A stretch of 42,170 nt of DNA, from the NCBI GenBank assembly GCA_035249225.1, contig DATFGS010000306.1, forward strand, positions 1 through 42,170, given 5' to 3'. Positions 1 through 42,170 of the stretch are shown here, in pieces. A program made the translations under genes and the position numbers. The notes under the pieces were generated by a model, which did not search any database, was not told where the DNA came from, and saw nothing but the letters and a program-made list of their open reading frames with translations. This stretch comes from Candidatus Methylomirabilota bacterium. Its GTDB lineage: Bacteria; Methylomirabilota; Methylomirabilia; Rokubacteriales; CSP1-6. Within the stretch, counting starts at the first letter, position 1. Each line of letters begins with the position of its first letter.

Positions 1-60
1 TCGCCTATGCTGCACGCGCCCACGTCGCTCGGGAGTGAACCTCCTGCTCGGGAGGAAGCC

Positions 61-1419
61 ATGGCCAGGCCACCGTTCTCGCTCGCCCCCCTCGATCGCC
101 GGCAGTTCCTCCGGACCTCCGCCGCCGCGGCGGGATTGTCGATGATGCCGGGCACCCTCGGCGCGCAGTCGGCCGGGCCCTGGGCCGCGCGGCCCGCGGG
201 CAACCCGGCGAGCGTGACCTTCGTGGTCTGGCAGTACGGCAAGATCTACGAGCAGATCGCCCAGCAGTTCGAGCAGGACTGGTCGGTCAAGGTCAACCAG
301 ATCATCGAGCCCAACGTCGAGCCCCAGGTGGCGAAGCTCACCGCGATGTACGCGGCCGGCGATACCGTCGACGTCTCGCAGTCGCCCATGCAGTACCTCG
401 CGAGCTACATCGACCAGGGCATCGCCACGCCAATCGACGGCCTGCCGGGCGTGGACCAGTACGTGCGGGACTTCACCCCGTTCACCAAGGCCATTGCCCA
501 GCGCGACGGCAAGACCTGGGGCCTCCCCTACTTCTCCACGGTCTGGGTCTTCATCTACAACGACGACCTGCTCACCAAGGCCGGCTTCAAGGGCAAGCCG
601 TTCAAGAGCTATCCCGAGCTGCTCGAGCAGTGCCGCAAGGCCAAGAAGGACGGGGTCAGCAAGTACCCGATCCTCTGGGTCGCCGGCGCGGGGTTCGAGC
701 AGCTCCCCGCGACCTGGTTCAGCATGACCCACAACCGCGGCGGGGTGATCTTCGACAAGCAGCTCGCGCCCCAGCTCGGGGCCGGGTCCATCGCGCGCGA
801 GACGCTCAAGTGGTGGCAAAACACGTTCAAGGAGGAGCTGGCGGATCCCAACTCGCTCAACCTCCGCTTCATCCCGGCGGTGAAGGCGTTCAACGCGGGC
901 CAGCACGTCTACCTCGGCACGCTCCACCACTACTACGTGAGCCTCGTGAACGACGCGGCCAACTCCCCGATCGCGGGCAAGGGCCGCGTGGTCGGGCACC
1001 CGGGCGACGGCAAGACCATCGGGTACACGATGCTCTACATTCTGCCGAGCGCGACGAAGAACAAGGAGTGGGCCTGGAAGCTGCTCCAGTACCTGGGCGG
1101 CCGCACCAAGGACGGGCAGTACACCCAGGCCAACCGCCTGGCCACCGACGCCATGCTCGGCAGCGGCTACCAGTCGGTGATGGACAGCGATCTCCTCAAG
1201 CGGGGCTGGGCGAAGTGGGGCGACGTGCCGACCATCCTCGACGTCTGGAAGCGTGCGTCCAACTTCTCCGACGTGGTGCCCGCGGTCTCCCAGAAGTGGT
1301 ATCCGCGCTGGAGCGACGCGATGAACGTGGAGCTGACCGCGTGCCTGCAGGGCAAGATCACCGCGGACCAGGCGTGCGACAACATGGTCGCGGCCATCGC
1401 GAAGGCCAAGAGCGCCTGA
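61..1419 (+). CDS. ABC transporter extracellular solute-binding protein (sugar type) with Tat signal
   Basis: In frame with ORF 7..1419. The ATG at 61 follows GGGAGGAAG. The N-terminus RRQFLRTSAAAAGLSMM is a twin-arginine signal. Two permease genes follow. Confidence 0.9.
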   Translation: MARPPFSLAPLDRRQFLRTSAAAAGLSMMPGTLGAQSAGPWAARPAGNPASVTFVVWQYGKIYEQIAQQFEQDWSVKVNQIIEPNVEPQVAKLTAMYAAGDTVDVSQSPMQYLASYIDQGIATPIDGLPGVDQYVRDFTPFTKAIAQRDGKTWGLPYFSTVWVFIYNDDLLTKAGFKGKPFKSYPELLEQCRKAKKDGVSKYPILWVAGAGFEQLPATWFSMTHNRGGVIFDKQLAPQLGAGSIARETLKWWQNTFKEELADPNSLNLRFIPAVKAFNAGQHVYLGTLHHYYVSLVNDAANSPIAGKGRVVGHPGDGKTIGYTMLYILPSATKNKEWAWKLLQYLGGRTKDGQYTQANRLATDAMLGSGYQSVMDSDLLKRGWAKWGDVPTILDVWKRASNFSDVVPAVSQKWYPRWSDAMNVELTACLQGKITADQACDNMVAAIAKAKSA

Positions 1420-1445
1420 CCTCCCCGTCGACCCCGGGGCACACC

Positions 1446-2363
1446 GTGAGCCCGGCGACCGCGCTCCGGCGCGGCGAGCTGTCGGCGGGGCGGCTCGCGG
1501 CGCTGATGAACGCGCCGTCGATCGCCTGCCTGACGCTGGTGCTGGCCTACCCGATCGTCTACGCGGGCTACCTCTCGCTGCACGAGGTGAGCCTCCGCCA
1601 GCTCCGTACCGGCGAGTTCCCGTTCGCGGGCCTCGCCAACTTCGCGCGCCTCGTCCGCGACGAGCTCTTCTGGCTCTCGCTCAAGCACACGCTCGTCTTC
1701 GTCGCCGCCTCGGTGGTCCTCGAGGTGGTGATCGCGCTCGTCATCGCGCTGATCGTGAACGAGGAGCGGGTGTGGCTCTCCCGGGTGACCCGCGTGCTGA
1801 TCCTCGTCCCGTGGGCGGTGCCCCCGATCGTCAACGGGCTGCTCTGGTCGTTCATCCTCAACGCCCAGTACGGCTACCTGAACCGGGTGCTGGCCGCGCT
1901 CGGTCTCATCGACGGCTACGTGAACTGGCTCGGCCACCCCACCTTCGCGATGGCGGCGGTGATCGTCGCCTACGTCTGGCGCACCACCCCGTTCAACATC
2001 CTCCTCTACCACGCGGCGCTGCAGGGCATCCCCCGCGAGCTCTACGAGGCGGCGGAGGTGGACGGGGCCTCGGGCTGGGGCGCGTTCTGGGGCCTCACCC
2101 TGCCCCTGCTCCGCCCGATCATCGCGGTGACCCTGATCCTCCGCACCACCTTCGCGTTCATGGTCTTCGACGAGATCCTCGCCATCACCCAGGGCGGGCC
2201 CGGCAACGACACCTGGGTCGCGGCCTGGTACACCTACCGGATGTCCTTCCAGCCGCCGTTCAACATCGGCCTCGGCGCGGCGTCCGCGTGGGCGCTCACC
2301 CTGATCATCGGGGCCTTCGCGCTCCTCTACGTGCGCTTCGTCTACCGGCGGGTGGAGTGGTGA
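1446..2363 (+). CDS. Sugar ABC transporter permease (MalF/UgpA-like)
   Basis: GTG at 1446 in the frame of ORF 630..2363. Multi-TM sequence with the EAAxxDGA permease loop (YEAAEVDGASGW). Confidence 0.88.
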   Translation: MSPATALRRGELSAGRLAALMNAPSIACLTLVLAYPIVYAGYLSLHEVSLRQLRTGEFPFAGLANFARLVRDELFWLSLKHTLVFVAASVVLEVVIALVIALIVNEERVWLSRVTRVLILVPWAVPPIVNGLLWSFILNAQYGYLNRVLAALGLIDGYVNWLGHPTFAMAAVIVAYVWRTTPFNILLYHAALQGIPRELYEAAEVDGASGWGAFWGLTLPLLRPIIAVTLILRTTFAFMVFDEILAITQGGPGNDTWVAAWYTYRMSFQPPFNIGLGAASAWALTLIIGAFALLYVRFVYRRVEW

Positions 2364-3250
2364 GCCGGCACCTGTCGTGGCCGCGGCGGGTGGCGCTCTG
2401 GATCGCGAACCTCGCGGCGATCGCGTTCCTGATCGCGCCGCTCCTGCCGCTCGTCCTGTCGAGCGTGCAGTCGGAGAAGACGCTCCAGGGCGACACGCGG
2501 GCGCTCCTGCCGCGCGAGTACACCGCGGCCAACTTCCGGCTCATCCTCTCCGCGGGCGCCCAGCGCGGGCCCATCTTCGAGCAGGTGTCCTACCTGCCCA
2601 AGTCGGTCGAGCGCTTCCCGGCCGCGTTCCTCAACAGCCTCCTCGTCGGCGTCGCGGTCACCCTGATCGCGCTGGCCCTGGCCAGCCTGTCCGCCTACAC
2701 GATCGCGCGCCTGAAGGTGCGCTGGACGCAGACCCTGCTCCAGATGAGCGCGATGAGCCGCATGGTGCCGCTGATCGTCCTCATGGTGCCGCTCTACGTG
2801 CTCTTCCGGACCTACGGGCTGCTCAACTCGCTCACCGGCGTGATCATCGCCGAGGTCGGCTTCCTGATCCCGTACGCGATCATGATCCTGGTGCCCTACT
2901 TCGCGTCCTTCCCCGGCGAGCTGGAGGACGCGGCCCGCATCGACGGCTGCACGCGCTTCAGCGCGTTCATGCGGATGATCCTGCCGCTCTCGACCCCGGG
3001 CCTGGCCGCCTGCGCGGTCATCCTGTTCATCATCTCGTGGCACGAGCTGCTGATCCCGCTCATCGTGGTCAGCCGGCCCGAGGCGATGACGGTGCCGGTG
3101 GTCCTGGCCGGTCTCGTCTCGGACTACTTCGTCTTCTTCACCCTCATGATGGCGATCTGCCTGCTCGGCCTCCTGCCCACGCTCCTCCTGGTGCTGCTCC
3201 TGCAGCGGTACGTGGTGCGCGGGCTGGTCTCGGGCGCGGTGAAAGGCTAG
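2360..3250 (+). CDS. Sugar ABC transporter permease (MalG/UgpE-like)
   Basis: GTG at 2360 overlaps the upstream TGA (GTGA). Carries the permease loop ELEDAARIDGCTRF. In the frame of ORF 1772..3250. Confidence 0.88.
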   Translation: MSRHLSWPRRVALWIANLAAIAFLIAPLLPLVLSSVQSEKTLQGDTRALLPREYTAANFRLILSAGAQRGPIFEQVSYLPKSVERFPAAFLNSLLVGVAVTLIALALASLSAYTIARLKVRWTQTLLQMSAMSRMVPLIVLMVPLYVLFRTYGLLNSLTGVIIAEVGFLIPYAIMILVPYFASFPGELEDAARIDGCTRFSAFMRMILPLSTPGLAACAVILFIISWHELLIPLIVVSRPEAMTVPVVLAGLVSDYFVFFTLMMAICLLGLLPTLLLVLLLQRYVVRGLVSGAVKG

Positions 3251-3252
3251 GC

Positions 3253-4269
3253 ATGCGCTTCGGGCTGATCGGCTACGGGCTCTGGGGCCGCCACCACGCG
3301 ACCGCCATCCGCAAGGCGCCCGGCGCGGTGCTCGCCGCCATCGCGTGCCGGAGCGAGGCGACCGCGGCCCTCGCGCGCCGCGACTTCCCGGACGTGCCGG
3401 TGCACCTCGACTACCGGACGCTCCTGGCCCGCCCCGACGTGGACGTCGCCGACGTCGTGGTCCCCAATCACCTCCACGAGGAGATCGGCGTCGCGGCCCT
3501 CGAGCACGGCAAGGACGTCCTGCTCGAGAAGCCGATGGCCGCGAGCGGGGCCGAGTGCGATCGCCTCCTCGCCGCGGCCCGCCGGAGCGGCCGCGTGCTC
3601 AGCATCGGCCACGAGCTCCGGCTCTCGACCCAGTGGGGCACCGTGAAGGCGATCATCGACGCGGGGGACATCGGGGAGCCCATGTACGCGCTCCACACCC
3701 TCTTCCGGTTTCCCTACCGGCCCGGCGCCGACGGCTGGCGTCACGACCGGTCGCGCGTGGGCTCCTGGATCCTCGAGGAGCCGGTCCACGCCTTCGATTC
3801 GTTGATGTGGTATCTCGAGGGTCACGGCGATCCGGTGTCGGTCCTGGCCACCGGCAACGGCCGCCGTCCGGAGGAGGGCATGGAGGACAACTTCACCGCG
3901 CTCCTGCGCTTCCGCGGCGGGGCCTACGCCGTCGTCACCGAGACGCTGGCCGCCTTCGAGTACCACCACGTGACCGAGGTCGTCGGGCGCGAGGGCGCGA
4001 TCCGGGCCTGGTGGTCGGGCACGCTGGACCGCACGCGCCGGCCCGCGTTCGAGCTCAAGGTGAAGCGGCGCGGCGGCGAGCCCGAGACCGTCGCCCTGGC
4101 CGCGTCCGGCGAGCTGTTCGAGCTGGAGGCGCAGCTCGCGCAGGCGGTCGTGGCCTTCCGGGAACGGCGGCCGCTCGTGTCGGGCGAGGAGGCGCGCAAG
4201 CGCGTGATCGTGTGCGTCGAGGCGGAGCGCTCGCTGCGCGAGGGCCGCGAGATCCCCCTCGGCTTCTGA
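3253..4269 (+). CDS. Gfo/Idh/MocA family NAD(P)-dependent oxidoreductase
   Basis: ATG at 3253, 3 nt after the permease stop. N-terminal Rossmann motif MRFGLIGYGLWG and the EKP motif (LLEKPMA). Confidence 0.88.
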   Translation: MRFGLIGYGLWGRHHATAIRKAPGAVLAAIACRSEATAALARRDFPDVPVHLDYRTLLARPDVDVADVVVPNHLHEEIGVAALEHGKDVLLEKPMAASGAECDRLLAAARRSGRVLSIGHELRLSTQWGTVKAIIDAGDIGEPMYALHTLFRFPYRPGADGWRHDRSRVGSWILEEPVHAFDSLMWYLEGHGDPVSVLATGNGRRPEEGMEDNFTALLRFRGGAYAVVTETLAAFEYHHVTEVVGREGAIRAWWSGTLDRTRRPAFELKVKRRGGEPETVALAASGELFELEAQLAQAVVAFRERRPLVSGEEARKRVIVCVEAERSLREGREIPLGF

Positions 4270-4318
4270 CCCTCCTCCCTCGGGCATTCTTCCGAGGATC
4301 CCAGGCAAGATGCCGTCC

Positions 4319-4344
4319 GCCCGGCCGGACCCGGCGGGCCGGGC
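4319..4344 (+). terminator. GC-rich hairpin after the oxidoreductase gene
   Basis: GCCCGGCC (4319-4326) pairs perfectly with GGCCGGGC (4337-4344) across a 10 nt loop. There is no U-tract. Confidence 0.35.
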
Positions 4345-4442
4345 CTCAGGACTTCCGCATAGTTGCGATGTGGCATTCCCGATGCTGGGCGTCTGCGCAG
4401 GAACCACGGTTGCTCACCCGCAGTCAGAACAGGAGGCCTCAC

Positions 4443-5489
4443 ATGGCGATCGATCAAGCGAGGCTCGACGCGCTCCTCGGCCGCGCCGTCGTGGACATCG
4501 GCGCAAACTTCCATGCCGCGCTGGTGGTCACCGGTGACAAGCTCGGGCTCTTCCGCGCGCTACGCGATCTCGGGCCGACCACTCCCGCCGACCTGGCCAA
4601 GCGCACGGATACCCACGAGCGGTACGTGCGCGAGTGGCTCTCCGCGATGGCCGCCGGCGGCTACGTCACCTACGAGGGCCCCACCGAGCGATTCTCTCTC
4701 TCGGAAGAGCAGGCCCTCGCCCTGCTGGACGCGGACCTGCCCGGCGCGTTCCTGCTCGCGCAGGCCACCGTGAAGTCCGAGCCGCGGATCACCGAGGCCT
4801 TCCGGTCCGGCAAGGGCATGGGCTGGCACGAGCACGATCCGGCGCTCTTCGAGGGCACCGAGCGATTCTTCCGGCCCGGGTACGCGATCAATCTCGTGCC
4901 CACGTGGATCCCGGCGCTCGAGGGCGTGCAGGCCAAGCTCGAGAAGGGCGGCCGCGTCGCCGACGTGGGCTGCGGCCACGGCTCCTCGACCATCCTCATG
5001 GCGAAGGCGTTTCCGGCGTCGCGCTTCGTGGGCTTCGACTACCACCAGGACTCGGTCGAGTGGGCGCGCAAGGCCGCGAAGCGTGAAGGCCTCGGCGAGC
5101 GCGTCACCTTCGAGGTGGCGGGGGCCGGCAACTATCCGGGCTCGGGCTACGACCTCGTCGCGTTCTTCGATTCGCTGCACGACATGGGCGATCCGGTCGG
5201 CATCGGCAGCCATGTGCGCCGGTCGCTCGGATCGGGCGGGACGTGGATGCTGGTCGAGCCGTTCGCGAACGACCGGCTCGAGGACAACCTGAATCCGGTC
5301 GGCCGGCTCTACTACGGCGCGTCGACGATGCTGTGCACGCCGAACTCGCTCTCCCAGGAAGTCGGCACGGCGCTCGGCGCGCAGGCCGGCGAGGCCCGCC
5401 TGAGGCAGGTGGCCAAGAAGGCCGGCTTCACGCGGTTCCGGCGGGCGGCGGAGACCCCGTTCAACCTGGTGCTGGAAGCCCGCGCGTGA
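4443..5489 (+). CDS. Class I SAM-dependent methyltransferase with N-terminal winged-helix-like domain
   Basis: ATG at 4443 after AGGAGG. SAM motif I VADVGCGHGSS. The N-terminal 90 aa resemble the dimerisation/HTH domain of O-methyltransferase-like proteins. Confidence 0.85.
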   Translation: MAIDQARLDALLGRAVVDIGANFHAALVVTGDKLGLFRALRDLGPTTPADLAKRTDTHERYVREWLSAMAAGGYVTYEGPTERFSLSEEQALALLDADLPGAFLLAQATVKSEPRITEAFRSGKGMGWHEHDPALFEGTERFFRPGYAINLVPTWIPALEGVQAKLEKGGRVADVGCGHGSSTILMAKAFPASRFVGFDYHQDSVEWARKAAKREGLGERVTFEVAGAGNYPGSGYDLVAFFDSLHDMGDPVGIGSHVRRSLGSGGTWMLVEPFANDRLEDNLNPVGRLYYGASTMLCTPNSLSQEVGTALGAQAGEARLRQVAKKAGFTRFRRAAETPFNLVLEARA

Positions 5490-5500
5490 CGAGGGCGAAG

Positions 5501-5529
5501 CCGAAGGGGGCCCCGTCGGCCCCCTTCGG
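5501..5529. terminator. Bidirectional terminator hairpin between convergent genes
   Basis: CCGAAGGGGGCC (5501-5512) pairs perfectly with GGCCCCCTTCGG (5518-5529) across a 5 nt loop. Confidence 0.6.
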
Positions 5530-5537
5530 TCGCCCCC

Positions 5538-5795
5538 TCACTTGCGGGTGAAGAACTCCTTGATCGTCTGGCCGCTGAACTTGGCGCCCTCGACGATCGT
5601 GTTGCCGATGCCCTTGGCGGTTTCCTTGACGCCCGTGCCGACACTGCCCTGACCGATCTGCCTGGCGCCCTGCTGCACCTGCTGGGTCGCCGCGTCGACC
5701 TTGGTCTTGTCGGCGGCGCCCGCCGGCCCGCAGGACAAGCCGGCGGCCAGGACCACGGCCGGCGTGACGAGCCACGCCCGAGCTCTTCGCGTCAT
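5538..5795 (-). CDS. Small secreted protein (85 aa), paralogue of 11263..11526
   Basis: Internal ATG at 5795 preceded by AAGGAGGAG. Signal peptide MTRRARAWLVTPAVVLAAGLSCGPAGA followed by ADKTKVD. High GC3. A near-identical paralogue lies 5.7 kb away. Confidence 0.8.
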   Translation of the reverse strand: MTRRARAWLVTPAVVLAAGLSCGPAGAADKTKVDAATQQVQQGARQIGQGSVGTGVKETAKGIGNTIVEGAKFSGQTIKEFFTRK

Positions 5796-6084
5796 GATGC
5801 TCCTCCTTGCTTTGCGCAGCCATCGCGCGTTCGTCGGGGCCCACCCTCTAGTGAACAGCAAGGCGCGTTCCACGTGCACGTCCTGCAATTTCTCGCGGAG
5901 TTAGCCGCCGCCTACCGAGTCGGCCGGCCGCGTGCCGGTATGCCTTACCGTGCAAGAACTCCCCGCCGTGAACGCGGGGCGACCCCGCGGGTCCGTCGAA
6001 GTCCTCACGGTTGTGGCGATCCCGTCCTGGCATGTCAGGTGCTGGGTTCTTGGCGGAGGCGAACAACTCGACAGGGAGGAACCG

Positions 6085-6489
6085 ATGGTCCAGAGCAAGA
6101 GACTACTTGCCGCCGCTCTCGCGGCGGGCGCGCTGATCGCTCCGGTGGCCGTCTCCGCCAATCACGTTCGATTCGATGGTGTCCCGTCCACCTCGGTCCC
6201 GCCGGTGGTCGTCTCGCCGCCCGCGGTGGTGGTGCCGGCGCCGGCGCAGACGCTGCAGGCCGACGAGATCGAGGCCGGGGTGGTGCGCGCGAGCATCATC
6301 TACGCGAACAAGCTCACCGCCGATGAGGTCCGCGGCGCGGTGCATCAGAGCCGCGGCCTGAAGGTCCAGGACAGCCAGGGCAAGATCAAGGCCCCCGAGG
6401 TGGCGGCCTCGGTCATCTACGCCGACGAGATCTCGGCGAACACGGTGGTGGCCGACACGATCTACGTTCGCGAGCTGAAGCGGCACTGA
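6085..6489 (+). CDS. Secreted protein (134 aa) with Pro/Val linker and three degenerate IYA repeats
   Basis: ATG at 6085 after AGGGAGGAA. Signal peptide MVQSKRLLAAALAAGALIAPVAVSA. Repeats are VRASIIYANKLTADEV, VAASVIYADEISANTV and VVADTIYVRELK. Confidence 0.75.
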   Translation: MVQSKRLLAAALAAGALIAPVAVSANHVRFDGVPSTSVPPVVVSPPAVVVPAPAQTLQADEIEAGVVRASIIYANKLTADEVRGAVHQSRGLKVQDSQGKIKAPEVAASVIYADEISANTVVADTIYVRELKRH

Positions 6490-6507
6490 CGGTTCCGCCG
6501 CGCGGCG

Positions 6508-6534
6508 GGGGCCTGGTCCACGAGACCAGGCCCC
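6508..6534. terminator. Bidirectional terminator hairpin
   Basis: GGGGCCTGGTC (6508-6518) pairs perfectly with GACCAGGCCCC (6524-6534) across a 5 nt loop. It lies between convergent genes. Confidence 0.6.
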
Positions 6535-6541
6535 TTGCCGC

Positions 6542-6880
6542 TCAGGGCGACTGCGACGGCTCCGCCCTCGCGGGGCTGGGCGACGGCCCCGTCAGGGCCG
6601 GGCGGCACTCGTAGACCCGGTCGCCCACCAGCCGCAGCATCGTGTCGTCCGCCCCGATCCGGCGCAGGAACAGGACGGCCCGGGCGACCCGGGCCCGGCG
6701 GGCCGCGACGGCCTCATCGCACGCCTCCCTCGAAGCGTACGTGAAGCGCCCGGGGGCCCAGTCGAGGCGATCGAGCGTGGCGCTCCTCCAGATGACGTAC
6801 TCGTCCGCCGCGGCCGCCGACACGTCCGCCAGTGCGTGCAATCCGATCAGGAACGCCAGGCCCCACCGGCCGATCGCCAT
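6542..6880 (-). CDS. Small secreted hypothetical protein (112 aa, 2 Cys)
   Basis: ATG at 6880. N-terminal hydrophobic signal MAIGRWGLAFLIGLHALADVSAAAA. Consistently high GC3 on this strand. Confidence 0.65.
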   Translation of the reverse strand: MAIGRWGLAFLIGLHALADVSAAAADEYVIWRSATLDRLDWAPGRFTYASREACDEAVAARRARVARAVLFLRRIGADDTMLRLVGDRVYECRPALTGPSPSPARAEPSQSP

Positions 6881-6953
6881 GGCCGCGCCCTCCGTGAGCC
6901 GTAGTAGCACACTCCGGTGGAACGGTCCACGCGAGCGCCTGTATCCTGGGAGC

Positions 6954-7178
6954 GTGATCACCCGCCGGGAGCTCGAGCGATGGCTGCTGCGCGAAGGAGC
7001 GGTCCGGGTGAAGCGCGCCGACGGGCACAAGCACTTCACCCTGCGCGGCCGTCACGTCGTGGTGCTCGGCCACGGCCCGCAGACGCTCAGCGCCACCAGC
7101 GTCTCCCTCGTGATGAAGCAGCTCGAGCAGGCCGGCTACAGCCGGGAGCGGCTCCGGCAGGAGTGGGGCGGCGAGTGA
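6954..7178 (+). CDS. hicA: HicA-like (YcfA family) type II toxin, mRNA interferase
   Basis: GTG at 6954. The sequence LLREGAVRVKRADGHKHFTLRGRHVVVLGHGPQTLSATSVSLVMKQLEQAG follows the HicA pattern (G-x-H-x-x-F, then the hydrophobic strand and a K-Q-L/AG tail). Confidence 0.75.
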   Translation: MITRRELERWLLREGAVRVKRADGHKHFTLRGRHVVVLGHGPQTLSATSVSLVMKQLEQAGYSRERLRQEWGGE

Positions 7179-7186
7179 CCCCGCGG

Positions 7187-7396
7187 TCACGCCTTGCGCT
7201 TGCGCCGCTCCCGGATCTCCCGCAGGACCGCGGAGAGGCCGCTCCGGTCCTTCCGCGGTCCCAGCGCCGTCGACCGGCGGGCGGGGGTGGCGAGCGACGA
7301 GTTGTGGTGGCACACGAGGCAGTACTCGCCCCGCACCGCCGCGCAGTCCTTCAGCGCGTGGTCGCAGCGCCGCTCGCTCTTGCAGGCGAAGGACAT
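7187..7396 (-). CDS. Cys/His-rich basic microprotein (69 aa), unknown function
   Basis: ATG at 7396. Very high GC3 on the minus strand. Metal-ligand-like residues are C5, C11, H13, C18, C26, C29, H30 and H31. Basic tail REIRERRKRKA. Confidence 0.65.
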   Translation of the reverse strand: MSFACKSERRCDHALKDCAAVRGEYCLVCHHNSSLATPARRSTALGPRKDRSGLSAVLREIRERRKRKA

Positions 7397-7414
7397 CGCG
7401 GGCGGGTCGCGCGC

Positions 7415-7570
7415 CTAGGGCCGGCCGCGCAGGAAGTGGACGATCAGCATGATGACGGCCACGACCAGGAGCACGTGGATCAGGCCGCCGGCCAGGTGCA
7501 CCACGAACAGGTCGAGGGCCCACAGGACGAAGAGAACGACGAAGGCGATCAGGAAGTTCGATTTGAACAT
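7415..7570 (-). CDS. lmo0937-family small membrane protein (51 aa), not in the ORF track
   Basis: Hand-translated as MFKSNFLIAFVVLFVLWALDLFVVHLAGGLIHVLLVVAVIMLIVHFLRGRP*. ATG at 7570 after GGGAGA and TAG at 7415-7417. The GGLIH..LLV.AVI...GR signature is typical of the lmo0937 family. Confidence 0.75.
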   Translation of the reverse strand: MFKSNFLIAFVVLFVLWALDLFVVHLAGGLIHVLLVVAVIMLIVHFLRGRP

Positions 7571-7601
7571 GGGGGTCTCCCGTTTCGAGTCAGCAGCGTG
7601 A

Positions 7602-7796
7602 TCAGCTCCCGCTCCAGATGTTGTCCGCGACTTTCCGGCCGTCCCGCTTCGCGGTGTACGCGACCGTCAAGCTCGTCCCGGGGCTGAGCCCGCCCGCAGT
7701 CTGCTTGCTCGTCAGGAAGATCTTGGTGCCGTTCTCGAGCACGATGTGGTCCTCGTGGCGCTCCCGGAGGATGCCGACGATGACGCCTCCCGCCAT
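7602..7796 (-). CDS. Small cytosolic hypothetical protein (64 aa)
   Basis: Internal ATG at 7796 in ORF 7602..7853. Product begins MAGGVIVGILRERHEDHIVLENGTKIFL. High GC3. First gene of a three-microprotein operon. Confidence 0.6.
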   Translation of the reverse strand: MAGGVIVGILRERHEDHIVLENGTKIFLTSKQTAGGLSPGTSLTVAYTAKRDGRKVADNIWSGS

Positions 7797-7896
7797 GGGA
7801 ACCTCTGTCGTACCGTGAGAGGGAGGGCAAGACCAGATTCCGCGGGACCGCAACGCCGAACGCGTCGAACCAGGAGATCCCGCGGGAGGCGATCAA

Positions 7897-7905
7897 ACTG
7901 TAGCA
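7897..7905 (-). promoter_or_regulatory. Extended -10 promoter candidate (TGcTACAGT) for the microprotein operon
   Basis: The minus strand reads TGCTACAGT, one of four TGCTAnnnT motifs found in intergenic DNA in this window. Confidence 0.35.
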
Positions 7906-7933
7906 CGGAACGAGCGCCTCCGGTCGCCCGGTC

Positions 7934-7962
7934 TTGATTCGCGCGCCGCGCGCAAGTAGGCT
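7934..7962 (+). promoter_or_regulatory. Sigma70-like promoter TTGATT-N17-TAGGCT, giving a leaderless Ldh2 transcript
   Basis: TTGATT at 7934-7939, a 17 nt spacer, then TAGGCT at 7957-7962. The ATG at 7970 lies 7 nt after the -10 and has no SD. Confidence 0.45.
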
Positions 7963-7969
7963 CGGCGTC

Positions 7970-9049
7970 ATGCGCATACCCTCCGACCGCCTTCGCCGGC
8001 TCACCGCGACCATCCTCGCCCGTGGCGGCAGTGAGCCCGCCGAGGCCGATCTGGTCGCCGCGCACCTCGTCGACGCCAACCTCGCCGGCCACGACAGCCA
8101 CGGCGTCGGGCTGATCCCGCACTACGTGCGGCACCTGAAGGACGGCCTCGTCGTCCCCAACACCTCGGTCAAGGTGCTGAAGGACGAGGGCGCCTTCCTC
8201 ATGTTCGACGGCCAGCGCGGGTTCGGGCGCCGCGTCGCGGGCGAGGCGATGGCCGCCGCGATCGAGCGAGCCCGGGACACCGGAGTCGTCGTCGTGACGC
8301 TCGCCAACTCGCACCACGTCGGGCGCGTCGGCGCCTACGGCGAGCTGGCCAGCGCGGCGGGGCTCGTGTCGCTGCACTTCGTGAACGTGGTGGATCACAC
8401 CGGGCTCGTCGCGCCCTACCGCGGGAGCGACTCGCGCTTCTCCACCAACCCGGTCTGCATCGGCATGCCGGGCACCGCCACCCAGCCGCCGCTCTTGCTC
8501 GACATGGCGACCAGCGGCGTGGCGATGGGCAAGGTGTCGGTCGCCAGGCGGGCGGGCAAGCGGATGGCGGCCGGCAACCTGATCGACGCGCAGGGCGCGC
8601 CCACCGATGACCCGGAGGTGATGTTCCGGGAGCCGCGCGGCTCGCTCCTGCCGTTCGGCGCCCACAAGGGATACGCGCTCGCCGTCCTCACCGAGCTGCT
8701 CGCGGGCGCCATGTCGGGCGGCGGCACGCTGCAGCCCGAGAACCCGCGCCGCGGCGGCACGGTCAACAACATGTTCAGCGTCCTCGTGGACCCGGCGCGC
8801 CTGGCCGGGGTGGACTGGATGCGGCGCGAGGTCGACGGCTTCGTGGGCTACGTGAAGGGCTCGCCGCCCGCCGACCTGGCCACCCCGGTGCTGGTGCCGG
8901 GCGATCCGGAGCGGCACTCTCGCGAGGCGCGGCAGCGCGCGGGTATCCCGCTGGACGCGACCACGTGGGCCGAGCTGGTGACCGCGGGCGAGGCGATGGG
9001 CGTGACGCGCGCGCAGGCCGAGGCGATCGCCGCGCCGGTCGCGGACTGA
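7970..9049 (+). CDS. Ldh2 family (malate/L-lactate/ureidoglycolate-type) dehydrogenase
   Basis: ATG at 7970. Motifs GHDSHGV and NSHHVGRVG are typical of the Ldh_2 family. Confidence 0.88.
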   Translation: MRIPSDRLRRLTATILARGGSEPAEADLVAAHLVDANLAGHDSHGVGLIPHYVRHLKDGLVVPNTSVKVLKDEGAFLMFDGQRGFGRRVAGEAMAAAIERARDTGVVVVTLANSHHVGRVGAYGELASAAGLVSLHFVNVVDHTGLVAPYRGSDSRFSTNPVCIGMPGTATQPPLLLDMATSGVAMGKVSVARRAGKRMAAGNLIDAQGAPTDDPEVMFREPRGSLLPFGAHKGYALAVLTELLAGAMSGGGTLQPENPRRGGTVNNMFSVLVDPARLAGVDWMRREVDGFVGYVKGSPPADLATPVLVPGDPERHSREARQRAGIPLDATTWAELVTAGEAMGVTRAQAEAIAAPVAD

Positions 9050-9065
9050 GCCGGCCCCGCGCCCG

Positions 9066-10313
9066 ATGCTCCGCGTCCTCAGCGGCGCCACCCTGATCGA
9101 CGGCACCGGCGCCGCCCCGGTGCCGGACGCCGCGGTGGTCATGGACGGCGACCGCATCACCGCCGCGGGTCCCCGCGCGGCGCTCTCCTGGCCCGCGGAC
9201 GCCGAGGTCGTCGACGCGCGCGGCCGCACCGTCATCCCCGGCCTGATCGACGCGCACGACCACCTCGCGTCCCACGGCTACGGCCTCGCCACCCGCTGGG
9301 GCCTCGACGAGCCCGCGAGCACCGCCCATCTCCGCACCGCGCGCGTGCTCGCGGAGACGCTCGCGATGGGCTACACCACCGTGCGCGACGGGGGCGGGCT
9401 CGACGCGGGCTTCAAGCTCGCGGTGGACCAGGGGCTGATCCCGGGGCCGCGCCTGGTGCTGGCGGTGCAGATCATCTCGCCGACCGGCGGCATCGGCGAC
9501 CGGGTGAGCCCCTCCGGCCACGAGTGCTGCGGCGCGTACGACCCGCTGCTGCCGGAGAGCGTGGCGAACGGGCCGGACGCGGTGCGCGACGTGGTCCGCA
9601 CCATGGTCCGCGCGGGCGCCGACGTCATCAAGACCGCGACCACCGGCGGGGCCAGCTCGCGCGCCGGGCACGGCCCGCTCGACGCCGCGTTCACGCTCGG
9701 CGAGATGGAGGCGCTGGTCGCGGAGTCGCACGCGCTGGGGCGGCGCGTGATGTGCCACGCCCTCGGCGGCCCCGGGCTGCGCACCGCGCTCGAGGCCGGC
9801 GTCGATTCGATCGAGCACGGCTGCTACCTGGACGAGGATCCGACGCTGCTGGGGCAGATGGCGGTGCAGGGCACCTTCTTCGTGCCCACCCTCACCGTCT
9901 ACGTCTACCACCGCGAGAGCCCGGCCCCGCACGTGCGGGAGCGCGCCCTCGCGCTGTACCCGCACCACGTGGCCAGCGTGCGCCGGGCGCTCGAGCTGGG
10001 CGTGCCGATCGCGGCGGGCACCGACGCGGGGGGCCACGGCCACCCGCGGAACGCGCTCGAGCTCAAGTACCTGGTGGAGGCGGGCCTCTCGCCGATGCAG
10101 GCGCTGCGCGCGGCGACCCAGTGGGCGGCGCGCTGCCTGGGGCTCGAGCGCGAGGTCGGGACCATCGAGAAGGGGCGCCTGGCCGACCTGGTGGTGGTCG
10201 ACGGCAACCCGCTCGACGACGTCACCGTCCTGCTGGATCCCGCGCGCCTCGAGCTGGTCTACAAGGGCGGGACGGTCTGCGCGGATCGGCGACCGGCCCC
10301 CCGGGCGCGCTGA
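9066..10313 (+). CDS. Amidohydrolase family metallo-hydrolase (imidazolonepropionase/prolidase-like)
   Basis: N-terminus LIDGTG...VIPGLIDAHDHL carries the HxH metal motif. Full-length 415 aa ORF. Confidence 0.88.
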   Translation: MLRVLSGATLIDGTGAAPVPDAAVVMDGDRITAAGPRAALSWPADAEVVDARGRTVIPGLIDAHDHLASHGYGLATRWGLDEPASTAHLRTARVLAETLAMGYTTVRDGGGLDAGFKLAVDQGLIPGPRLVLAVQIISPTGGIGDRVSPSGHECCGAYDPLLPESVANGPDAVRDVVRTMVRAGADVIKTATTGGASSRAGHGPLDAAFTLGEMEALVAESHALGRRVMCHALGGPGLRTALEAGVDSIEHGCYLDEDPTLLGQMAVQGTFFVPTLTVYVYHRESPAPHVRERALALYPHHVASVRRALELGVPIAAGTDAGGHGHPRNALELKYLVEAGLSPMQALRAATQWAARCLGLEREVGTIEKGRLADLVVVDGNPLDDVTVLLDPARLELVYKGGTVCADRRPAPRAR

Positions 10314-10324
10314 GCGGCTCGGCC

Positions 10325-11266
10325 GTGCGCACGCCGGACGAGATCAGGATCTCGAACCGGGCCACGTACTGGCCGGTGGCGCCGATCGACCTCGTGGTCG
10401 GGGCGCCCCTGGTGGTGCGCGCCCTGCTCGGGGTCACTCCGCTCGGCCGCGTGGTGCAGGCGGTGGTGCTCGGGGCGTACCTCGGCAGCGCCGCGCGCGA
10501 CTGGCGCGATCGCCGGGGCATCCGCCGGATCGATTTCCGCCGGGAGTTCGGCGCCGACCTCCACCACCTCCTGCCGATGCCGCGCGAGCGGCGCGAGACG
10601 GAGGTCCGGGCCCTCGTCGAGCGCCTGAACGACGACTTCGCTCCGCGGGAGCTTCCGCGCCGCGAGCTGGCGGTCGAGGTCGACCGGCACCTCACCGACT
10701 ACATCGCGGGCATCACCGGGCAGCGCGTGCGCACGAGCACCGAGGTGCGTGGGTTCGCCCTCTCGAAGCTCGCGTTCCCGTTCGCGGTGGGCGCCTGCGA
10801 CGTGCTCTCGGGCGACATCGCGATCTTCAAGGACCTGGGGCCGCTCGAGCCCCACGTGCTGGCCCACGAGTTCTGCCACCGCAAGGGCTACTGGAAGGAG
10901 CTGCACGCGCAGGTCCTCGCCTACCTCGCCCTCGTCTCATCCGGCGAGCCGATCCTGAGGCAGGCCGCGCGTCTCGAGCGCTTCTATCGTCACCTGCGGG
11001 TCCTGGCCGGCCCGCGGCCGGGCGCGTTCGAGCGGCTCGCGGCCGCCGCGGGCCTGCGGCCCGAGCTCGGAAGGACGCTGGCCGAGCTCCGCCCCCCCGC
11101 GACCGCGGCCGGGCGGCAGTTCGAGAGCGGCATGCGGCAGGTCTATCACGCGCGCATGCGGATCACCGGACAGACCGGTATTTCCGACTACGACCTCGGC
11201 TTCACGAACTTCCTCTACACGTTCGAGACCAGCACGACCGCGAGGCAAACGCCCCCCGGCGTCTAG
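10325..11266 (+). CDS. DUF3810-like membrane protein with HExxH zinc-peptidase motif
   Basis: LAHEFCHRKGYWKELHAQVLAYLAL resembles the HExxH..G...E..A...AYLA core of DUF3810. The N-terminus is hydrophobic. The start at GTG 10325 is uncertain; GTG 10376 is possible. Confidence 0.6.
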   Translation: MRTPDEIRISNRATYWPVAPIDLVVGAPLVVRALLGVTPLGRVVQAVVLGAYLGSAARDWRDRRGIRRIDFRREFGADLHHLLPMPRERRETEVRALVERLNDDFAPRELPRRELAVEVDRHLTDYIAGITGQRVRTSTEVRGFALSKLAFPFAVGACDVLSGDIAIFKDLGPLEPHVLAHEFCHRKGYWKELHAQVLAYLALVSSGEPILRQAARLERFYRHLRVLAGPRPGAFERLAAAAGLRPELGRTLAELRPPATAAGRQFESGMRQVYHARMRITGQTGISDYDLGFTNFLYTFETSTTARQTPPGV

Positions 11267-11526
11267 CCGGACGCCTTCTTGAAGAATTCCCCGATCGTCT
11301 CGCCGGTGAACTTGGCGCCCTCGACGATCGTGTAGCCGATGCCGATGAAGAACTCCTTGAAGCCGGGGCCGACCTCGCCCCGCCCGATCTGCTTGGCGCC
11401 CTGCTCGACCCGGCTGGTCGCCCGGTCCACCTTGGTCTTGTCGGCGGCGCCGGCCACGCCCGAGGACAGGGTCGCGGCCATGAGCACCGCCGGAACGATC
11501 CACCGTCCGCGAAGTCTCCGTGTCAT
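11263..11526 (-). CDS. Small secreted protein (87 aa), paralogue of 5538..5795
   Basis: Product begins MTRRLRGRWIVPAVLMAATLSSGVAGAADKTKVD. RBS GGAGGAGG. Shares 27 nt and 23 nt identical runs with the paralogue. Confidence 0.8.
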   Translation of the reverse strand: MTRRLRGRWIVPAVLMAATLSSGVAGAADKTKVDRATSRVEQGAKQIGRGEVGPGFKEFFIGIGYTIVEGAKFTGETIGEFFKKASG

Positions 11527-11562
11527 GACGCACCTCCTCCAGTGGGATCGGCCAACGGCTCC

Positions 11563-11571
11563 ATGCTAGCA
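11563..11571 (-). promoter_or_regulatory. Extended -10 promoter candidate (TGcTAGCAT)
   Basis: The minus strand reads TGCTAGCAT, about 37 nt upstream of the ATG at 11526. Confidence 0.35.
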
Positions 11572-11606
11572 CCACTCGACGAGGCTCGCCGCCGGCGCGC
11601 GGAGGA

Positions 11607-12338
11607 TCACGCGCCCAGATAGTATTTCTTCACCAGCTCGTTCTCGCGCAGCTCCCGCGTGCTGTGGCCCTCGAACTCGATCTTGCCGTGGACGATGATG
11701 TAGCCGCGGTCGGCGATCTTGGTGGCCTGGTTGAAGTTCTGCTCGGCCATGAGCACCGTGAGCTGGCGCCGCTCCTTGAGCTCGCGGATCTTGCCGATGA
11801 CCCGGCTCACCAGGATGGGGGCCAGCCCGACCGAGGGCTCGTCCACGAGCAGGATCCGGGGCGAGGACATGAGCGCGCGCCCCACCGCCAGCATCTGCTG
11901 CTCGCCCCCGCTCATGCTGCCCGCGAGCTGGCGCCGGCGGGCCTGGAGCACCGGGAAGGCCTCGAAGACGAAGTCGAGATTGGCCGCGATGTCGGCGCGG
12001 GCGCCCGGCCGGTACGCGCCCAGCAGCAGGTTCTCCTCGACGGTCAGCTTCGGGAACAGGCGCCGGCCCTCGGGCACCAGCGCGATCCCCAGCCCCACGA
12101 TCTCCTCGGTCGACTTCCGGGTGAGGTCGACGCGGGTGCCGTCGGTCTCCAGGAAGATCTCGCCGGCCTCGGGCCGCACCATGCCCATGATGCATTTGAT
12201 GAGCGTGCTCTTGCCGTTGCCGTTGGTGCCGAGCAGGGCGACGGTCTCGCCGTCCCGGACCTCGATGGACACTCCGTGCAGCACGCGCACCGCGCCGTAG
12301 CCCGCGTCCACGTTGCGGACCACGATCCTACTCGCCAA
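11607..12338 (-). CDS. livF: Branched-chain amino acid ABC transporter ATP-binding protein
   Basis: Walker A GTNGNGKST and signature MSGGEQQML. TTG start overlaps the livG stop. Confidence 0.9.
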   Translation of the reverse strand: MASRIVVRNVDAGYGAVRVLHGVSIEVRDGETVALLGTNGNGKSTLIKCIMGMVRPEAGEIFLETDGTRVDLTRKSTEEIVGLGIALVPEGRRLFPKLTVEENLLLGAYRPGARADIAANLDFVFEAFPVLQARRRQLAGSMSGGEQQMLAVGRALMSSPRILLVDEPSVGLAPILVSRVIGKIRELKERRQLTVLMAEQNFNQATKIADRGYIIVHGKIEFEGHSTRELRENELVKKYYLGA

Positions 12339-13044
12339 GGTAGGCCTTCTCCACCGCCGGGTCCCGGACGATCTGGTCCGGCGTGCCCTCGGCGATCCGC
12401 TCGCCCGCGTCGAGCACGACGATGCGCTCCGAGAAGCGCATCACCGCCCGCATGATGTGCTCGATCATGATGATGGTGATGCCCTGCGCGTTCAGGCGGA
12501 AGAGGATCGCGAGGATGTCGTCCACCTCCGCGCTCGAGAGCCCGGCCATCGCCTCGTCGGAGATGAGCAGCTTGGGCCGCGCCGCCATCGCCCGGGCCAG
12601 CTCGAGCTTGCGCATCTCGATCTGGGTGAGCCCGGCCGGGCGCAGGTGCGCCTTCGCCTCGAGCCCGATGGACTTCAATATCTCCGCGGCGTCCGCGTCG
12701 GCCTCGCGGGCGCGGCGGTGCGCCGCGTACTCCAGCGGGATGTCGAGGTTCTCCTGCACCGTCATGCTCGTGAACGGCTTCGGGATCTGGAAGCTCCGCA
12801 CGATGCCGAGCCGGGTGCGCCGATGGGCCGGCAGGTTCGTGATGTCGTGGCCGTCGAAGCGGATGCGGCCGCCGTCCACCGGCAGCGAGCCGGACACGCA
12901 GTTGATCAGCGTGGTCTTGCCGGACCCGTTGGGGCCGATCAGCCCGAAGCGCTCGCCCGGCTTCACGTGCAGGGTCAGCCCGTTCACCGCGGTGAAGCCG
13001 CCGAAGCGCTTGGTGAGGCCCTCGACTTCCAGGATGGCGTTCAT
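12328..13044 (-). CDS. livG: Branched-chain amino acid ABC transporter ATP-binding protein
   Basis: Walker A GPNGSGKTT. LivG-type C-terminus PAVEKAYLGE. Confidence 0.9.
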   Translation of the reverse strand: MNAILEVEGLTKRFGGFTAVNGLTLHVKPGERFGLIGPNGSGKTTLINCVSGSLPVDGGRIRFDGHDITNLPAHRRTRLGIVRSFQIPKPFTSMTVQENLDIPLEYAAHRRAREADADAAEILKSIGLEAKAHLRPAGLTQIEMRKLELARAMAARPKLLISDEAMAGLSSAEVDDILAILFRLNAQGITIIMIEHIMRAVMRFSERIVVLDAGERIAEGTPDQIVRDPAVEKAYLGE

Positions 13045-13047
13045 CGG

Positions 13048-13983
13048 TCAGTGGCGGCGCACGCGGCGCACGAGGCCGAGGATGCCCTCGGGGGCCAGGA
13101 CCACGAACGCCACCAGCACCACCCCCACGATGAACAGGTTCATCTCGGAGGAGATGGTCACGGTGGCGACCTGCTGGGCCGCGCCGAGGAGGACCGCGCC
13201 GATCACCGGCCCGACCCAGCTCGTGGTCCCCCCGATCATCGGCATCGCGAGGGCGTTCACCGCGTAGTCGAGGCTGAACGCGGAGTTGGGATCGACGAAG
13301 GTCACGTAGTACGGGAACGGGGCGCCCGCGACGCCCAGGAGGAAGCCGCTGACCGTGGTCGCGAAGAGCTTGAGGCGCAGGGTGGGCACCCCCATGCACT
13401 CGGCGGCCTCCTCGTTGTCCCGCAGCGCGGCGAGCCCGCGGCCGATCCAGGAGCGCTCGATGAAGCGCGCGGTGGTCACCGCCACCACCGCCAGGAAGAC
13501 CATGACCGTGAACAGGAACGTCACGTAGTTGCCGAAGGGCGGCCCGCTCGGCCGGATCACGCTGAGGCCGCGGGAGCCGCCCACGAACTCCCAGTTGATG
13601 ATCACGGTCTGCAGCACGATGGACAGGGCGAGGGTGGCGATCGAGAAGAAGACGCCCCGCAGGCGCAGGGTCAGGTAGCCGATGCCGAGGCCGAGCAGCG
13701 CCGACACCAGGCCGCCGGCCAGGATCAGCACCGGCAGCGGCGCCCGCACCGACTGGATGAGGAACACCGCGGTGTAGGCCCCGAGCGCGAAGAAGGCGGG
13801 GGTGCCGAAGTTCACGTAGCCCGCGTAGCCGCCGAGGATGTTCCACGCGCTCGCGATCACGATGTACTGGAGGATCACGTAGGCCGCGAAGTAGAAGTAG
13901 GGATTGACCCGCAGGGAGGCCACGAGCACGCCGGCCGCCACCACCGCGAGGCCGAGCACCAGGACGACGCCCGTCCGGCGCAT
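13048..13983 (-). CDS. livM: Branched-chain amino acid ABC transporter permease
   Basis: Multi-TM 311 aa ORF with the LivM-like motif NILGGYAGYVNFG. Adjacent to livH. Confidence 0.88.
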   Translation of the reverse strand: MRRTGVVLVLGLAVVAAGVLVASLRVNPYFYFAAYVILQYIVIASAWNILGGYAGYVNFGTPAFFALGAYTAVFLIQSVRAPLPVLILAGGLVSALLGLGIGYLTLRLRGVFFSIATLALSIVLQTVIINWEFVGGSRGLSVIRPSGPPFGNYVTFLFTVMVFLAVVAVTTARFIERSWIGRGLAALRDNEEAAECMGVPTLRLKLFATTVSGFLLGVAGAPFPYYVTFVDPNSAFSLDYAVNALAMPMIGGTTSWVGPVIGAVLLGAAQQVATVTISSEMNLFIVGVVLVAFVVLAPEGILGLVRRVRRH

Positions 13984-14856
13984 CTAGCGCCCGAAGAGCC
14001 CGGCCGGACGCACCGCGAGCGCGATCAGCAGGATGCCGAACGACACCGCGAGGGACCAGGAGGGACCGAAGAAGGTGCCCATCACGCTCTCGACCACCCC
14101 CAGGATGATGGCGGCCACGAGGGTGCCGCCGATGCTGCCCATGCCGCCCAGCACCGTGATCGCGAACATGCGCCCGATGTAGTCGCGGTCCGACGAGGGC
14201 ACCACCGGCGAGATCGTGATCAAGAGCGCGCCGGCCAGGCTGGCCGCCGCGATCCCGATCCCGAAGGCGATGGTCTTGATCTGGACCGGGTTGGCCCCCA
14301 TCAGCCGCAGCGCGGCCGCGTCCTGCGACACCGCCATGATGGCCCGCCCGTAGAACGTCCGGCCGAGGAAGAGGTAGAGGGCCAGGGTCATCGCGAGCCC
14401 GACGAGGCACGGCACCAGCAGCCGGTAGGCGATGCCGACGCCGCCGAGGTCGATCGATTTGCCGATGTAGGCCGCCTGGACCAGCCGGTAGTCGACGCCG
14501 TACTTCAGGCTGAGACTCACTTCGATGATGAAGAGGAGCCCGAAGAAGAAGACAAGGCCCCGCAGCGACTCCTCCCCGCGTCGCTCGAAGCTCGTGTAGT
14601 AGACGCGGTACACGACCACGCCGAGGCCGTAGAACACGGGGGTGAACAGCACCCCGGCGAGGATGGGGTCCAGCCCGAACGCGGTGTTGACCACGTAGGC
14701 CGCGTAGGAGCCCAGGATCAGGAACGCGGGCTGCGCGATGTTGGCGATGTCGAGGAGGCCGAAGACGAGCGAGATGCCGAGGCTCACCGCGGCATAGAAG
14801 CCTCCGAGCAGGAGTCCGGCGACCAGCGCGTTCGCCAGCAGATCCCAGGAGAACAG
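13984..14856 (-). CDS. livH: Branched-chain amino acid ABC transporter permease; start unresolved
   Basis: The ORF track starts at GTG 14787. The in-frame upstream sequence LFSWDLLANALVAGLLLGGFYAA is the conserved LivH first helix. The only start-like codon there is CTG at 14854-14856. Confidence 0.7.
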   Translation of the reverse strand: MFSWDLLANALVAGLLLGGFYAAVSLGISLVFGLLDIANIAQPAFLILGSYAAYVVNTAFGLDPILAGVLFTPVFYGLGVVVYRVYYTSFERRGEESLRGLVFFFGLLFIIEVSLSLKYGVDYRLVQAAYIGKSIDLGGVGIAYRLLVPCLVGLAMTLALYLFLGRTFYGRAIMAVSQDAAALRLMGANPVQIKTIAFGIGIAAASLAGALLITISPVVPSSDRDYIGRMFAITVLGGMGSIGGTLVAAIILGVVESVMGTFFGPSWSLAVSFGILLIALAVRPAGLFGR

Positions 14857-14869
14857 GGAGCGCTCGCTG

Positions 14870-16150
14870 CTAGTTCTTCGCCGCCGAGTATGGGTAGATG
14901 ATGTTGCCGGACTTGAACTCGTCGGGGTAGAGCACGACCTTCTTGCCCGGCCCGCGGAACTGCTCGATGCTCGTGCCCTGGACCTTCTGGAACTGCACCA
15001 TCAGGGTGCGGCCCTTGGCCCATTCGCCGTTCTTGCCGAACTTGACCTTGCCCACGATGGTGTTGAACTCGGTGGCCCGGATGTAGTCGGCCAGCTTCTG
15101 CTGGTCGAGACCCTTGGTGGCCTCGATGGACTGGGCCAGCACCTGGCCGACCGCGTACGAATAGGGCGGCAGGTAGTAGCCGAGCGGATCGACCCCCGCC
15201 TTCTCGGCGCGGGCCTGGTACTCCTTCAGGAACTCCTTGACGCCGGCGATCGCGAGGAACGTCGGCTCCGGCGCCCAGAAGTCGTAGTTCACGACGCCGT
15301 TGAGCATCGGCCCCATGCTCGTCATGATGCTGGTGAACATCAGGCCCACCATCCCGCCGCCGAAGAGCTTGGGCTGGAGCCCCACCTCGTGGGCCGCGCG
15401 CAGCATGCCCACCGAGTCCGGCGGGTACGAGGCCACGAACACCACGTCGGGATTGGTCGCCTTGATCGCCCGCACGATCGGGGTGAAGTCGGTGGTGCTG
15501 GGCGGATAGGTCTTGTCGTAGACGGTCTTGAAGCCGAACTTCTTGATCAGGTCGCGCGCGCCCACGAGGGCGTTCTGGGGGTACTCCGCGTCCGCGCCGA
15601 CGATCGCCACCGTCTGGGGCCTGGGATTCTGGCGCGCGGCCAGCTCGAAGAAGCCGAGCGCGGTGCTCGTCTCCGGCTCGGGCCCGTTCGGCGAGATCTG
15701 GAAATAGTTCGGGTACTTGTACTTCTCGTTGTTGGCCAGCCCGAAGATCCCCATGACCAGGAGCTTGCGCTCCATCGCGATGGGCATGAGCGGCGCGATG
15801 AGGTTGGTGCCGTAGCCGGAGGTGATGAGGTCCACCTTGTCCACGTCGAGCAGCTTGGAGTAGATGCCGGGCACCGTCGCCGGGTTGGTCTGGTCGTCGT
15901 AGAAGACCAGCTCCACCGGCCGGCCCAGCAGGCCGCCCTTCTTGTTGACGTCGTCCTTCCAGATCTGCAGCGCCAGCAAGGCCGGCTTGCCGTTGGCGGA
16001 CAGCCCGCCGGTCAGGGCCATGCCGAAGCCGATCTTGATGGGGTCGGCGGCCCGGGCGACGAACGCCCCGGCGCTGGCGAGCACGAGAACTCCGATGACG
16101 GTCCCGATCAGGGCCCAGGCCAGGAACGGCTGTCTCCAAGGCTGCTTCAT
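14870..16150 (-). CDS. Branched-chain amino acid ABC transporter substrate-binding protein
   Basis: 426 aa with an N-terminal signal/anchor and the LivK/type I periplasmic-binding motif IKIGFGMALTGG. First gene of the liv operon. Confidence 0.9.
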   Translation of the reverse strand: MKQPWRQPFLAWALIGTVIGVLVLASAGAFVARAADPIKIGFGMALTGGLSANGKPALLALQIWKDDVNKKGGLLGRPVELVFYDDQTNPATVPGIYSKLLDVDKVDLITSGYGTNLIAPLMPIAMERKLLVMGIFGLANNEKYKYPNYFQISPNGPEPETSTALGFFELAARQNPRPQTVAIVGADAEYPQNALVGARDLIKKFGFKTVYDKTYPPSTTDFTPIVRAIKATNPDVVFVASYPPDSVGMLRAAHEVGLQPKLFGGGMVGLMFTSIMTSMGPMLNGVVNYDFWAPEPTFLAIAGVKEFLKEYQARAEKAGVDPLGYYLPPYSYAVGQVLAQSIEATKGLDQQKLADYIRATEFNTIVGKVKFGKNGEWAKGRTLMVQFQKVQGTSIEQFRGPGKKVVLYPDEFKSGNIIYPYSAAKN

Positions 16151-16263
16151 CGCACCCTCTCTCTCTGCGCGGCTCCCGCCGGAGCGCGCCGGTCGGTCGG
16201 CGGGGCCAAGACTGCGCCCGCAGCCTCGGGCTTGTCAAGGTGCCGCCACCGGCGTCCCCGCCC

Positions 16264-16291
16264 TTGACACTCCCCTCCGGCCGGGTAGACT
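16264..16291 (+). promoter_or_regulatory. Sigma70-like promoter TTGACA-N16-TAGACT for the second sugar ABC operon
   Basis: TTGACA at 16264-16269 and TAGACT at 16286-16291, about 65 nt upstream of the ATG at 16356. Confidence 0.45.
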
Positions 16292-16355
16292 CGGCAGCGG
16301 TCGCGCCCACGCACGTTCGCAGGCCAACGAAGGCACCACGGAAGGAGCGGCATCG

Positions 16356-17732
16356 ATGCCCCACACCCCCGCACGCACCTCTCGCATCTCCCGCCGGCGC
16401 TTCCTGGCCGGCACCGGCGTGGCGGCCGGCGCCGCCGTCATGGGCCGCGCCCCCGCGGTGATCGGCCAGCAGGTGCGCGAGCTCCAGGTCTGGCACACCG
16501 AGGCGGAGCCGCAGACCGTCAAGACCATCCAGGACACGAGCATCGCGGAGTTCGAGAAGAAGTTCCCCGGCTTCAAGGTCAAGCAGCAGGCGCTCGGCTG
16601 GGGCGACCTCAACACCAAGCTCCTCGCCTCGCTCGCGGCGGGCAACCCGCCCGACCTCACGCACCTGAACCCGTTCATGACCGCCTCGCTCTACACCAAG
16701 AACCTCCTGCGCCCGATGGACGAGCTGATCCGCTCGGTGGGGGAGAGCGATATTCACGAGGCGACCCGGAAGCTCCAGTTCTTCGACGGCAAGTACTACG
16801 GCATCACCCACGCGATGGGGGCGACCTACTTCTGCGAGCGCCGGGACCTGCGGGTGAAGAAGGGCCTGAAGGTGCCCGAGACCTACGACGACATGCTGAA
16901 GCTCTGCGCCGCCCTCACCGAGGAGGGCCGCTACGCCTTCCAGATGCCGGGCGAGAAGCTCTACATGGGCTTCATCCACCCCGCGGAGTGGCTGGCGGGC
17001 AACGGGGGGGCGTGGGTCGACGCCAAGACGTGGCGGCCCCAGCTCAACGGCAAGTCGATGCTGGAGACGCTCGACTACCTCCAGAAGCTGAACAAGTTCC
17101 AGCCGCAGGGCTGGTCGGGGCAGAAGTACCTGGACACCCAGGCCGCGCTCGCCACCGGCAAGATCGCGATGAGCTACCTCACGGGCGCGCGGGCCATCGG
17201 CTACATCGAGAAGTACGCGCCCGAGAACATGCGGGACCCCGAGCACTTCATGCCGATGCTGCGGCCGCACGGCCCGTCCGGCAAGGTCGGCATCTCCGCG
17301 CTCGACGGGGAGAACTGGGCGGTGTTCAGTCAGTCCAAGTACCCCAACGAGGCCTTCGAGTTCCTGCGGCTCTTCTACAAGAAGGAGCACTACCTGCAGT
17401 ACTGCCACTCGGTGCCGATCCACCTCACCCCGATCTTCTCCTCGATGCTCACCGACCCGGCCTACCTGGCCAACGAGCGCATCAAGAAGTGGAAGGCGTG
17501 GCACGAGGTGATGCTGACCGGGCTCAAGGGCAACCGCTTCCTGCCCCTGGGCTTCACCCGGCCCGAGGACAACCTCCTGCCCTTCCTCGCCGAGCTCGAC
17601 GGCTCGAGCATCGTGGCCGACATGGTCGTGGAGGTGATGGTGGGCGGCAAGAACCCGAAGGCGGAAGCCGATCGGGCGCAGAAGCGCGCCGAGGAGCTCC
17701 TCACCCAGCTCGGTCACAAGCGCTGGTCGTAG
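16356..17732 (+). CDS. ABC transporter extracellular solute-binding protein (sugar type) with Tat signal
   Basis: ATG at 16356 after GGAAGGAG. Tat signal SRRRFLAGTGVAAGAAVM. Confidence 0.9.
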   Translation: MPHTPARTSRISRRRFLAGTGVAAGAAVMGRAPAVIGQQVRELQVWHTEAEPQTVKTIQDTSIAEFEKKFPGFKVKQQALGWGDLNTKLLASLAAGNPPDLTHLNPFMTASLYTKNLLRPMDELIRSVGESDIHEATRKLQFFDGKYYGITHAMGATYFCERRDLRVKKGLKVPETYDDMLKLCAALTEEGRYAFQMPGEKLYMGFIHPAEWLAGNGGAWVDAKTWRPQLNGKSMLETLDYLQKLNKFQPQGWSGQKYLDTQAALATGKIAMSYLTGARAIGYIEKYAPENMRDPEHFMPMLRPHGPSGKVGISALDGENWAVFSQSKYPNEAFEFLRLFYKKEHYLQYCHSVPIHLTPIFSSMLTDPAYLANERIKKWKAWHEVMLTGLKGNRFLPLGFTRPEDNLLPFLAELDGSSIVADMVVEVMVGGKNPKAEADRAQKRAEELLTQLGHKRWS

Positions 17733-17754
17733 GCCCGGATCGCGGGCGGGGCGA

Positions 17755-18630
17755 GTGAGGAAGAGCGCGCTCGTCGGCTGGCTCCTCCTCGCCCCGTCGC
17801 TCGTCCTCCTGGGCGGGCTCGTCGTCTTTCCCGTCCTCTACAACGTCTGGCTCAGCCTCTTCGACAAGCACGCCTTCATGCCGGTGCAGGCCTTCGTGGG
17901 CCTGCGCCACTACCGGTACTTTGCGAGCGATCCCGAGTTCTGGACCAGCTTCTACTACGGCTCCGTCTACGCGGGCGCGACCATGGTGCTGCAGCTCGGG
18001 GTCGGCGTGCCCGCCGCGCTGCTGCTCAACGAGGCCTTTCGCGGACGCAACCTCCTGCGCGGCGTCGTGCTCTTCCCGTACATGATCCCCACCATCGTGG
18101 CGGTCATCCTGTGGAAGTGGCTGCTCAACGACTCCTACGGCCTCGTCAACCACCTGCTCGTCGGCGCGGGCCTCGTGCGGGCCCCGGTGGCCTGGCTGGG
18201 CCCCGACTACATCATGGCCTCGCTCATCGTCACCAGCGTGTGGCAGTTCTTCCCGTTCGTGGTGGTCACGTACCTGGCCCGGCTGCAGACGATCCCCCCC
18301 GAGCTCTACGAGGCGGCCACCGTGGACGGGGCGTCGGCGTGGCGCCGGTTCGTGCACGTCACCCTGCCCCAGACCGCGAGCGTGCTGTTCGTGATCGTGC
18401 TCCTGCGCAGCATCTGGATGTTCACCAAGTTCGACACGGTGTGGCTGCTGGCGGGCGACGGCGGGGTGAGCCGCTACATCCGCACCCTGCCGGTCTACGC
18501 CTACGCCCGCAGCTTCACCTACCTGCAGGCCGGCATGGGGGCCGCGCTCGCGGTCATCATGTTCACCATGCTGCTGGTGGCCACCGCGGTGTACTTCCGG
18601 GTGTTCCGGAGCGACGAGGTGTTCTCGTGA
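17755..18630 (+). CDS. Sugar ABC transporter permease
   Basis: 291 aa multi-TM protein with the loop YEAATVDGASAWRRF. Confidence 0.88.
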   Translation: MRKSALVGWLLLAPSLVLLGGLVVFPVLYNVWLSLFDKHAFMPVQAFVGLRHYRYFASDPEFWTSFYYGSVYAGATMVLQLGVGVPAALLLNEAFRGRNLLRGVVLFPYMIPTIVAVILWKWLLNDSYGLVNHLLVGAGLVRAPVAWLGPDYIMASLIVTSVWQFFPFVVVTYLARLQTIPPELYEAATVDGASAWRRFVHVTLPQTASVLFVIVLLRSIWMFTKFDTVWLLAGDGGVSRYIRTLPVYAYARSFTYLQAGMGAALAVIMFTMLLVATAVYFRVFRSDEVFS

Positions 18631-19442
18631 GGCGCGCGATCGGCCTCTACGGCGCGGGCGCGGTGCTGCTGATCGGGGCCGCCTTCCCGTTCCTCTGGAT
18701 GCTCTCGACCGCGCTCAAGCCCTCCGGCGAGATCTTCGCGACCCCGCGCCTCGTGCCGCTGCATCCCACCCTGGAGAACTTCTCCCGCCTCTTCGCGGAG
18801 ACGAGCTTCCTCGCGTTCTTCCGCAACAGCCTCGTGGTGGCCGGCGCCACCGTGCTGCTGACCCTCACCGTGTCCGCCCTCGGCGCCTACGGCCTCACCC
18901 GGTATCGCTTTCGCGGGCGCGAGAGCGTCGCGGGCCTCATCCTGTTGACCTACATGTTCGCGCCCATCATGATCATCATCCCCTTCTACATCCTGGTGCG
19001 GCAGCTCGGGATCGTGAACACGCGCCTGGCCCTCGTGCTCTCCTACACCACCTTCTGCCTGCCCTTCTGCCTGTGGGTGCTCCGCGCGTTCTTCCAGTCG
19101 ATCCCGCTCGAGCTGGAGGAGGCGGCCCTCGTGGACGGGGCCGGCCGGGGGAAGACGGTCTGGTACGTGGTGCTGCCTCTCGCCCTGCCCGGGCTGATCG
19201 CGGCCGCGATCTTCACCTTCATCCTGGCCTGGAACGACTTCCTCTTCGCGCTGGTGCTGATCACCTCCGAGGAGCTGAAGACGCTGCCGGTGGGCGTCAA
19301 CGACCTCTTCAACGCCACCATCGTGGACTGGGGGATGATCATGGCGGCGGGCGTGATGATCACGGTGCCCACCGTCGGCTTCTTCGTGGCGGTGCAGCGC
19401 TACCTCGTGCAGGGCTGGGGCGCGGGCGGCGTGAAGGGCTGA
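18627..19442 (+). CDS. Sugar ABC transporter permease
   Basis: GTG at 18627 overlaps the upstream TGA (GTGA). Loop LEEAALVDGAGRGK. Confidence 0.88.
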   Translation: MRRAIGLYGAGAVLLIGAAFPFLWMLSTALKPSGEIFATPRLVPLHPTLENFSRLFAETSFLAFFRNSLVVAGATVLLTLTVSALGAYGLTRYRFRGRESVAGLILLTYMFAPIMIIIPFYILVRQLGIVNTRLALVLSYTTFCLPFCLWVLRAFFQSIPLELEEAALVDGAGRGKTVWYVVLPLALPGLIAAAIFTFILAWNDFLFALVLITSEELKTLPVGVNDLFNATIVDWGMIMAAGVMITVPTVGFFVAVQRYLVQGWGAGGVKG

Positions 19443-19451
19443 CCCGCGCGA

Positions 19452-19847
19452 TCAGCGCGGGCGCGGGGGGCGCCGCGCGAACGGCGAGGGCTCGTCCCGC
19501 AGGAGCTCGCGGACCCGCTCCAGGAGGATCTCCGGCGTGAAGGGCTTGGCGAGGAAGGGATGCCCGGACGCGGTGATCTCGGCGACCTTGTACGCGGACA
19601 TGAGCAGCACCTTGGCGGACGGTACCACCGCGAGCAGCCGCTGGGCCAGCTCGGTGCCCCGCATCAGGGGCATCACCACGTCGGTGAGCAGCAGGTCCAC
19701 GTGCTGCTGGCCCGCGAGACGCAGCGCCTGGTTGGGATCCTCGGCGTCCAGCACGAGGTAGCCGGCGCCGGTCAGCATCTGGCGCACCACCGTGCGGATG
19801 TCCTCCTCGTCGTCCACCACCAGGATCGTCTGGCGCGGGGCCGGCAT
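19452..19847 (-). CDS. Single-domain response regulator (CheY-like receiver)
   Basis: ILVVDDEEDIR...LLLTDVVMP...KPF covers the receiver acidic pocket, phospho-Asp and conserved Lys. There is no output domain. Confidence 0.88.
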   Translation of the reverse strand: MPAPRQTILVVDDEEDIRTVVRQMLTGAGYLVLDAEDPNQALRLAGQQHVDLLLTDVVMPLMRGTELAQRLLAVVPSAKVLLMSAYKVAEITASGHPFLAKPFTPEILLERVRELLRDEPSPFARRPPRPR

Positions 19848-19851
19848 CCCG

Positions 19852-20724
19852 TCACCGTGCCCGCAGCCGGTACCACGGGTGCGGCCGGCCGGGGACCTTG
19901 GCGCGCAGCGTGTAGACGGACGTGCGCGCGGTGAAGAACAGCGTCCGCAGGTCGGGGCCGCCGAAGGCCAGGTTGGCGGGCACCTCCGGCGTGCGGATGA
20001 TCCCGAGCCGCGTGCCGTCGGGCGCGAAGACCCACGTGCCTCCCGGGCCGGTGCAATAGACGCGGCCCTCGACGTCCACCTTCATGCCGTCGGGCACGCC
20101 GTCGGTCTCGTCGGAGGACATGTCGGCGAAGATGCCCCGCCGCAGCACGCGGCCCTCGGCGTCGAGGTCGAGCACGTGGATGTACTGCGCCCAGCGCGTG
20201 TTGGCCACGTAGAGCCGCCGCTCGTCGGTCGAGAAGGCGAGCCCGTTCGGGTACTCGAAGTCGGCCACCAGGCTGACCGCGCCGTCGGGGGCGACCCGGT
20301 AGACGCCGGCGTGCGGCACCTCGCGCTCCGCGAGCGGCACCCGCAGGCCGGGATCGGTGAAGTAGATGCTCCCGTCGGAGCGGCACACCACGTCGTTGGG
20401 CCGGTTCAGGCGCTTGCCCTCGAACCGGTCCATGAGCACCTCGAAGCGGCCGTCGGCGGCCTGGCGGGTGACGCGCCGGTTGTCGCCCTCGCAGAGGATC
20501 AGCCGGCCCTGGAGGTCGAACGTGGTGCCGTTGCCGCCGCCGGTCTTCTCCCGCACGACCTCGTGCGGGCGGCCCGGGGTGACCCGGTACAGCATGCTCG
20601 CGCGCACGTCCACGAAGTAGTAGAACCCGTCGGGGTGCCAGAGCGGGCCCTCGGTGAAGACGAAGCCGGTCGCCAGGCGCTCCGCCTGGGTCGTCTCGAG
20701 AACCGCAGACATCGCATCGGCCAT
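19852..20724 (-). CDS. SMP-30/gluconolactonase/LRE family protein
   Basis: ATG at 20724 after GGAGGTG. EGPLWHPDGFYYFVD, NRPNDVV and PDGMKVD are typical beta-propeller lactonase motifs. Stop lies 4 nt before the regulator gene. Confidence 0.88.
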   Translation of the reverse strand: MADAMSAVLETTQAERLATGFVFTEGPLWHPDGFYYFVDVRASMLYRVTPGRPHEVVREKTGGGNGTTFDLQGRLILCEGDNRRVTRQAADGRFEVLMDRFEGKRLNRPNDVVCRSDGSIYFTDPGLRVPLAEREVPHAGVYRVAPDGAVSLVADFEYPNGLAFSTDERRLYVANTRWAQYIHVLDLDAEGRVLRRGIFADMSSDETDGVPDGMKVDVEGRVYCTGPGGTWVFAPDGTRLGIIRTPEVPANLAFGGPDLRTLFFTARTSVYTLRAKVPGRPHPWYRLRAR

Positions 20725-20738
20725 GGCCACCTCCGGCT

Positions 20739-20764
20739 GGGGGTCAGGTCTTGCATTCCGACAC
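20739..20764 (-). repeat. Short-form copy A of the CGGAATG..AAGACCTGACCCC element
   Basis: The minus strand reads TGTCGGAATGCAAGACCTGACCCCC. GACCCC is followed by exactly 15 nt and then the ATG at 20724. Confidence 0.7.
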
Positions 20765-20774
20765 TCGCGAGCGG

Positions 20775-20783
20775 TGCTAGATT
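20775..20783 (+). promoter_or_regulatory. Extended -10 promoter candidate (TGcTAGATT)
   Basis: TGCTAGATT sits in the centre of the divergent intergenic region, about 90 nt upstream of the ATG at 20871. Confidence 0.35.
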
Positions 20784-20825
20784 CGCACAAACCGTCGCCG
20801 TTCGCTCCGCGGAAGGCCGACCGTG

Positions 20826-20855
20826 CCGGAATGTCGTAATGTAAGACCTGACCCC
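20826..20855 (+). repeat. Long-form copy B of the CGGAATG..AAGACCTGACCCC element
   Basis: CCGGAATGTCGTAATGTAAGACCTGACCCC. GACCCC is followed by exactly 15 nt and then the ATG at 20871. 27 of 30 nt are identical to copy C. Confidence 0.7.
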
Positions 20856-20870
20856 AGGAGGGGGGTGGCC

Positions 20871-21914
20871 ATGAAAACGATCGTTGCGCTGCCGGGTGAA
20901 GGGATCGGTCCCGAGGTGGTGGACGCCACCTGCGAGCTGCTGATGGGCACCGGGCTGCCGCTCAAGATCCTCACGCCGCCGCAGGGCTCGCCCCTGCCCG
21001 AGGCGACCAAGCGCGCGGCCCGCGAGGCCGACGGCGTGCTCTTCGGCGCGGCGGGCCCCTCGACCTCGCTCGTGGTCTCGTGGCTCCGCTGGGAGATGGC
21101 CGCGTGGGCCGGGGTGCGGCCGATCCGCTTCTTCCCGGGGATGCGCTCGCCGCTGGCCGAGCCCGACGGCATCGACTACGTGCTGCTGCGCGAGAACAGC
21201 GAGGGCATCTACCCGGGGCGCGAGGGCGACCTGGCCGAGATCGTGCGGCTCCTGCCGAACCTCTCGGACCGGACCGGGAAGACCCTGAAGGACTTCGGCA
21301 CCGAGGGCCGCTTCGCGGTGAAGGTGGTCACCCCGCGCGGAGCCGAGCGCATCGGCCGCTTCGCGTGCGACCTGGCGCGCCGGCGGCAGAAGCGCGGCAA
21401 GCCGGGCAAGATCACGCTGGTGACCAAGTCGAACGTGCTGCCGCGCACCGACGGGCTCTACGACGAGATCGTCGGCCGCATCGTGCGCGAGGCCGGGCTG
21501 CCGTTCGAGCACTTCCACGTGGACGACGCCGCGCGGCGCCTCGTGCGCTTCCCGAAGGCGATGGACGTGGTGCTGTGCATGAACCTCTACGGCGACATCC
21601 TCTCCGACCTCGGCGCGGAGACCGCGGGCGGCCTCGGGCTCGCGCCGTCCGGCAACTTCGGCGACGGCTGGGCCTACTTCGAGTCCGTCCACGGCTCGGC
21701 GCCCGACATCGCGGGCAAGGGCATCGCGAATCCCACCGCGACGATCCTGTCCGCGGCGCTGATGCTGGAACACATGGGGATGAGCGCGGAGGCGCAGCGC
21801 CTGGAGGCCGCGGTGGGCCGCGTCTACCGCGACGGCAAGGTGCTCACCCCCGACCAGGGCGGCGCCGCGAAGACGCGGGAGGTCGCGCAGGCGGTCCTGG
21901 GCGCGTACACATGA
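20871..21914 (+). CDS. Isocitrate/isopropylmalate dehydrogenase family protein (tartrate/IPMDH-like)
   Basis: ATG at 20871. N-terminus [16 protein letters not shown], then NLYGDILSD and the [15 protein letters not shown] motifs. Confidence 0.88.
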
Positions 21915-21945
21915 CCTGCTTCTCTGAAGAGCGAAGGAGTTCGAC

Positions 21946-22602
21946 ATGACGACGACCGACTTCCGCCCGCCCGTCGCACCGGGCGAGCCCGCCCCCGACT
22001 TCACGCTCCCGGCCATCGAGCGGCCGGAGACCGTCTCGCTCGCCGATTTCCGCGGCCGCAGCTCCGTCTTCCTCGCCCTGTTCGTGGGGCTCTGGTGCCC
22101 GTTCTGCCGGCGGTCGATCGCGCAGCTGGGCAAGGTCGAGAGCAAGCTCCAGACGCTCGGCGTGCAGGCCCTCGGCATCGTGGCCACCCCGCTCGACAAC
22201 GCGCGGCTCTACTTCAAGTTCCGGCCTACGCGGCTGCACCTGGCCTCCGACCCGGAGATGTCCACGCACCGCGCGTATCGCCTGCCGAAGCCGGCGCCGA
22301 CCCCGGAGTTCCTGAAGGACCTGGATGCGGCCCGGATCAATCCCTTCGGGGACTTTCCCGCGCCGCTCCCGGTCGGGGAAGCCGCGATGACCATCGCGAA
22401 GCAGGACGGTTACGCGGAGAACGCGATCGACAAGACCGACATGGACCGCCAGTGGCCGCAGCTCAAGGGCCAGTTCCTGATCGACCGCGACGGCATCGTC
22501 CGCTGGGCCAACGTGGAGTGCCTCGCCGAGGGCGCCGCGGGCGTCGGCAAGTTCCCCTCGGAGGAGGAGATCCTCGCCGCCGCCCGCGCCCTGCCGCGCT
22601 GA
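21946..22602 (+). CDS. Peroxiredoxin-like/redoxin thioredoxin-fold protein
   Basis: APDFTLP...FVGLWCPFCRR is an AhpC/TSA-type N-terminus with a CxxC. 218 aa. Confidence 0.8.
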   Translation: MTTTDFRPPVAPGEPAPDFTLPAIERPETVSLADFRGRSSVFLALFVGLWCPFCRRSIAQLGKVESKLQTLGVQALGIVATPLDNARLYFKFRPTRLHLASDPEMSTHRAYRLPKPAPTPEFLKDLDAARINPFGDFPAPLPVGEAAMTIAKQDGYAENAIDKTDMDRQWPQLKGQFLIDRDGIVRWANVECLAEGAAGVGKFPSEEEILAAARALPR

Positions 22603-22608
22603 CGAGAC

Positions 22609-22923
22609 CTAGCGGGTCTGCGCGTCGTGCTTCTGCTTGTAGATGCGCTTGCTCTGCACGTCCTGCGCGTGCTCGAGCCGGGCCTTCTCCTTGGCGGTGA
22701 CGACTCCGTCGGCCTGAGCCTTCGTCTCGAGCTTCTCGACGTGCCGCTGGCCCCGCTCGAGCTTGCGGGTTTCCCGCGGGGTCAGCGCGCCGGACTTGAC
22801 GCCCTGGTCGATCCGCTGCTCCTGGCGCTCCTGCCGGCGATCCACACGCGTTTCCTGGGCGAAGGCCGGGGCGGCGACGGCGAGCGCGACGATCCCGATG
22901 ACCGCGACTTTGACCACGTGCAT
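22609..22923 (-). CDS. Small periplasmic protein (104 aa) with internal duplication
   Basis: Signal peptide MHVVKVAVIGIVALAVAAPAFA. Two related segments are GALTPRETRKLERGQRHVEKLE and GVVTAKEKARLEHAQDVQSKRI. RBS AGGAGGAA. Confidence 0.75.
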   Translation of the reverse strand: MHVVKVAVIGIVALAVAAPAFAQETRVDRRQERQEQRIDQGVKSGALTPRETRKLERGQRHVEKLETKAQADGVVTAKEKARLEHAQDVQSKRIYKQKHDAQTR

Positions 22924-22992
22924 TGGACGGTTCCTCCTGGTGACGGGGTGGGGCCGGGACCGGCCCTGTCAACTATTGTCCGTCAGACGGAT

Positions 22993-23299
22993 TTACGCCC
23001 GGGGCCGTTTACACGGGGCCGGTCCCTCCACGGTCATGCCGGTGAAGCGCCACTCCGAGAGGCCGCGGTCGCCCGCGACGAGGTGGCGTGCCTCCGCGAA
23101 GCGCGCGTCGGGAAACACCTCCGAACATCGGCGCGAACGCCCGGCGCCCGCGCTCGCGCCCGGCGTGGCGCGTGCCGCACGTCTCGGGGCCCTCGGTGGA
23201 TTCGAAGACACAGTCCTCGGCCATGAAGGTCATCAGCAGGTCGACGTCGTGACGGTTCCAGCCTCGCTCGAAGAACGCGTGCAGATCGTCGATGGTCAT
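22993..23299 (-). pseudogene. SnoaL-like (NTF2 superfamily) gene, frameshifted and 3'-truncated
   Basis: The N-terminal part MTIDDLHAFFERGWNRHDVDLLMTFMAEDCVFES...AFAPMF is in the frame of ORF 23009..23338. The continuation EVFPDARFAEARHLVAGDRGLSEWRFTGMTVEG is in the frame of ORF 22993..23211. The junction is near 23122. The protein ends about 30 aa short of a typical SnoaL fold. Confidence 0.7.
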
Positions 23300-23364
23300 C
23301 GTGCCATACATCCATGCGACCACCCGCAGCGGTCCCACATCTTGCGTCCCGGTCGGAGGATTTC

Positions 23365-24345
23365 ATGACCATTCGCATCGCCGCCATCGAGGTCGGGCAC
23401 TGGCACGCCGTGCACGACGCCGCCTATCTCCGCCATCTCACCGCGATGCCCGACGTGGCCCTGGTCGGCGTGCAGGACAGCGACGCCGCGCTGGCGAGGA
23501 AGCGCGCGGGGGAGGTGGGCGACCCGCCCGCCTTCACCGACTACCCCCGGATGCTGGCGGAGACGAAGCCCGACTTCGTGCTGGGCCTGGGACGCCACCG
23601 GCAGATGGCGAAGATCGCCCACGACCTGCTCGACCGCGGCCTGCCGTTCATGATGGAGAAGCCGATGGGGATCGACGCCGCCGAGGTCCAATCCATCGCG
23701 GAGAAGGCGGCGCGCCTGAAGGGCTACGCGGCGGTGCCGCTCTTCCAGCGCTACCAGCCCTTCGCGGTCCGGGCCCGCCAGCTCCTGGCCGAGGGGCGCT
23801 TCGGCCCCGTGTCCCACATCTACGTCCGCCTCAACCGGCCCGCGCCCGCGCGCTACCCGGCCTGGGACTCGGCGTGGATGCTCGACCCGGCGGAGGCGGG
23901 CGGCGGCTGCCTCCGCAACCTGGGCTCGCACGGGCTCGACATGTTCCTGTACCTGACCGGCGAGGACGCGCGGGTGACCGGCGCCCAGATCAGCAGCCGC
24001 GCCCACGGCCAGCGCGTGGAGGACTACGCCTCGGTGCTGCTGCGCTCCACCACCGGGATCCTGGGCACCGTCGAGGTCGGCAACGGCTTCCCGCGGGTAG
24101 GCACCGACGGCGAGTGGAAGATCGCCGGGCGCGACGCCATCCTGACCCTGAAGGACGGCGTGCTGAAGCTGGCCGCCGCCCAGGGCGACGAGACCACGCC
24201 GGCCCCGGACAGCGACGCGCGCTATTTCGGAGCGATCCGCGACATCCTGGAATCCTGGCAGCGCGGCGCGGCGCCCCCGATCAGCGTGCACGACTGCCTG
24301 CGCGCGGTGCAGCTCATCGACCAGGCCTACGCGCTCGCCAGGTAA
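23365..24345 (+). CDS. Gfo/Idh/MocA family oxidoreductase
   Basis: ATG at 23365 after GGAGGA. EKP motif (FMMEKPMG). 326 aa. Confidence 0.82.
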   Translation: MTIRIAAIEVGHWHAVHDAAYLRHLTAMPDVALVGVQDSDAALARKRAGEVGDPPAFTDYPRMLAETKPDFVLGLGRHRQMAKIAHDLLDRGLPFMMEKPMGIDAAEVQSIAEKAARLKGYAAVPLFQRYQPFAVRARQLLAEGRFGPVSHIYVRLNRPAPARYPAWDSAWMLDPAEAGGGCLRNLGSHGLDMFLYLTGEDARVTGAQISSRAHGQRVEDYASVLLRSTTGILGTVEVGNGFPRVGTDGEWKIAGRDAILTLKDGVLKLAAAQGDETTPAPDSDARYFGAIRDILESWQRGAAPPISVHDCLRAVQLIDQAYALAR

Positions 24346-24415
24346 GAATCTCCGGGCTCACGCATCCGGAACCCGTCGGCCTGCATCCCAGTTGATGTAG
24401 CGGACGGAGGGCGGA

Positions 24416-24616
24416 ATGACGACCCGGAAGATTCTACTCGGCGTGTTGCTCCTGGCGGCCACCTGCGGCCTCTTCAGCGCGTGCAGCACCATGCCGCAGG
24501 GCCCGACCTACACCGACGCCGAGCTCAAGGCGATGTGCGAGCGCCGGGGCGGCTGGTGGCGGGGCGAGCTGATCGCGGGCTTCTGCGAGTTCCAGTCGGC
24601 CTCACTGGCGCCCTGA
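24416..24616 (+). CDS. Small lipoprotein (66 aa)
   Basis: Signal peptide with lipobox LFSAC. RBS GGAGGG. Two further Cys residues. Confidence 0.65.
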   Translation: MTTRKILLGVLLLAATCGLFSACSTMPQGPTYTDAELKAMCERRGGWWRGELIAGFCEFQSASLAP

Positions 24617-25459
24617 GCGGCCTCGTCTCCGGCGCCGCCCCCGCGGCGGGCCGGCGGGGCCGAGCACCCGCATGATCTCCGCCGCCATCAGTCGGCCCCG
24701 GAGGGCAAGCGCCCGCTTCGCCGTCACCGCCCGCGCGGCCGCCGGCCAGCCGAAGTAGCCGAGGCCTCCCGGCGCGATCTCCTCGAAGCGCTTCGCGCCC
24801 TTCCGCAGCGCCGCGCGAAAGTCCACCCACACCGGCGGCAGCCGCCGCGCGATCGCGCGGCGCACCAGGTCCGGGCGGCGCGCCATGACCAGCGCGGTCT
24901 CGAGCTCGCCGGAGTGCCACTCGCCCTCCGGGTTCGGGCTGCGCGACAGCCTGAGCACGCGCGGGTCGAGCATGGCCGCCATGCTCCGCGCCTCCGGGCT
25001 GAAGCCGGCGAACGCGATGCGCAGCCGTCTCCCCCCAGGCCGGCGGGCGGCGGGGCGCGTGAGCGCCCGCTTCGCGTCGGCCATCGCCCGCACGTGGGCC
25101 GGATCGGCCTGGTAGCTCGCGAGCACGAAGCGGTGGAAGCCGTGGCGGATCAGGCTGCCGATCACGTCCACGATCACGCGCCGGAGCGTCGCGCGGGAGA
25201 GCGAGACGGTGCCGGGCCACGTCTCGGCGAGCGGGCTCGCGCCGTACGGAAGCGACGGGGCCAGGATCACGCGATAGCCCGCGCGCTCGAGATGAGGCGT
25301 CACATGACGGGCCAGCTCCTCCGCGCCGAGCCAGTCCACCAGCAGCGGCAGGTGCGGACCGTGCTGCTCGACCGCGCCCAGGGGGAGGATCACGACGGCC
25401 CGCTGGTCCCGGGCCAGGCGCGCGGCCTCAGGCGAGGCGCACTCGGCCAGGCGGATCAC
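24602..25459 (-). CDS. Creatininase-family cyclic amidohydrolase
   Basis: GTG start at 25459. ILPLGAVEQHGPHLPLLVD is the creatininase-family metal-binding motif. Confidence 0.85.
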   Translation of the reverse strand: MIRLAECASPEAARLARDQRAVVILPLGAVEQHGPHLPLLVDWLGAEELARHVTPHLERAGYRVILAPSLPYGASPLAETWPGTVSLSRATLRRVIVDVIGSLIRHGFHRFVLASYQADPAHVRAMADAKRALTRPAARRPGGRRLRIAFAGFSPEARSMAAMLDPRVLRLSRSPNPEGEWHSGELETALVMARRPDLVRRAIARRLPPVWVDFRAALRKGAKRFEEIAPGGLGYFGWPAAARAVTAKRALALRGRLMAAEIMRVLGPAGPPRGRRRRRGRSGRQ

Positions 25460-25460
25460 G

Positions 25461-25490
25461 CCGGAATGTCGTGATGCAAGACCCGACCCC
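25461..25490 (+). repeat. Long-form copy C of the CGGAATG..AAGACCYGACCCC element
   Basis: CCGGAATGTCGTGATGCAAGACCCGACCCC fills the 34 nt gap between the aminotransferase stop and the creatininase start. Confidence 0.7.
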
Positions 25491-25493
25491 CGA

Positions 25494-26813
25494 TCAGGGG
25501 CGTGTCTTCTTCCTCGGCAGCACCTTGAGCGCGTCCTCGCAGGCCTCGAGCGTGCGGGCCACGTCGGCGTCCGTGTGGGCGAGCGACATGTACATCTTCT
25601 GGGTGTTCTTCACCACGCCGCGCTTGATCAGCTCGGTGGTGAAGGTGCGGGCCAGGGCGCCGTCGGCCTTCTGCAGCGACCGATAGTCGGTCACCGGCTC
25701 GCCGGTGAAGAGGACGTCGAAGAGCACGGGCTCGCCTACCACCTGGGCGGGCAGGCCCGACTTCCGGGCCAGCTCGGCGAGGCCGGCCATCAGGCGGCCG
25801 CCGGTGCCGTGGAACCGCTCGTACGCGCCGGGCTTGCGCAGCTCGGCCAGGGTCGCCAGGCCCGCGACGGCCGCGATCGGATTGCCGTTGAGCGTGCCGG
25901 ATTGCGAGATGAAGTCGCCCTTGCCGTCCTGTCCGGGATCGAAGGGCCGCATCAGGTCGGCGGAGGCGCAGACCGCGGCGAGGGGGAAGCCGCCGCCCAC
26001 GATCTTGCCGACGCAGGCGATGTCCGGCACCACGCCGTAGTACTGCTGGGCGCCGCCGTAGGCCAGGCGGAAGCCGGTGACGACCTCGTCGAAGACCAGC
26101 AGGATGCCGTGGCGCCGCGTGATCTCGCGCAGGCCCTGCAGGAACCCGGGCTGAGGCGGGATCAGCCGCTGGAACGGCTCGATGATCACCGCGGCCAGCT
26201 CGTCGGCGTGGGTGGCCACGATGCCCTCGACCGTCGCCAGGTCGTTGAAGGGCGCGATCAGCACCTCGGCCTCCAGCGAGTGCGGGATGCCGGACGAGTC
26301 CGGGACCGGCGCGGGGAAGGCCTTGGGCGAGCGCGGGGTCGAGCTCATCATCGAGTAGTCGTGGGCGCCGTGGTAGCCGCCCTCGAACTTGAGGATCTTG
26401 TCGCGCTGCCGCGCGGTGCGGGCCACGCGCAGGGCGAAGAAGGTGGCCTCCGAGCCCGTCGAGGTGAAGCGCACCTGCTCGGCGCACGGCACCGCGCGGC
26501 AGATCTCCTCGGCCAGCTCGATGATCGGCTCGGTCACCATGAAGTAGGTGGTGCCGCTCTCGAGCTGCGCGCGCACCGCGGCCACCACCGCGGGATGGGC
26601 GTGGCCCAGCACCATCGGCCCCGAGGCCATCACGTAGTCGATGTACTCGCGGCCGCTCACGTCGTAGATCTTCGAGCCCTTGCCGTGCTTGACCACGAAG
26701 CCCACGTCGTCGGCGTAGCGGGAGGTGCCGAGCACGCCGCCGGGCAGGCGCTGGCGGGCGCGGTCGAGGAGCTTGGTCTCTGCGGCGGAGCGGGTCGTGA
26801 TCGGGTCGGCCAT
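25494..26813 (-). CDS. Class III (omega) aminotransferase, glutamate-1-semialdehyde aminomutase-like
   Basis: ATG at 26813. TSTGSEATFFALRVAR, and a PLP lysine context CVGKIVGGGFPL similar to HemL. Confidence 0.88.
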   Translation of the reverse strand: MADPITTRSAAETKLLDRARQRLPGGVLGTSRYADDVGFVVKHGKGSKIYDVSGREYIDYVMASGPMVLGHAHPAVVAAVRAQLESGTTYFMVTEPIIELAEEICRAVPCAEQVRFTSTGSEATFFALRVARTARQRDKILKFEGGYHGAHDYSMMSSTPRSPKAFPAPVPDSSGIPHSLEAEVLIAPFNDLATVEGIVATHADELAAVIIEPFQRLIPPQPGFLQGLREITRRHGILLVFDEVVTGFRLAYGGAQQYYGVVPDIACVGKIVGGGFPLAAVCASADLMRPFDPGQDGKGDFISQSGTLNGNPIAAVAGLATLAELRKPGAYERFHGTGGRLMAGLAELARKSGLPAQVVGEPVLFDVLFTGEPVTDYRSLQKADGALARTFTTELIKRGVVKNTQKMYMSLAHTDADVARTLEACEDALKVLPRKKTRP

Positions 26814-26824
26814 GGTGGATGTCC

Positions 26825-27358
26825 TCAGGACGCGGTCGGTGTCGAGAAGCGCTGTGCGTTGCCCATGTTCGGCCAGGCGAAGGCCTGCACGTTGGCCATC
26901 ATCTGGCGGATGTGGTTGCGGTCGTGGAACACCCACTCGTGGAGCAGATCGCCCACGGTCAGCCGGCCGACCTTGGGATGCTGCCCGCCCCGGGCCAGGT
27001 CCGCCCGCGACAGCCCGGCCACCTGCGCGACGCTGGCGCTGCGAAGCTGCAGGAACTCGTGATAGAGCGTGGGCCAGTCCCGCGCGCAGTCCTTCCGGGC
27101 GCGGGCGACCGCCTCCTGGTCCCAGCCCTCTAGGGCGGCCCGCTCCTCGCTCTTGAGAATGATGCGGATCCGCCCCGAGAAGCCGCGCCTCTCGCACTCG
27201 ATGAGGTGGCCGAGCACTTCCTTCGCGCACCACTCTCCGTCCGCCGGGTGGAACTCGAGCACCGAGGCCGGCAGCGCGGCCAGCTCTGCGTGGATCGTCG
27301 CGGCCGCGGACTGCAGCAGCGCCGCGACGGCCGATGGTTCCAGCGGCTCGGGGGTCAT
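26825..27358 (-). CDS. DinB family protein
   Basis: ATG at 27358. EVLGHLIECE and HDRNHIRQM are DinB-type His ligands in a four-helix-bundle pattern. Confidence 0.8.
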   Translation of the reverse strand: MTPEPLEPSAVAALLQSAAATIHAELAALPASVLEFHPADGEWCAKEVLGHLIECERRGFSGRIRIILKSEERAALEGWDQEAVARARKDCARDWPTLYHEFLQLRSASVAQVAGLSRADLARGGQHPKVGRLTVGDLLHEWVFHDRNHIRQMMANVQAFAWPNMGNAQRFSTPTAS

Positions 27359-27378
27359 GTTCGCGCCGGGGGAAAGGC

Positions 27379-27921
27379 CTAGTCGCGAATCACGAGCTCG
27401 GCGACGGGGACGCCGGATCGAAAGCGGCGGACCAGGTCGTCGGGCTCGAACTCGACGCCGATCGGGTTGCGGTCGAAGGCGGGCGAGAGCATCCACGCCT
27501 GCCCCTCCTCCGCGGTGGCGAAGTTGTCGATCTGCAGCTCGACGCGGTTGCCGTCGGGGTCGACGTAGTACATGGAGGTCGTCGGCCCGTGGTTGATCGA
27601 GCGGAACGGGCGGATGCCCCTCGCGGCGAGCCGCTCGTAGTTGCCGAGCAGCTCGCCCATGGAGCCGAACGTGAACGCGACGTGATGGAGGCCCGGCTGA
27701 TCGGTGGGCCGGTACCGGAGGTCGCCGCCCGTCAGGTCCCGGGCGGCGAGGGGGCCGAAATCGATGAAGGCCACGCGGTGATGCTCGTCGTCGTAGGTGA
27801 CGAAGCAGAGCTGGGCGTTCTCGTAGATGACGCGCCCGTCCAGCACCGTGCAGTACCAGTCCCGCATCGCGGGCAGGCGGTTGGTCTGGAAGACAAGGTG
27901 CGCGAGCTTGGTCGGCGGCAT
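27379..27921 (-). CDS. VOC family protein (extradiol dioxygenase/glyoxalase-like, single module)
   Basis: LAHLVFQT...HHVAF...YYVDPDGNRVEL carries VOC metal ligands. Resembles small BphC-type dioxygenases. Confidence 0.8.
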   Translation of the reverse strand: MPPTKLAHLVFQTNRLPAMRDWYCTVLDGRVIYENAQLCFVTYDDEHHRVAFIDFGPLAARDLTGGDLRYRPTDQPGLHHVAFTFGSMGELLGNYERLAARGIRPFRSINHGPTTSMYYVDPDGNRVELQIDNFATAEEGQAWMLSPAFDRNPIGVEFEPDDLVRRFRSGVPVAELVIRD

Positions 27922-27931
27922 CGTCGCCTCC

Positions 27932-28549
27932 CTACTGCAGCGGCGAGAACGCCGAGGGCATCACGATCTTGCTCGATTGCGCGATCAGCTCGTCGCCCCC
28001 GCCCGCCGGCGGCCAGATGCCCGCCTTGCGCGCCTGCTCCCGGACGGCCAGCCGCTGGTCCATGCTCTTGTAGCCCCAGATGTGGACGAACCGGTTCGCG
28101 GCGCCGAACTCCACCCCGGCCGCCAGCACCAGCGGCGAGAGCTTGGTCCGCTCCGCGATGGCGCCCTCCCAGCGCTTCGCGACGCCGGGCAGCGACCCGG
28201 CCATGAGGCTGTAGCGCCGGATCTCGAAGATCGGGCCCAGCGTGCCCGGCGTGATGTCGGGAACGAAGGAGAGCGGGGTCAGGATCTCCACGTCCTGGTC
28301 GACGACGAACTCGCGGATCTTGGGCGGCCAGTTGGCGTCCTTGGACGCCTCGGCGCGGATGCGGGCGCGCTCGGCGAGGTCCTTGTAGCCCCACACGTGG
28401 ATGATCTCGTTGAGCGGGCCGATCTCGGTGTGCCAGAAAGCGGTGAGCGGCGAGTACTTCTTGCGGTACTCGTAGGCCTCGGCGTAGCGCTTCTCCACCT
28501 CGGCCAGGCTGCGGGGCTTGAGCGTGTAGGTCCGGAACTCGTAGATCAT
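27932..28549 (-). CDS. NIPSNAP family protein (two NIPSNAP repeats)
   Basis: ATG at 28549 after GAGGGAG. MIYEFRTYTLKP and IFEIRRYSL are the starts of two NIPSNAP domains. Confidence 0.85.
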   Translation of the reverse strand: MIYEFRTYTLKPRSLAEVEKRYAEAYEYRKKYSPLTAFWHTEIGPLNEIIHVWGYKDLAERARIRAEASKDANWPPKIREFVVDQDVEILTPLSFVPDITPGTLGPIFEIRRYSLMAGSLPGVAKRWEGAIAERTKLSPLVLAAGVEFGAANRFVHIWGYKSMDQRLAVREQARKAGIWPPAGGGDELIAQSSKIVMPSAFSPLQ

Positions 28550-28662
28550 CGCCGATCTCCCTCGTGCCTTGGCTGTGCTCGTTGCGCGTCCGGGATCGCC
28601 GCCACCACGGCGGCACCCGCGAAGTCTGCGCCCCAATTCCGGAGACGTCAAGCCGCGGTCGG

Positions 28663-28671
28663 TGCTAGGGT
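28663..28671 (+). promoter_or_regulatory. Extended -10 promoter candidate (TGcTAGGGT), near-leaderless LLM transcript
   Basis: TGCTAGGGT ends 10 nt before the ATG at 28682. There is no SD in between. Confidence 0.35.
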
Positions 28672-28681
28672 GTGGCCGGTC

Positions 28682-29695
28682 ATGACCCCCGCCACCGCGC
28701 GGTTCGGCATCGTGCTGCTCCCGGAGTCGCTCGGCGATTTCGGCGAGCTCTGCCGCGAGACCGAGGCCAGCGGCTTCGACTGGCTCGGCGTCGCCGACTC
28801 GCAGTCGGTCTTCCGCGAGCTCTACGTCGCGCTCACGCTGGCCGCCCTCAGTACCCGCCGCCTGAGGCTGGGGCCGCTCGTCACCAATCCCCTGACCCGG
28901 CACCTGGTGGTGACCGCGAGCGCCATCGCCAGCGTGGACGAGCTGGCGGGCGGGCGCGCGGTCCTCGGCCTGGGCTCGGGCGACAGCGCGATCTACACGA
29001 TCGGCGCGCCGCCCGCCACCCTGGCCGGCCTCGAGGACTCGATCGCGACGCTGGGCCGCCTGACCACCGGCGAGACGGTGGATCGCGGCGGACGGCCCTG
29101 GCGCGTGCATCGCGCGACGCGCCGCGTCCCGATCTACCTGGCCGCCGAGGGCCCGCGCACGCTCGAGCTGGCCGGCCGGGTGGCCGACGGGGTCATCTGC
29201 GGTCTCGGCCTCACCCCGGAGGTGATCGCGCTCTCGCTCGCCGCGATCGAGCGCGGCGCGCGCGCGGCGGGCCGCACGCTCGACGACATCGACGTCTGGT
29301 GGTTCGCCAAGACCAGCCTGGCCGACACGCGGGCCGCCGCGATCGAGCCGATCAAGATGGCGCTGGCCGCGAGCGCCAACCACGCCTTCCGCTTCACGCT
29401 CGAGGGCAAGGGCGTGCCGCCCGACCTGCACGAGAAGATCCGCGCGCTCCAGCGCGAGTACAACGCGCACCACCACGAGATCCCCGGCGCCGCCAACGCG
29501 AGCCTGCCCGACCGGTGGGACCTCACCGAGTTCCTGGCCGATCGCTTCGCGGTCGCGGGCAGCCCCGCCGACTGCGTGGCCCAGCTCCGGCGCGCGATGG
29601 GGGCGGGGGCGCGCCAGTTCATGATCACCGGCTTCGTGCCGGATCCGCGCGCCTTCGTACGCCGGTGGATGAAGGAGGTCGCCGGCGCTCTTTGA
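28682..29695 (+). CDS. LLM-class (luciferase-like) flavin/F420-dependent oxidoreductase
   Basis: ATG at 28682 (alternative GTG at 28670). GFDWLGVADSQ, LGPLVTNP and LGLGSGD are typical of F420-dependent LLM proteins. Confidence 0.85.
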   Translation: MTPATARFGIVLLPESLGDFGELCRETEASGFDWLGVADSQSVFRELYVALTLAALSTRRLRLGPLVTNPLTRHLVVTASAIASVDELAGGRAVLGLGSGDSAIYTIGAPPATLAGLEDSIATLGRLTTGETVDRGGRPWRVHRATRRVPIYLAAEGPRTLELAGRVADGVICGLGLTPEVIALSLAAIERGARAAGRTLDDIDVWWFAKTSLADTRAAAIEPIKMALAASANHAFRFTLEGKGVPPDLHEKIRALQREYNAHHHEIPGAANASLPDRWDLTEFLADRFAVAGSPADCVAQLRRAMGAGARQFMITGFVPDPRAFVRRWMKEVAGAL

Positions 29696-30945
29696 TCCTC
29701 GCCGCCTTCCGCGTCCGCAGCTTCCGCTTCCAGTGGCCCGCCGACCTCCTCACCTCCTGGGCGTTCGAGATGGAGACGCTCGTCCTGGGCTGGTACGTGA
29801 TGGTGCAGACCGGCTCGGTGCTGCTGCTCACCCTCTTCGGCTCCGCGCAGTTCCTCGGCACCCTCGCCGCCCCCATGTTCGGCGTGCTCGGCGACCGGGT
29901 GGGCGGACGCCTCATGCTCTGCGCGATGCGCGCGATCTACGCCGCGCTCGCGCTGGCCGTCATGGTGCTGGCCTTCACCGGCCGGCTGACGCCCGCCTGG
30001 GCCATCGCGCTCGCCGCGCTGAACGGCGTCGTCCGCCCGAACGACCTCGTGATGCGCAATGCCCTGATCGGCGAGACCATCCCGCCCGACCACCTGATGG
30101 GCGCGCTCGGCATGTCGCGCGCCACCATGGACTCCGCGCGGGTCGGCGGGGCGCTGGCGGGCGCCGGGCTGTCCACGATGCTGGGCATCGGGCTCACCTA
30201 CGTGTTCGTGACGTGCTTCTACCTGGCGAGCCTGGCGCTCACGTTCGGGGTGGCGCGGGCGCGGCCGGTACCGGATTTCGCGGCCCCCTCACCCTACCCT
30301 CTCCCCCTCTCGGGGGAGAGGGATTGGGGATGGCGGGAGCTCCAGGACGGGGTCGCGCACATCCTGAGCCGGCCGCAGCTCCTGGCGCCGATGTGGCTCG
30401 CGTTCCTGATCAACCTCACCGCGTACCCCGCCTCGGGCGGCCTGCTGCCCTACATCGCGCAGCGCGTGTACCAGGTGGACGCGACGGGCCTCGGCTGGCT
30501 CGCGGCCGCGTTCTCGTTCGGAGCGCTGCTCGCCTCGATCGCGATGGTGGTCACCGGCGGGCCCGCCCACCCGGAGCGCTACACGCTCGTGCACACCGTG
30601 CTCTGGTACGCGCTGCTGCTTGTCTTCGCGTACGTGCCGAACCTGGGAGGCGGCCTGCTCGTGCTGCTGGTCACCGGCTTCGTGCAGAGCGTGGCGATGA
30701 TCTCGATGACCGCGACGCTGCTCACCGCCTCGGGCCCCGGCTTCCGCGCCCGGGTGATGGGGGTGCGCTCGCTCTGCGTCTACGGCCTGCCGATCGGGCT
30801 CATCGCCTCCGGCGCGCTCATCGAGCGGATCGGCTACCCGCTCACCATCACCGTGATGGCGGCGCTGGGGCTCGTCTTCACCGCGCTCATCGCGGCCCGG
30901 TGGCGCGCGGCCATGTGGGGCCGGGCTCGCGCGGTCGCGGCGTGA
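29692..30945 (+). CDS. MFS transporter
   Basis: TTG at 29692 overlaps the LLM stop (TTGA), 13 nt after GAAGGAGG. 12-TM-like profile. The central loop contains a REP-derived insert. Confidence 0.82.
   Translation: MILAAFRVRSFRFQWPADLLTSWAFEMETLVLGWYVMVQTGSVLLLTLFGSAQFLGTLAAPMFGVLGDRVGGRLMLCAMRAIYAALALAVMVLAFTGRLTPAWAIALAALNGVVRPNDLVMRNALIGETIPPDHLMGALGMSRATMDSARVGGALAGAGLSTMLGIGLTYVFVTCFYLASLALTFGVARARPVPDFAAPSPYPLPLSGERDWGWRELQDGVAHILSRPQLLAPMWLAFLINLTAYPASGGLLPYIAQRVYQVDATGLGWLAAAFSFGALLASIAMVVTGGPAHPERYTLVHTVLWYALLLVFAYVPNLGGGLLVLLVTGFVQSVAMISMTATLLTASGPGFRARVMGVRSLCVYGLPIGLIASGALIERIGYPLTITVMAALGLVFTALIAARWRAAMWGRARAVAA
30284..30330 (+). repeat. REP-like palindromic element embedded in frame in the MFS gene
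   Basis: CCCCCTCACCCTA precedes the stem. CCCTCTCCCCC (30297-30307) pairs perfectly with GGGGGAGAGGG (30312-30322) across a 4 nt loop. Translated as APSPYPLPLSGERDWG. Confidence 0.8.
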
Positions 30946-30947
30946 AG

Positions 30948-30990
30948 CCCCTCACCCTGCCCTCTCCCCTGAGGGGAGAGGGAGATTTGC
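30948..30990 (+). repeat. REP-like palindromic element just 3' of the MFS stop (terminator-like)
   Basis: CCCCTCACCCTG precedes the stem. CCCTCTCCCC (30960-30969) pairs perfectly with GGGGAGAGGG (30973-30982) across a 3 nt loop. It shares the 5' flank with the intragenic copy. Confidence 0.8.
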
Positions 30991-31034
30991 GGTACACTTC
31001 GGCGCACCGGTAACCCAGCGCGGGGAGGCGACTG

Positions 31035-32300
31035 ATGAAATTCACCTGGTTCAACCTGATGCCCTGGCCGTACCTTCCCGACGACTTCCGCGAGCAGAAC
31101 CGCTCGGTCTGGGTGGACATCCCGAGCAAGCTCTACGATCCGAAGAAGGGCCACTTCGTCTACCACCAGTACATGGACCAGCTCGAGTACGCGGAGTCGC
31201 TCGGCTTCGACGGCATCGGGTGCAACGAGCACCACCAGAACGGCTACGGGCTCATGCCCTCCCCGAACCTGATCGCGGCGGGCCTCGCCCGCCGGACCAG
31301 TCGCGCTGCGATTTGTGTGATCGGCAACTCGATCGCGGGCTACAACCCGCCGATCCGGGTGGCCGAGGAGTTCGCGATGCTCGACGTCATCTCGGGCGGG
31401 CGCCTCGTGGCGGGCTTCCCGGTCGGCACCCCGATGGACACCAACTTCTGCTACGGCCAGATCCCCGCGCTGACCCGCGACAAGTACAAGGAAGCGCACG
31501 ACATGATCATGAAGGCGTGGGCGGAGGACGAGCCCTTCGCCTTCGACGGCAAGTACAACCAGCTCCGCTGGGTGAACTGCTGGCCCAAGCCGATCCAGAA
31601 GCCGCACCCGCCCATCTACATCCCGGGGGGCGGCTCGATCGAGACGTGGGACTTCTGCCTCGACTACGACTACAACTACTCGTATCTGTCGTTCTACGGC
31701 TACCTGCGCGGCAAGTCCCTGCTCGAGGGCTACTGGGACCGGGTGGCCAAGCGCGGCAAGGACGACTCGCCCTTCCGCGCCGCCTTCGCCCAGATCATCT
31801 GCGTGGCCGACACCGACGCGGAGGCCGAGGAGCTCTACGCCGAGCACTGCCTCTACTTCTTCAACCGGTGCCTGCACGTGTTCCCGCCCTTCGCGGACCC
31901 GCCGGGCTACCGCACCGTGAACACCATCAAGTACGGCGCGCTCTCCCAGCTCCGCCTCGAGGCGCAGAAGCTGATGGCCAACCTCACCTGGAAGCAGCTC
32001 GTGGAGGAGCGCTTCATCATCGCGGGCAGCCCGGAGACGGTGCGCCAGCAGCTCGAGGAGTGCATCACCGGCCTGCGGATCGGCCACCTCTTCTGCCTGC
32101 TCCACACCGGCAACATGCCGGACTGGAAGACGCGGCACTCCACCAAGCTCTTCGCCGAGAAGGTCATGCCGCACCTGCGCAACCTCTGGCCCGAATGGAA
32201 GCACGACGACCGCTGGTGGATCCACCCGATGGAGGACCGCCTCCGTCCCGAGGAGATGCAGCCCGGCGCGGAGAAGCCCGGGCAGGAGTGGCCGGCATGA
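31035..32300 (+). CDS. LLM-class flavin-dependent oxidoreductase (about 420 aa subfamily)
   Basis: ATG at 31035 after GGGGAGG. LGFDGIGCNEHHQ and PIRVAEEFAMLDVISGGRL are luciferase-like monooxygenase motifs. Confidence 0.85.
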   Translation: MKFTWFNLMPWPYLPDDFREQNRSVWVDIPSKLYDPKKGHFVYHQYMDQLEYAESLGFDGIGCNEHHQNGYGLMPSPNLIAAGLARRTSRAAICVIGNSIAGYNPPIRVAEEFAMLDVISGGRLVAGFPVGTPMDTNFCYGQIPALTRDKYKEAHDMIMKAWAEDEPFAFDGKYNQLRWVNCWPKPIQKPHPPIYIPGGGSIETWDFCLDYDYNYSYLSFYGYLRGKSLLEGYWDRVAKRGKDDSPFRAAFAQIICVADTDAEAEELYAEHCLYFFNRCLHVFPPFADPPGYRTVNTIKYGALSQLRLEAQKLMANLTWKQLVEERFIIAGSPETVRQQLEECITGLRIGHLFCLLHTGNMPDWKTRHSTKLFAEKVMPHLRNLWPEWKHDDRWWIHPMEDRLRPEEMQPGAEKPGQEWPA

Positions 32301-33079
32301 AGGCGCACACCGTCGAGACGAAGCGCGGCGCGCGCTGCCGCGTGCTCGAGGGCGGCAGCGGCGTGCCGCTCGTGTTCCTCCACGGGGCGGGCGGCCTCCT
32401 CGCCGACAACCCCTTCCTCGACCAGCTCGCCGCGCGCTATCACGTCTTCGCGCCCGAGCTGCCGGGCTACGGCGACTCCACCGGGGACGAGCTCCTCGAG
32501 GACATGCTCGACTTCACGCTGCACGGCTGGGACGTGGTCGCCGCGCTCGGGCTCACCCGTCCGCACCTGGTCGGCCACTCGATGGGCGGCATGATCGCGG
32601 CCGAGATGGCGGCGGTCGCGCCGCGGGACCTCGACCGGCTCGTGCTCGTCGGCGCGGCCGGGCTCTGGATCGAGGAGCATCCGATCCCCGACATCTTCGC
32701 GATGCTCCCCGGGCAGCTCGTCGAGCTGCTCTTCCAGGATCCGGTCGCGGGCATGGCGCTCCTCACCGGCGGCGCGGATTTCTCCGACATGGAGGTCTTC
32801 AAGACCTACTACCTCGCCCAGCAGCGGCGGCTCGCGATGGCGGGCAAGATCCTGTTCCCGATCCCGAACCGCCGCGTCTCGAAGCGGCTCTACCGCGTGA
32901 CCGCCCGGACCCTCGTGCTCTGGGGCGGCGCGGACCGGCTGATCGTGCCGGCCTACGCCGAGCGCTGGGGCCGGCTGATCCCGGGCGCGACGGTGGAGCG
33001 CATTCCCGACGCCGGGCACATGCTGCCGTACGAGCAGCCGACCGCCTTCGTCGGCGCGGTCTCCCGCTTCCTCGGATGA
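32297..33079 (+). CDS. Alpha/beta hydrolase (meta-cleavage-product hydrolase-like)
   Basis: ATGA overlap with the LLM stop. HGAGG oxyanion region, nucleophile elbow GHSMGG, and a C-terminal DAGH containing the catalytic His. Confidence 0.85.
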   Translation: MKAHTVETKRGARCRVLEGGSGVPLVFLHGAGGLLADNPFLDQLAARYHVFAPELPGYGDSTGDELLEDMLDFTLHGWDVVAALGLTRPHLVGHSMGGMIAAEMAAVAPRDLDRLVLVGAAGLWIEEHPIPDIFAMLPGQLVELLFQDPVAGMALLTGGADFSDMEVFKTYYLAQQRRLAMAGKILFPIPNRRVSKRLYRVTARTLVLWGGADRLIVPAYAERWGRLIPGATVERIPDAGHMLPYEQPTAFVGAVSRFLG

Positions 33080-35379
33080 CCGAGCCCCAGGGCGACGGCT
33101 GGGTCGGCAAGCCGCTCAAGCGCCGGGAGGATCATCGCCTCCTCATCGGCGCGGGCGCCTACGTGGACGACCTGGCGCCGCCGGGGTGTCTGCACGTCGC
33201 CCTGCTCCGCTCCCCGCACGCCCGCGCCCGCGTGGTCGGCCTCGACGTGGAGGCGGCGCGGGGCGCCCCCGGCGTCCGCGCGGTGGTCACCGGCAAGGAC
33301 GTGGCGCATCTCGCGCCGATGCCGGTGAACCGCCTCGTCCCGGACATGCGCGTGCCGCCCCATCCGATCATCGCGGAGAGCCAGGTCCACGCGGTGGGCA
33401 TGCCGGTCGCCGCGGTGGTCGCCGAGGACGTCTACGCGGCCCACGACGCGCTCGACCTGATCGGCGTGGAGTACGAGCCCCTGCCCGCCCTGCCCCAGCC
33501 GGAGGGCGCCCTCGCCGCGGACGCCCCGCTCCTCTTCTCGGGCATCGACGGCAACCGCGCGCTCACCCGGATCGTTCGGGAAGGTGACGTTCATCGGGCC
33601 TTCGCGGCGGCGGCCCACGTGGTCCCGCTGCGGGTGGCCCAGAACCGCATCTCGGCGGTGGCGATGGAGCCGCGCTCGGTGCTGGCGAGCTACGACCGCA
33701 CGACCGGCGACCTCACGATGTGGGTGTCCTGCCAGGCCCCGTTCCGCATCCGCGGCGAGGTCGCGCGGCTGCTCGAGCTGCCCGAGGGCCGCGTGCGCGT
33801 GATCGCGCCCGACGTGGGCGGCGGGTTCGGCGTGAAGACCGGCCCCTACCGCGAGGACGTGCTGCTCGCCTGGCTCGCCCGCGAGCTGGGCCGCCCGGTG
33901 AAGTGGGTCGCGACGCGCCGCGAGGACCAGGTCACCACCAACCAGGCGCGCGGCTCGGTCTGCGAGGGCGAGCTGGCGCTCGACGCGGGCGGGCGCATCA
34001 CCGGCCTCCGCGCCCGGGTCACCGCGCCCCTCGGCGCGCACCTCATGAACGCGGCGGCGGGCTCCCCGTGGAACCACGTGCGCTGCATGCCCGGGGCCTA
34101 CGTGATCCCCGCGTGCGACATCACGGTCCACGGCGCGCTCACCACCACCGCGCCGGTCTCCGCCTACCGCGGCGCGGGCCGGCCGGAGGCCTGCTTCTTC
34201 ATCGAGCGCCTGATCGACACCGCCGCGCGCGCGATGCGGCTCGATCCGGCCGAGCTGCGGCGCCGCAACCTGATTCCGCCCGACCGCTTCCCGTTCAAGA
34301 CCATCACCGGCCAGGTCTACGACTCGGGGGACTACCCGCAGGCGCTGGACCGCGCGCTCCGGGCCGCCGACTACGACGGGATGCGGCGCCGCCAGGCCGA
34401 GCGGCGCGCGCGGGGCGAGATCGTCGGCGTCGGGCTCGTCTCCTACGTGGAGCCCTGCGCGCTCGGCTGGGAGAGCGGGTCCATCCGCGTGGAGCGGTCG
34501 GGCAAGGTCACCGCGATCACCGGCTCGAGCGCGCACGGCCAGGGGCACGAGACCACCTTCGCGCAGGTCGTCGCCGATCACCTGGGCGTCACCCCGGACG
34601 AAGTCACGGTGCTCCACGGCGACACGCGTTCGGGCCCGGAGGGCTTCGGCACCTTCGGGAGCCGGAGCGTGGCCCTGGGCGGCGGCGCGCTCGTGCGCAC
34701 CTCGGTCGAGGTGCGCGACAAGGGCCGCCGCATCGCGGCGCGGATGCTCGAGGCGGCGGTCGAGGACATCGTGCCGGTGCGGGGTGGCTTCCAGGTCGCG
34801 GGGGTGCCGCAGAAGCGCGTGGCCTGGAAGGAGGTGGCCGCCGCGGCCTGGGCGGGCGGCGGCGCCCTGCCCCCGGGCGACACGCCGGGGCTCGAGGCCA
34901 CCACCTACTTCCAGCCCGGCGGCGAGGCGTGGAGCTCGGGCGCGGTGGTCTGCGGGCTCTCGATCGAGCGGGAGACCGGCGAGCTGCGCCTCGAGCAGCT
35001 CGTGTGGGTGGACGACGCGGGGACGATCATCAACCCGCTGCTGGCGGAGGGACAGCTCCACGGGTCGCTGGCGCAGGGCCTGGGCCAGACCCTGATGGAG
35101 GCGATCGTCTACGACCCCGACGGCCAGTGCCTGACCAGCACCCTGATGGACTACGCGATCCCGCGGGCGGCCGACGTGCCGCCGGTGCTGATCGAGAAGA
35201 TGCACTCCGCCTCGCCGCTCAACCCGCTCGGGGCCAAGGGGCTGGGCGAGGCCGGGTGCATCGCGATCCCGCCCGCGGTCGTGAACGCGGCGGTGGACGC
35301 GCTCGCGCCACTCGGCGTCGGCCACCTCGACATGCCGCTGACCCCCGAGCGCCTGCGGGCCGCGCTCACCGGGCGCTAG
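33076..35379 (+). CDS. Xanthine dehydrogenase/CoxL-family molybdopterin-binding large subunit (form II-like)
   Basis: ATGA overlap with the hydrolase stop. 767 aa. The active-site loop AYRGAGR (34162-34182) is the form II CoxL-like variant. No adjacent small or medium subunit genes. Confidence 0.88.
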   Translation: MTEPQGDGWVGKPLKRREDHRLLIGAGAYVDDLAPPGCLHVALLRSPHARARVVGLDVEAARGAPGVRAVVTGKDVAHLAPMPVNRLVPDMRVPPHPIIAESQVHAVGMPVAAVVAEDVYAAHDALDLIGVEYEPLPALPQPEGALAADAPLLFSGIDGNRALTRIVREGDVHRAFAAAAHVVPLRVAQNRISAVAMEPRSVLASYDRTTGDLTMWVSCQAPFRIRGEVARLLELPEGRVRVIAPDVGGGFGVKTGPYREDVLLAWLARELGRPVKWVATRREDQVTTNQARGSVCEGELALDAGGRITGLRARVTAPLGAHLMNAAAGSPWNHVRCMPGAYVIPACDITVHGALTTTAPVSAYRGAGRPEACFFIERLIDTAARAMRLDPAELRRRNLIPPDRFPFKTITGQVYDSGDYPQALDRALRAADYDGMRRRQAERRARGEIVGVGLVSYVEPCALGWESGSIRVERSGKVTAITGSSAHGQGHETTFAQVVADHLGVTPDEVTVLHGDTRSGPEGFGTFGSRSVALGGGALVRTSVEVRDKGRRIAARMLEAAVEDIVPVRGGFQVAGVPQKRVAWKEVAAAAWAGGGALPPGDTPGLEATTYFQPGGEAWSSGAVVCGLSIERETGELRLEQLVWVDDAGTIINPLLAEGQLHGSLAQGLGQTLMEAIVYDPDGQCLTSTLMDYAIPRAADVPPVLIEKMHSASPLNPLGAKGLGEAGCIAIPPAVVNAAVDALAPLGVGHLDMPLTPERLRAALTGR

Positions 35380-35920
35380 CGAACCGCCGCTGCACCACCG
35401 CCGGGTACCGGCGGCTGAACCACACCGCGGCCGCGAAGGCGGCGACCGAGGCCGCCACGTCCACCCAGATCGGAATCGCCGCCACGTACTCCGCCGCCGC
35501 GTCGGCCGCGACCAGCACCGCGAAGGCGGCCGCCCACACCGTGGTGATCAGGCGATTGGTGGTGTGGAACACGGGCAGGGCCCAGACCGGCTCGGGGACC
35601 CGCTCGCGCGCGTACTGCAGCGTGAACGGCCGGCCGATGGCCAGCGAGACCACCGCGATCGCGAGCAGGCCGGTGTCCACCGCGAGCCGCACCGTGGCCA
35701 CCGTCCAGGCCGGGGCGGCCAGCAATGTGTACGCGGTGAGCGCGCCGAACACCACGAGGCTGCCGACCTCGAGGATCTTGAGCGACTCGCCGCGCCGCAC
35801 CATGCGGAAGCACAGCACCAGCGACACGGCGACCGCGGCCACCAGGCCGGCCAGCGGCGAGACGAGGCGCATCAGCACGAAGAAGGCCACGAAGGGCGAG
35901 AGGCTGAGCAGGATGCTCAT
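35366..35920 (-). CDS. Integral membrane protein of unknown function (184 aa)
   Basis: ATG at 35920 overlaps the tetR stop (ATGA). Five to six hydrophobic helices. Overlaps the 3' end of the CoxL-like gene by 14 nt. Confidence 0.7.
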   Translation of the reverse strand: MSILLSLSPFVAFFVLMRLVSPLAGLVAAVAVSLVLCFRMVRRGESLKILEVGSLVVFGALTAYTLLAAPAWTVATVRLAVDTGLLAIAVVSLAIGRPFTLQYARERVPEPVWALPVFHTTNRLITTVWAAAFAVLVAADAAAEYVAAIPIWVDVAASVAAFAAAVWFSRRYPAVVQRRFASAR

Positions 35921-36543
35921 GGCGTGCCTTTCGGCGAGGCGACGCCCGATCGCGCGCCCGCCACGAGCAGCCGCATCGCCTCCTGCTGGATGGTCCGGAA
36001 GTCCGGGGTCTCGGGCAGCTTGCCGGCCAGGTGCAGCACGACGAGCCCGTGCATGGTGGCCCAGAACACGTAGCCCAGGAGCTGCGCGTCGCCCGCGAAG
36101 ATGCCCGCCTCGACCAGGGCCTCGAGCGCCGCGCTGATCATCTGGCGCGCCCGGGCGCTCGCGCGGACCAGCTCCGGGTAGCGATCCGGGTGCGGCTGCG
36201 AGAGATCGAACATCAGACGGTACGCGTCGGGGTCGCCGAGCGCGAAGCGGATGTAGGCCTCGCCCATCGCCTGGCCGCCCGCGCGCAGATCGCCGGCCGT
36301 CTTCCGGGCCGCGTCCTCGAGCGCGCTCGCGAAGCGGTCGAACGCGGCCGCGCGCACCGCGGCGAGGATCTCCTCCTTGTTGCGGAAGTAGCGGTAGGGC
36401 GTCATCGGGCTGCAGCCCAGCGCGTCGGCGAGCTGCCGCATGCTGACCCCCTCCACCCCGTCCTTGGCGAAGCGCTTCTGGGCCACCGCGCACAGCCGCG
36501 CGCGGAACGCGTCGACGTCGGCCCGCGACAGGTTCCTGGGCAT
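35917..36543 (-). CDS. TetR/AcrR family transcriptional regulator
   Basis: The N-terminal HTH GVEGVSMRQLADALGCSPMTPYRYFRNKEEIL is a classic TetR signature. Confidence 0.9.
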   Translation of the reverse strand: MPRNLSRADVDAFRARLCAVAQKRFAKDGVEGVSMRQLADALGCSPMTPYRYFRNKEEILAAVRAAAFDRFASALEDAARKTAGDLRAGGQAMGEAYIRFALGDPDAYRLMFDLSQPHPDRYPELVRASARARQMISAALEALVEAGIFAGDAQLLGYVFWATMHGLVVLHLAGKLPETPDFRTIQQEAMRLLVAGARSGVASPKGTP

Positions 36544-36546
36544 GGG

Positions 36547-37488
36547 TCAGGCGTCGGGCGGCCGCGACCGCGGGAACTCGCGCACGTACTTGAAGAACCG
36601 GGCGAGGTGGCGGTCGGAGGCCACGAGCATCCGCGGCCGGAAGCGGATGGTGTCGAGCACCGGCGCGTCCTCCGCGATGAGCTGCCGCACGAACGCGCCC
36701 AGCTCGGCGAGCCGCTCCGCCGCGCCGTCCCGTCCCCGCCCGCTCTCGCGCACCCCGTAGACGTAGAAGCCCCGCGTGTGGCCGTGGGCGATGGGCGCGC
36801 CGGTGAAGAGCATGAACATGTGCTGGTCGCCCATGCCCAGGTGCTGCGAGAAGGTGTTGACCCCGGTGATGCGGCCCTCCTGCACGAAGACGGACGCGTC
36901 GATCCGGTACTCGATGCTATGCTCCCCCACGGTCACGGCGTCCGGATCGACCACGGGCAGGCCGTGGAGGGCGCGCAGATGCTGAAAATCGACGCCGTTC
37001 GACGTGGCGACCCAGGGATCGGTGGCCCGCGTCCCGCGGAAGTGGGTCTCGTAGATCAGCTCGCGTTCCTCCGCCCCGGGAATGCCCGGCACCGCGAAGG
37101 TCGGGGTCTCGCCGTTGAACGCCCAGATCAGCCCCCACGCCTCCGCGGACGGATAGGTCGCGATGCGGGCGCCGAGCGGGATCTTGTCGCCGGCCGGGAT
37201 GTCGACGCACGTGCCGGCGCAGTCGAACGTCCAGTGGTGGTAGGCGCAGCGGATCTGCCCGTCCACCACCTGGCCCACCGAGAGGTCCGCGCCCAGGTGG
37301 GGGCAGAAGGCGCCCTGCACCACCGCCCGCCCGGCCGCGTCCCGATAGAGGATCACGCGCGTGCCGAGGACGTCCACGCCGATGACCCGTCCGGCCGTCA
37401 CGTCGCCGGCCAGGGCCAGGGGGAACCACGACCGGTGAAAGCCCGCCGCCTCTTCGTCCTGCCGCCGCCGCTCCAGGGTGAGGGTCAT
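36547..37488 (-). CDS. Rieske [2Fe-2S] non-heme iron oxygenase (KshA/VanA-like single component)
   Basis: ATG at 37488 after AAGGAGG. Rieske motif CPHLG...CAYHHW. Mononuclear iron motif DFQHLRALH. Confidence 0.88.
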   Translation of the reverse strand: MTLTLERRRQDEEAAGFHRSWFPLALAGDVTAGRVIGVDVLGTRVILYRDAAGRAVVQGAFCPHLGADLSVGQVVDGQIRCAYHHWTFDCAGTCVDIPAGDKIPLGARIATYPSAEAWGLIWAFNGETPTFAVPGIPGAEERELIYETHFRGTRATDPWVATSNGVDFQHLRALHGLPVVDPDAVTVGEHSIEYRIDASVFVQEGRITGVNTFSQHLGMGDQHMFMLFTGAPIAHGHTRGFYVYGVRESGRGRDGAAERLAELGAFVRQLIAEDAPVLDTIRFRPRMLVASDRHLARFFKYVREFPRSRPPDA

Positions 37489-37516
37489 GTCGGCCTCCTT
37501 GGATAGACACCGTACA

Positions 37517-37546
37517 TTTACATCGTAAACAACGTCAAGCTTATTT
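37517..37546 (+). promoter_or_regulatory. AT-rich divergent promoter with palindrome TTTACatcGTAAA (candidate TetR operator)
   Basis: TTTAC (37517-37521), ATC, then GTAAA (37525-37529). The plus strand reads TTTACA-N18-TTATTT. It is the only markedly AT-rich stretch in the window. Confidence 0.4.
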
Positions 37547-37563
37547 TCGGAGGGAGACGACCC

Positions 37564-38565
37564 ATGCGATCCATCGACATCCACGCGCACGTGGTGCCCC
37601 GGGCGGTCTGGCAGGCCGCCGAGACCGGCCGGGAGTGGTACGGCTTCCGCCACCAGGGCGGCGACGGCCTCGGCACGTTCCTGGGCGGCAACGGCAAGCG
37701 CACCGGCTTCACCTCCCCCAAGGTGCGCTTCACGCCGGAGGAGCGCCTGGCCGACATGGACGCCCAGGGGGTGGACGTGCAGGTGCTCTCCATCCACACC
37801 CCGTTCTTCGGCTATCACCTGGACGCCGCGCAGGGCACGGCGCTCGCGCGCGAGGTCAACGACGAGATCGCGGCGATGACCCGGCAGTGGCCCACGCGCT
37901 TCGCCGGCCTCGCCACCCTGCCCATGCAGGACACGAAGGCGGCGATCGCGGAGCTGGAGCGCGCGGTGACCACGCTCGGGCTCAAGGGCGCCGAGCTCGA
38001 CACGATCGTGAACGGGGAGAACTGGGACGCGCCGCGCTTCCTGCCCTTCTTCAAGGCCGCCGAGGCGATGGGCGCGATGCTCTTCTACCACCCGCAGCCG
38101 CAGCACAACTTCCTGACGGAGCGCACCACGCGCTACGGGCTCTTCAACAGCCTGGGCGTGATCCTGGAGGACGCCATCGTGGTCGGCATCCTGATCCTGG
38201 GCGGCGTGCTCGAGGCGTGCCCGAGCCTCAAGGTGTGCATCGCCCACGGCGGCGGGCCCGCCTGCTACGCGATGGGGCGCCTCGACCGGAGCTGGCAGGG
38301 CAATCCCGACGCGCGCCAGTCCATCCCGCGCGCGCCGAGCACCTACCAGAAGCAGCTCTACTACGACACGGTGGTCGGCAGCGAGGCCGCGCTCCGCTTC
38401 ACGATCGACCAGGTCGGCATCGACCGCGTGGTGCTCGGCAGCGACTGGCCGTTCGTGCCGTGGCACCCGTCCCCGGTCGCGTGGGTGCAGGGGCTCGCCA
38501 GCCTGACCGCGGACGAGAAGGAGCGGATCCTCTGGCGCAACCTCGAGTCGCTGCTGAAGCTCTGA
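37564..38565 (+). CDS. Amidohydrolase_2 family protein (ACMSD/LigW-like decarboxylase or hydrolase)
   Basis: ATG after GGAGGGAG. N-terminus MRSIDIHAHVVP (HxH) and C-terminal VLGSDWPF are typical of the amidohydrolase_2 family. Confidence 0.85.
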   Translation: MRSIDIHAHVVPRAVWQAAETGREWYGFRHQGGDGLGTFLGGNGKRTGFTSPKVRFTPEERLADMDAQGVDVQVLSIHTPFFGYHLDAAQGTALAREVNDEIAAMTRQWPTRFAGLATLPMQDTKAAIAELERAVTTLGLKGAELDTIVNGENWDAPRFLPFFKAAEAMGAMLFYHPQPQHNFLTERTTRYGLFNSLGVILEDAIVVGILILGGVLEACPSLKVCIAHGGGPACYAMGRLDRSWQGNPDARQSIPRAPSTYQKQLYYDTVVGSEAALRFTIDQVGIDRVVLGSDWPFVPWHPSPVAWVQGLASLTADEKERILWRNLESLLKL

Positions 38566-38575
38566 GGCCGGCCGG

Positions 38576-38956
38576 CTACTTGAACACCCCCGCGCGGTCG
38601 AGCTCCATCAGCGCCTGCGCCCCGGTGCTGAACGTGGGCCCGCCCCCGGGCACCGCGGCGGACTGGATGGCCTCCAGCAGCTCCCGCTTGGTCGCGCCGT
38701 GGTCGATGGCCCGCCGCATGTGGGCGATCACGCCCTCCTTGCGGCCGCGGAAGGCGAGGATGCCGATGATGACCATCTCGCGATACTTGACCGACAGCTC
38801 CTTGCCCTCGCCGATCGAGAGCGCGCTGAGGGGCTGTCGGGCCTTCACGTACTCCGGGTCTTCGCGGGCGACCCACTCCCAGAACGGGTAACCGTAGGGG
38901 TTCTTGGTCCCGCTCTCGGCGCGCGGGGCCTTCGTGGGCTGGCGGCGTGGGCTCAT
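38576..38956 (-). CDS. Carboxymuconolactone decarboxylase (AhpD-like) family protein
   Basis: RBS AAGGAGA. Pattern L..K..E...I......G........H...A...GAT..EL.EA similar to the CMD domain. Confidence 0.75.
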   Translation of the reverse strand: MSPRRQPTKAPRAESGTKNPYGYPFWEWVAREDPEYVKARQPLSALSIGEGKELSVKYREMVIIGILAFRGRKEGVIAHMRRAIDHGATKRELLEAIQSAAVPGGGPTFSTGAQALMELDRAGVFK

Positions 38957-38984
38957 CGTGGTCTCCTTCGCGGGTCGTGAGACG

Positions 38985-39839
38985 TCAGGCGGCCAGGCCG
39001 AGCGCGCGGCCGGTCTCGGAGGCGAAGCGCTCGAGCGCGGCCGCGTCCATCGTGGGCTGCGGGCGCAGGATCAGCCGGTGCACGCCGGCCTGCGCGTAGG
39101 CGTCGATCGTCGCGCGGTCGGGCACGTCGTAGCCCGGCGGCGTCACGCTGATCTCGAGCGGGCCGAGCTCGGCCGGCCGCTTCGCGGTCCGCGCCGCCTC
39201 CTGGAGCGCGCTCACCCGCTTGCGGGTCGTCTCCACGTCCAGGCCGAAGCCGTACCAGCCGTGACCCTGGGTGACCGCCCGGCGATAGGCCGGCGCGCTC
39301 CCCCCACCCACCACGATCGGGATCGGCGCCTGGACCGGCCGCGGCATCGCCTGCACCGCCTCGAAGGTCACGTAGGAGCCGTGGTGCGCGGGCTTCGGCT
39401 GCGTCCACACCGCGCGCATCGCGGCCAGGTAGTCGTCCGAGACGCGCCCGCGCTCCTTGAAGGGCGCGCCCACCGACCGCATCTCGGGCTCGCACCAGCC
39501 GACGCCCAGCCCGAAGATCAGCCGGCCGTTCGAGAGCACGTCGAGCGAGGCGAGCTGCTTGGCCAGGACCAGGGCCTGCCGCTGCGGCAGGATGATGACC
39601 CCGGTGCCGAGCTTGATGCGGGAGGTGTGGGCGGCGAGGTAGGTGAGCGCCACCACCGGGTCGAGGAGCCGCATGTCGGGCGCCATCGGCCGGCCGGGCA
39701 CGGGCGGGTCCGGCAGCACCACGTGATCGGCCACCCAGAGCGACTCGAACCCGGCCGCCTCCGCGGCGCGCCCGATCCGCGCGGCCGCGTCCGGGTAGGC
39801 GCAGGTGTTCAGGTTGACGCCGTGCAGGCCGTACTTCAT
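38985..39839 (-). CDS. LLM-class F420-dependent oxidoreductase
   Basis: ATG at 39839. AGFESLWVADH, LGTGVIILPQR and GRLIFGLGVGW are typical of F420-dependent LLM proteins. Confidence 0.85.
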   Translation of the reverse strand: MKYGLHGVNLNTCAYPDAAARIGRAAEAAGFESLWVADHVVLPDPPVPGRPMAPDMRLLDPVVALTYLAAHTSRIKLGTGVIILPQRQALVLAKQLASLDVLSNGRLIFGLGVGWCEPEMRSVGAPFKERGRVSDDYLAAMRAVWTQPKPAHHGSYVTFEAVQAMPRPVQAPIPIVVGGGSAPAYRRAVTQGHGWYGFGLDVETTRKRVSALQEAARTAKRPAELGPLEISVTPPGYDVPDRATIDAYAQAGVHRLILRPQPTMDAAALERFASETGRALGLAA

Positions 39840-40729
39840 CGGCCGGGCGCCTTCATGCCGGCCAGCCGCTCGATGATCGTGAACACCACGCTGGTGTCCT
39901 GCTCGCCGAGCCCCGCGGCCAGGGCGGCCTGCTGGTAGTGCTGGGCCAGGTTCGAGAATGTCACCGGCACGTTGAGCTCCTTGGCGATGGTGTGGAAGGT
40001 CTCGAGGTCCTTGTTCATCAGCGTCACCTTGAAGCCGGGCTCGAAGTCGCGCGGGATCAGGGCGCGCGGGATGCGCTCGATGGCCTTGCTGCCGCCGCTG
40101 CTCGCCTTCACCACCTCGTAGATCGTCATCGGGTCGAGCCCCGCCTTCACGCCCAGCACGAAGCCCTCCATCATGGTGGCGCTGTTCACGCACGCCATCA
40201 TGTTGTTGATGGCCTTGATGGTGTTGCCCGCGCCCGCCGGCCCCACGTGGAAGATATTGGGCCCCATGGCGCGCAGCACCGGGCGCGCCTTCTCCATCGC
40301 CTCCGGGTCGCCGCCGACCATGATGGCGAGCGTGCCCGCGCGCGCTCCGGTGACGCCGCCGCTGACCGGCGCCTCGAGGAAGGACACGCCGCGGGACTTC
40401 GCGACCGGCTCGATCATCCGGGGGGTCTTGGGCAGCACGCTGCTCAGGTCGATCAGGATCGTGCCCGGCTTCGCCCGCTGCACGAGGCCGCCCTCGTCCA
40501 GGTACATGGCCTCCACGTCCGGGGAGGCCGGCAGCGAGGTCAGCACGACGTCGGAGGCGTCCACCACCTCCCGGGCGGAGGCGGCCCGCTTGGCCCCCGC
40601 CTGGATCAGGTTCTCCATGGCCTTGGGGTTCGTGTCGAACACCGTCATCGAGAAGCCGGCCTTGAGCACGTTGCCGGCCATCGGGTTGCCCATGTTGCCG
40701 ACACCGATGAACCCTACGGAGAGAGCCAT
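39836..40729 (-). CDS. NAD(P)-dependent 3-hydroxyisobutyrate dehydrogenase-family oxidoreductase
   Basis: ATG at 40729 after AAGGAGG. Rossmann motif VGFIGVGNMGNPMA. ATGA overlap with the downstream LLM gene. Confidence 0.88.
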   Translation of the reverse strand: MALSVGFIGVGNMGNPMAGNVLKAGFSMTVFDTNPKAMENLIQAGAKRAASAREVVDASDVVLTSLPASPDVEAMYLDEGGLVQRAKPGTILIDLSSVLPKTPRMIEPVAKSRGVSFLEAPVSGGVTGARAGTLAIMVGGDPEAMEKARPVLRAMGPNIFHVGPAGAGNTIKAINNMMACVNSATMMEGFVLGVKAGLDPMTIYEVVKASSGGSKAIERIPRALIPRDFEPGFKVTLMNKDLETFHTIAKELNVPVTFSNLAQHYQQAALAAGLGEQDTSVVFTIIERLAGMKAPGR

Positions 40730-40804
40730 TGCGCGCCTCCTTTGGCGGGACTGGGTGACCGCGAGAATCGACCGGGACGCGCCGAGCATAAACCTGCGCG
40801 ACGG

Positions 40805-41473
40805 ATGGATCAACGTGCGTTAGACTCCGGTCTAGTGTTACGAGAGTTCGCGCTGGAGCCGATCGGGCCCGTCTCCATCGAGGAGACGTCGGCGCAGAAT
40901 CTCCTCAAGCTCTCGACCCATACCTACTGGCGTCGGGTCTGGCCCGCCGGCCTGGGGCTGGCCGCCTACATCACCGACCGCTTCGGAGCCGACGGCCTGC
41001 GAGGCCGCGAGGTCCTGGATCTGGGCTGCGGCGTCGGCCTCATCGGCATCGTCTGCGGGCGCCTGGGGGCGAGCGTCACGTTCCTGGACCGTGAGGCCGC
41101 GGCCCTCGCCGCCGTCCGCCGCAACTGCCGGCGCAACGGCCTGGGGCCTGCCCAGACGATAGGCGGCGACTGGAATCACGGCGGGGAGCGCCTCGCCCCC
41201 GCCACCTACGACCTCGTGGTCGGCGGCGACGTGGTCTACGACGACGCGGAGTGGCCGGCCCTCGGCACGGGGCTGATGCGGACGCTGCGGCCCGGCGGCC
41301 AGGCCCTGCTGGCCGACCCCGGCTGGGTGCCGGACGCCAAGCTGCGGGCGGCCTTCCGAAGAAGTGGCTTCGCGGTCACCCGGGATCGCTGGACGGTGAG
41401 CTGGCCCCCCTGGCGGCCGACGCACCGGCAGGACAAGACCATCAACATCTACACGCTCCGCCGGTCCTCGTAA
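40805..41473 (+). CDS. Class I SAM-dependent methyltransferase, Methyltransf_16 (METTL21/protein-lysine MTase)-like
   Basis: VWPAGLGLAAYI...VLDLGCGVGLIG...DLVVGGDVVYD. Start is ATG 40805 or GTG 40835. Confidence 0.75.
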   Translation: MDQRALDSGLVLREFALEPIGPVSIEETSAQNLLKLSTHTYWRRVWPAGLGLAAYITDRFGADGLRGREVLDLGCGVGLIGIVCGRLGASVTFLDREAAALAAVRRNCRRNGLGPAQTIGGDWNHGGERLAPATYDLVVGGDVVYDDAEWPALGTGLMRTLRPGGQALLADPGWVPDAKLRAAFRRSGFAVTRDRWTVSWPPWRPTHRQDKTINIYTLRRSS

Positions 41474-41492
41474 CGCACCCCGGCCCGCGACT

Positions 41493-42170
41493 TCAGGGAG
41501 GAAGCGGGGTCATCCCTCCCGAGGCCAGCTCCTCTTCCACCAGGGACGCCAGGTCGTTGAGCGCCCGCACGTCGTCGTCGCGCAGCTCGCGGGGGCGGCG
41601 GTCGACCAGGCAGAGCGTGCCCACTCGGCGGCCGAACATCCGGATCGGCCGGCCCGCGTAGAAGCGGGCGCGGATCTCGCCGGTCACCGCGGGGTTGTCC
41701 GCGAAGCGCGGGTCGGCGAGCGCGTCGGGCACGATGAACACACGGTCGTCGTGGATGGCGTGCGCGCAGAAGGAGAGCTCGCGCGACGTCTCCCGGATCT
41801 CGATCCCCTGGTGGGACTTGAACCACTGGCGCTCGGCGTCCACCAGGCTCACCAGCGCGATCGGGACGTCGAAGACCCGGCGGGCCAGCCGGGTGATCCG
41901 GTCGAAGCGCTCCTCGGGCGAGGAGTCGAGCACCCCGGCGTCGTGCAGCGCCCGCAGGCGGGCGGGCTCGTCGGGCGGAAGCGGGGCGCGCAGCCAGCGG
42001 CACGCCTGGCGGAGCGCCCACGCGCGGATCCGGGTGCGCGCGTAGAGGGTGGAGAACGGGGCGACGAGCCAGTCGGTCACCCCGGCCTGCGCGCCGGCGG
42101 CCCGGTCGGTCTCCGCCTCGTCGGTGGCCACGATCACGATGGGCAGCGCGGCGCCGCCCGCGGGGCCCGC
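41493..42170 (-). CDS. Receiver-GAF domain protein (partial; 5' end beyond the window)
   Basis: The reading frame is open to the window edge. The receiver C-terminal part (PIVIVATDE...DWLVAPF) is followed by a GAF-like domain (FDVPIALVSLVD...FCAHAI). Confidence 0.75.
   Translation of the reverse strand, partial: AGPAGGAALPIVIVATDEAETDRAAGAQAGVTDWLVAPFSTLYARTRIRAWALRQACRWLRAPLPPDEPARLRALHDAGVLDSSPEERFDRITRLARRVFDVPIALVSLVDAERQWFKSHQGIEIRETSRELSFCAHAIHDDRVFIVPDALADPRFADNPAVTGEIRARFYAGRPIRMFGRRVGTLCLVDRRPRELRDDDVRALNDLASLVEEELASGGMTPLPP

Follow-up and report, generated by a model that had tools for sequence, protein, structure and literature searches.

Ten closely packed genes on a Rokubacteria chromosome raise the question of whether they encode one pathway or several. 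The first-pass annotation had read them as together resembling a route for the breakdown of an N-heterocycle or lactam. In the window, the whole 42,170-nucleotide stretch of DNA that was analysed, fresh gene calls and a GC3 frame plot gave identical gene coordinates, which agree with those called independently on near-identical public contigs (L001). The minus-strand unit begins with a tandem-NIPSNAP gene (27932-28549, two PF07978 stretches) and continues with a glyoxalase/VOC gene (27379-27921), a DinB_2 gene (26825-27358, PF12867, Pfam E 2e-16), a class III aminotransferase gene (AT3, Aminotran_3, 25494-26813, E 5e-67) and, last, a creatininase-family gene (24602-25459, PF02633, E 1e-43), with gaps of 10, 20, 11 and 34 nt. 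Across a divergent gap of 132 nt (28550-28681) lies the plus-strand pair of LLM1 (Bac_luciferase, 28682-29695) and an MFS transporter gene (29692-30945, MFS_1 and MFS_3), joined by a TTGA overlap at 29692-29695. The third unit, also on the plus strand, comprises LLM2 (Bac_luciferase, 31035-32300), an alpha/beta hydrolase gene (ABH, Abhydrolase_1/6, 32297-33079) and a CoxL-type gene (Ald_Xan_dh_C, MoCoBD_1 and MoCoBD_2, 33076-35379), joined by ATGA overlaps at 32297-32300 and 33076-33079. The ten genes, their 10-34 nt spacings, the divergent gap and the overlaps are thus as first described, by re-called coordinates and direct reading of the sequence; Pfam returned the same family labels for all ten genes, and the division into three transcription units also stands. 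As the feature is a gene arrangement that is present as such, asking whether it is more than chance is not meaningful. None of the ten proteins reached the NCBIfam equivalog cut-off of a characterised enzyme, in line with the earlier statement that no named pathway matches.

The first-pass annotation had pointed to co-conservation across related genomes as a check on its proposal. An anchor search with the creatininase gene yielded 78 loci at species level, and further anchor searches were made with NIPSNAP and CoxL. The relatives are MAG contigs throughout, those of L011, L012 and L092 being error-prone long-read assemblies, so a few apparent gene losses could be assembly artefacts. Co-conservation largely failed: the AT3-creatininase pair, VOC, DinB, MFS, LLM2 and the hydrolase were each found displaced or missing. 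The full layout is repeated only in near-identical contigs and one species-level relative, and among the species-level relatives that keep the NIPSNAP/LLM1 core the five-gene minus-strand operon occurs only in L017. A 6.7-kb opposite-strand block (PALP, ABC peptide-type transporter, DAO and Aminotran_4) lies between DinB and AT3 in L011, L012 and L065, and an HNH gene takes this place in L089. AT3 is kept in L089/L090 with the creatininase gene absent in view, and L094 and L095 carry neither. L013 lacks VOC and DinB, L021 lacks VOC and L095 lacks MFS. Extra genes inserted in relatives are Amidohydro_2, VIT1 and TetR-Rieske genes; in L021, an Amidohydro_2 gene sits between AT3 and the creatininase gene. 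What persists is a core of NIPSNAP-VOC-DinB diverging from LLM1, with LLM2-hydrolase-CoxL-Amidohydro_2 within ~5 kb (L017, L021, L089, L094 and L095). That it persists in the clade despite many insertions and deletions may mean that linkage has been selected for, and thus that the genes share a function. The chemistry of the core, which is kept within a narrow clade, would suit the breakdown of aromatic or heteroaromatic compounds. Collectively, these results lead us to lean towards a lineage-specific variable zone of the Rokubacteria chromosome, made up of at least four small modules that are separately transcribed and inherited.

The NIPSNAP gene divergently faces LLM1 in L013, L017, L021, L089, L094 and L095, and in L013 it is preceded by an additional Amidohydro_2 gene. 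NIPSNAP homologues at 84% identity (L091) and 70% identity (L093 and P0235) lie in unrelated contexts. The VOC protein is a single domain of 180 aa, and its residues 109-128, INHGPTTSMYYVDPDGNRVE, match the extradiol ring-cleavage signature, which we take to be PROSITE PS00082. This signature was present in all orthologues examined, and partial in the frameshifted, incomplete copy of L092; H8, H80 and E128 are conserved in the full-length orthologues. The label "extradiol-type" therefore holds at the motif level. Among PDB structures, the protein weakly matched catechol 2,3-dioxygenase and homoprotocatechuate 2,3-dioxygenase, in both at the catalytic domain, and FosA. The DinB_2 protein had no NCBIfam match. 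On the other side of the divergent gap, the top NCBIfam matches of LLM1 were TIGR03842 and Mer, both under the cut-off, and its PDB match was Mer (E 4e-39), so that it resembles the F420-dependent Mer. Another LLM protein encoded in the window passes the cut-off of the F420-dependent family TIGR03619, and therefore the organism probably uses F420. The MFS protein has 12 TM segments, is efflux-like and is coupled to LLM1 through the TTGA overlap. When seven contigs, from six lineages and the window's own, were aligned, ~60 nt beside LLM1 proved conserved and the rest of the divergent gap variable, with a ~340-nt insert in L017. The conserved stretch holds a promoter/operator-like block (28621-28652, plus strand), after which comes a TAGGGT -10-like box, ~13 nt ahead of the ATG. 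The motif of this block is single in the window with up to three mismatches allowed.

The AT3 protein is glutamate-1-semialdehyde-aminomutase-like. It missed the hemL equivalog (387 vs 527 bits) and barely reached the cut-off of the subfamily PRK00062; in the PDB it came closest to GSAM, followed by omega- and beta-transaminases. The creatininase-like protein is a member of a Rokubacteria-restricted 'N/S-Y-Q-A-D' subfamily and fell under the NCBIfam creatininase and MftE equivalog cut-offs, with 78 bits for creatininase vs 235. It retains E31, H33, D42 and H182; the equivalent of the metal ligand His120 is an invariant Gln117, and that of Glu122 is Asp119. AT3 and the creatininase gene are spaced by 31-34 nt in the window and six species-level relatives, and these make up only 6 of the 78 species-level loci. 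The neighbours of the creatininase-like gene vary over the 78 loci, and the commonest neighbourhood is a TCA-cycle cluster. The opening of a cyclic amide by this protein is a weak step of the proposed route, the subfamily being found mostly in unrelated contexts.

Between MFS and LLM2 lies a perfect 11-bp inverted repeat (30960-30982, plus strand) with the hairpin arms CCCTCTCCCCT/AGGGGAGAGGG; relatives have various genes here, among them an opposite-strand VIT1. A TACACT -10-like box (30993-30998, plus strand) is located ~40 nt upstream of LLM2, and in six aligned lineages the sequence ...TACACT(C/T)CGG... is retained whatever precedes it. This predicted box suggests that LLM2 has an independent promoter. 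The LLM2 protein (421 aa) is a luciferase-like monooxygenase outside the characterised subfamilies, and its NCBIfam and PDB matches were all weak. The hydrolase gene has an ATGA overlap at both ends, and its product had distant matches only, to PcaD, HsaD, BphD and MenH in NCBIfam and to esterases in the PDB. In L013, LLM2 is a 123-aa remnant (aa 1-40 and 102-177 fused to the hydrolase C-terminus), ABH is deleted and CoxL is intact. The most constant companion of CoxL is an Amidohydro_2 gene (37564-38565, plus strand, PF04909, E 5e-42), which lies beyond the ten genes first described. In each of the four relatives viewed past CoxL (L013, L089, L094 and L095), an orthologue of it (80-87% identity) lies beside CoxL or the adjoining cassette, and the near-identical contig L001 places it as in the window. 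A cassette of a 184-aa membrane protein, a TetR regulator and a Rieske protein (35366-37488, minus strand, Pfam) parts it from CoxL in the window and also occurs in L094 and L095; in L013 and L089, which are without the TetR-Rieske cassette, Amidohydro_2 directly follows CoxL. CoxL homologues at 76-77% identity (L096 and L097) have unrelated neighbourhoods. In L096 the Amidohydro_2, AT3 and CoxL families nevertheless co-occur, in a different order, which counts against separate modules. [quoted passage not shown] Pfam found no CoxM/CoxS genes (Fer2_2, FAD_binding_5) in the window and none within 10 kb in L001, L013, L089, L094, L095, L096 or L097. That the subunit is an orphan is a weak point of the Mo-dependent ring hydroxylation expected of the route.

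In a single coordinated N-heterocycle route, CoxL would hydroxylate, the LLM proteins would oxygenate and VOC would cleave the ring. The hydrolases would break C-C or amide bonds, a lactam would be opened by the creatininase-like protein, AT3 would remove the amine and MFS would import the substrate. The enzyme classes named for it were right: every one is present and tightly packed, VOC bears the extradiol-type signature, and CoxL has quinoline 2-oxidoreductase and 6-hydroxypseudooxynicotine dehydrogenase among its closest solved relatives, beside mycobacterial CoxL. Furthermore, Amidohydro_2 genes, whose family includes (hetero)aromatic acid decarboxylases, recur near CoxL, and the seven-gene core is retained in five related lineages. 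However, each of the AT3-creatininase arm, MFS, VOC, DinB, LLM2 and the hydrolase is absent from, or out of place in, one or more close relatives, and single units are lost with the others retained, as seen in MAG contigs. LLM1 and LLM2 each have their own conserved promoter-like block, and an operator shared between units was not found. CoxL is without Fe-S/FAD partner genes in the window and the seven related contexts, MFS resembles exporters, and in the creatininase subfamily a metal ligand is changed and the commonest context is a TCA-cycle cluster. The lack of co-conservation speaks against one route for all ten genes, which we consider unlikely.

The MFS first proposed as a "dedicated transporter" most resembles exporters, and another reading is a detoxification and efflux island. 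Such an island would comprise VOC, DinB, LLM1 and MFS: an F420-type reductase, together with VOC or thiol-transferase-like proteins, would alter a toxic xenobiotic or antibiotic, and MFS would pump it out. The translationally coupled MFS is nearest in NCBIfam to the H+ antiporter (DHA-type) family, Tet(V) and EntS, F420 use is probable, the block upstream of LLM1 resembles a repressor operator overlapping a promoter, VOC weakly matches FosA-type resistance proteins, and DinB_2 has the fold of thiol S-transferases. Every transporter match was under its curated cut-off, however; no resistance-gene equivalogs were matched, the VOC signature is extradiol rather than FosA-like, and MFS is dispensable in L095. 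An island that is not catabolic seems improbable. There is a similarly small chance that AT3 and the creatininase-like gene make up a two-step module of their own that works apart from the other eight genes: a cyclic or linear amide would be hydrolysed and transamination would exchange the amine or keto group, so as to scavenge nitrogen and supply central metabolism. The adjacency of the pair argues for it, as does its separation from NIPSNAP-VOC-DinB in three of the six relatives (L011, L012 and L065), and in L011 the pair faces the amino-acid/peptide uptake and oxidation block. In L028, homologues of both genes (62-63% identity) lie 5 kb apart. In L096, an ABC transporter operon begins with an AT3 orthologue (86% identity) and diverges from hydantoinase/oxoprolinase A/B, unrelated ATP-dependent cyclic amidases that could be an analogous replacement. 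But ~60 of the 78 loci hold the creatininase-like gene without AT3, and this gene is the tightly coupled end gene of many operons (CoA-transferase, CoxMSL, and SdhB-like in the TCA cluster). L089 and L096 have AT3 but not this gene, the pair could have been inherited side by side from one ancestor, and Gln stands in for the canonical His metal ligand.

We therefore return to the several-module reading, since the relatives show small modules shuffled independently rather than one dedicated N-ring or lactam pathway. The chemistry of the modules, and which arrangement is ancestral, are what we infer from the gene families and neighbourhoods. Module 1 would consist of NIPSNAP, the single-domain extradiol-type VOC dioxygenase and DinB. 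Module 2, AT3 and the divergent creatininase-family hydrolase, would have been joined to it in the window's lineage; sister lineages have the 6.7-kb amino-acid/peptide uptake block or the HNH gene between the two. Module 3 would be the Mer-like LLM reductase, which probably depends on F420, with the efflux-type MFS to which it is translationally coupled. Module 4 would be LLM2, the alpha/beta hydrolase and the orphan form II CoxL, in an older arrangement that probably continued into Amidohydro_2. Each module most likely carries out one or two steps on, or the detoxification of, small aromatic, heteroaromatic or amine compounds, and the modules would not be successive steps of a single pathway. 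We judge the region to be an ordinary variable catabolic/detoxification region of an uncultured soil bacterium.

The N-heterocycle pathways that start with a molybdenum hydroxylase, namely nic for nicotinate, pic for picolinate, Qor for quinoline and Kdh/Ndh for nicotine, share with this region a large subunit of the xanthine-oxidase family, with Qor and Kdh among the nearest solved relatives, as well as an alpha/beta hydrolase, oxygenases and, near CoxL, an Amidohydro_2 gene; PicC-type decarboxylases are members of that family. In contrast, the enzymes of those pathways have two or three subunits encoded with Fe-S and FAD genes, of which there are none in the 42 kb and seven related contexts; the equivalog cut-offs of named pathway enzymes were not reached here, and gene content varies among close relatives. 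Meta-cleavage modules of aromatic catabolism combine an extradiol dioxygenase with a C-C hydrolase, to which the VOC signature and the distant relationship of the alpha/beta hydrolase to BphD, HsaD and PcaD correspond. Here, however, the dioxygenase consists of one 180-aa domain, the hydrolase is encoded 4 kb off in another transcription unit, and the dehydrogenase/hydratase/aldolase set is absent. The adjoining creatininase-family and class III aminotransferase genes are reminiscent of creatininase and of caprolactamase with 6-aminohexanoate aminotransferase, as is the pairing of the L096 AT3 orthologue with hydantoinase/oxoprolinase A/B. Unlike creatininase, the protein here scores far below the cut-off and has Gln in place of His at a metal ligand, and the subfamily occurs mostly elsewhere, including the TCA-cycle cluster. 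The AYRGAGR motif is shared with form II ('putative') CoxL, which is usually encoded in coxSLM-type operons, whereas this clade consistently has an orphan large subunit that is translationally coupled to the hydrolase and LLM.

All ten genes were reproduced at the coordinates of the first-pass annotation by a GC3 frame plot and our own gene calls (window G+C ~70%), and the same coordinates come from gene calling done independently on public contigs nearly identical to the window (L001). Every family label was confirmed by Pfam. The minus strand carries, in order of transcription, a tandem NIPSNAP gene (27932-28549), a Glyoxalase/VOC gene (27379-27921), a DinB_2 gene (26825-27358), the Aminotran_3 class III aminotransferase AT3 (25494-26813) and a Creatininase family gene (24602-25459). 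The plus strand carries two Bac_luciferase genes, LLM1 (28682-29695), followed by an MFS gene (29692-30945), and LLM2 (31035-32300), followed by an alpha/beta hydrolase (32297-33079) and CoxL, a three-domain large subunit of the xanthine-oxidase family (33076-35379). The minus-strand gaps of 10, 20, 11 and 34 nt, the 132-nt divergent gap and the TTGA/ATGA overlaps can be read directly from the sequence. None of the ten proteins reached an NCBIfam equivalog cut-off. The remaining genes of the window encode ABC transporters, dehydrogenases, amidohydrolases, more LLMs and regulators, and a scan of the whole window found no Rfam families or tRNAs. The coding signal is weak at 6900-7900; within this stretch, the end of a 74-aa ORF (6954-7175, plus strand) has a match to the HicA toxin that is below threshold (E 4e-4, 20.8 vs 27 bits). 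A 66-aa ORF to which Pfam gave no match (24416-24616) lies on the other strand from the creatininase-like gene and shares 15 nt with its 3' end; the ORF was called by independent gene callers in L001-L004 and recurs in L019-L021. Nearly all homologues of the creatininase-like protein, NIPSNAP and CoxL belong to MAGs of Candidatus Rokubacteria/Methylomirabilota or to soil metagenomes. Literature searches on NIPSNAP/VOC/LLM clusters and on orphan coxL gave no match specific to the arrangement in the window.

Related loci were collected in a scan of species-representative genomes with the creatininase-like gene as anchor (78 loci, 10-kb flanks) and compared with all window proteins using tblastn and clustering of called ORFs; NIPSNAP and CoxL served as further anchors. 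The relatives are all MAG or metagenome contigs, some with frameshifts (L011, L012, L092). Joint gain, loss or retention of the ten genes, by which their proposed membership of one N-heterocycle or lactam catabolic route could be checked, was not observed: all ten were in view only in L017, which repeats the window layout, and in near-identical contigs. AT3 adjoins the creatininase-like gene in only 6 of the 78 species-level loci. In L011, L012 and L065, AT3-creatininase and NIPSNAP-VOC-DinB lie on either side of an opposite-strand block; this block spans 6.7 kb in L011 and L012 (PALP, two permeases, SBP_bac_5, DAO and Aminotran_4), and only its DAO-Aminotran_4 end is visible on the short L065 contig. 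L013 is without VOC and DinB and has an additional Amidohydro_2 gene; its LLM2 is a 123-aa remnant (aa 1-40 and 102-177, fused to the hydrolase C-terminus), and its CoxL is full length. In L021, VOC is missing and AT3 is separated from the creatininase gene by an Amidohydro_2 gene. The L089/L090 locus (NIPSNAP 86% identical) reads Amidohydro_2-CoxL-hydrolase-LLM2, VIT1 and MFS-LLM1, divergent from NIPSNAP-VOC-DinB, which is followed by an HNH gene, AT3 and a PIN toxin, with no creatininase gene. In L094 (CoxL 84%), divergent NIPSNAP-VOC-DinB and LLM1 are kept, as are LLM2-hydrolase-CoxL, TetR-Rieske and Amidohydro_2; AT3 and the creatininase gene are absent here, the latter lying more than 20 kb off beside a CoA-transferase. 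L095 (CoxL 86%) has the same core as L094 without MFS, and its DinB is followed by an Amidohydro_2 gene. The neighbourhoods were unrelated in L091 and L093 (NIPSNAP 84% and 70%) and in L096 and L097 (CoxL 76-77%).

The best-supported interpretation is that the region is a plasticity zone collecting small modules. These would be four in number: NIPSNAP-VOC-DinB, AT3-creatininase-like, LLM1-MFS and LLM2-hydrolase-orphan CoxL(-Amidohydro_2). Five related lineages retain a seven-gene core in the face of numerous insertions and deletions, which is the main argument for cooperation among some of the modules and the reason why we regard the pathway idea as partly supported rather than refuted. Both the arrangement and the annotation are confirmed; it is the unification of all ten genes into a single pathway that the comparison does not support. 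Of the proposed route, the lactam-opening and deamination steps are the most loosely attached, and the N-heterocycle assumption rests on the orphan form II CoxL.

The NIPSNAP/LLM1 gap was aligned across seven contigs representing six lineages besides the window's own. A conserved block of ~60 nt adjoins LLM1, and the rest of the gap is variable, with an insert of ~340 nt in L017. Within this block, each of the six related lineages examined shares with the window a 32-nt element ahead of LLM1 (28621-28652, GAAGTCTGCGCCCCAATTCCGGAGACGTCAAG), which has imperfect dyad symmetry and a GACGTC core. It is followed by a TAGGGT box ~13 nt before the LLM1 ATG, and no Shine-Dalgarno site was found upstream of LLM1. 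As judged from these sequence features, the LLM1 transcript may be near-leaderless and repressor-controlled. The motif was found in the window only in its original copy and hence gives no evidence for a shared regulon. LLM2 is preceded by a TACACT box (30993-30998) and a GGAGG site, which are conserved whatever gene lies upstream. Just past the MFS stop is a perfect 11-bp inverted repeat (CCCTCTCCCCT/AGGGGAGAGGG, 30960-30982) that would form a hairpin; in relatives, this position is taken by the opposite-strand VIT1 gene. A near-identical inverted repeat with one mismatch per arm lies at 30297-30322 within the MFS coding region (~codon 202, roughly mid-protein), and the repeat may be a REP-like element. 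The divergent gaps (28540-28690 and 37480-37570) contained no inverted repeats. A sigma-70 scan of 24300-37700 gave no promoter-like sites, using a consensus that may not suit this phylum, and a terminator scan of the same interval gave terminator-like sites at chance level. The separate conserved blocks upstream of LLM1 and LLM2 argue against common regulation of the cluster through a shared operator or a single transcript, and together with the hairpin/VIT1 boundary they point to at least three promoters with no sign of a shared operator.

The creatininase-like protein matches PF02633 across its full length (residues 6-252, E 1.1e-43), reaches neither the creatininase equivalog TIGR04448 (77.6 vs 235 bits) nor the MftE equivalog TIGR03964 (86.2 vs 172 bits), and aligns to creatininase in the PDB at E 1e-11 only. 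Identity with mycofactocin MftE was considered and rejected, as the score is too low and mft genes are absent. Creatininase binds its binuclear metal centre through Glu34, His36, Asp45, His120 and Glu122 and has a catalytic His178 (P. putida numbering). The window protein retains E31, H33, D42 and H182, and has an invariant Gln117 at the position of His120 and Asp119 at that of Glu122, leaving the creatininase ligand set incomplete. The wider family has N-x-H-x-E/D, whereas the subfamily of the window has an invariant N/S-Y-Q-A-D (residues 113-122), a form limited to a few 50%-identity clusters. On this alignment, the subfamily carries Gln in place of the canonical His metal ligand. A tblastn search of 72,556 plasmids was uninformative, with identities of at most ~42% over partial lengths and at most 34% for matches covering more than 60% of the protein.

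Whichever operon the creatininase-like gene follows, it always closes that operon and is tightly coupled to it. Orthologues at 76-78% identity are preceded by an Amidohydro_2 gene and a double CoA-transferase III. For group II loci, we considered whether the 790-aa protein encoded ahead of the creatininase gene might be a CoxL paralogue, and rejected this because it is a double CoA-transferase III. In another related contig (L071:6235-10833), a 76%-identical creatininase-like gene directly follows a complete CoxM-CoxS-CoxL operon, the CoxL of which is a paralogue 41% identical to that of the window. In 13 Rokubacteria genomes (for example L042:9360-10777 and L043:9459-20073), a homologue with 56-71% identity overlaps an SdhB-like Fe-S gene at the stop codon of the latter and is followed by Mdh, fumarase alpha/beta, monomeric IDH, SdhA, SdhB and SucC, placing the creatininase-family gene within a TCA-cycle cluster; homologues at 56-68% may be orthologues or paralogues. 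Because of this location and the adjoining aminotransferases, the NYQAD subfamily could conceivably be a lactamase or amidase feeding a cyclised keto-acid amide back into central metabolism. The aminotransferase AT3 resembles glutamate-1-semialdehyde aminomutase, falling short of the hemL equivalog TIGR00713 (386.8 vs 527.3 bits) and just reaching the broad PRK00062 subfamily (399.5 vs 398); its solved relatives range from GSAM to omega- and beta-transaminases. An alternative to a ten-gene route, that amide opening and transamination form a free-standing module, is weakly supported by locus L096:13021-21876. There, an AT3 orthologue (86% identical) heads an SBP_bac_5 ABC transporter operon, and genes for hydantoinase/oxoprolinase A and B diverge from this operon. 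Within 8 kb there are also a CoxL of 77% identity and an Amidohydro_2 gene that is a copy, at 91% identity, of the one in L021.

The central genes may instead have a detoxification or efflux role. The MFS protein, first taken as the dedicated transporter of the pathway, looks like an exporter, its nearest families being an H+ antiporter, Tet(V) and EntS. LLM1 is Mer-like and below the cut-offs (TIGR03842 154.6 vs 295; Mer 154.2 vs 349), no NCBIfam model gives LLM2 more than 70 bits, and LLM2 and the alpha/beta hydrolase have weak relatives only. A third LLM (38985-39839) passes the curated cut-off of the F420-dependent TIGR03619 (258 vs 167 bits), suggesting that the organism uses coenzyme F420. 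The 'extradiol-type' label of the VOC protein is reasonable, given that residues 109-128 (INHGPTTSMYYVDPDGNRVE) match the extradiol signature, which we take to be [GNTIV]-x-H-x(5,7)-[LIVMF]-Y-x(2)-[DENTA]-P-x-[GP]-x(2,3)-E, and that this stretch is conserved in full-length orthologues together with H8, H80 and E128, the candidate His/His/Glu ligands. The common catechol and biphenyl extradiol enzymes have two domains and ~300 aa, whereas the window protein has one Pfam VOC domain in 180 aa, and the extradiol enzymes in the PDB align with it over their catalytic-domain part only. One-domain extradiol dioxygenases exist. A single-sequence AlphaFold2 model of the VOC protein was too low in confidence to use (mean pLDDT 32).

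Collectively, these results describe an ordinary variable catabolic or detoxification region encoding uncharacterised members of known families. The ten-gene pathway, though attractive, fails the comparison with relatives, and the region is of small importance, as a further variable cluster, in an uncultured soil phylum, of uncharacterised proteins from well-known enzyme families. For specialists, it may offer a Rokubacteria-specific creatininase-like subfamily with an altered metal site that lies within TCA-cycle clusters of many genomes, and a consistently orphan form II CoxL clade (coupled to hydrolase, LLM and Amidohydro_2) that could be a tractable entry to form II CoxL function.

CoxL contains Ald_Xan_dh_C, MoCoBD_1 and MoCoBD_2, the domains expected of a molybdenum-cofactor protein, and a GLGEAG motif near the C-terminus, in which Glu725 is presumably the catalytic Glu. 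It does not reach the form I CoxL equivalog TIGR02416 (575 vs 991 bits), and mycobacterial CoxL, 6-hydroxypseudooxynicotine dehydrogenase and quinoline 2-oxidoreductase, its closest solved relatives, have similar scores. [quoted passage not shown] No Fer2_2 or FAD_binding_5 proteins (CoxS, CoxM) were found among the ~45 genes of the 42-kb window, nor did any of seven contexts have CoxM/CoxS genes up to 10 kb from its CoxL orthologue. The most consistent neighbour of CoxL is the Amidohydro_2 gene at 37564-38565, beyond the span described in the first-pass annotation. Between the two, an opposite-strand cassette (35366-37488) encodes a 184-aa membrane protein, a TetR regulator (35917-36543) and a Rieske protein. 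L094 and L095 also carry this cassette, and L013 and L089 lack it; in the window, the membrane-protein gene and CoxL share 14 nt at their stops (35366-35379). We consider it unlikely that the translationally coupled LLM2-hydrolase-CoxL unit and the constant Amidohydro_2 constitute a new kind of molybdenum-hydroxylase pathway with a CoxL that has no dedicated Fe-S/FAD subunits. [quoted passage not shown] A xanthine-oxidase-family holoenzyme consists of large, [2Fe-2S] and FAD subunits, whereas the window CoxL is encoded with no such partner genes in the window; and where form I aerobic CO dehydrogenase has the loop AY(X)CSFR, the window CoxL has the form II loop instead.

Follow-up and report, generated by a model that had tools for sequence, protein, structure and literature searches.

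Two copies of one palindromic element occur in a 42,170 nt stretch of DNA (the window), one inside the reading frame of an MFS transporter gene and the other directly behind its stop codon. The question raised by this locus is how a hairpin of the kind usually met between genes came to be read as protein, and whether the transporter survived the event. Two answers were offered with the original prediction. A non-coding palindrome could have entered a permissive loop in which the gene tolerates it, or a recent insertion could have compromised the gene. The window is part of a MAG of the Rokubacteria (Methylomirabilota) that comprises 5.19 Mb in 868 contigs, with a G+C content of 71% and a completeness of 90%.

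Two hairpins at a transporter locus

The features of the locus are collected in Table 1. An 11 bp stem with a 4 nt loop inside the gene and a 10 bp stem with a 3 nt loop behind it had been predicted as two copies of the same element, and both hairpins were recovered at these places. When the 22 nt left arm was searched against the window at ≤3 mismatches, exactly two matches were found, as compared to 0 matches in 100 shuffles. The folding energies are −41.3 kcal/mol for copy 1 (z −3.3 against shuffles) and −26.4 kcal/mol for copy 2 (z −2.3), which begins 2 nt past the MFS stop codon TGA (30943-30945). A scan of the region with Rfam gave only sub-threshold chance matches (mir-150, Pab91 and antizyme FSE).

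Table 1. Coordinates of genes and repeat elements at the MFS locus (positions in the window)
Feature	Position	Strand	Description
Upstream gene, luciferase-like oxidoreductase			TGA stop overlapped by the MFS TTG start
MFS transporter gene, 417 aa	29692-30945	+	Pfam MFS_1 and MFS_3; TTG start overlaps the upstream TGA stop
Copy 1, REP-like element	30285-30333	+	In frame in the MFS gene; imperfect outer extension to 30333
Copy 1, left arm, 22 nt	30285-30306	+	CCCCTCACCCTACCCTCTCCCC
Copy 1, core hairpin	30297-30322	+	CCCTCTCCCCC (30297-30307) with GGGGGAGAGGG (30312-30322); 11 perfect pairs, loop TCTC
Copy 2, REP-like element	30948-30982	+	In the 89 nt spacer between the MFS gene and the next co-directional gene
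Copy 2, left arm	30948-30969	+	CCCCTCACCCTGCCCTCTCCCC
Copy 2, core hairpin	30960-30982	+	30960-30969 with 30973-30982; 10 pairs, loop TGA; followed by AGATTTGCGG
Downstream gene, luciferase-like (LLM) oxidoreductase	31035-32300	+	Bounds the spacer that holds copy 2

Read-through of copy 1 within the MFS coding sequence, which had also been predicted, is borne out by the translation. The gene is a single open frame in which APSPYPLPLSGERDWG forms residues 198-213, and the complete element yields (A)PSPYPLPLSGERDWG(W), at about residues 198-214; an example of a predicted peptide that spans the insert is PVPDFAAPSPYPLPLSGER. The product matches PF07690 with 76 bits and PF05977 with 32 bits, each above its cut-off, and is covered end to end by database homologues of equal length. 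Its nearest relatives in the database are annotated MFS transporters from MAGs of Methylomirabilota or Candidatus Rokubacteria. In an AlphaFold prediction that drew on 40 homologues (mean pLDDT 84.8, pTM 0.84), two helical bundles are joined by a loop of residues 186-210. This loop is modelled as coil, with pLDDT values below 50 for residues 191-210, between one helix that ends at residue 185 and another that starts at residue 211, and it is the sole long internal segment of low confidence. The MFS_1 profile match and the fold of 6+6 helices with a central loop agree with an MFS protein. Because the model places this low-confidence coil between helices 6 and 7, the peptide encoded by copy 1 lies in the central linker that joins both six-helix halves, which is where it had been expected.

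The condition of the gene on either side of the insert bears on the suggestion that a recent insertion inactivated or compromised the transporter. A foreign palindrome of 49 nt with a very stable hairpin could in principle block translation or upset folding. However, no stop interrupts the frame, which keeps a GC3 of about 0.97 before and after the insert, and the inserted peptide is positioned in a disordered loop of the AlphaFold model. Comparison of the window gene with eight repeat-bearing orthologues (NG86) gave dN/dS values of 0.12-0.31 upstream and 0.19-0.46 downstream of copy 1, thus 0.12-0.46 overall and well under 1 on both sides. The insertion is also found, alike in peptide and in DNA, in many related assemblies whose proteins range from 95% down to about 72% identity. 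Since it is so widely shared and both gene halves are under purifying selection, the proposal of recent damage is rejected, and we give it practically no chance of being correct. Judged by these substitution patterns the MFS gene is alive, with selection acting on both halves, and the transporter has apparently stayed functional since the insertion.

The repeat family and its other in-frame members

Two copies that lie just 663 nt apart in a genome of 71% G+C might represent a local duplication, or a chance likeness in G+C-rich DNA, instead of members of a dispersed family. The genome-wide count that had been proposed as a check speaks against this. A strict pattern with a 4 nt loop spacer matched nothing, since the loops differ, and searches with a variable gap were used instead. 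Across the genome these identified core hairpins that number 46 when an exact match is required and 78 when near-exact ones are allowed, and a profile made from 62 oriented copies retrieved 84 non-overlapping copies spread over many contigs, of which 76 have E values below 1e-3. The reversed pattern, which served as a control, had 0 matches here and likewise 0 in almost every one of 150 other genomes. Furthermore, the shuffles contained no left-arm matches, and some relatives have copy 1 but not copy 2. A local duplication or chance likeness is thereby left scarcely credible.

The unit of the family is asymmetric and about 35-45 nt long. It consists of a 12 nt 5′ extension, CCCCTCACCCTG, which lies outside the stem, followed by CCCTCTCCCC, a loop of 2-9 nt, and GGGGAGAGGG. 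According to a rough classification of the flanks by GC3 and frame, devised by ourselves, 62 of the 84 copies are located about 0-40 nt from the stop of a neighbouring ORF with high GC3. Copies of either orientation are found there, and copy 2, just after a stop codon, is typical of them. A rule by which the CCCCTCACCC end would invariably point towards the stop was considered and rejected, as the census shows both orientations after stops. Most copies are singlets and inverted doublets are few (C11, C514 and C623, and L036 and L114 within genes). With a short palindrome, copy numbers per genome that run from tens into the hundreds and a mainly extragenic location after coding regions, the family has the properties of REP elements in the broad sense.

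The exact core was counted across 150 genomes of the phylum. Its distribution is patchy, with abundance in the genus of the window (g1, 10-220 copies per genome) and in g12 (16-287 copies per genome), and 0 copies per genome in g6, g13, g14, g23, g32 and g45. We suggest that the family multiplied in one genus of Rokubacteria and in a few related genera, and that copy 1 arose long ago, when the same element entered the part of the MFS gene that codes for the transporter's central cytoplasmic loop.

The composition of the repeat could explain why such an event was survived. The consensus, GCCCCCTCACCCTGCCCTCTCCCC-loop-GGGGAGAGGG, contains a stop codon in one of its six frames, and the peptides that it encodes are rich in Pro, Gly, Ser, Leu, Glu and Arg. 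Because five frames are free of stops and the peptide has this composition, an insertion that keeps the frame would merely lengthen or replace a disordered linker. Selection would purge insertions elsewhere in the gene and retain those in the linker.

The MFS gene is not the only host. About 8-9 other genes, recognized as long high-GC3 ORFs, carry in-frame internal copies, mostly at interdomain linkers, and in six genes Pfam domains are found on both sides of the insert. In a NuoE-NuoF fusion the insert separates the thioredoxin-like and FMN domains, and in a MaoC dehydratase pair it lies between the two hot-dog domains. It precedes the Smr domain of MutS2, the tRNA-binding domain of methionyl-tRNA synthetase and the C-terminal domain of an ABC-F ATPase. 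An ATP-dependent DNA ligase has Pfam domains on either side of its insert, and further internal in-frame copies are present in a membrane protein without assignment and in an acyl-CoA dehydrogenase (ACAD). Copies within genes are read in each of the three plus frames and in two of the minus frames. Three genes (C29, C396 and C453) terminate within a copy, which provides their last residues.

The ACAD gene is informative in that empty, full, expanded and partly deleted alleles occur within the genus. The empty alleles (L210, L212, L215 and L217) read AARI(D/E)QGSGDRRHRG at the site, and full alleles are found in L205 and L209. In L207, L208 and L211 a part of the left arm is expanded in tandem (PLTTGPLTTG...), and partial deletions are present in L213, L214, L220, L206, L222 and L219.

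Age and conservation of the copy in the transporter gene

Repeat-derived peptides are present in the loop of all 120 of the 120 best database homologues of the MFS protein (71-95% identity), some of which have 2-3 copies. The peptide PSPYPLPLxGER corresponds to the plus orientation of the element and SPSPPxGGEGRVRG to the minus orientation; both occur together in some homologues. In a wider set of 190 orthologous loci with DNA, the segment from helix 6 to the conserved WR(D/E)L motif ranges from about 10 to 45 residues, and the repeat peptide is limited to a small subset. Where the genomes of a genus contain no copy of the repeat, the loops of the MFS orthologues are unrelated to it (PDPGAAPRGVALPGPSGW is one such loop), and the same is true of Proteobacterial orthologues at 50-57% identity. 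The alignment of orthologues, suggested as a means to recognize a lineage-specific segment, thus confines the peptide to lineages that carry the repeat. Orthologues with the same loop in REP-free genomes, which had been named as evidence to the contrary, did not appear; the loops in such genomes are unrelated and hypervariable.

The loop of the window protein exceeds the usual length of repeat-free loops by only about 3-5 aa. The loop is hypervariable and an exact empty site in the MFS gene is not reconstructable, which is counted against the explanation by tolerated insertion. Because the net gain is so small, the event looks less like a clean addition of 16 aa than like the replacement of a segment, or like an insertion with a subsequent deletion.

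A gene tree of 104 orthologues, from which the loop columns were removed, was used to follow the history of copy 1. Of the 15 repeat-bearing sequences, 13 fall in one well-supported clade of 17 leaves that also contains a repeat-free subclade of four leaves, while L088 and L042 carry the repeat outside this clade. The tree as it stands requires four state changes, and recurrent independent insertion of plus-orientation copies was considered. This reading was softened by two observations. A tree with the 15 repeat-bearing sequences in one clade passed an AU test (p 0.21), and a rare variant of the left arm, TAC in place of the family consensus TGC, is common to all plus-orientation copies in the orthologues. 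Within this genome the TAC variant is found in the in-gene copy only. Because the AU test permits one clade and the variant is common to all, we favour, from these alignments, one old insertion in plus orientation.

Later events may have modified the site. A second insertion in minus orientation would have taken place beside the first copy in L036 and L114, the first copy would have been lost in one line (L115/L004), and more copies would have been gained in the metagenomic relatives P0080, P0093, P0105, P0116 and P0118. The plus-minus pair in L036 can form a long hairpin of about −120 kcal/mol and represents a REPIN-like doublet within a gene. As judged from the orthologues, the insertion of copy 1 is older than the split of lineages that are now about 25% apart in protein.

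In view of the above, an old insertion of a repeat into a permissive MFS loop, tolerated ever since, with copy 2 as an extragenic member of the same family, very probably explains the locus. The data show that both copies belong to the family, where copy 1 lies and how old it is, that the gene is under purifying selection, and that other in-frame cases with empty alleles exist; how the insertion took place, what moves the element and any part it plays as RNA are inferred. The first of the two answers in the original prediction is upheld in this way by the dispersed family, by the location in the loop between helices 6 and 7, and by the unrelated loops in zero-copy genera.

Simple tolerance leaves one point to be weighed, which is whether the hairpin within the gene has been preserved. 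Selection for a structure in RNA or DNA could achieve this, and so could continued gene conversion by repeats elsewhere in the genome. A structural role could be that of a translational pause between the six-helix halves, an internal site of mRNA processing or stability, or a recombinase target. In the window the stem has no mismatch, and an alignment of 21 distinct orthologues with the repeat has pairs in 89.6% of its stem cells. At one stem position, a U-A pair is present in nine of these orthologues, a G-C pair in six, and no pair in the other six. However, the covariation is not significant. The observed pairing was attained in 47 of 500 shuffles, one pair only changed on both sides, and the stems have clearly decayed in orthologues L003, L035 and L204. 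Paired changes can also arise without selection, by template switching at quasi-palindromes.

Conservation gives a somewhat different picture. A 12-codon segment covering the repeat has 81% identity among repeat-bearing orthologues, which is the 58th percentile within the gene, whereas the homologous loop segment in repeat-free orthologues of similar divergence has 55% identity and ranks at the 0th percentile. This contrast, with the repeat segment at the gene average and the repeat-free loop as the least conserved part of the gene, is not predicted for a purely neutral passenger and is counted against the explanation by tolerated insertion. Furthermore, copies within genes are equal to extragenic copies in profile match and folding (32.9 versus 33.8 bits, p 0.71). 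Most in-gene copies are hosted by domain boundaries, but this placement is equally expected under a simple tolerance filter. Taken together we consider a maintained hairpin unlikely, and leave low but real room for a constraint on the hairpin or on its peptide, or for a process by which other copies homogenise it.

A broader form of the same idea is that the repeats of these Rokubacteria are coupled to the proteome, with in-gene copies at domain boundaries actively kept competent for hairpin formation by selection on an RNA or DNA structure, such as a pause between domains, or by evolution in concert with extragenic copies. It is hinted at because the in-gene copy is far better conserved than this loop in repeat-free relatives and because in-gene copies are as intact as extragenic ones. 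We regard it as an unlikely possibility. If true, the repeat would be a maintained, reusable linker module and not decaying junk.

The spacer copy, mobilisation and known repeat systems

Copy 2 lies behind a stop codon in the spacer of an operon and is in no way unusual among the extragenic copies. The corresponding spacers of L113, L003 and L037 are without it, although all three have the same downstream gene; the start of that gene, ATGAAATTCACCTGG, is also present in relatives. An element is found in the spacer of L036 and L040, at 16 and 24 nt past the stop, respectively, and close relatives in which the downstream context is rearranged have no copy 2. Because relatives that keep copy 1 lack copy 2, the two copies must have separate histories, and by this comparison copy 2 is the younger event.

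As RNA, copy 2 would form a strong G+C hairpin. The original prediction allowed it to act as a terminator or as a REP hairpin, and only the latter part is retained. The tail following the stem, AGATTTGCGG, has no U-tract, and a scan for terminators made no call at the hairpin. Since the U-tract is absent, copy 2 is not a canonical intrinsic terminator. If it acts at all, it could hold up exonucleases that come from the 3′ end or attenuate transcription weakly. REP hairpins serve as 3′ stabilisers of mRNA in operon spacers of the E. coli malE-malF type. Copy 2 resembles these in being stable, free of a U-tract, and situated after a stop codon between co-directional genes; it differs in that the proposed role is drawn from this analogy.

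The enzyme that could have moved the element is less obvious. A Y1 transposase (Y1_Tnp, PF01797) had no match in this 90%-complete assembly of 868 contigs. A single-copy RAYT-like gene is present in 12 of 21 genomes of the genus and scores 94.9 bits, with a cut-off of 80, on the NCBIfam model NF047646 ‘REP-associated tyrosine transposase’. In the loci examined it adjoins a gene for a translational GTPase, which from its sequence we take to be typA/bipA-like. The nearest repeat in the RAYT-like loci of six relatives is about 1.3-1.5 kb off, beyond other genes, and inverted repeats beside the RAYT-like gene were not found in the examined loci of relatives. No transposase is linked to the repeat family, and this is counted against the explanation by tolerated insertion that we prefer.

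The locus provides a clean and well-sampled case of selfish or structural repeat DNA that turned into protein sequence, in a poorly known and uncultured soil phylum. The material consists of an in-frame insertion of known relative age in the loop of a membrane transporter, some nine housekeeping genes with parallel cases, and a series of presence, absence, expansion and decay in one enzyme. To annotators it indicates that such peptides are neither errors nor pseudogenes. It should also be of use for studies on linker evolution and for asking what moves untagged REP-like elements. No current concept is altered; the value lies in a well-sampled example and in the unexplained conservation of the in-gene copy.

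A search of the available literature found no paper that ties Rokubacteria to such repeats, and comparison is possible with three further systems from other bacteria. The first are the GTAG/CGTC REPs, which are short stem-loops mostly downstream of ORFs. Some overlap or provide ORF ends, a minority, known from several species, lies within ORFs and encodes extra residues, and different REPs can occupy about the same site of one gene across related species, as in recB of Xanthomonas (Di Nocera et al. 2013, PMC3733652). That survey did not cover the present phylum. The Rokubacteria repeat is likewise mostly located after ORFs, sometimes forms an ORF end, and in a minority of cases lies inside ORFs. 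It differs in its asymmetric 5′ extension outside the stem and in its consensus, which has neither a GTAG nor a CGTC tag at either end, so the classical tag is absent.

Similarity to the REPIN-RAYT system (Bertels and Rainey 2011, PMC3116915) is found in the high copy number of palindromes, the lineage-specific abundance, the occurrence of some inverted doublets, and the match of a single-copy gene in relatives to the NCBIfam model for REP-associated tyrosine transposases. On the other hand, the Rokubacteria copies are mostly singlets, and the RAYT-like gene is absent from this assembly and unflanked by repeats in relatives. Neither a REP-flanked RAYT (REPtron) nor a predominance of inverted doublets was thus observed.

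A precedent for translated copies is that of the Rickettsia RPEs, A+T-rich palindromic repeats of about 100-150 bp from obligate intracellular Alphaproteobacteria. According to the review PMC10969869, which refers to work from 2000, they are inserted in frame in many unrelated housekeeping genes, with their peptides at positions compatible with the fold and the genes functional, and copies between genes occur too. The Rokubacteria repeat similarly lies in frame in unrelated conserved genes, at loop or linker sites, and empty ACAD alleles are available. The proportions differ, with about 10% of copies in genes here and nearly half for some RPE families. REP-like cores of RPEs end in CGTC (PMC3733652), whereas the Rokubacteria element is untagged. 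It differs grossly from RPEs in its length (35-45 nt) and base composition (extremely G+C-rich), and its host is a free-living soil bacterium. The insertion of palindromic repeats in frame is therefore a known kind of event, represented here by a probably unrelated, shorter, untagged and very G+C-rich family in a new phylum.

Repeat copies within and between other genes

Across the assembly of the window's own genome (G000), most copies of the repeat are singlets, and a few of the extragenic ones are paired as close inverted doublets. Seven further genes carry a copy internally and in frame. These encode a NuoE/F fusion, an ATP-dependent DNA ligase, MutS2, a MaoC dehydratase, MetRS, an ABC-F ATPase and a membrane protein, and the majority of the insertions fall between Pfam domains. 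In three other genes the last 10-15 residues are encoded by a repeat copy, with the stop codon inside the copy in two of them (on contigs C29 and C453).

Repeat copies and associated genes in G000 (contigs C), relatives' loci (L) and homologues of the MFS protein (P)
Feature	Location	Strand	Detail
Extragenic close inverted doublets	C11:8041-8125, C514:4611-4702, C623:4802-4860		REPIN-like
Internal in-frame copies	C2:6500, C319:2700, C325:3511, C603:4329, C664:7634, C667:229, C670:5637		
Copies at gene 3' ends	C29:3085-3124, C396:855-894, C453:25811-25850		
Acyl-CoA dehydrogenase with in-frame repeat	C249:8692-9867	minus	AARIH-DPLTLPSPRGGEGGKG-RHRG
MFS orthologues with multi-copy loops	P0080, P0093, P0098, P0105, P0116, P0118; L036, L114		
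REP-associated tyrosine transposase (RAYT)-like gene	L192:994-1860	minus	288 aa; above NCBIfam cut-off
MFS relatives under other taxon labels	L112, L114, L115; P0051, P0056		

RAYT-like gene of the relatives

The RAYT-like gene is single-copy in the relatives, where it adjoins a translational GTPase gene (equivalent loci L191 and L193-L196). No repeats flank it at loci L191-L196, and a search of the window's own assembly found no such gene.

Repeat multiplication and the MFS locus

Orthologues of the acyl-CoA dehydrogenase within the genus (loci L205-L222) include empty, full, tandemly expanded and partly deleted repeat alleles, the expanded ones reading PLTTGPLTTG and onwards. In some MFS orthologues the loop has grown to 40-70 residues through two or three repeat copies, and a plus-minus inverted doublet among these loops folds as one long hairpin.

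MFS genes of 75-91% identity also occur on contigs that public records assign to Acidoferrum, Deferrimicrobiaceae, Limnocylindria or Dormibacteraeota; these contigs probably belong to Rokubacteria and were mis-binned or mis-classified.

At window 29692-29695 (TTGA) the TTG start of the MFS gene shares bases with the TGA stop of the luciferase-like oxidoreductase (LLM) gene upstream of it, an arrangement that suggests translational coupling inside the LLM-MFS-LLM gene run.
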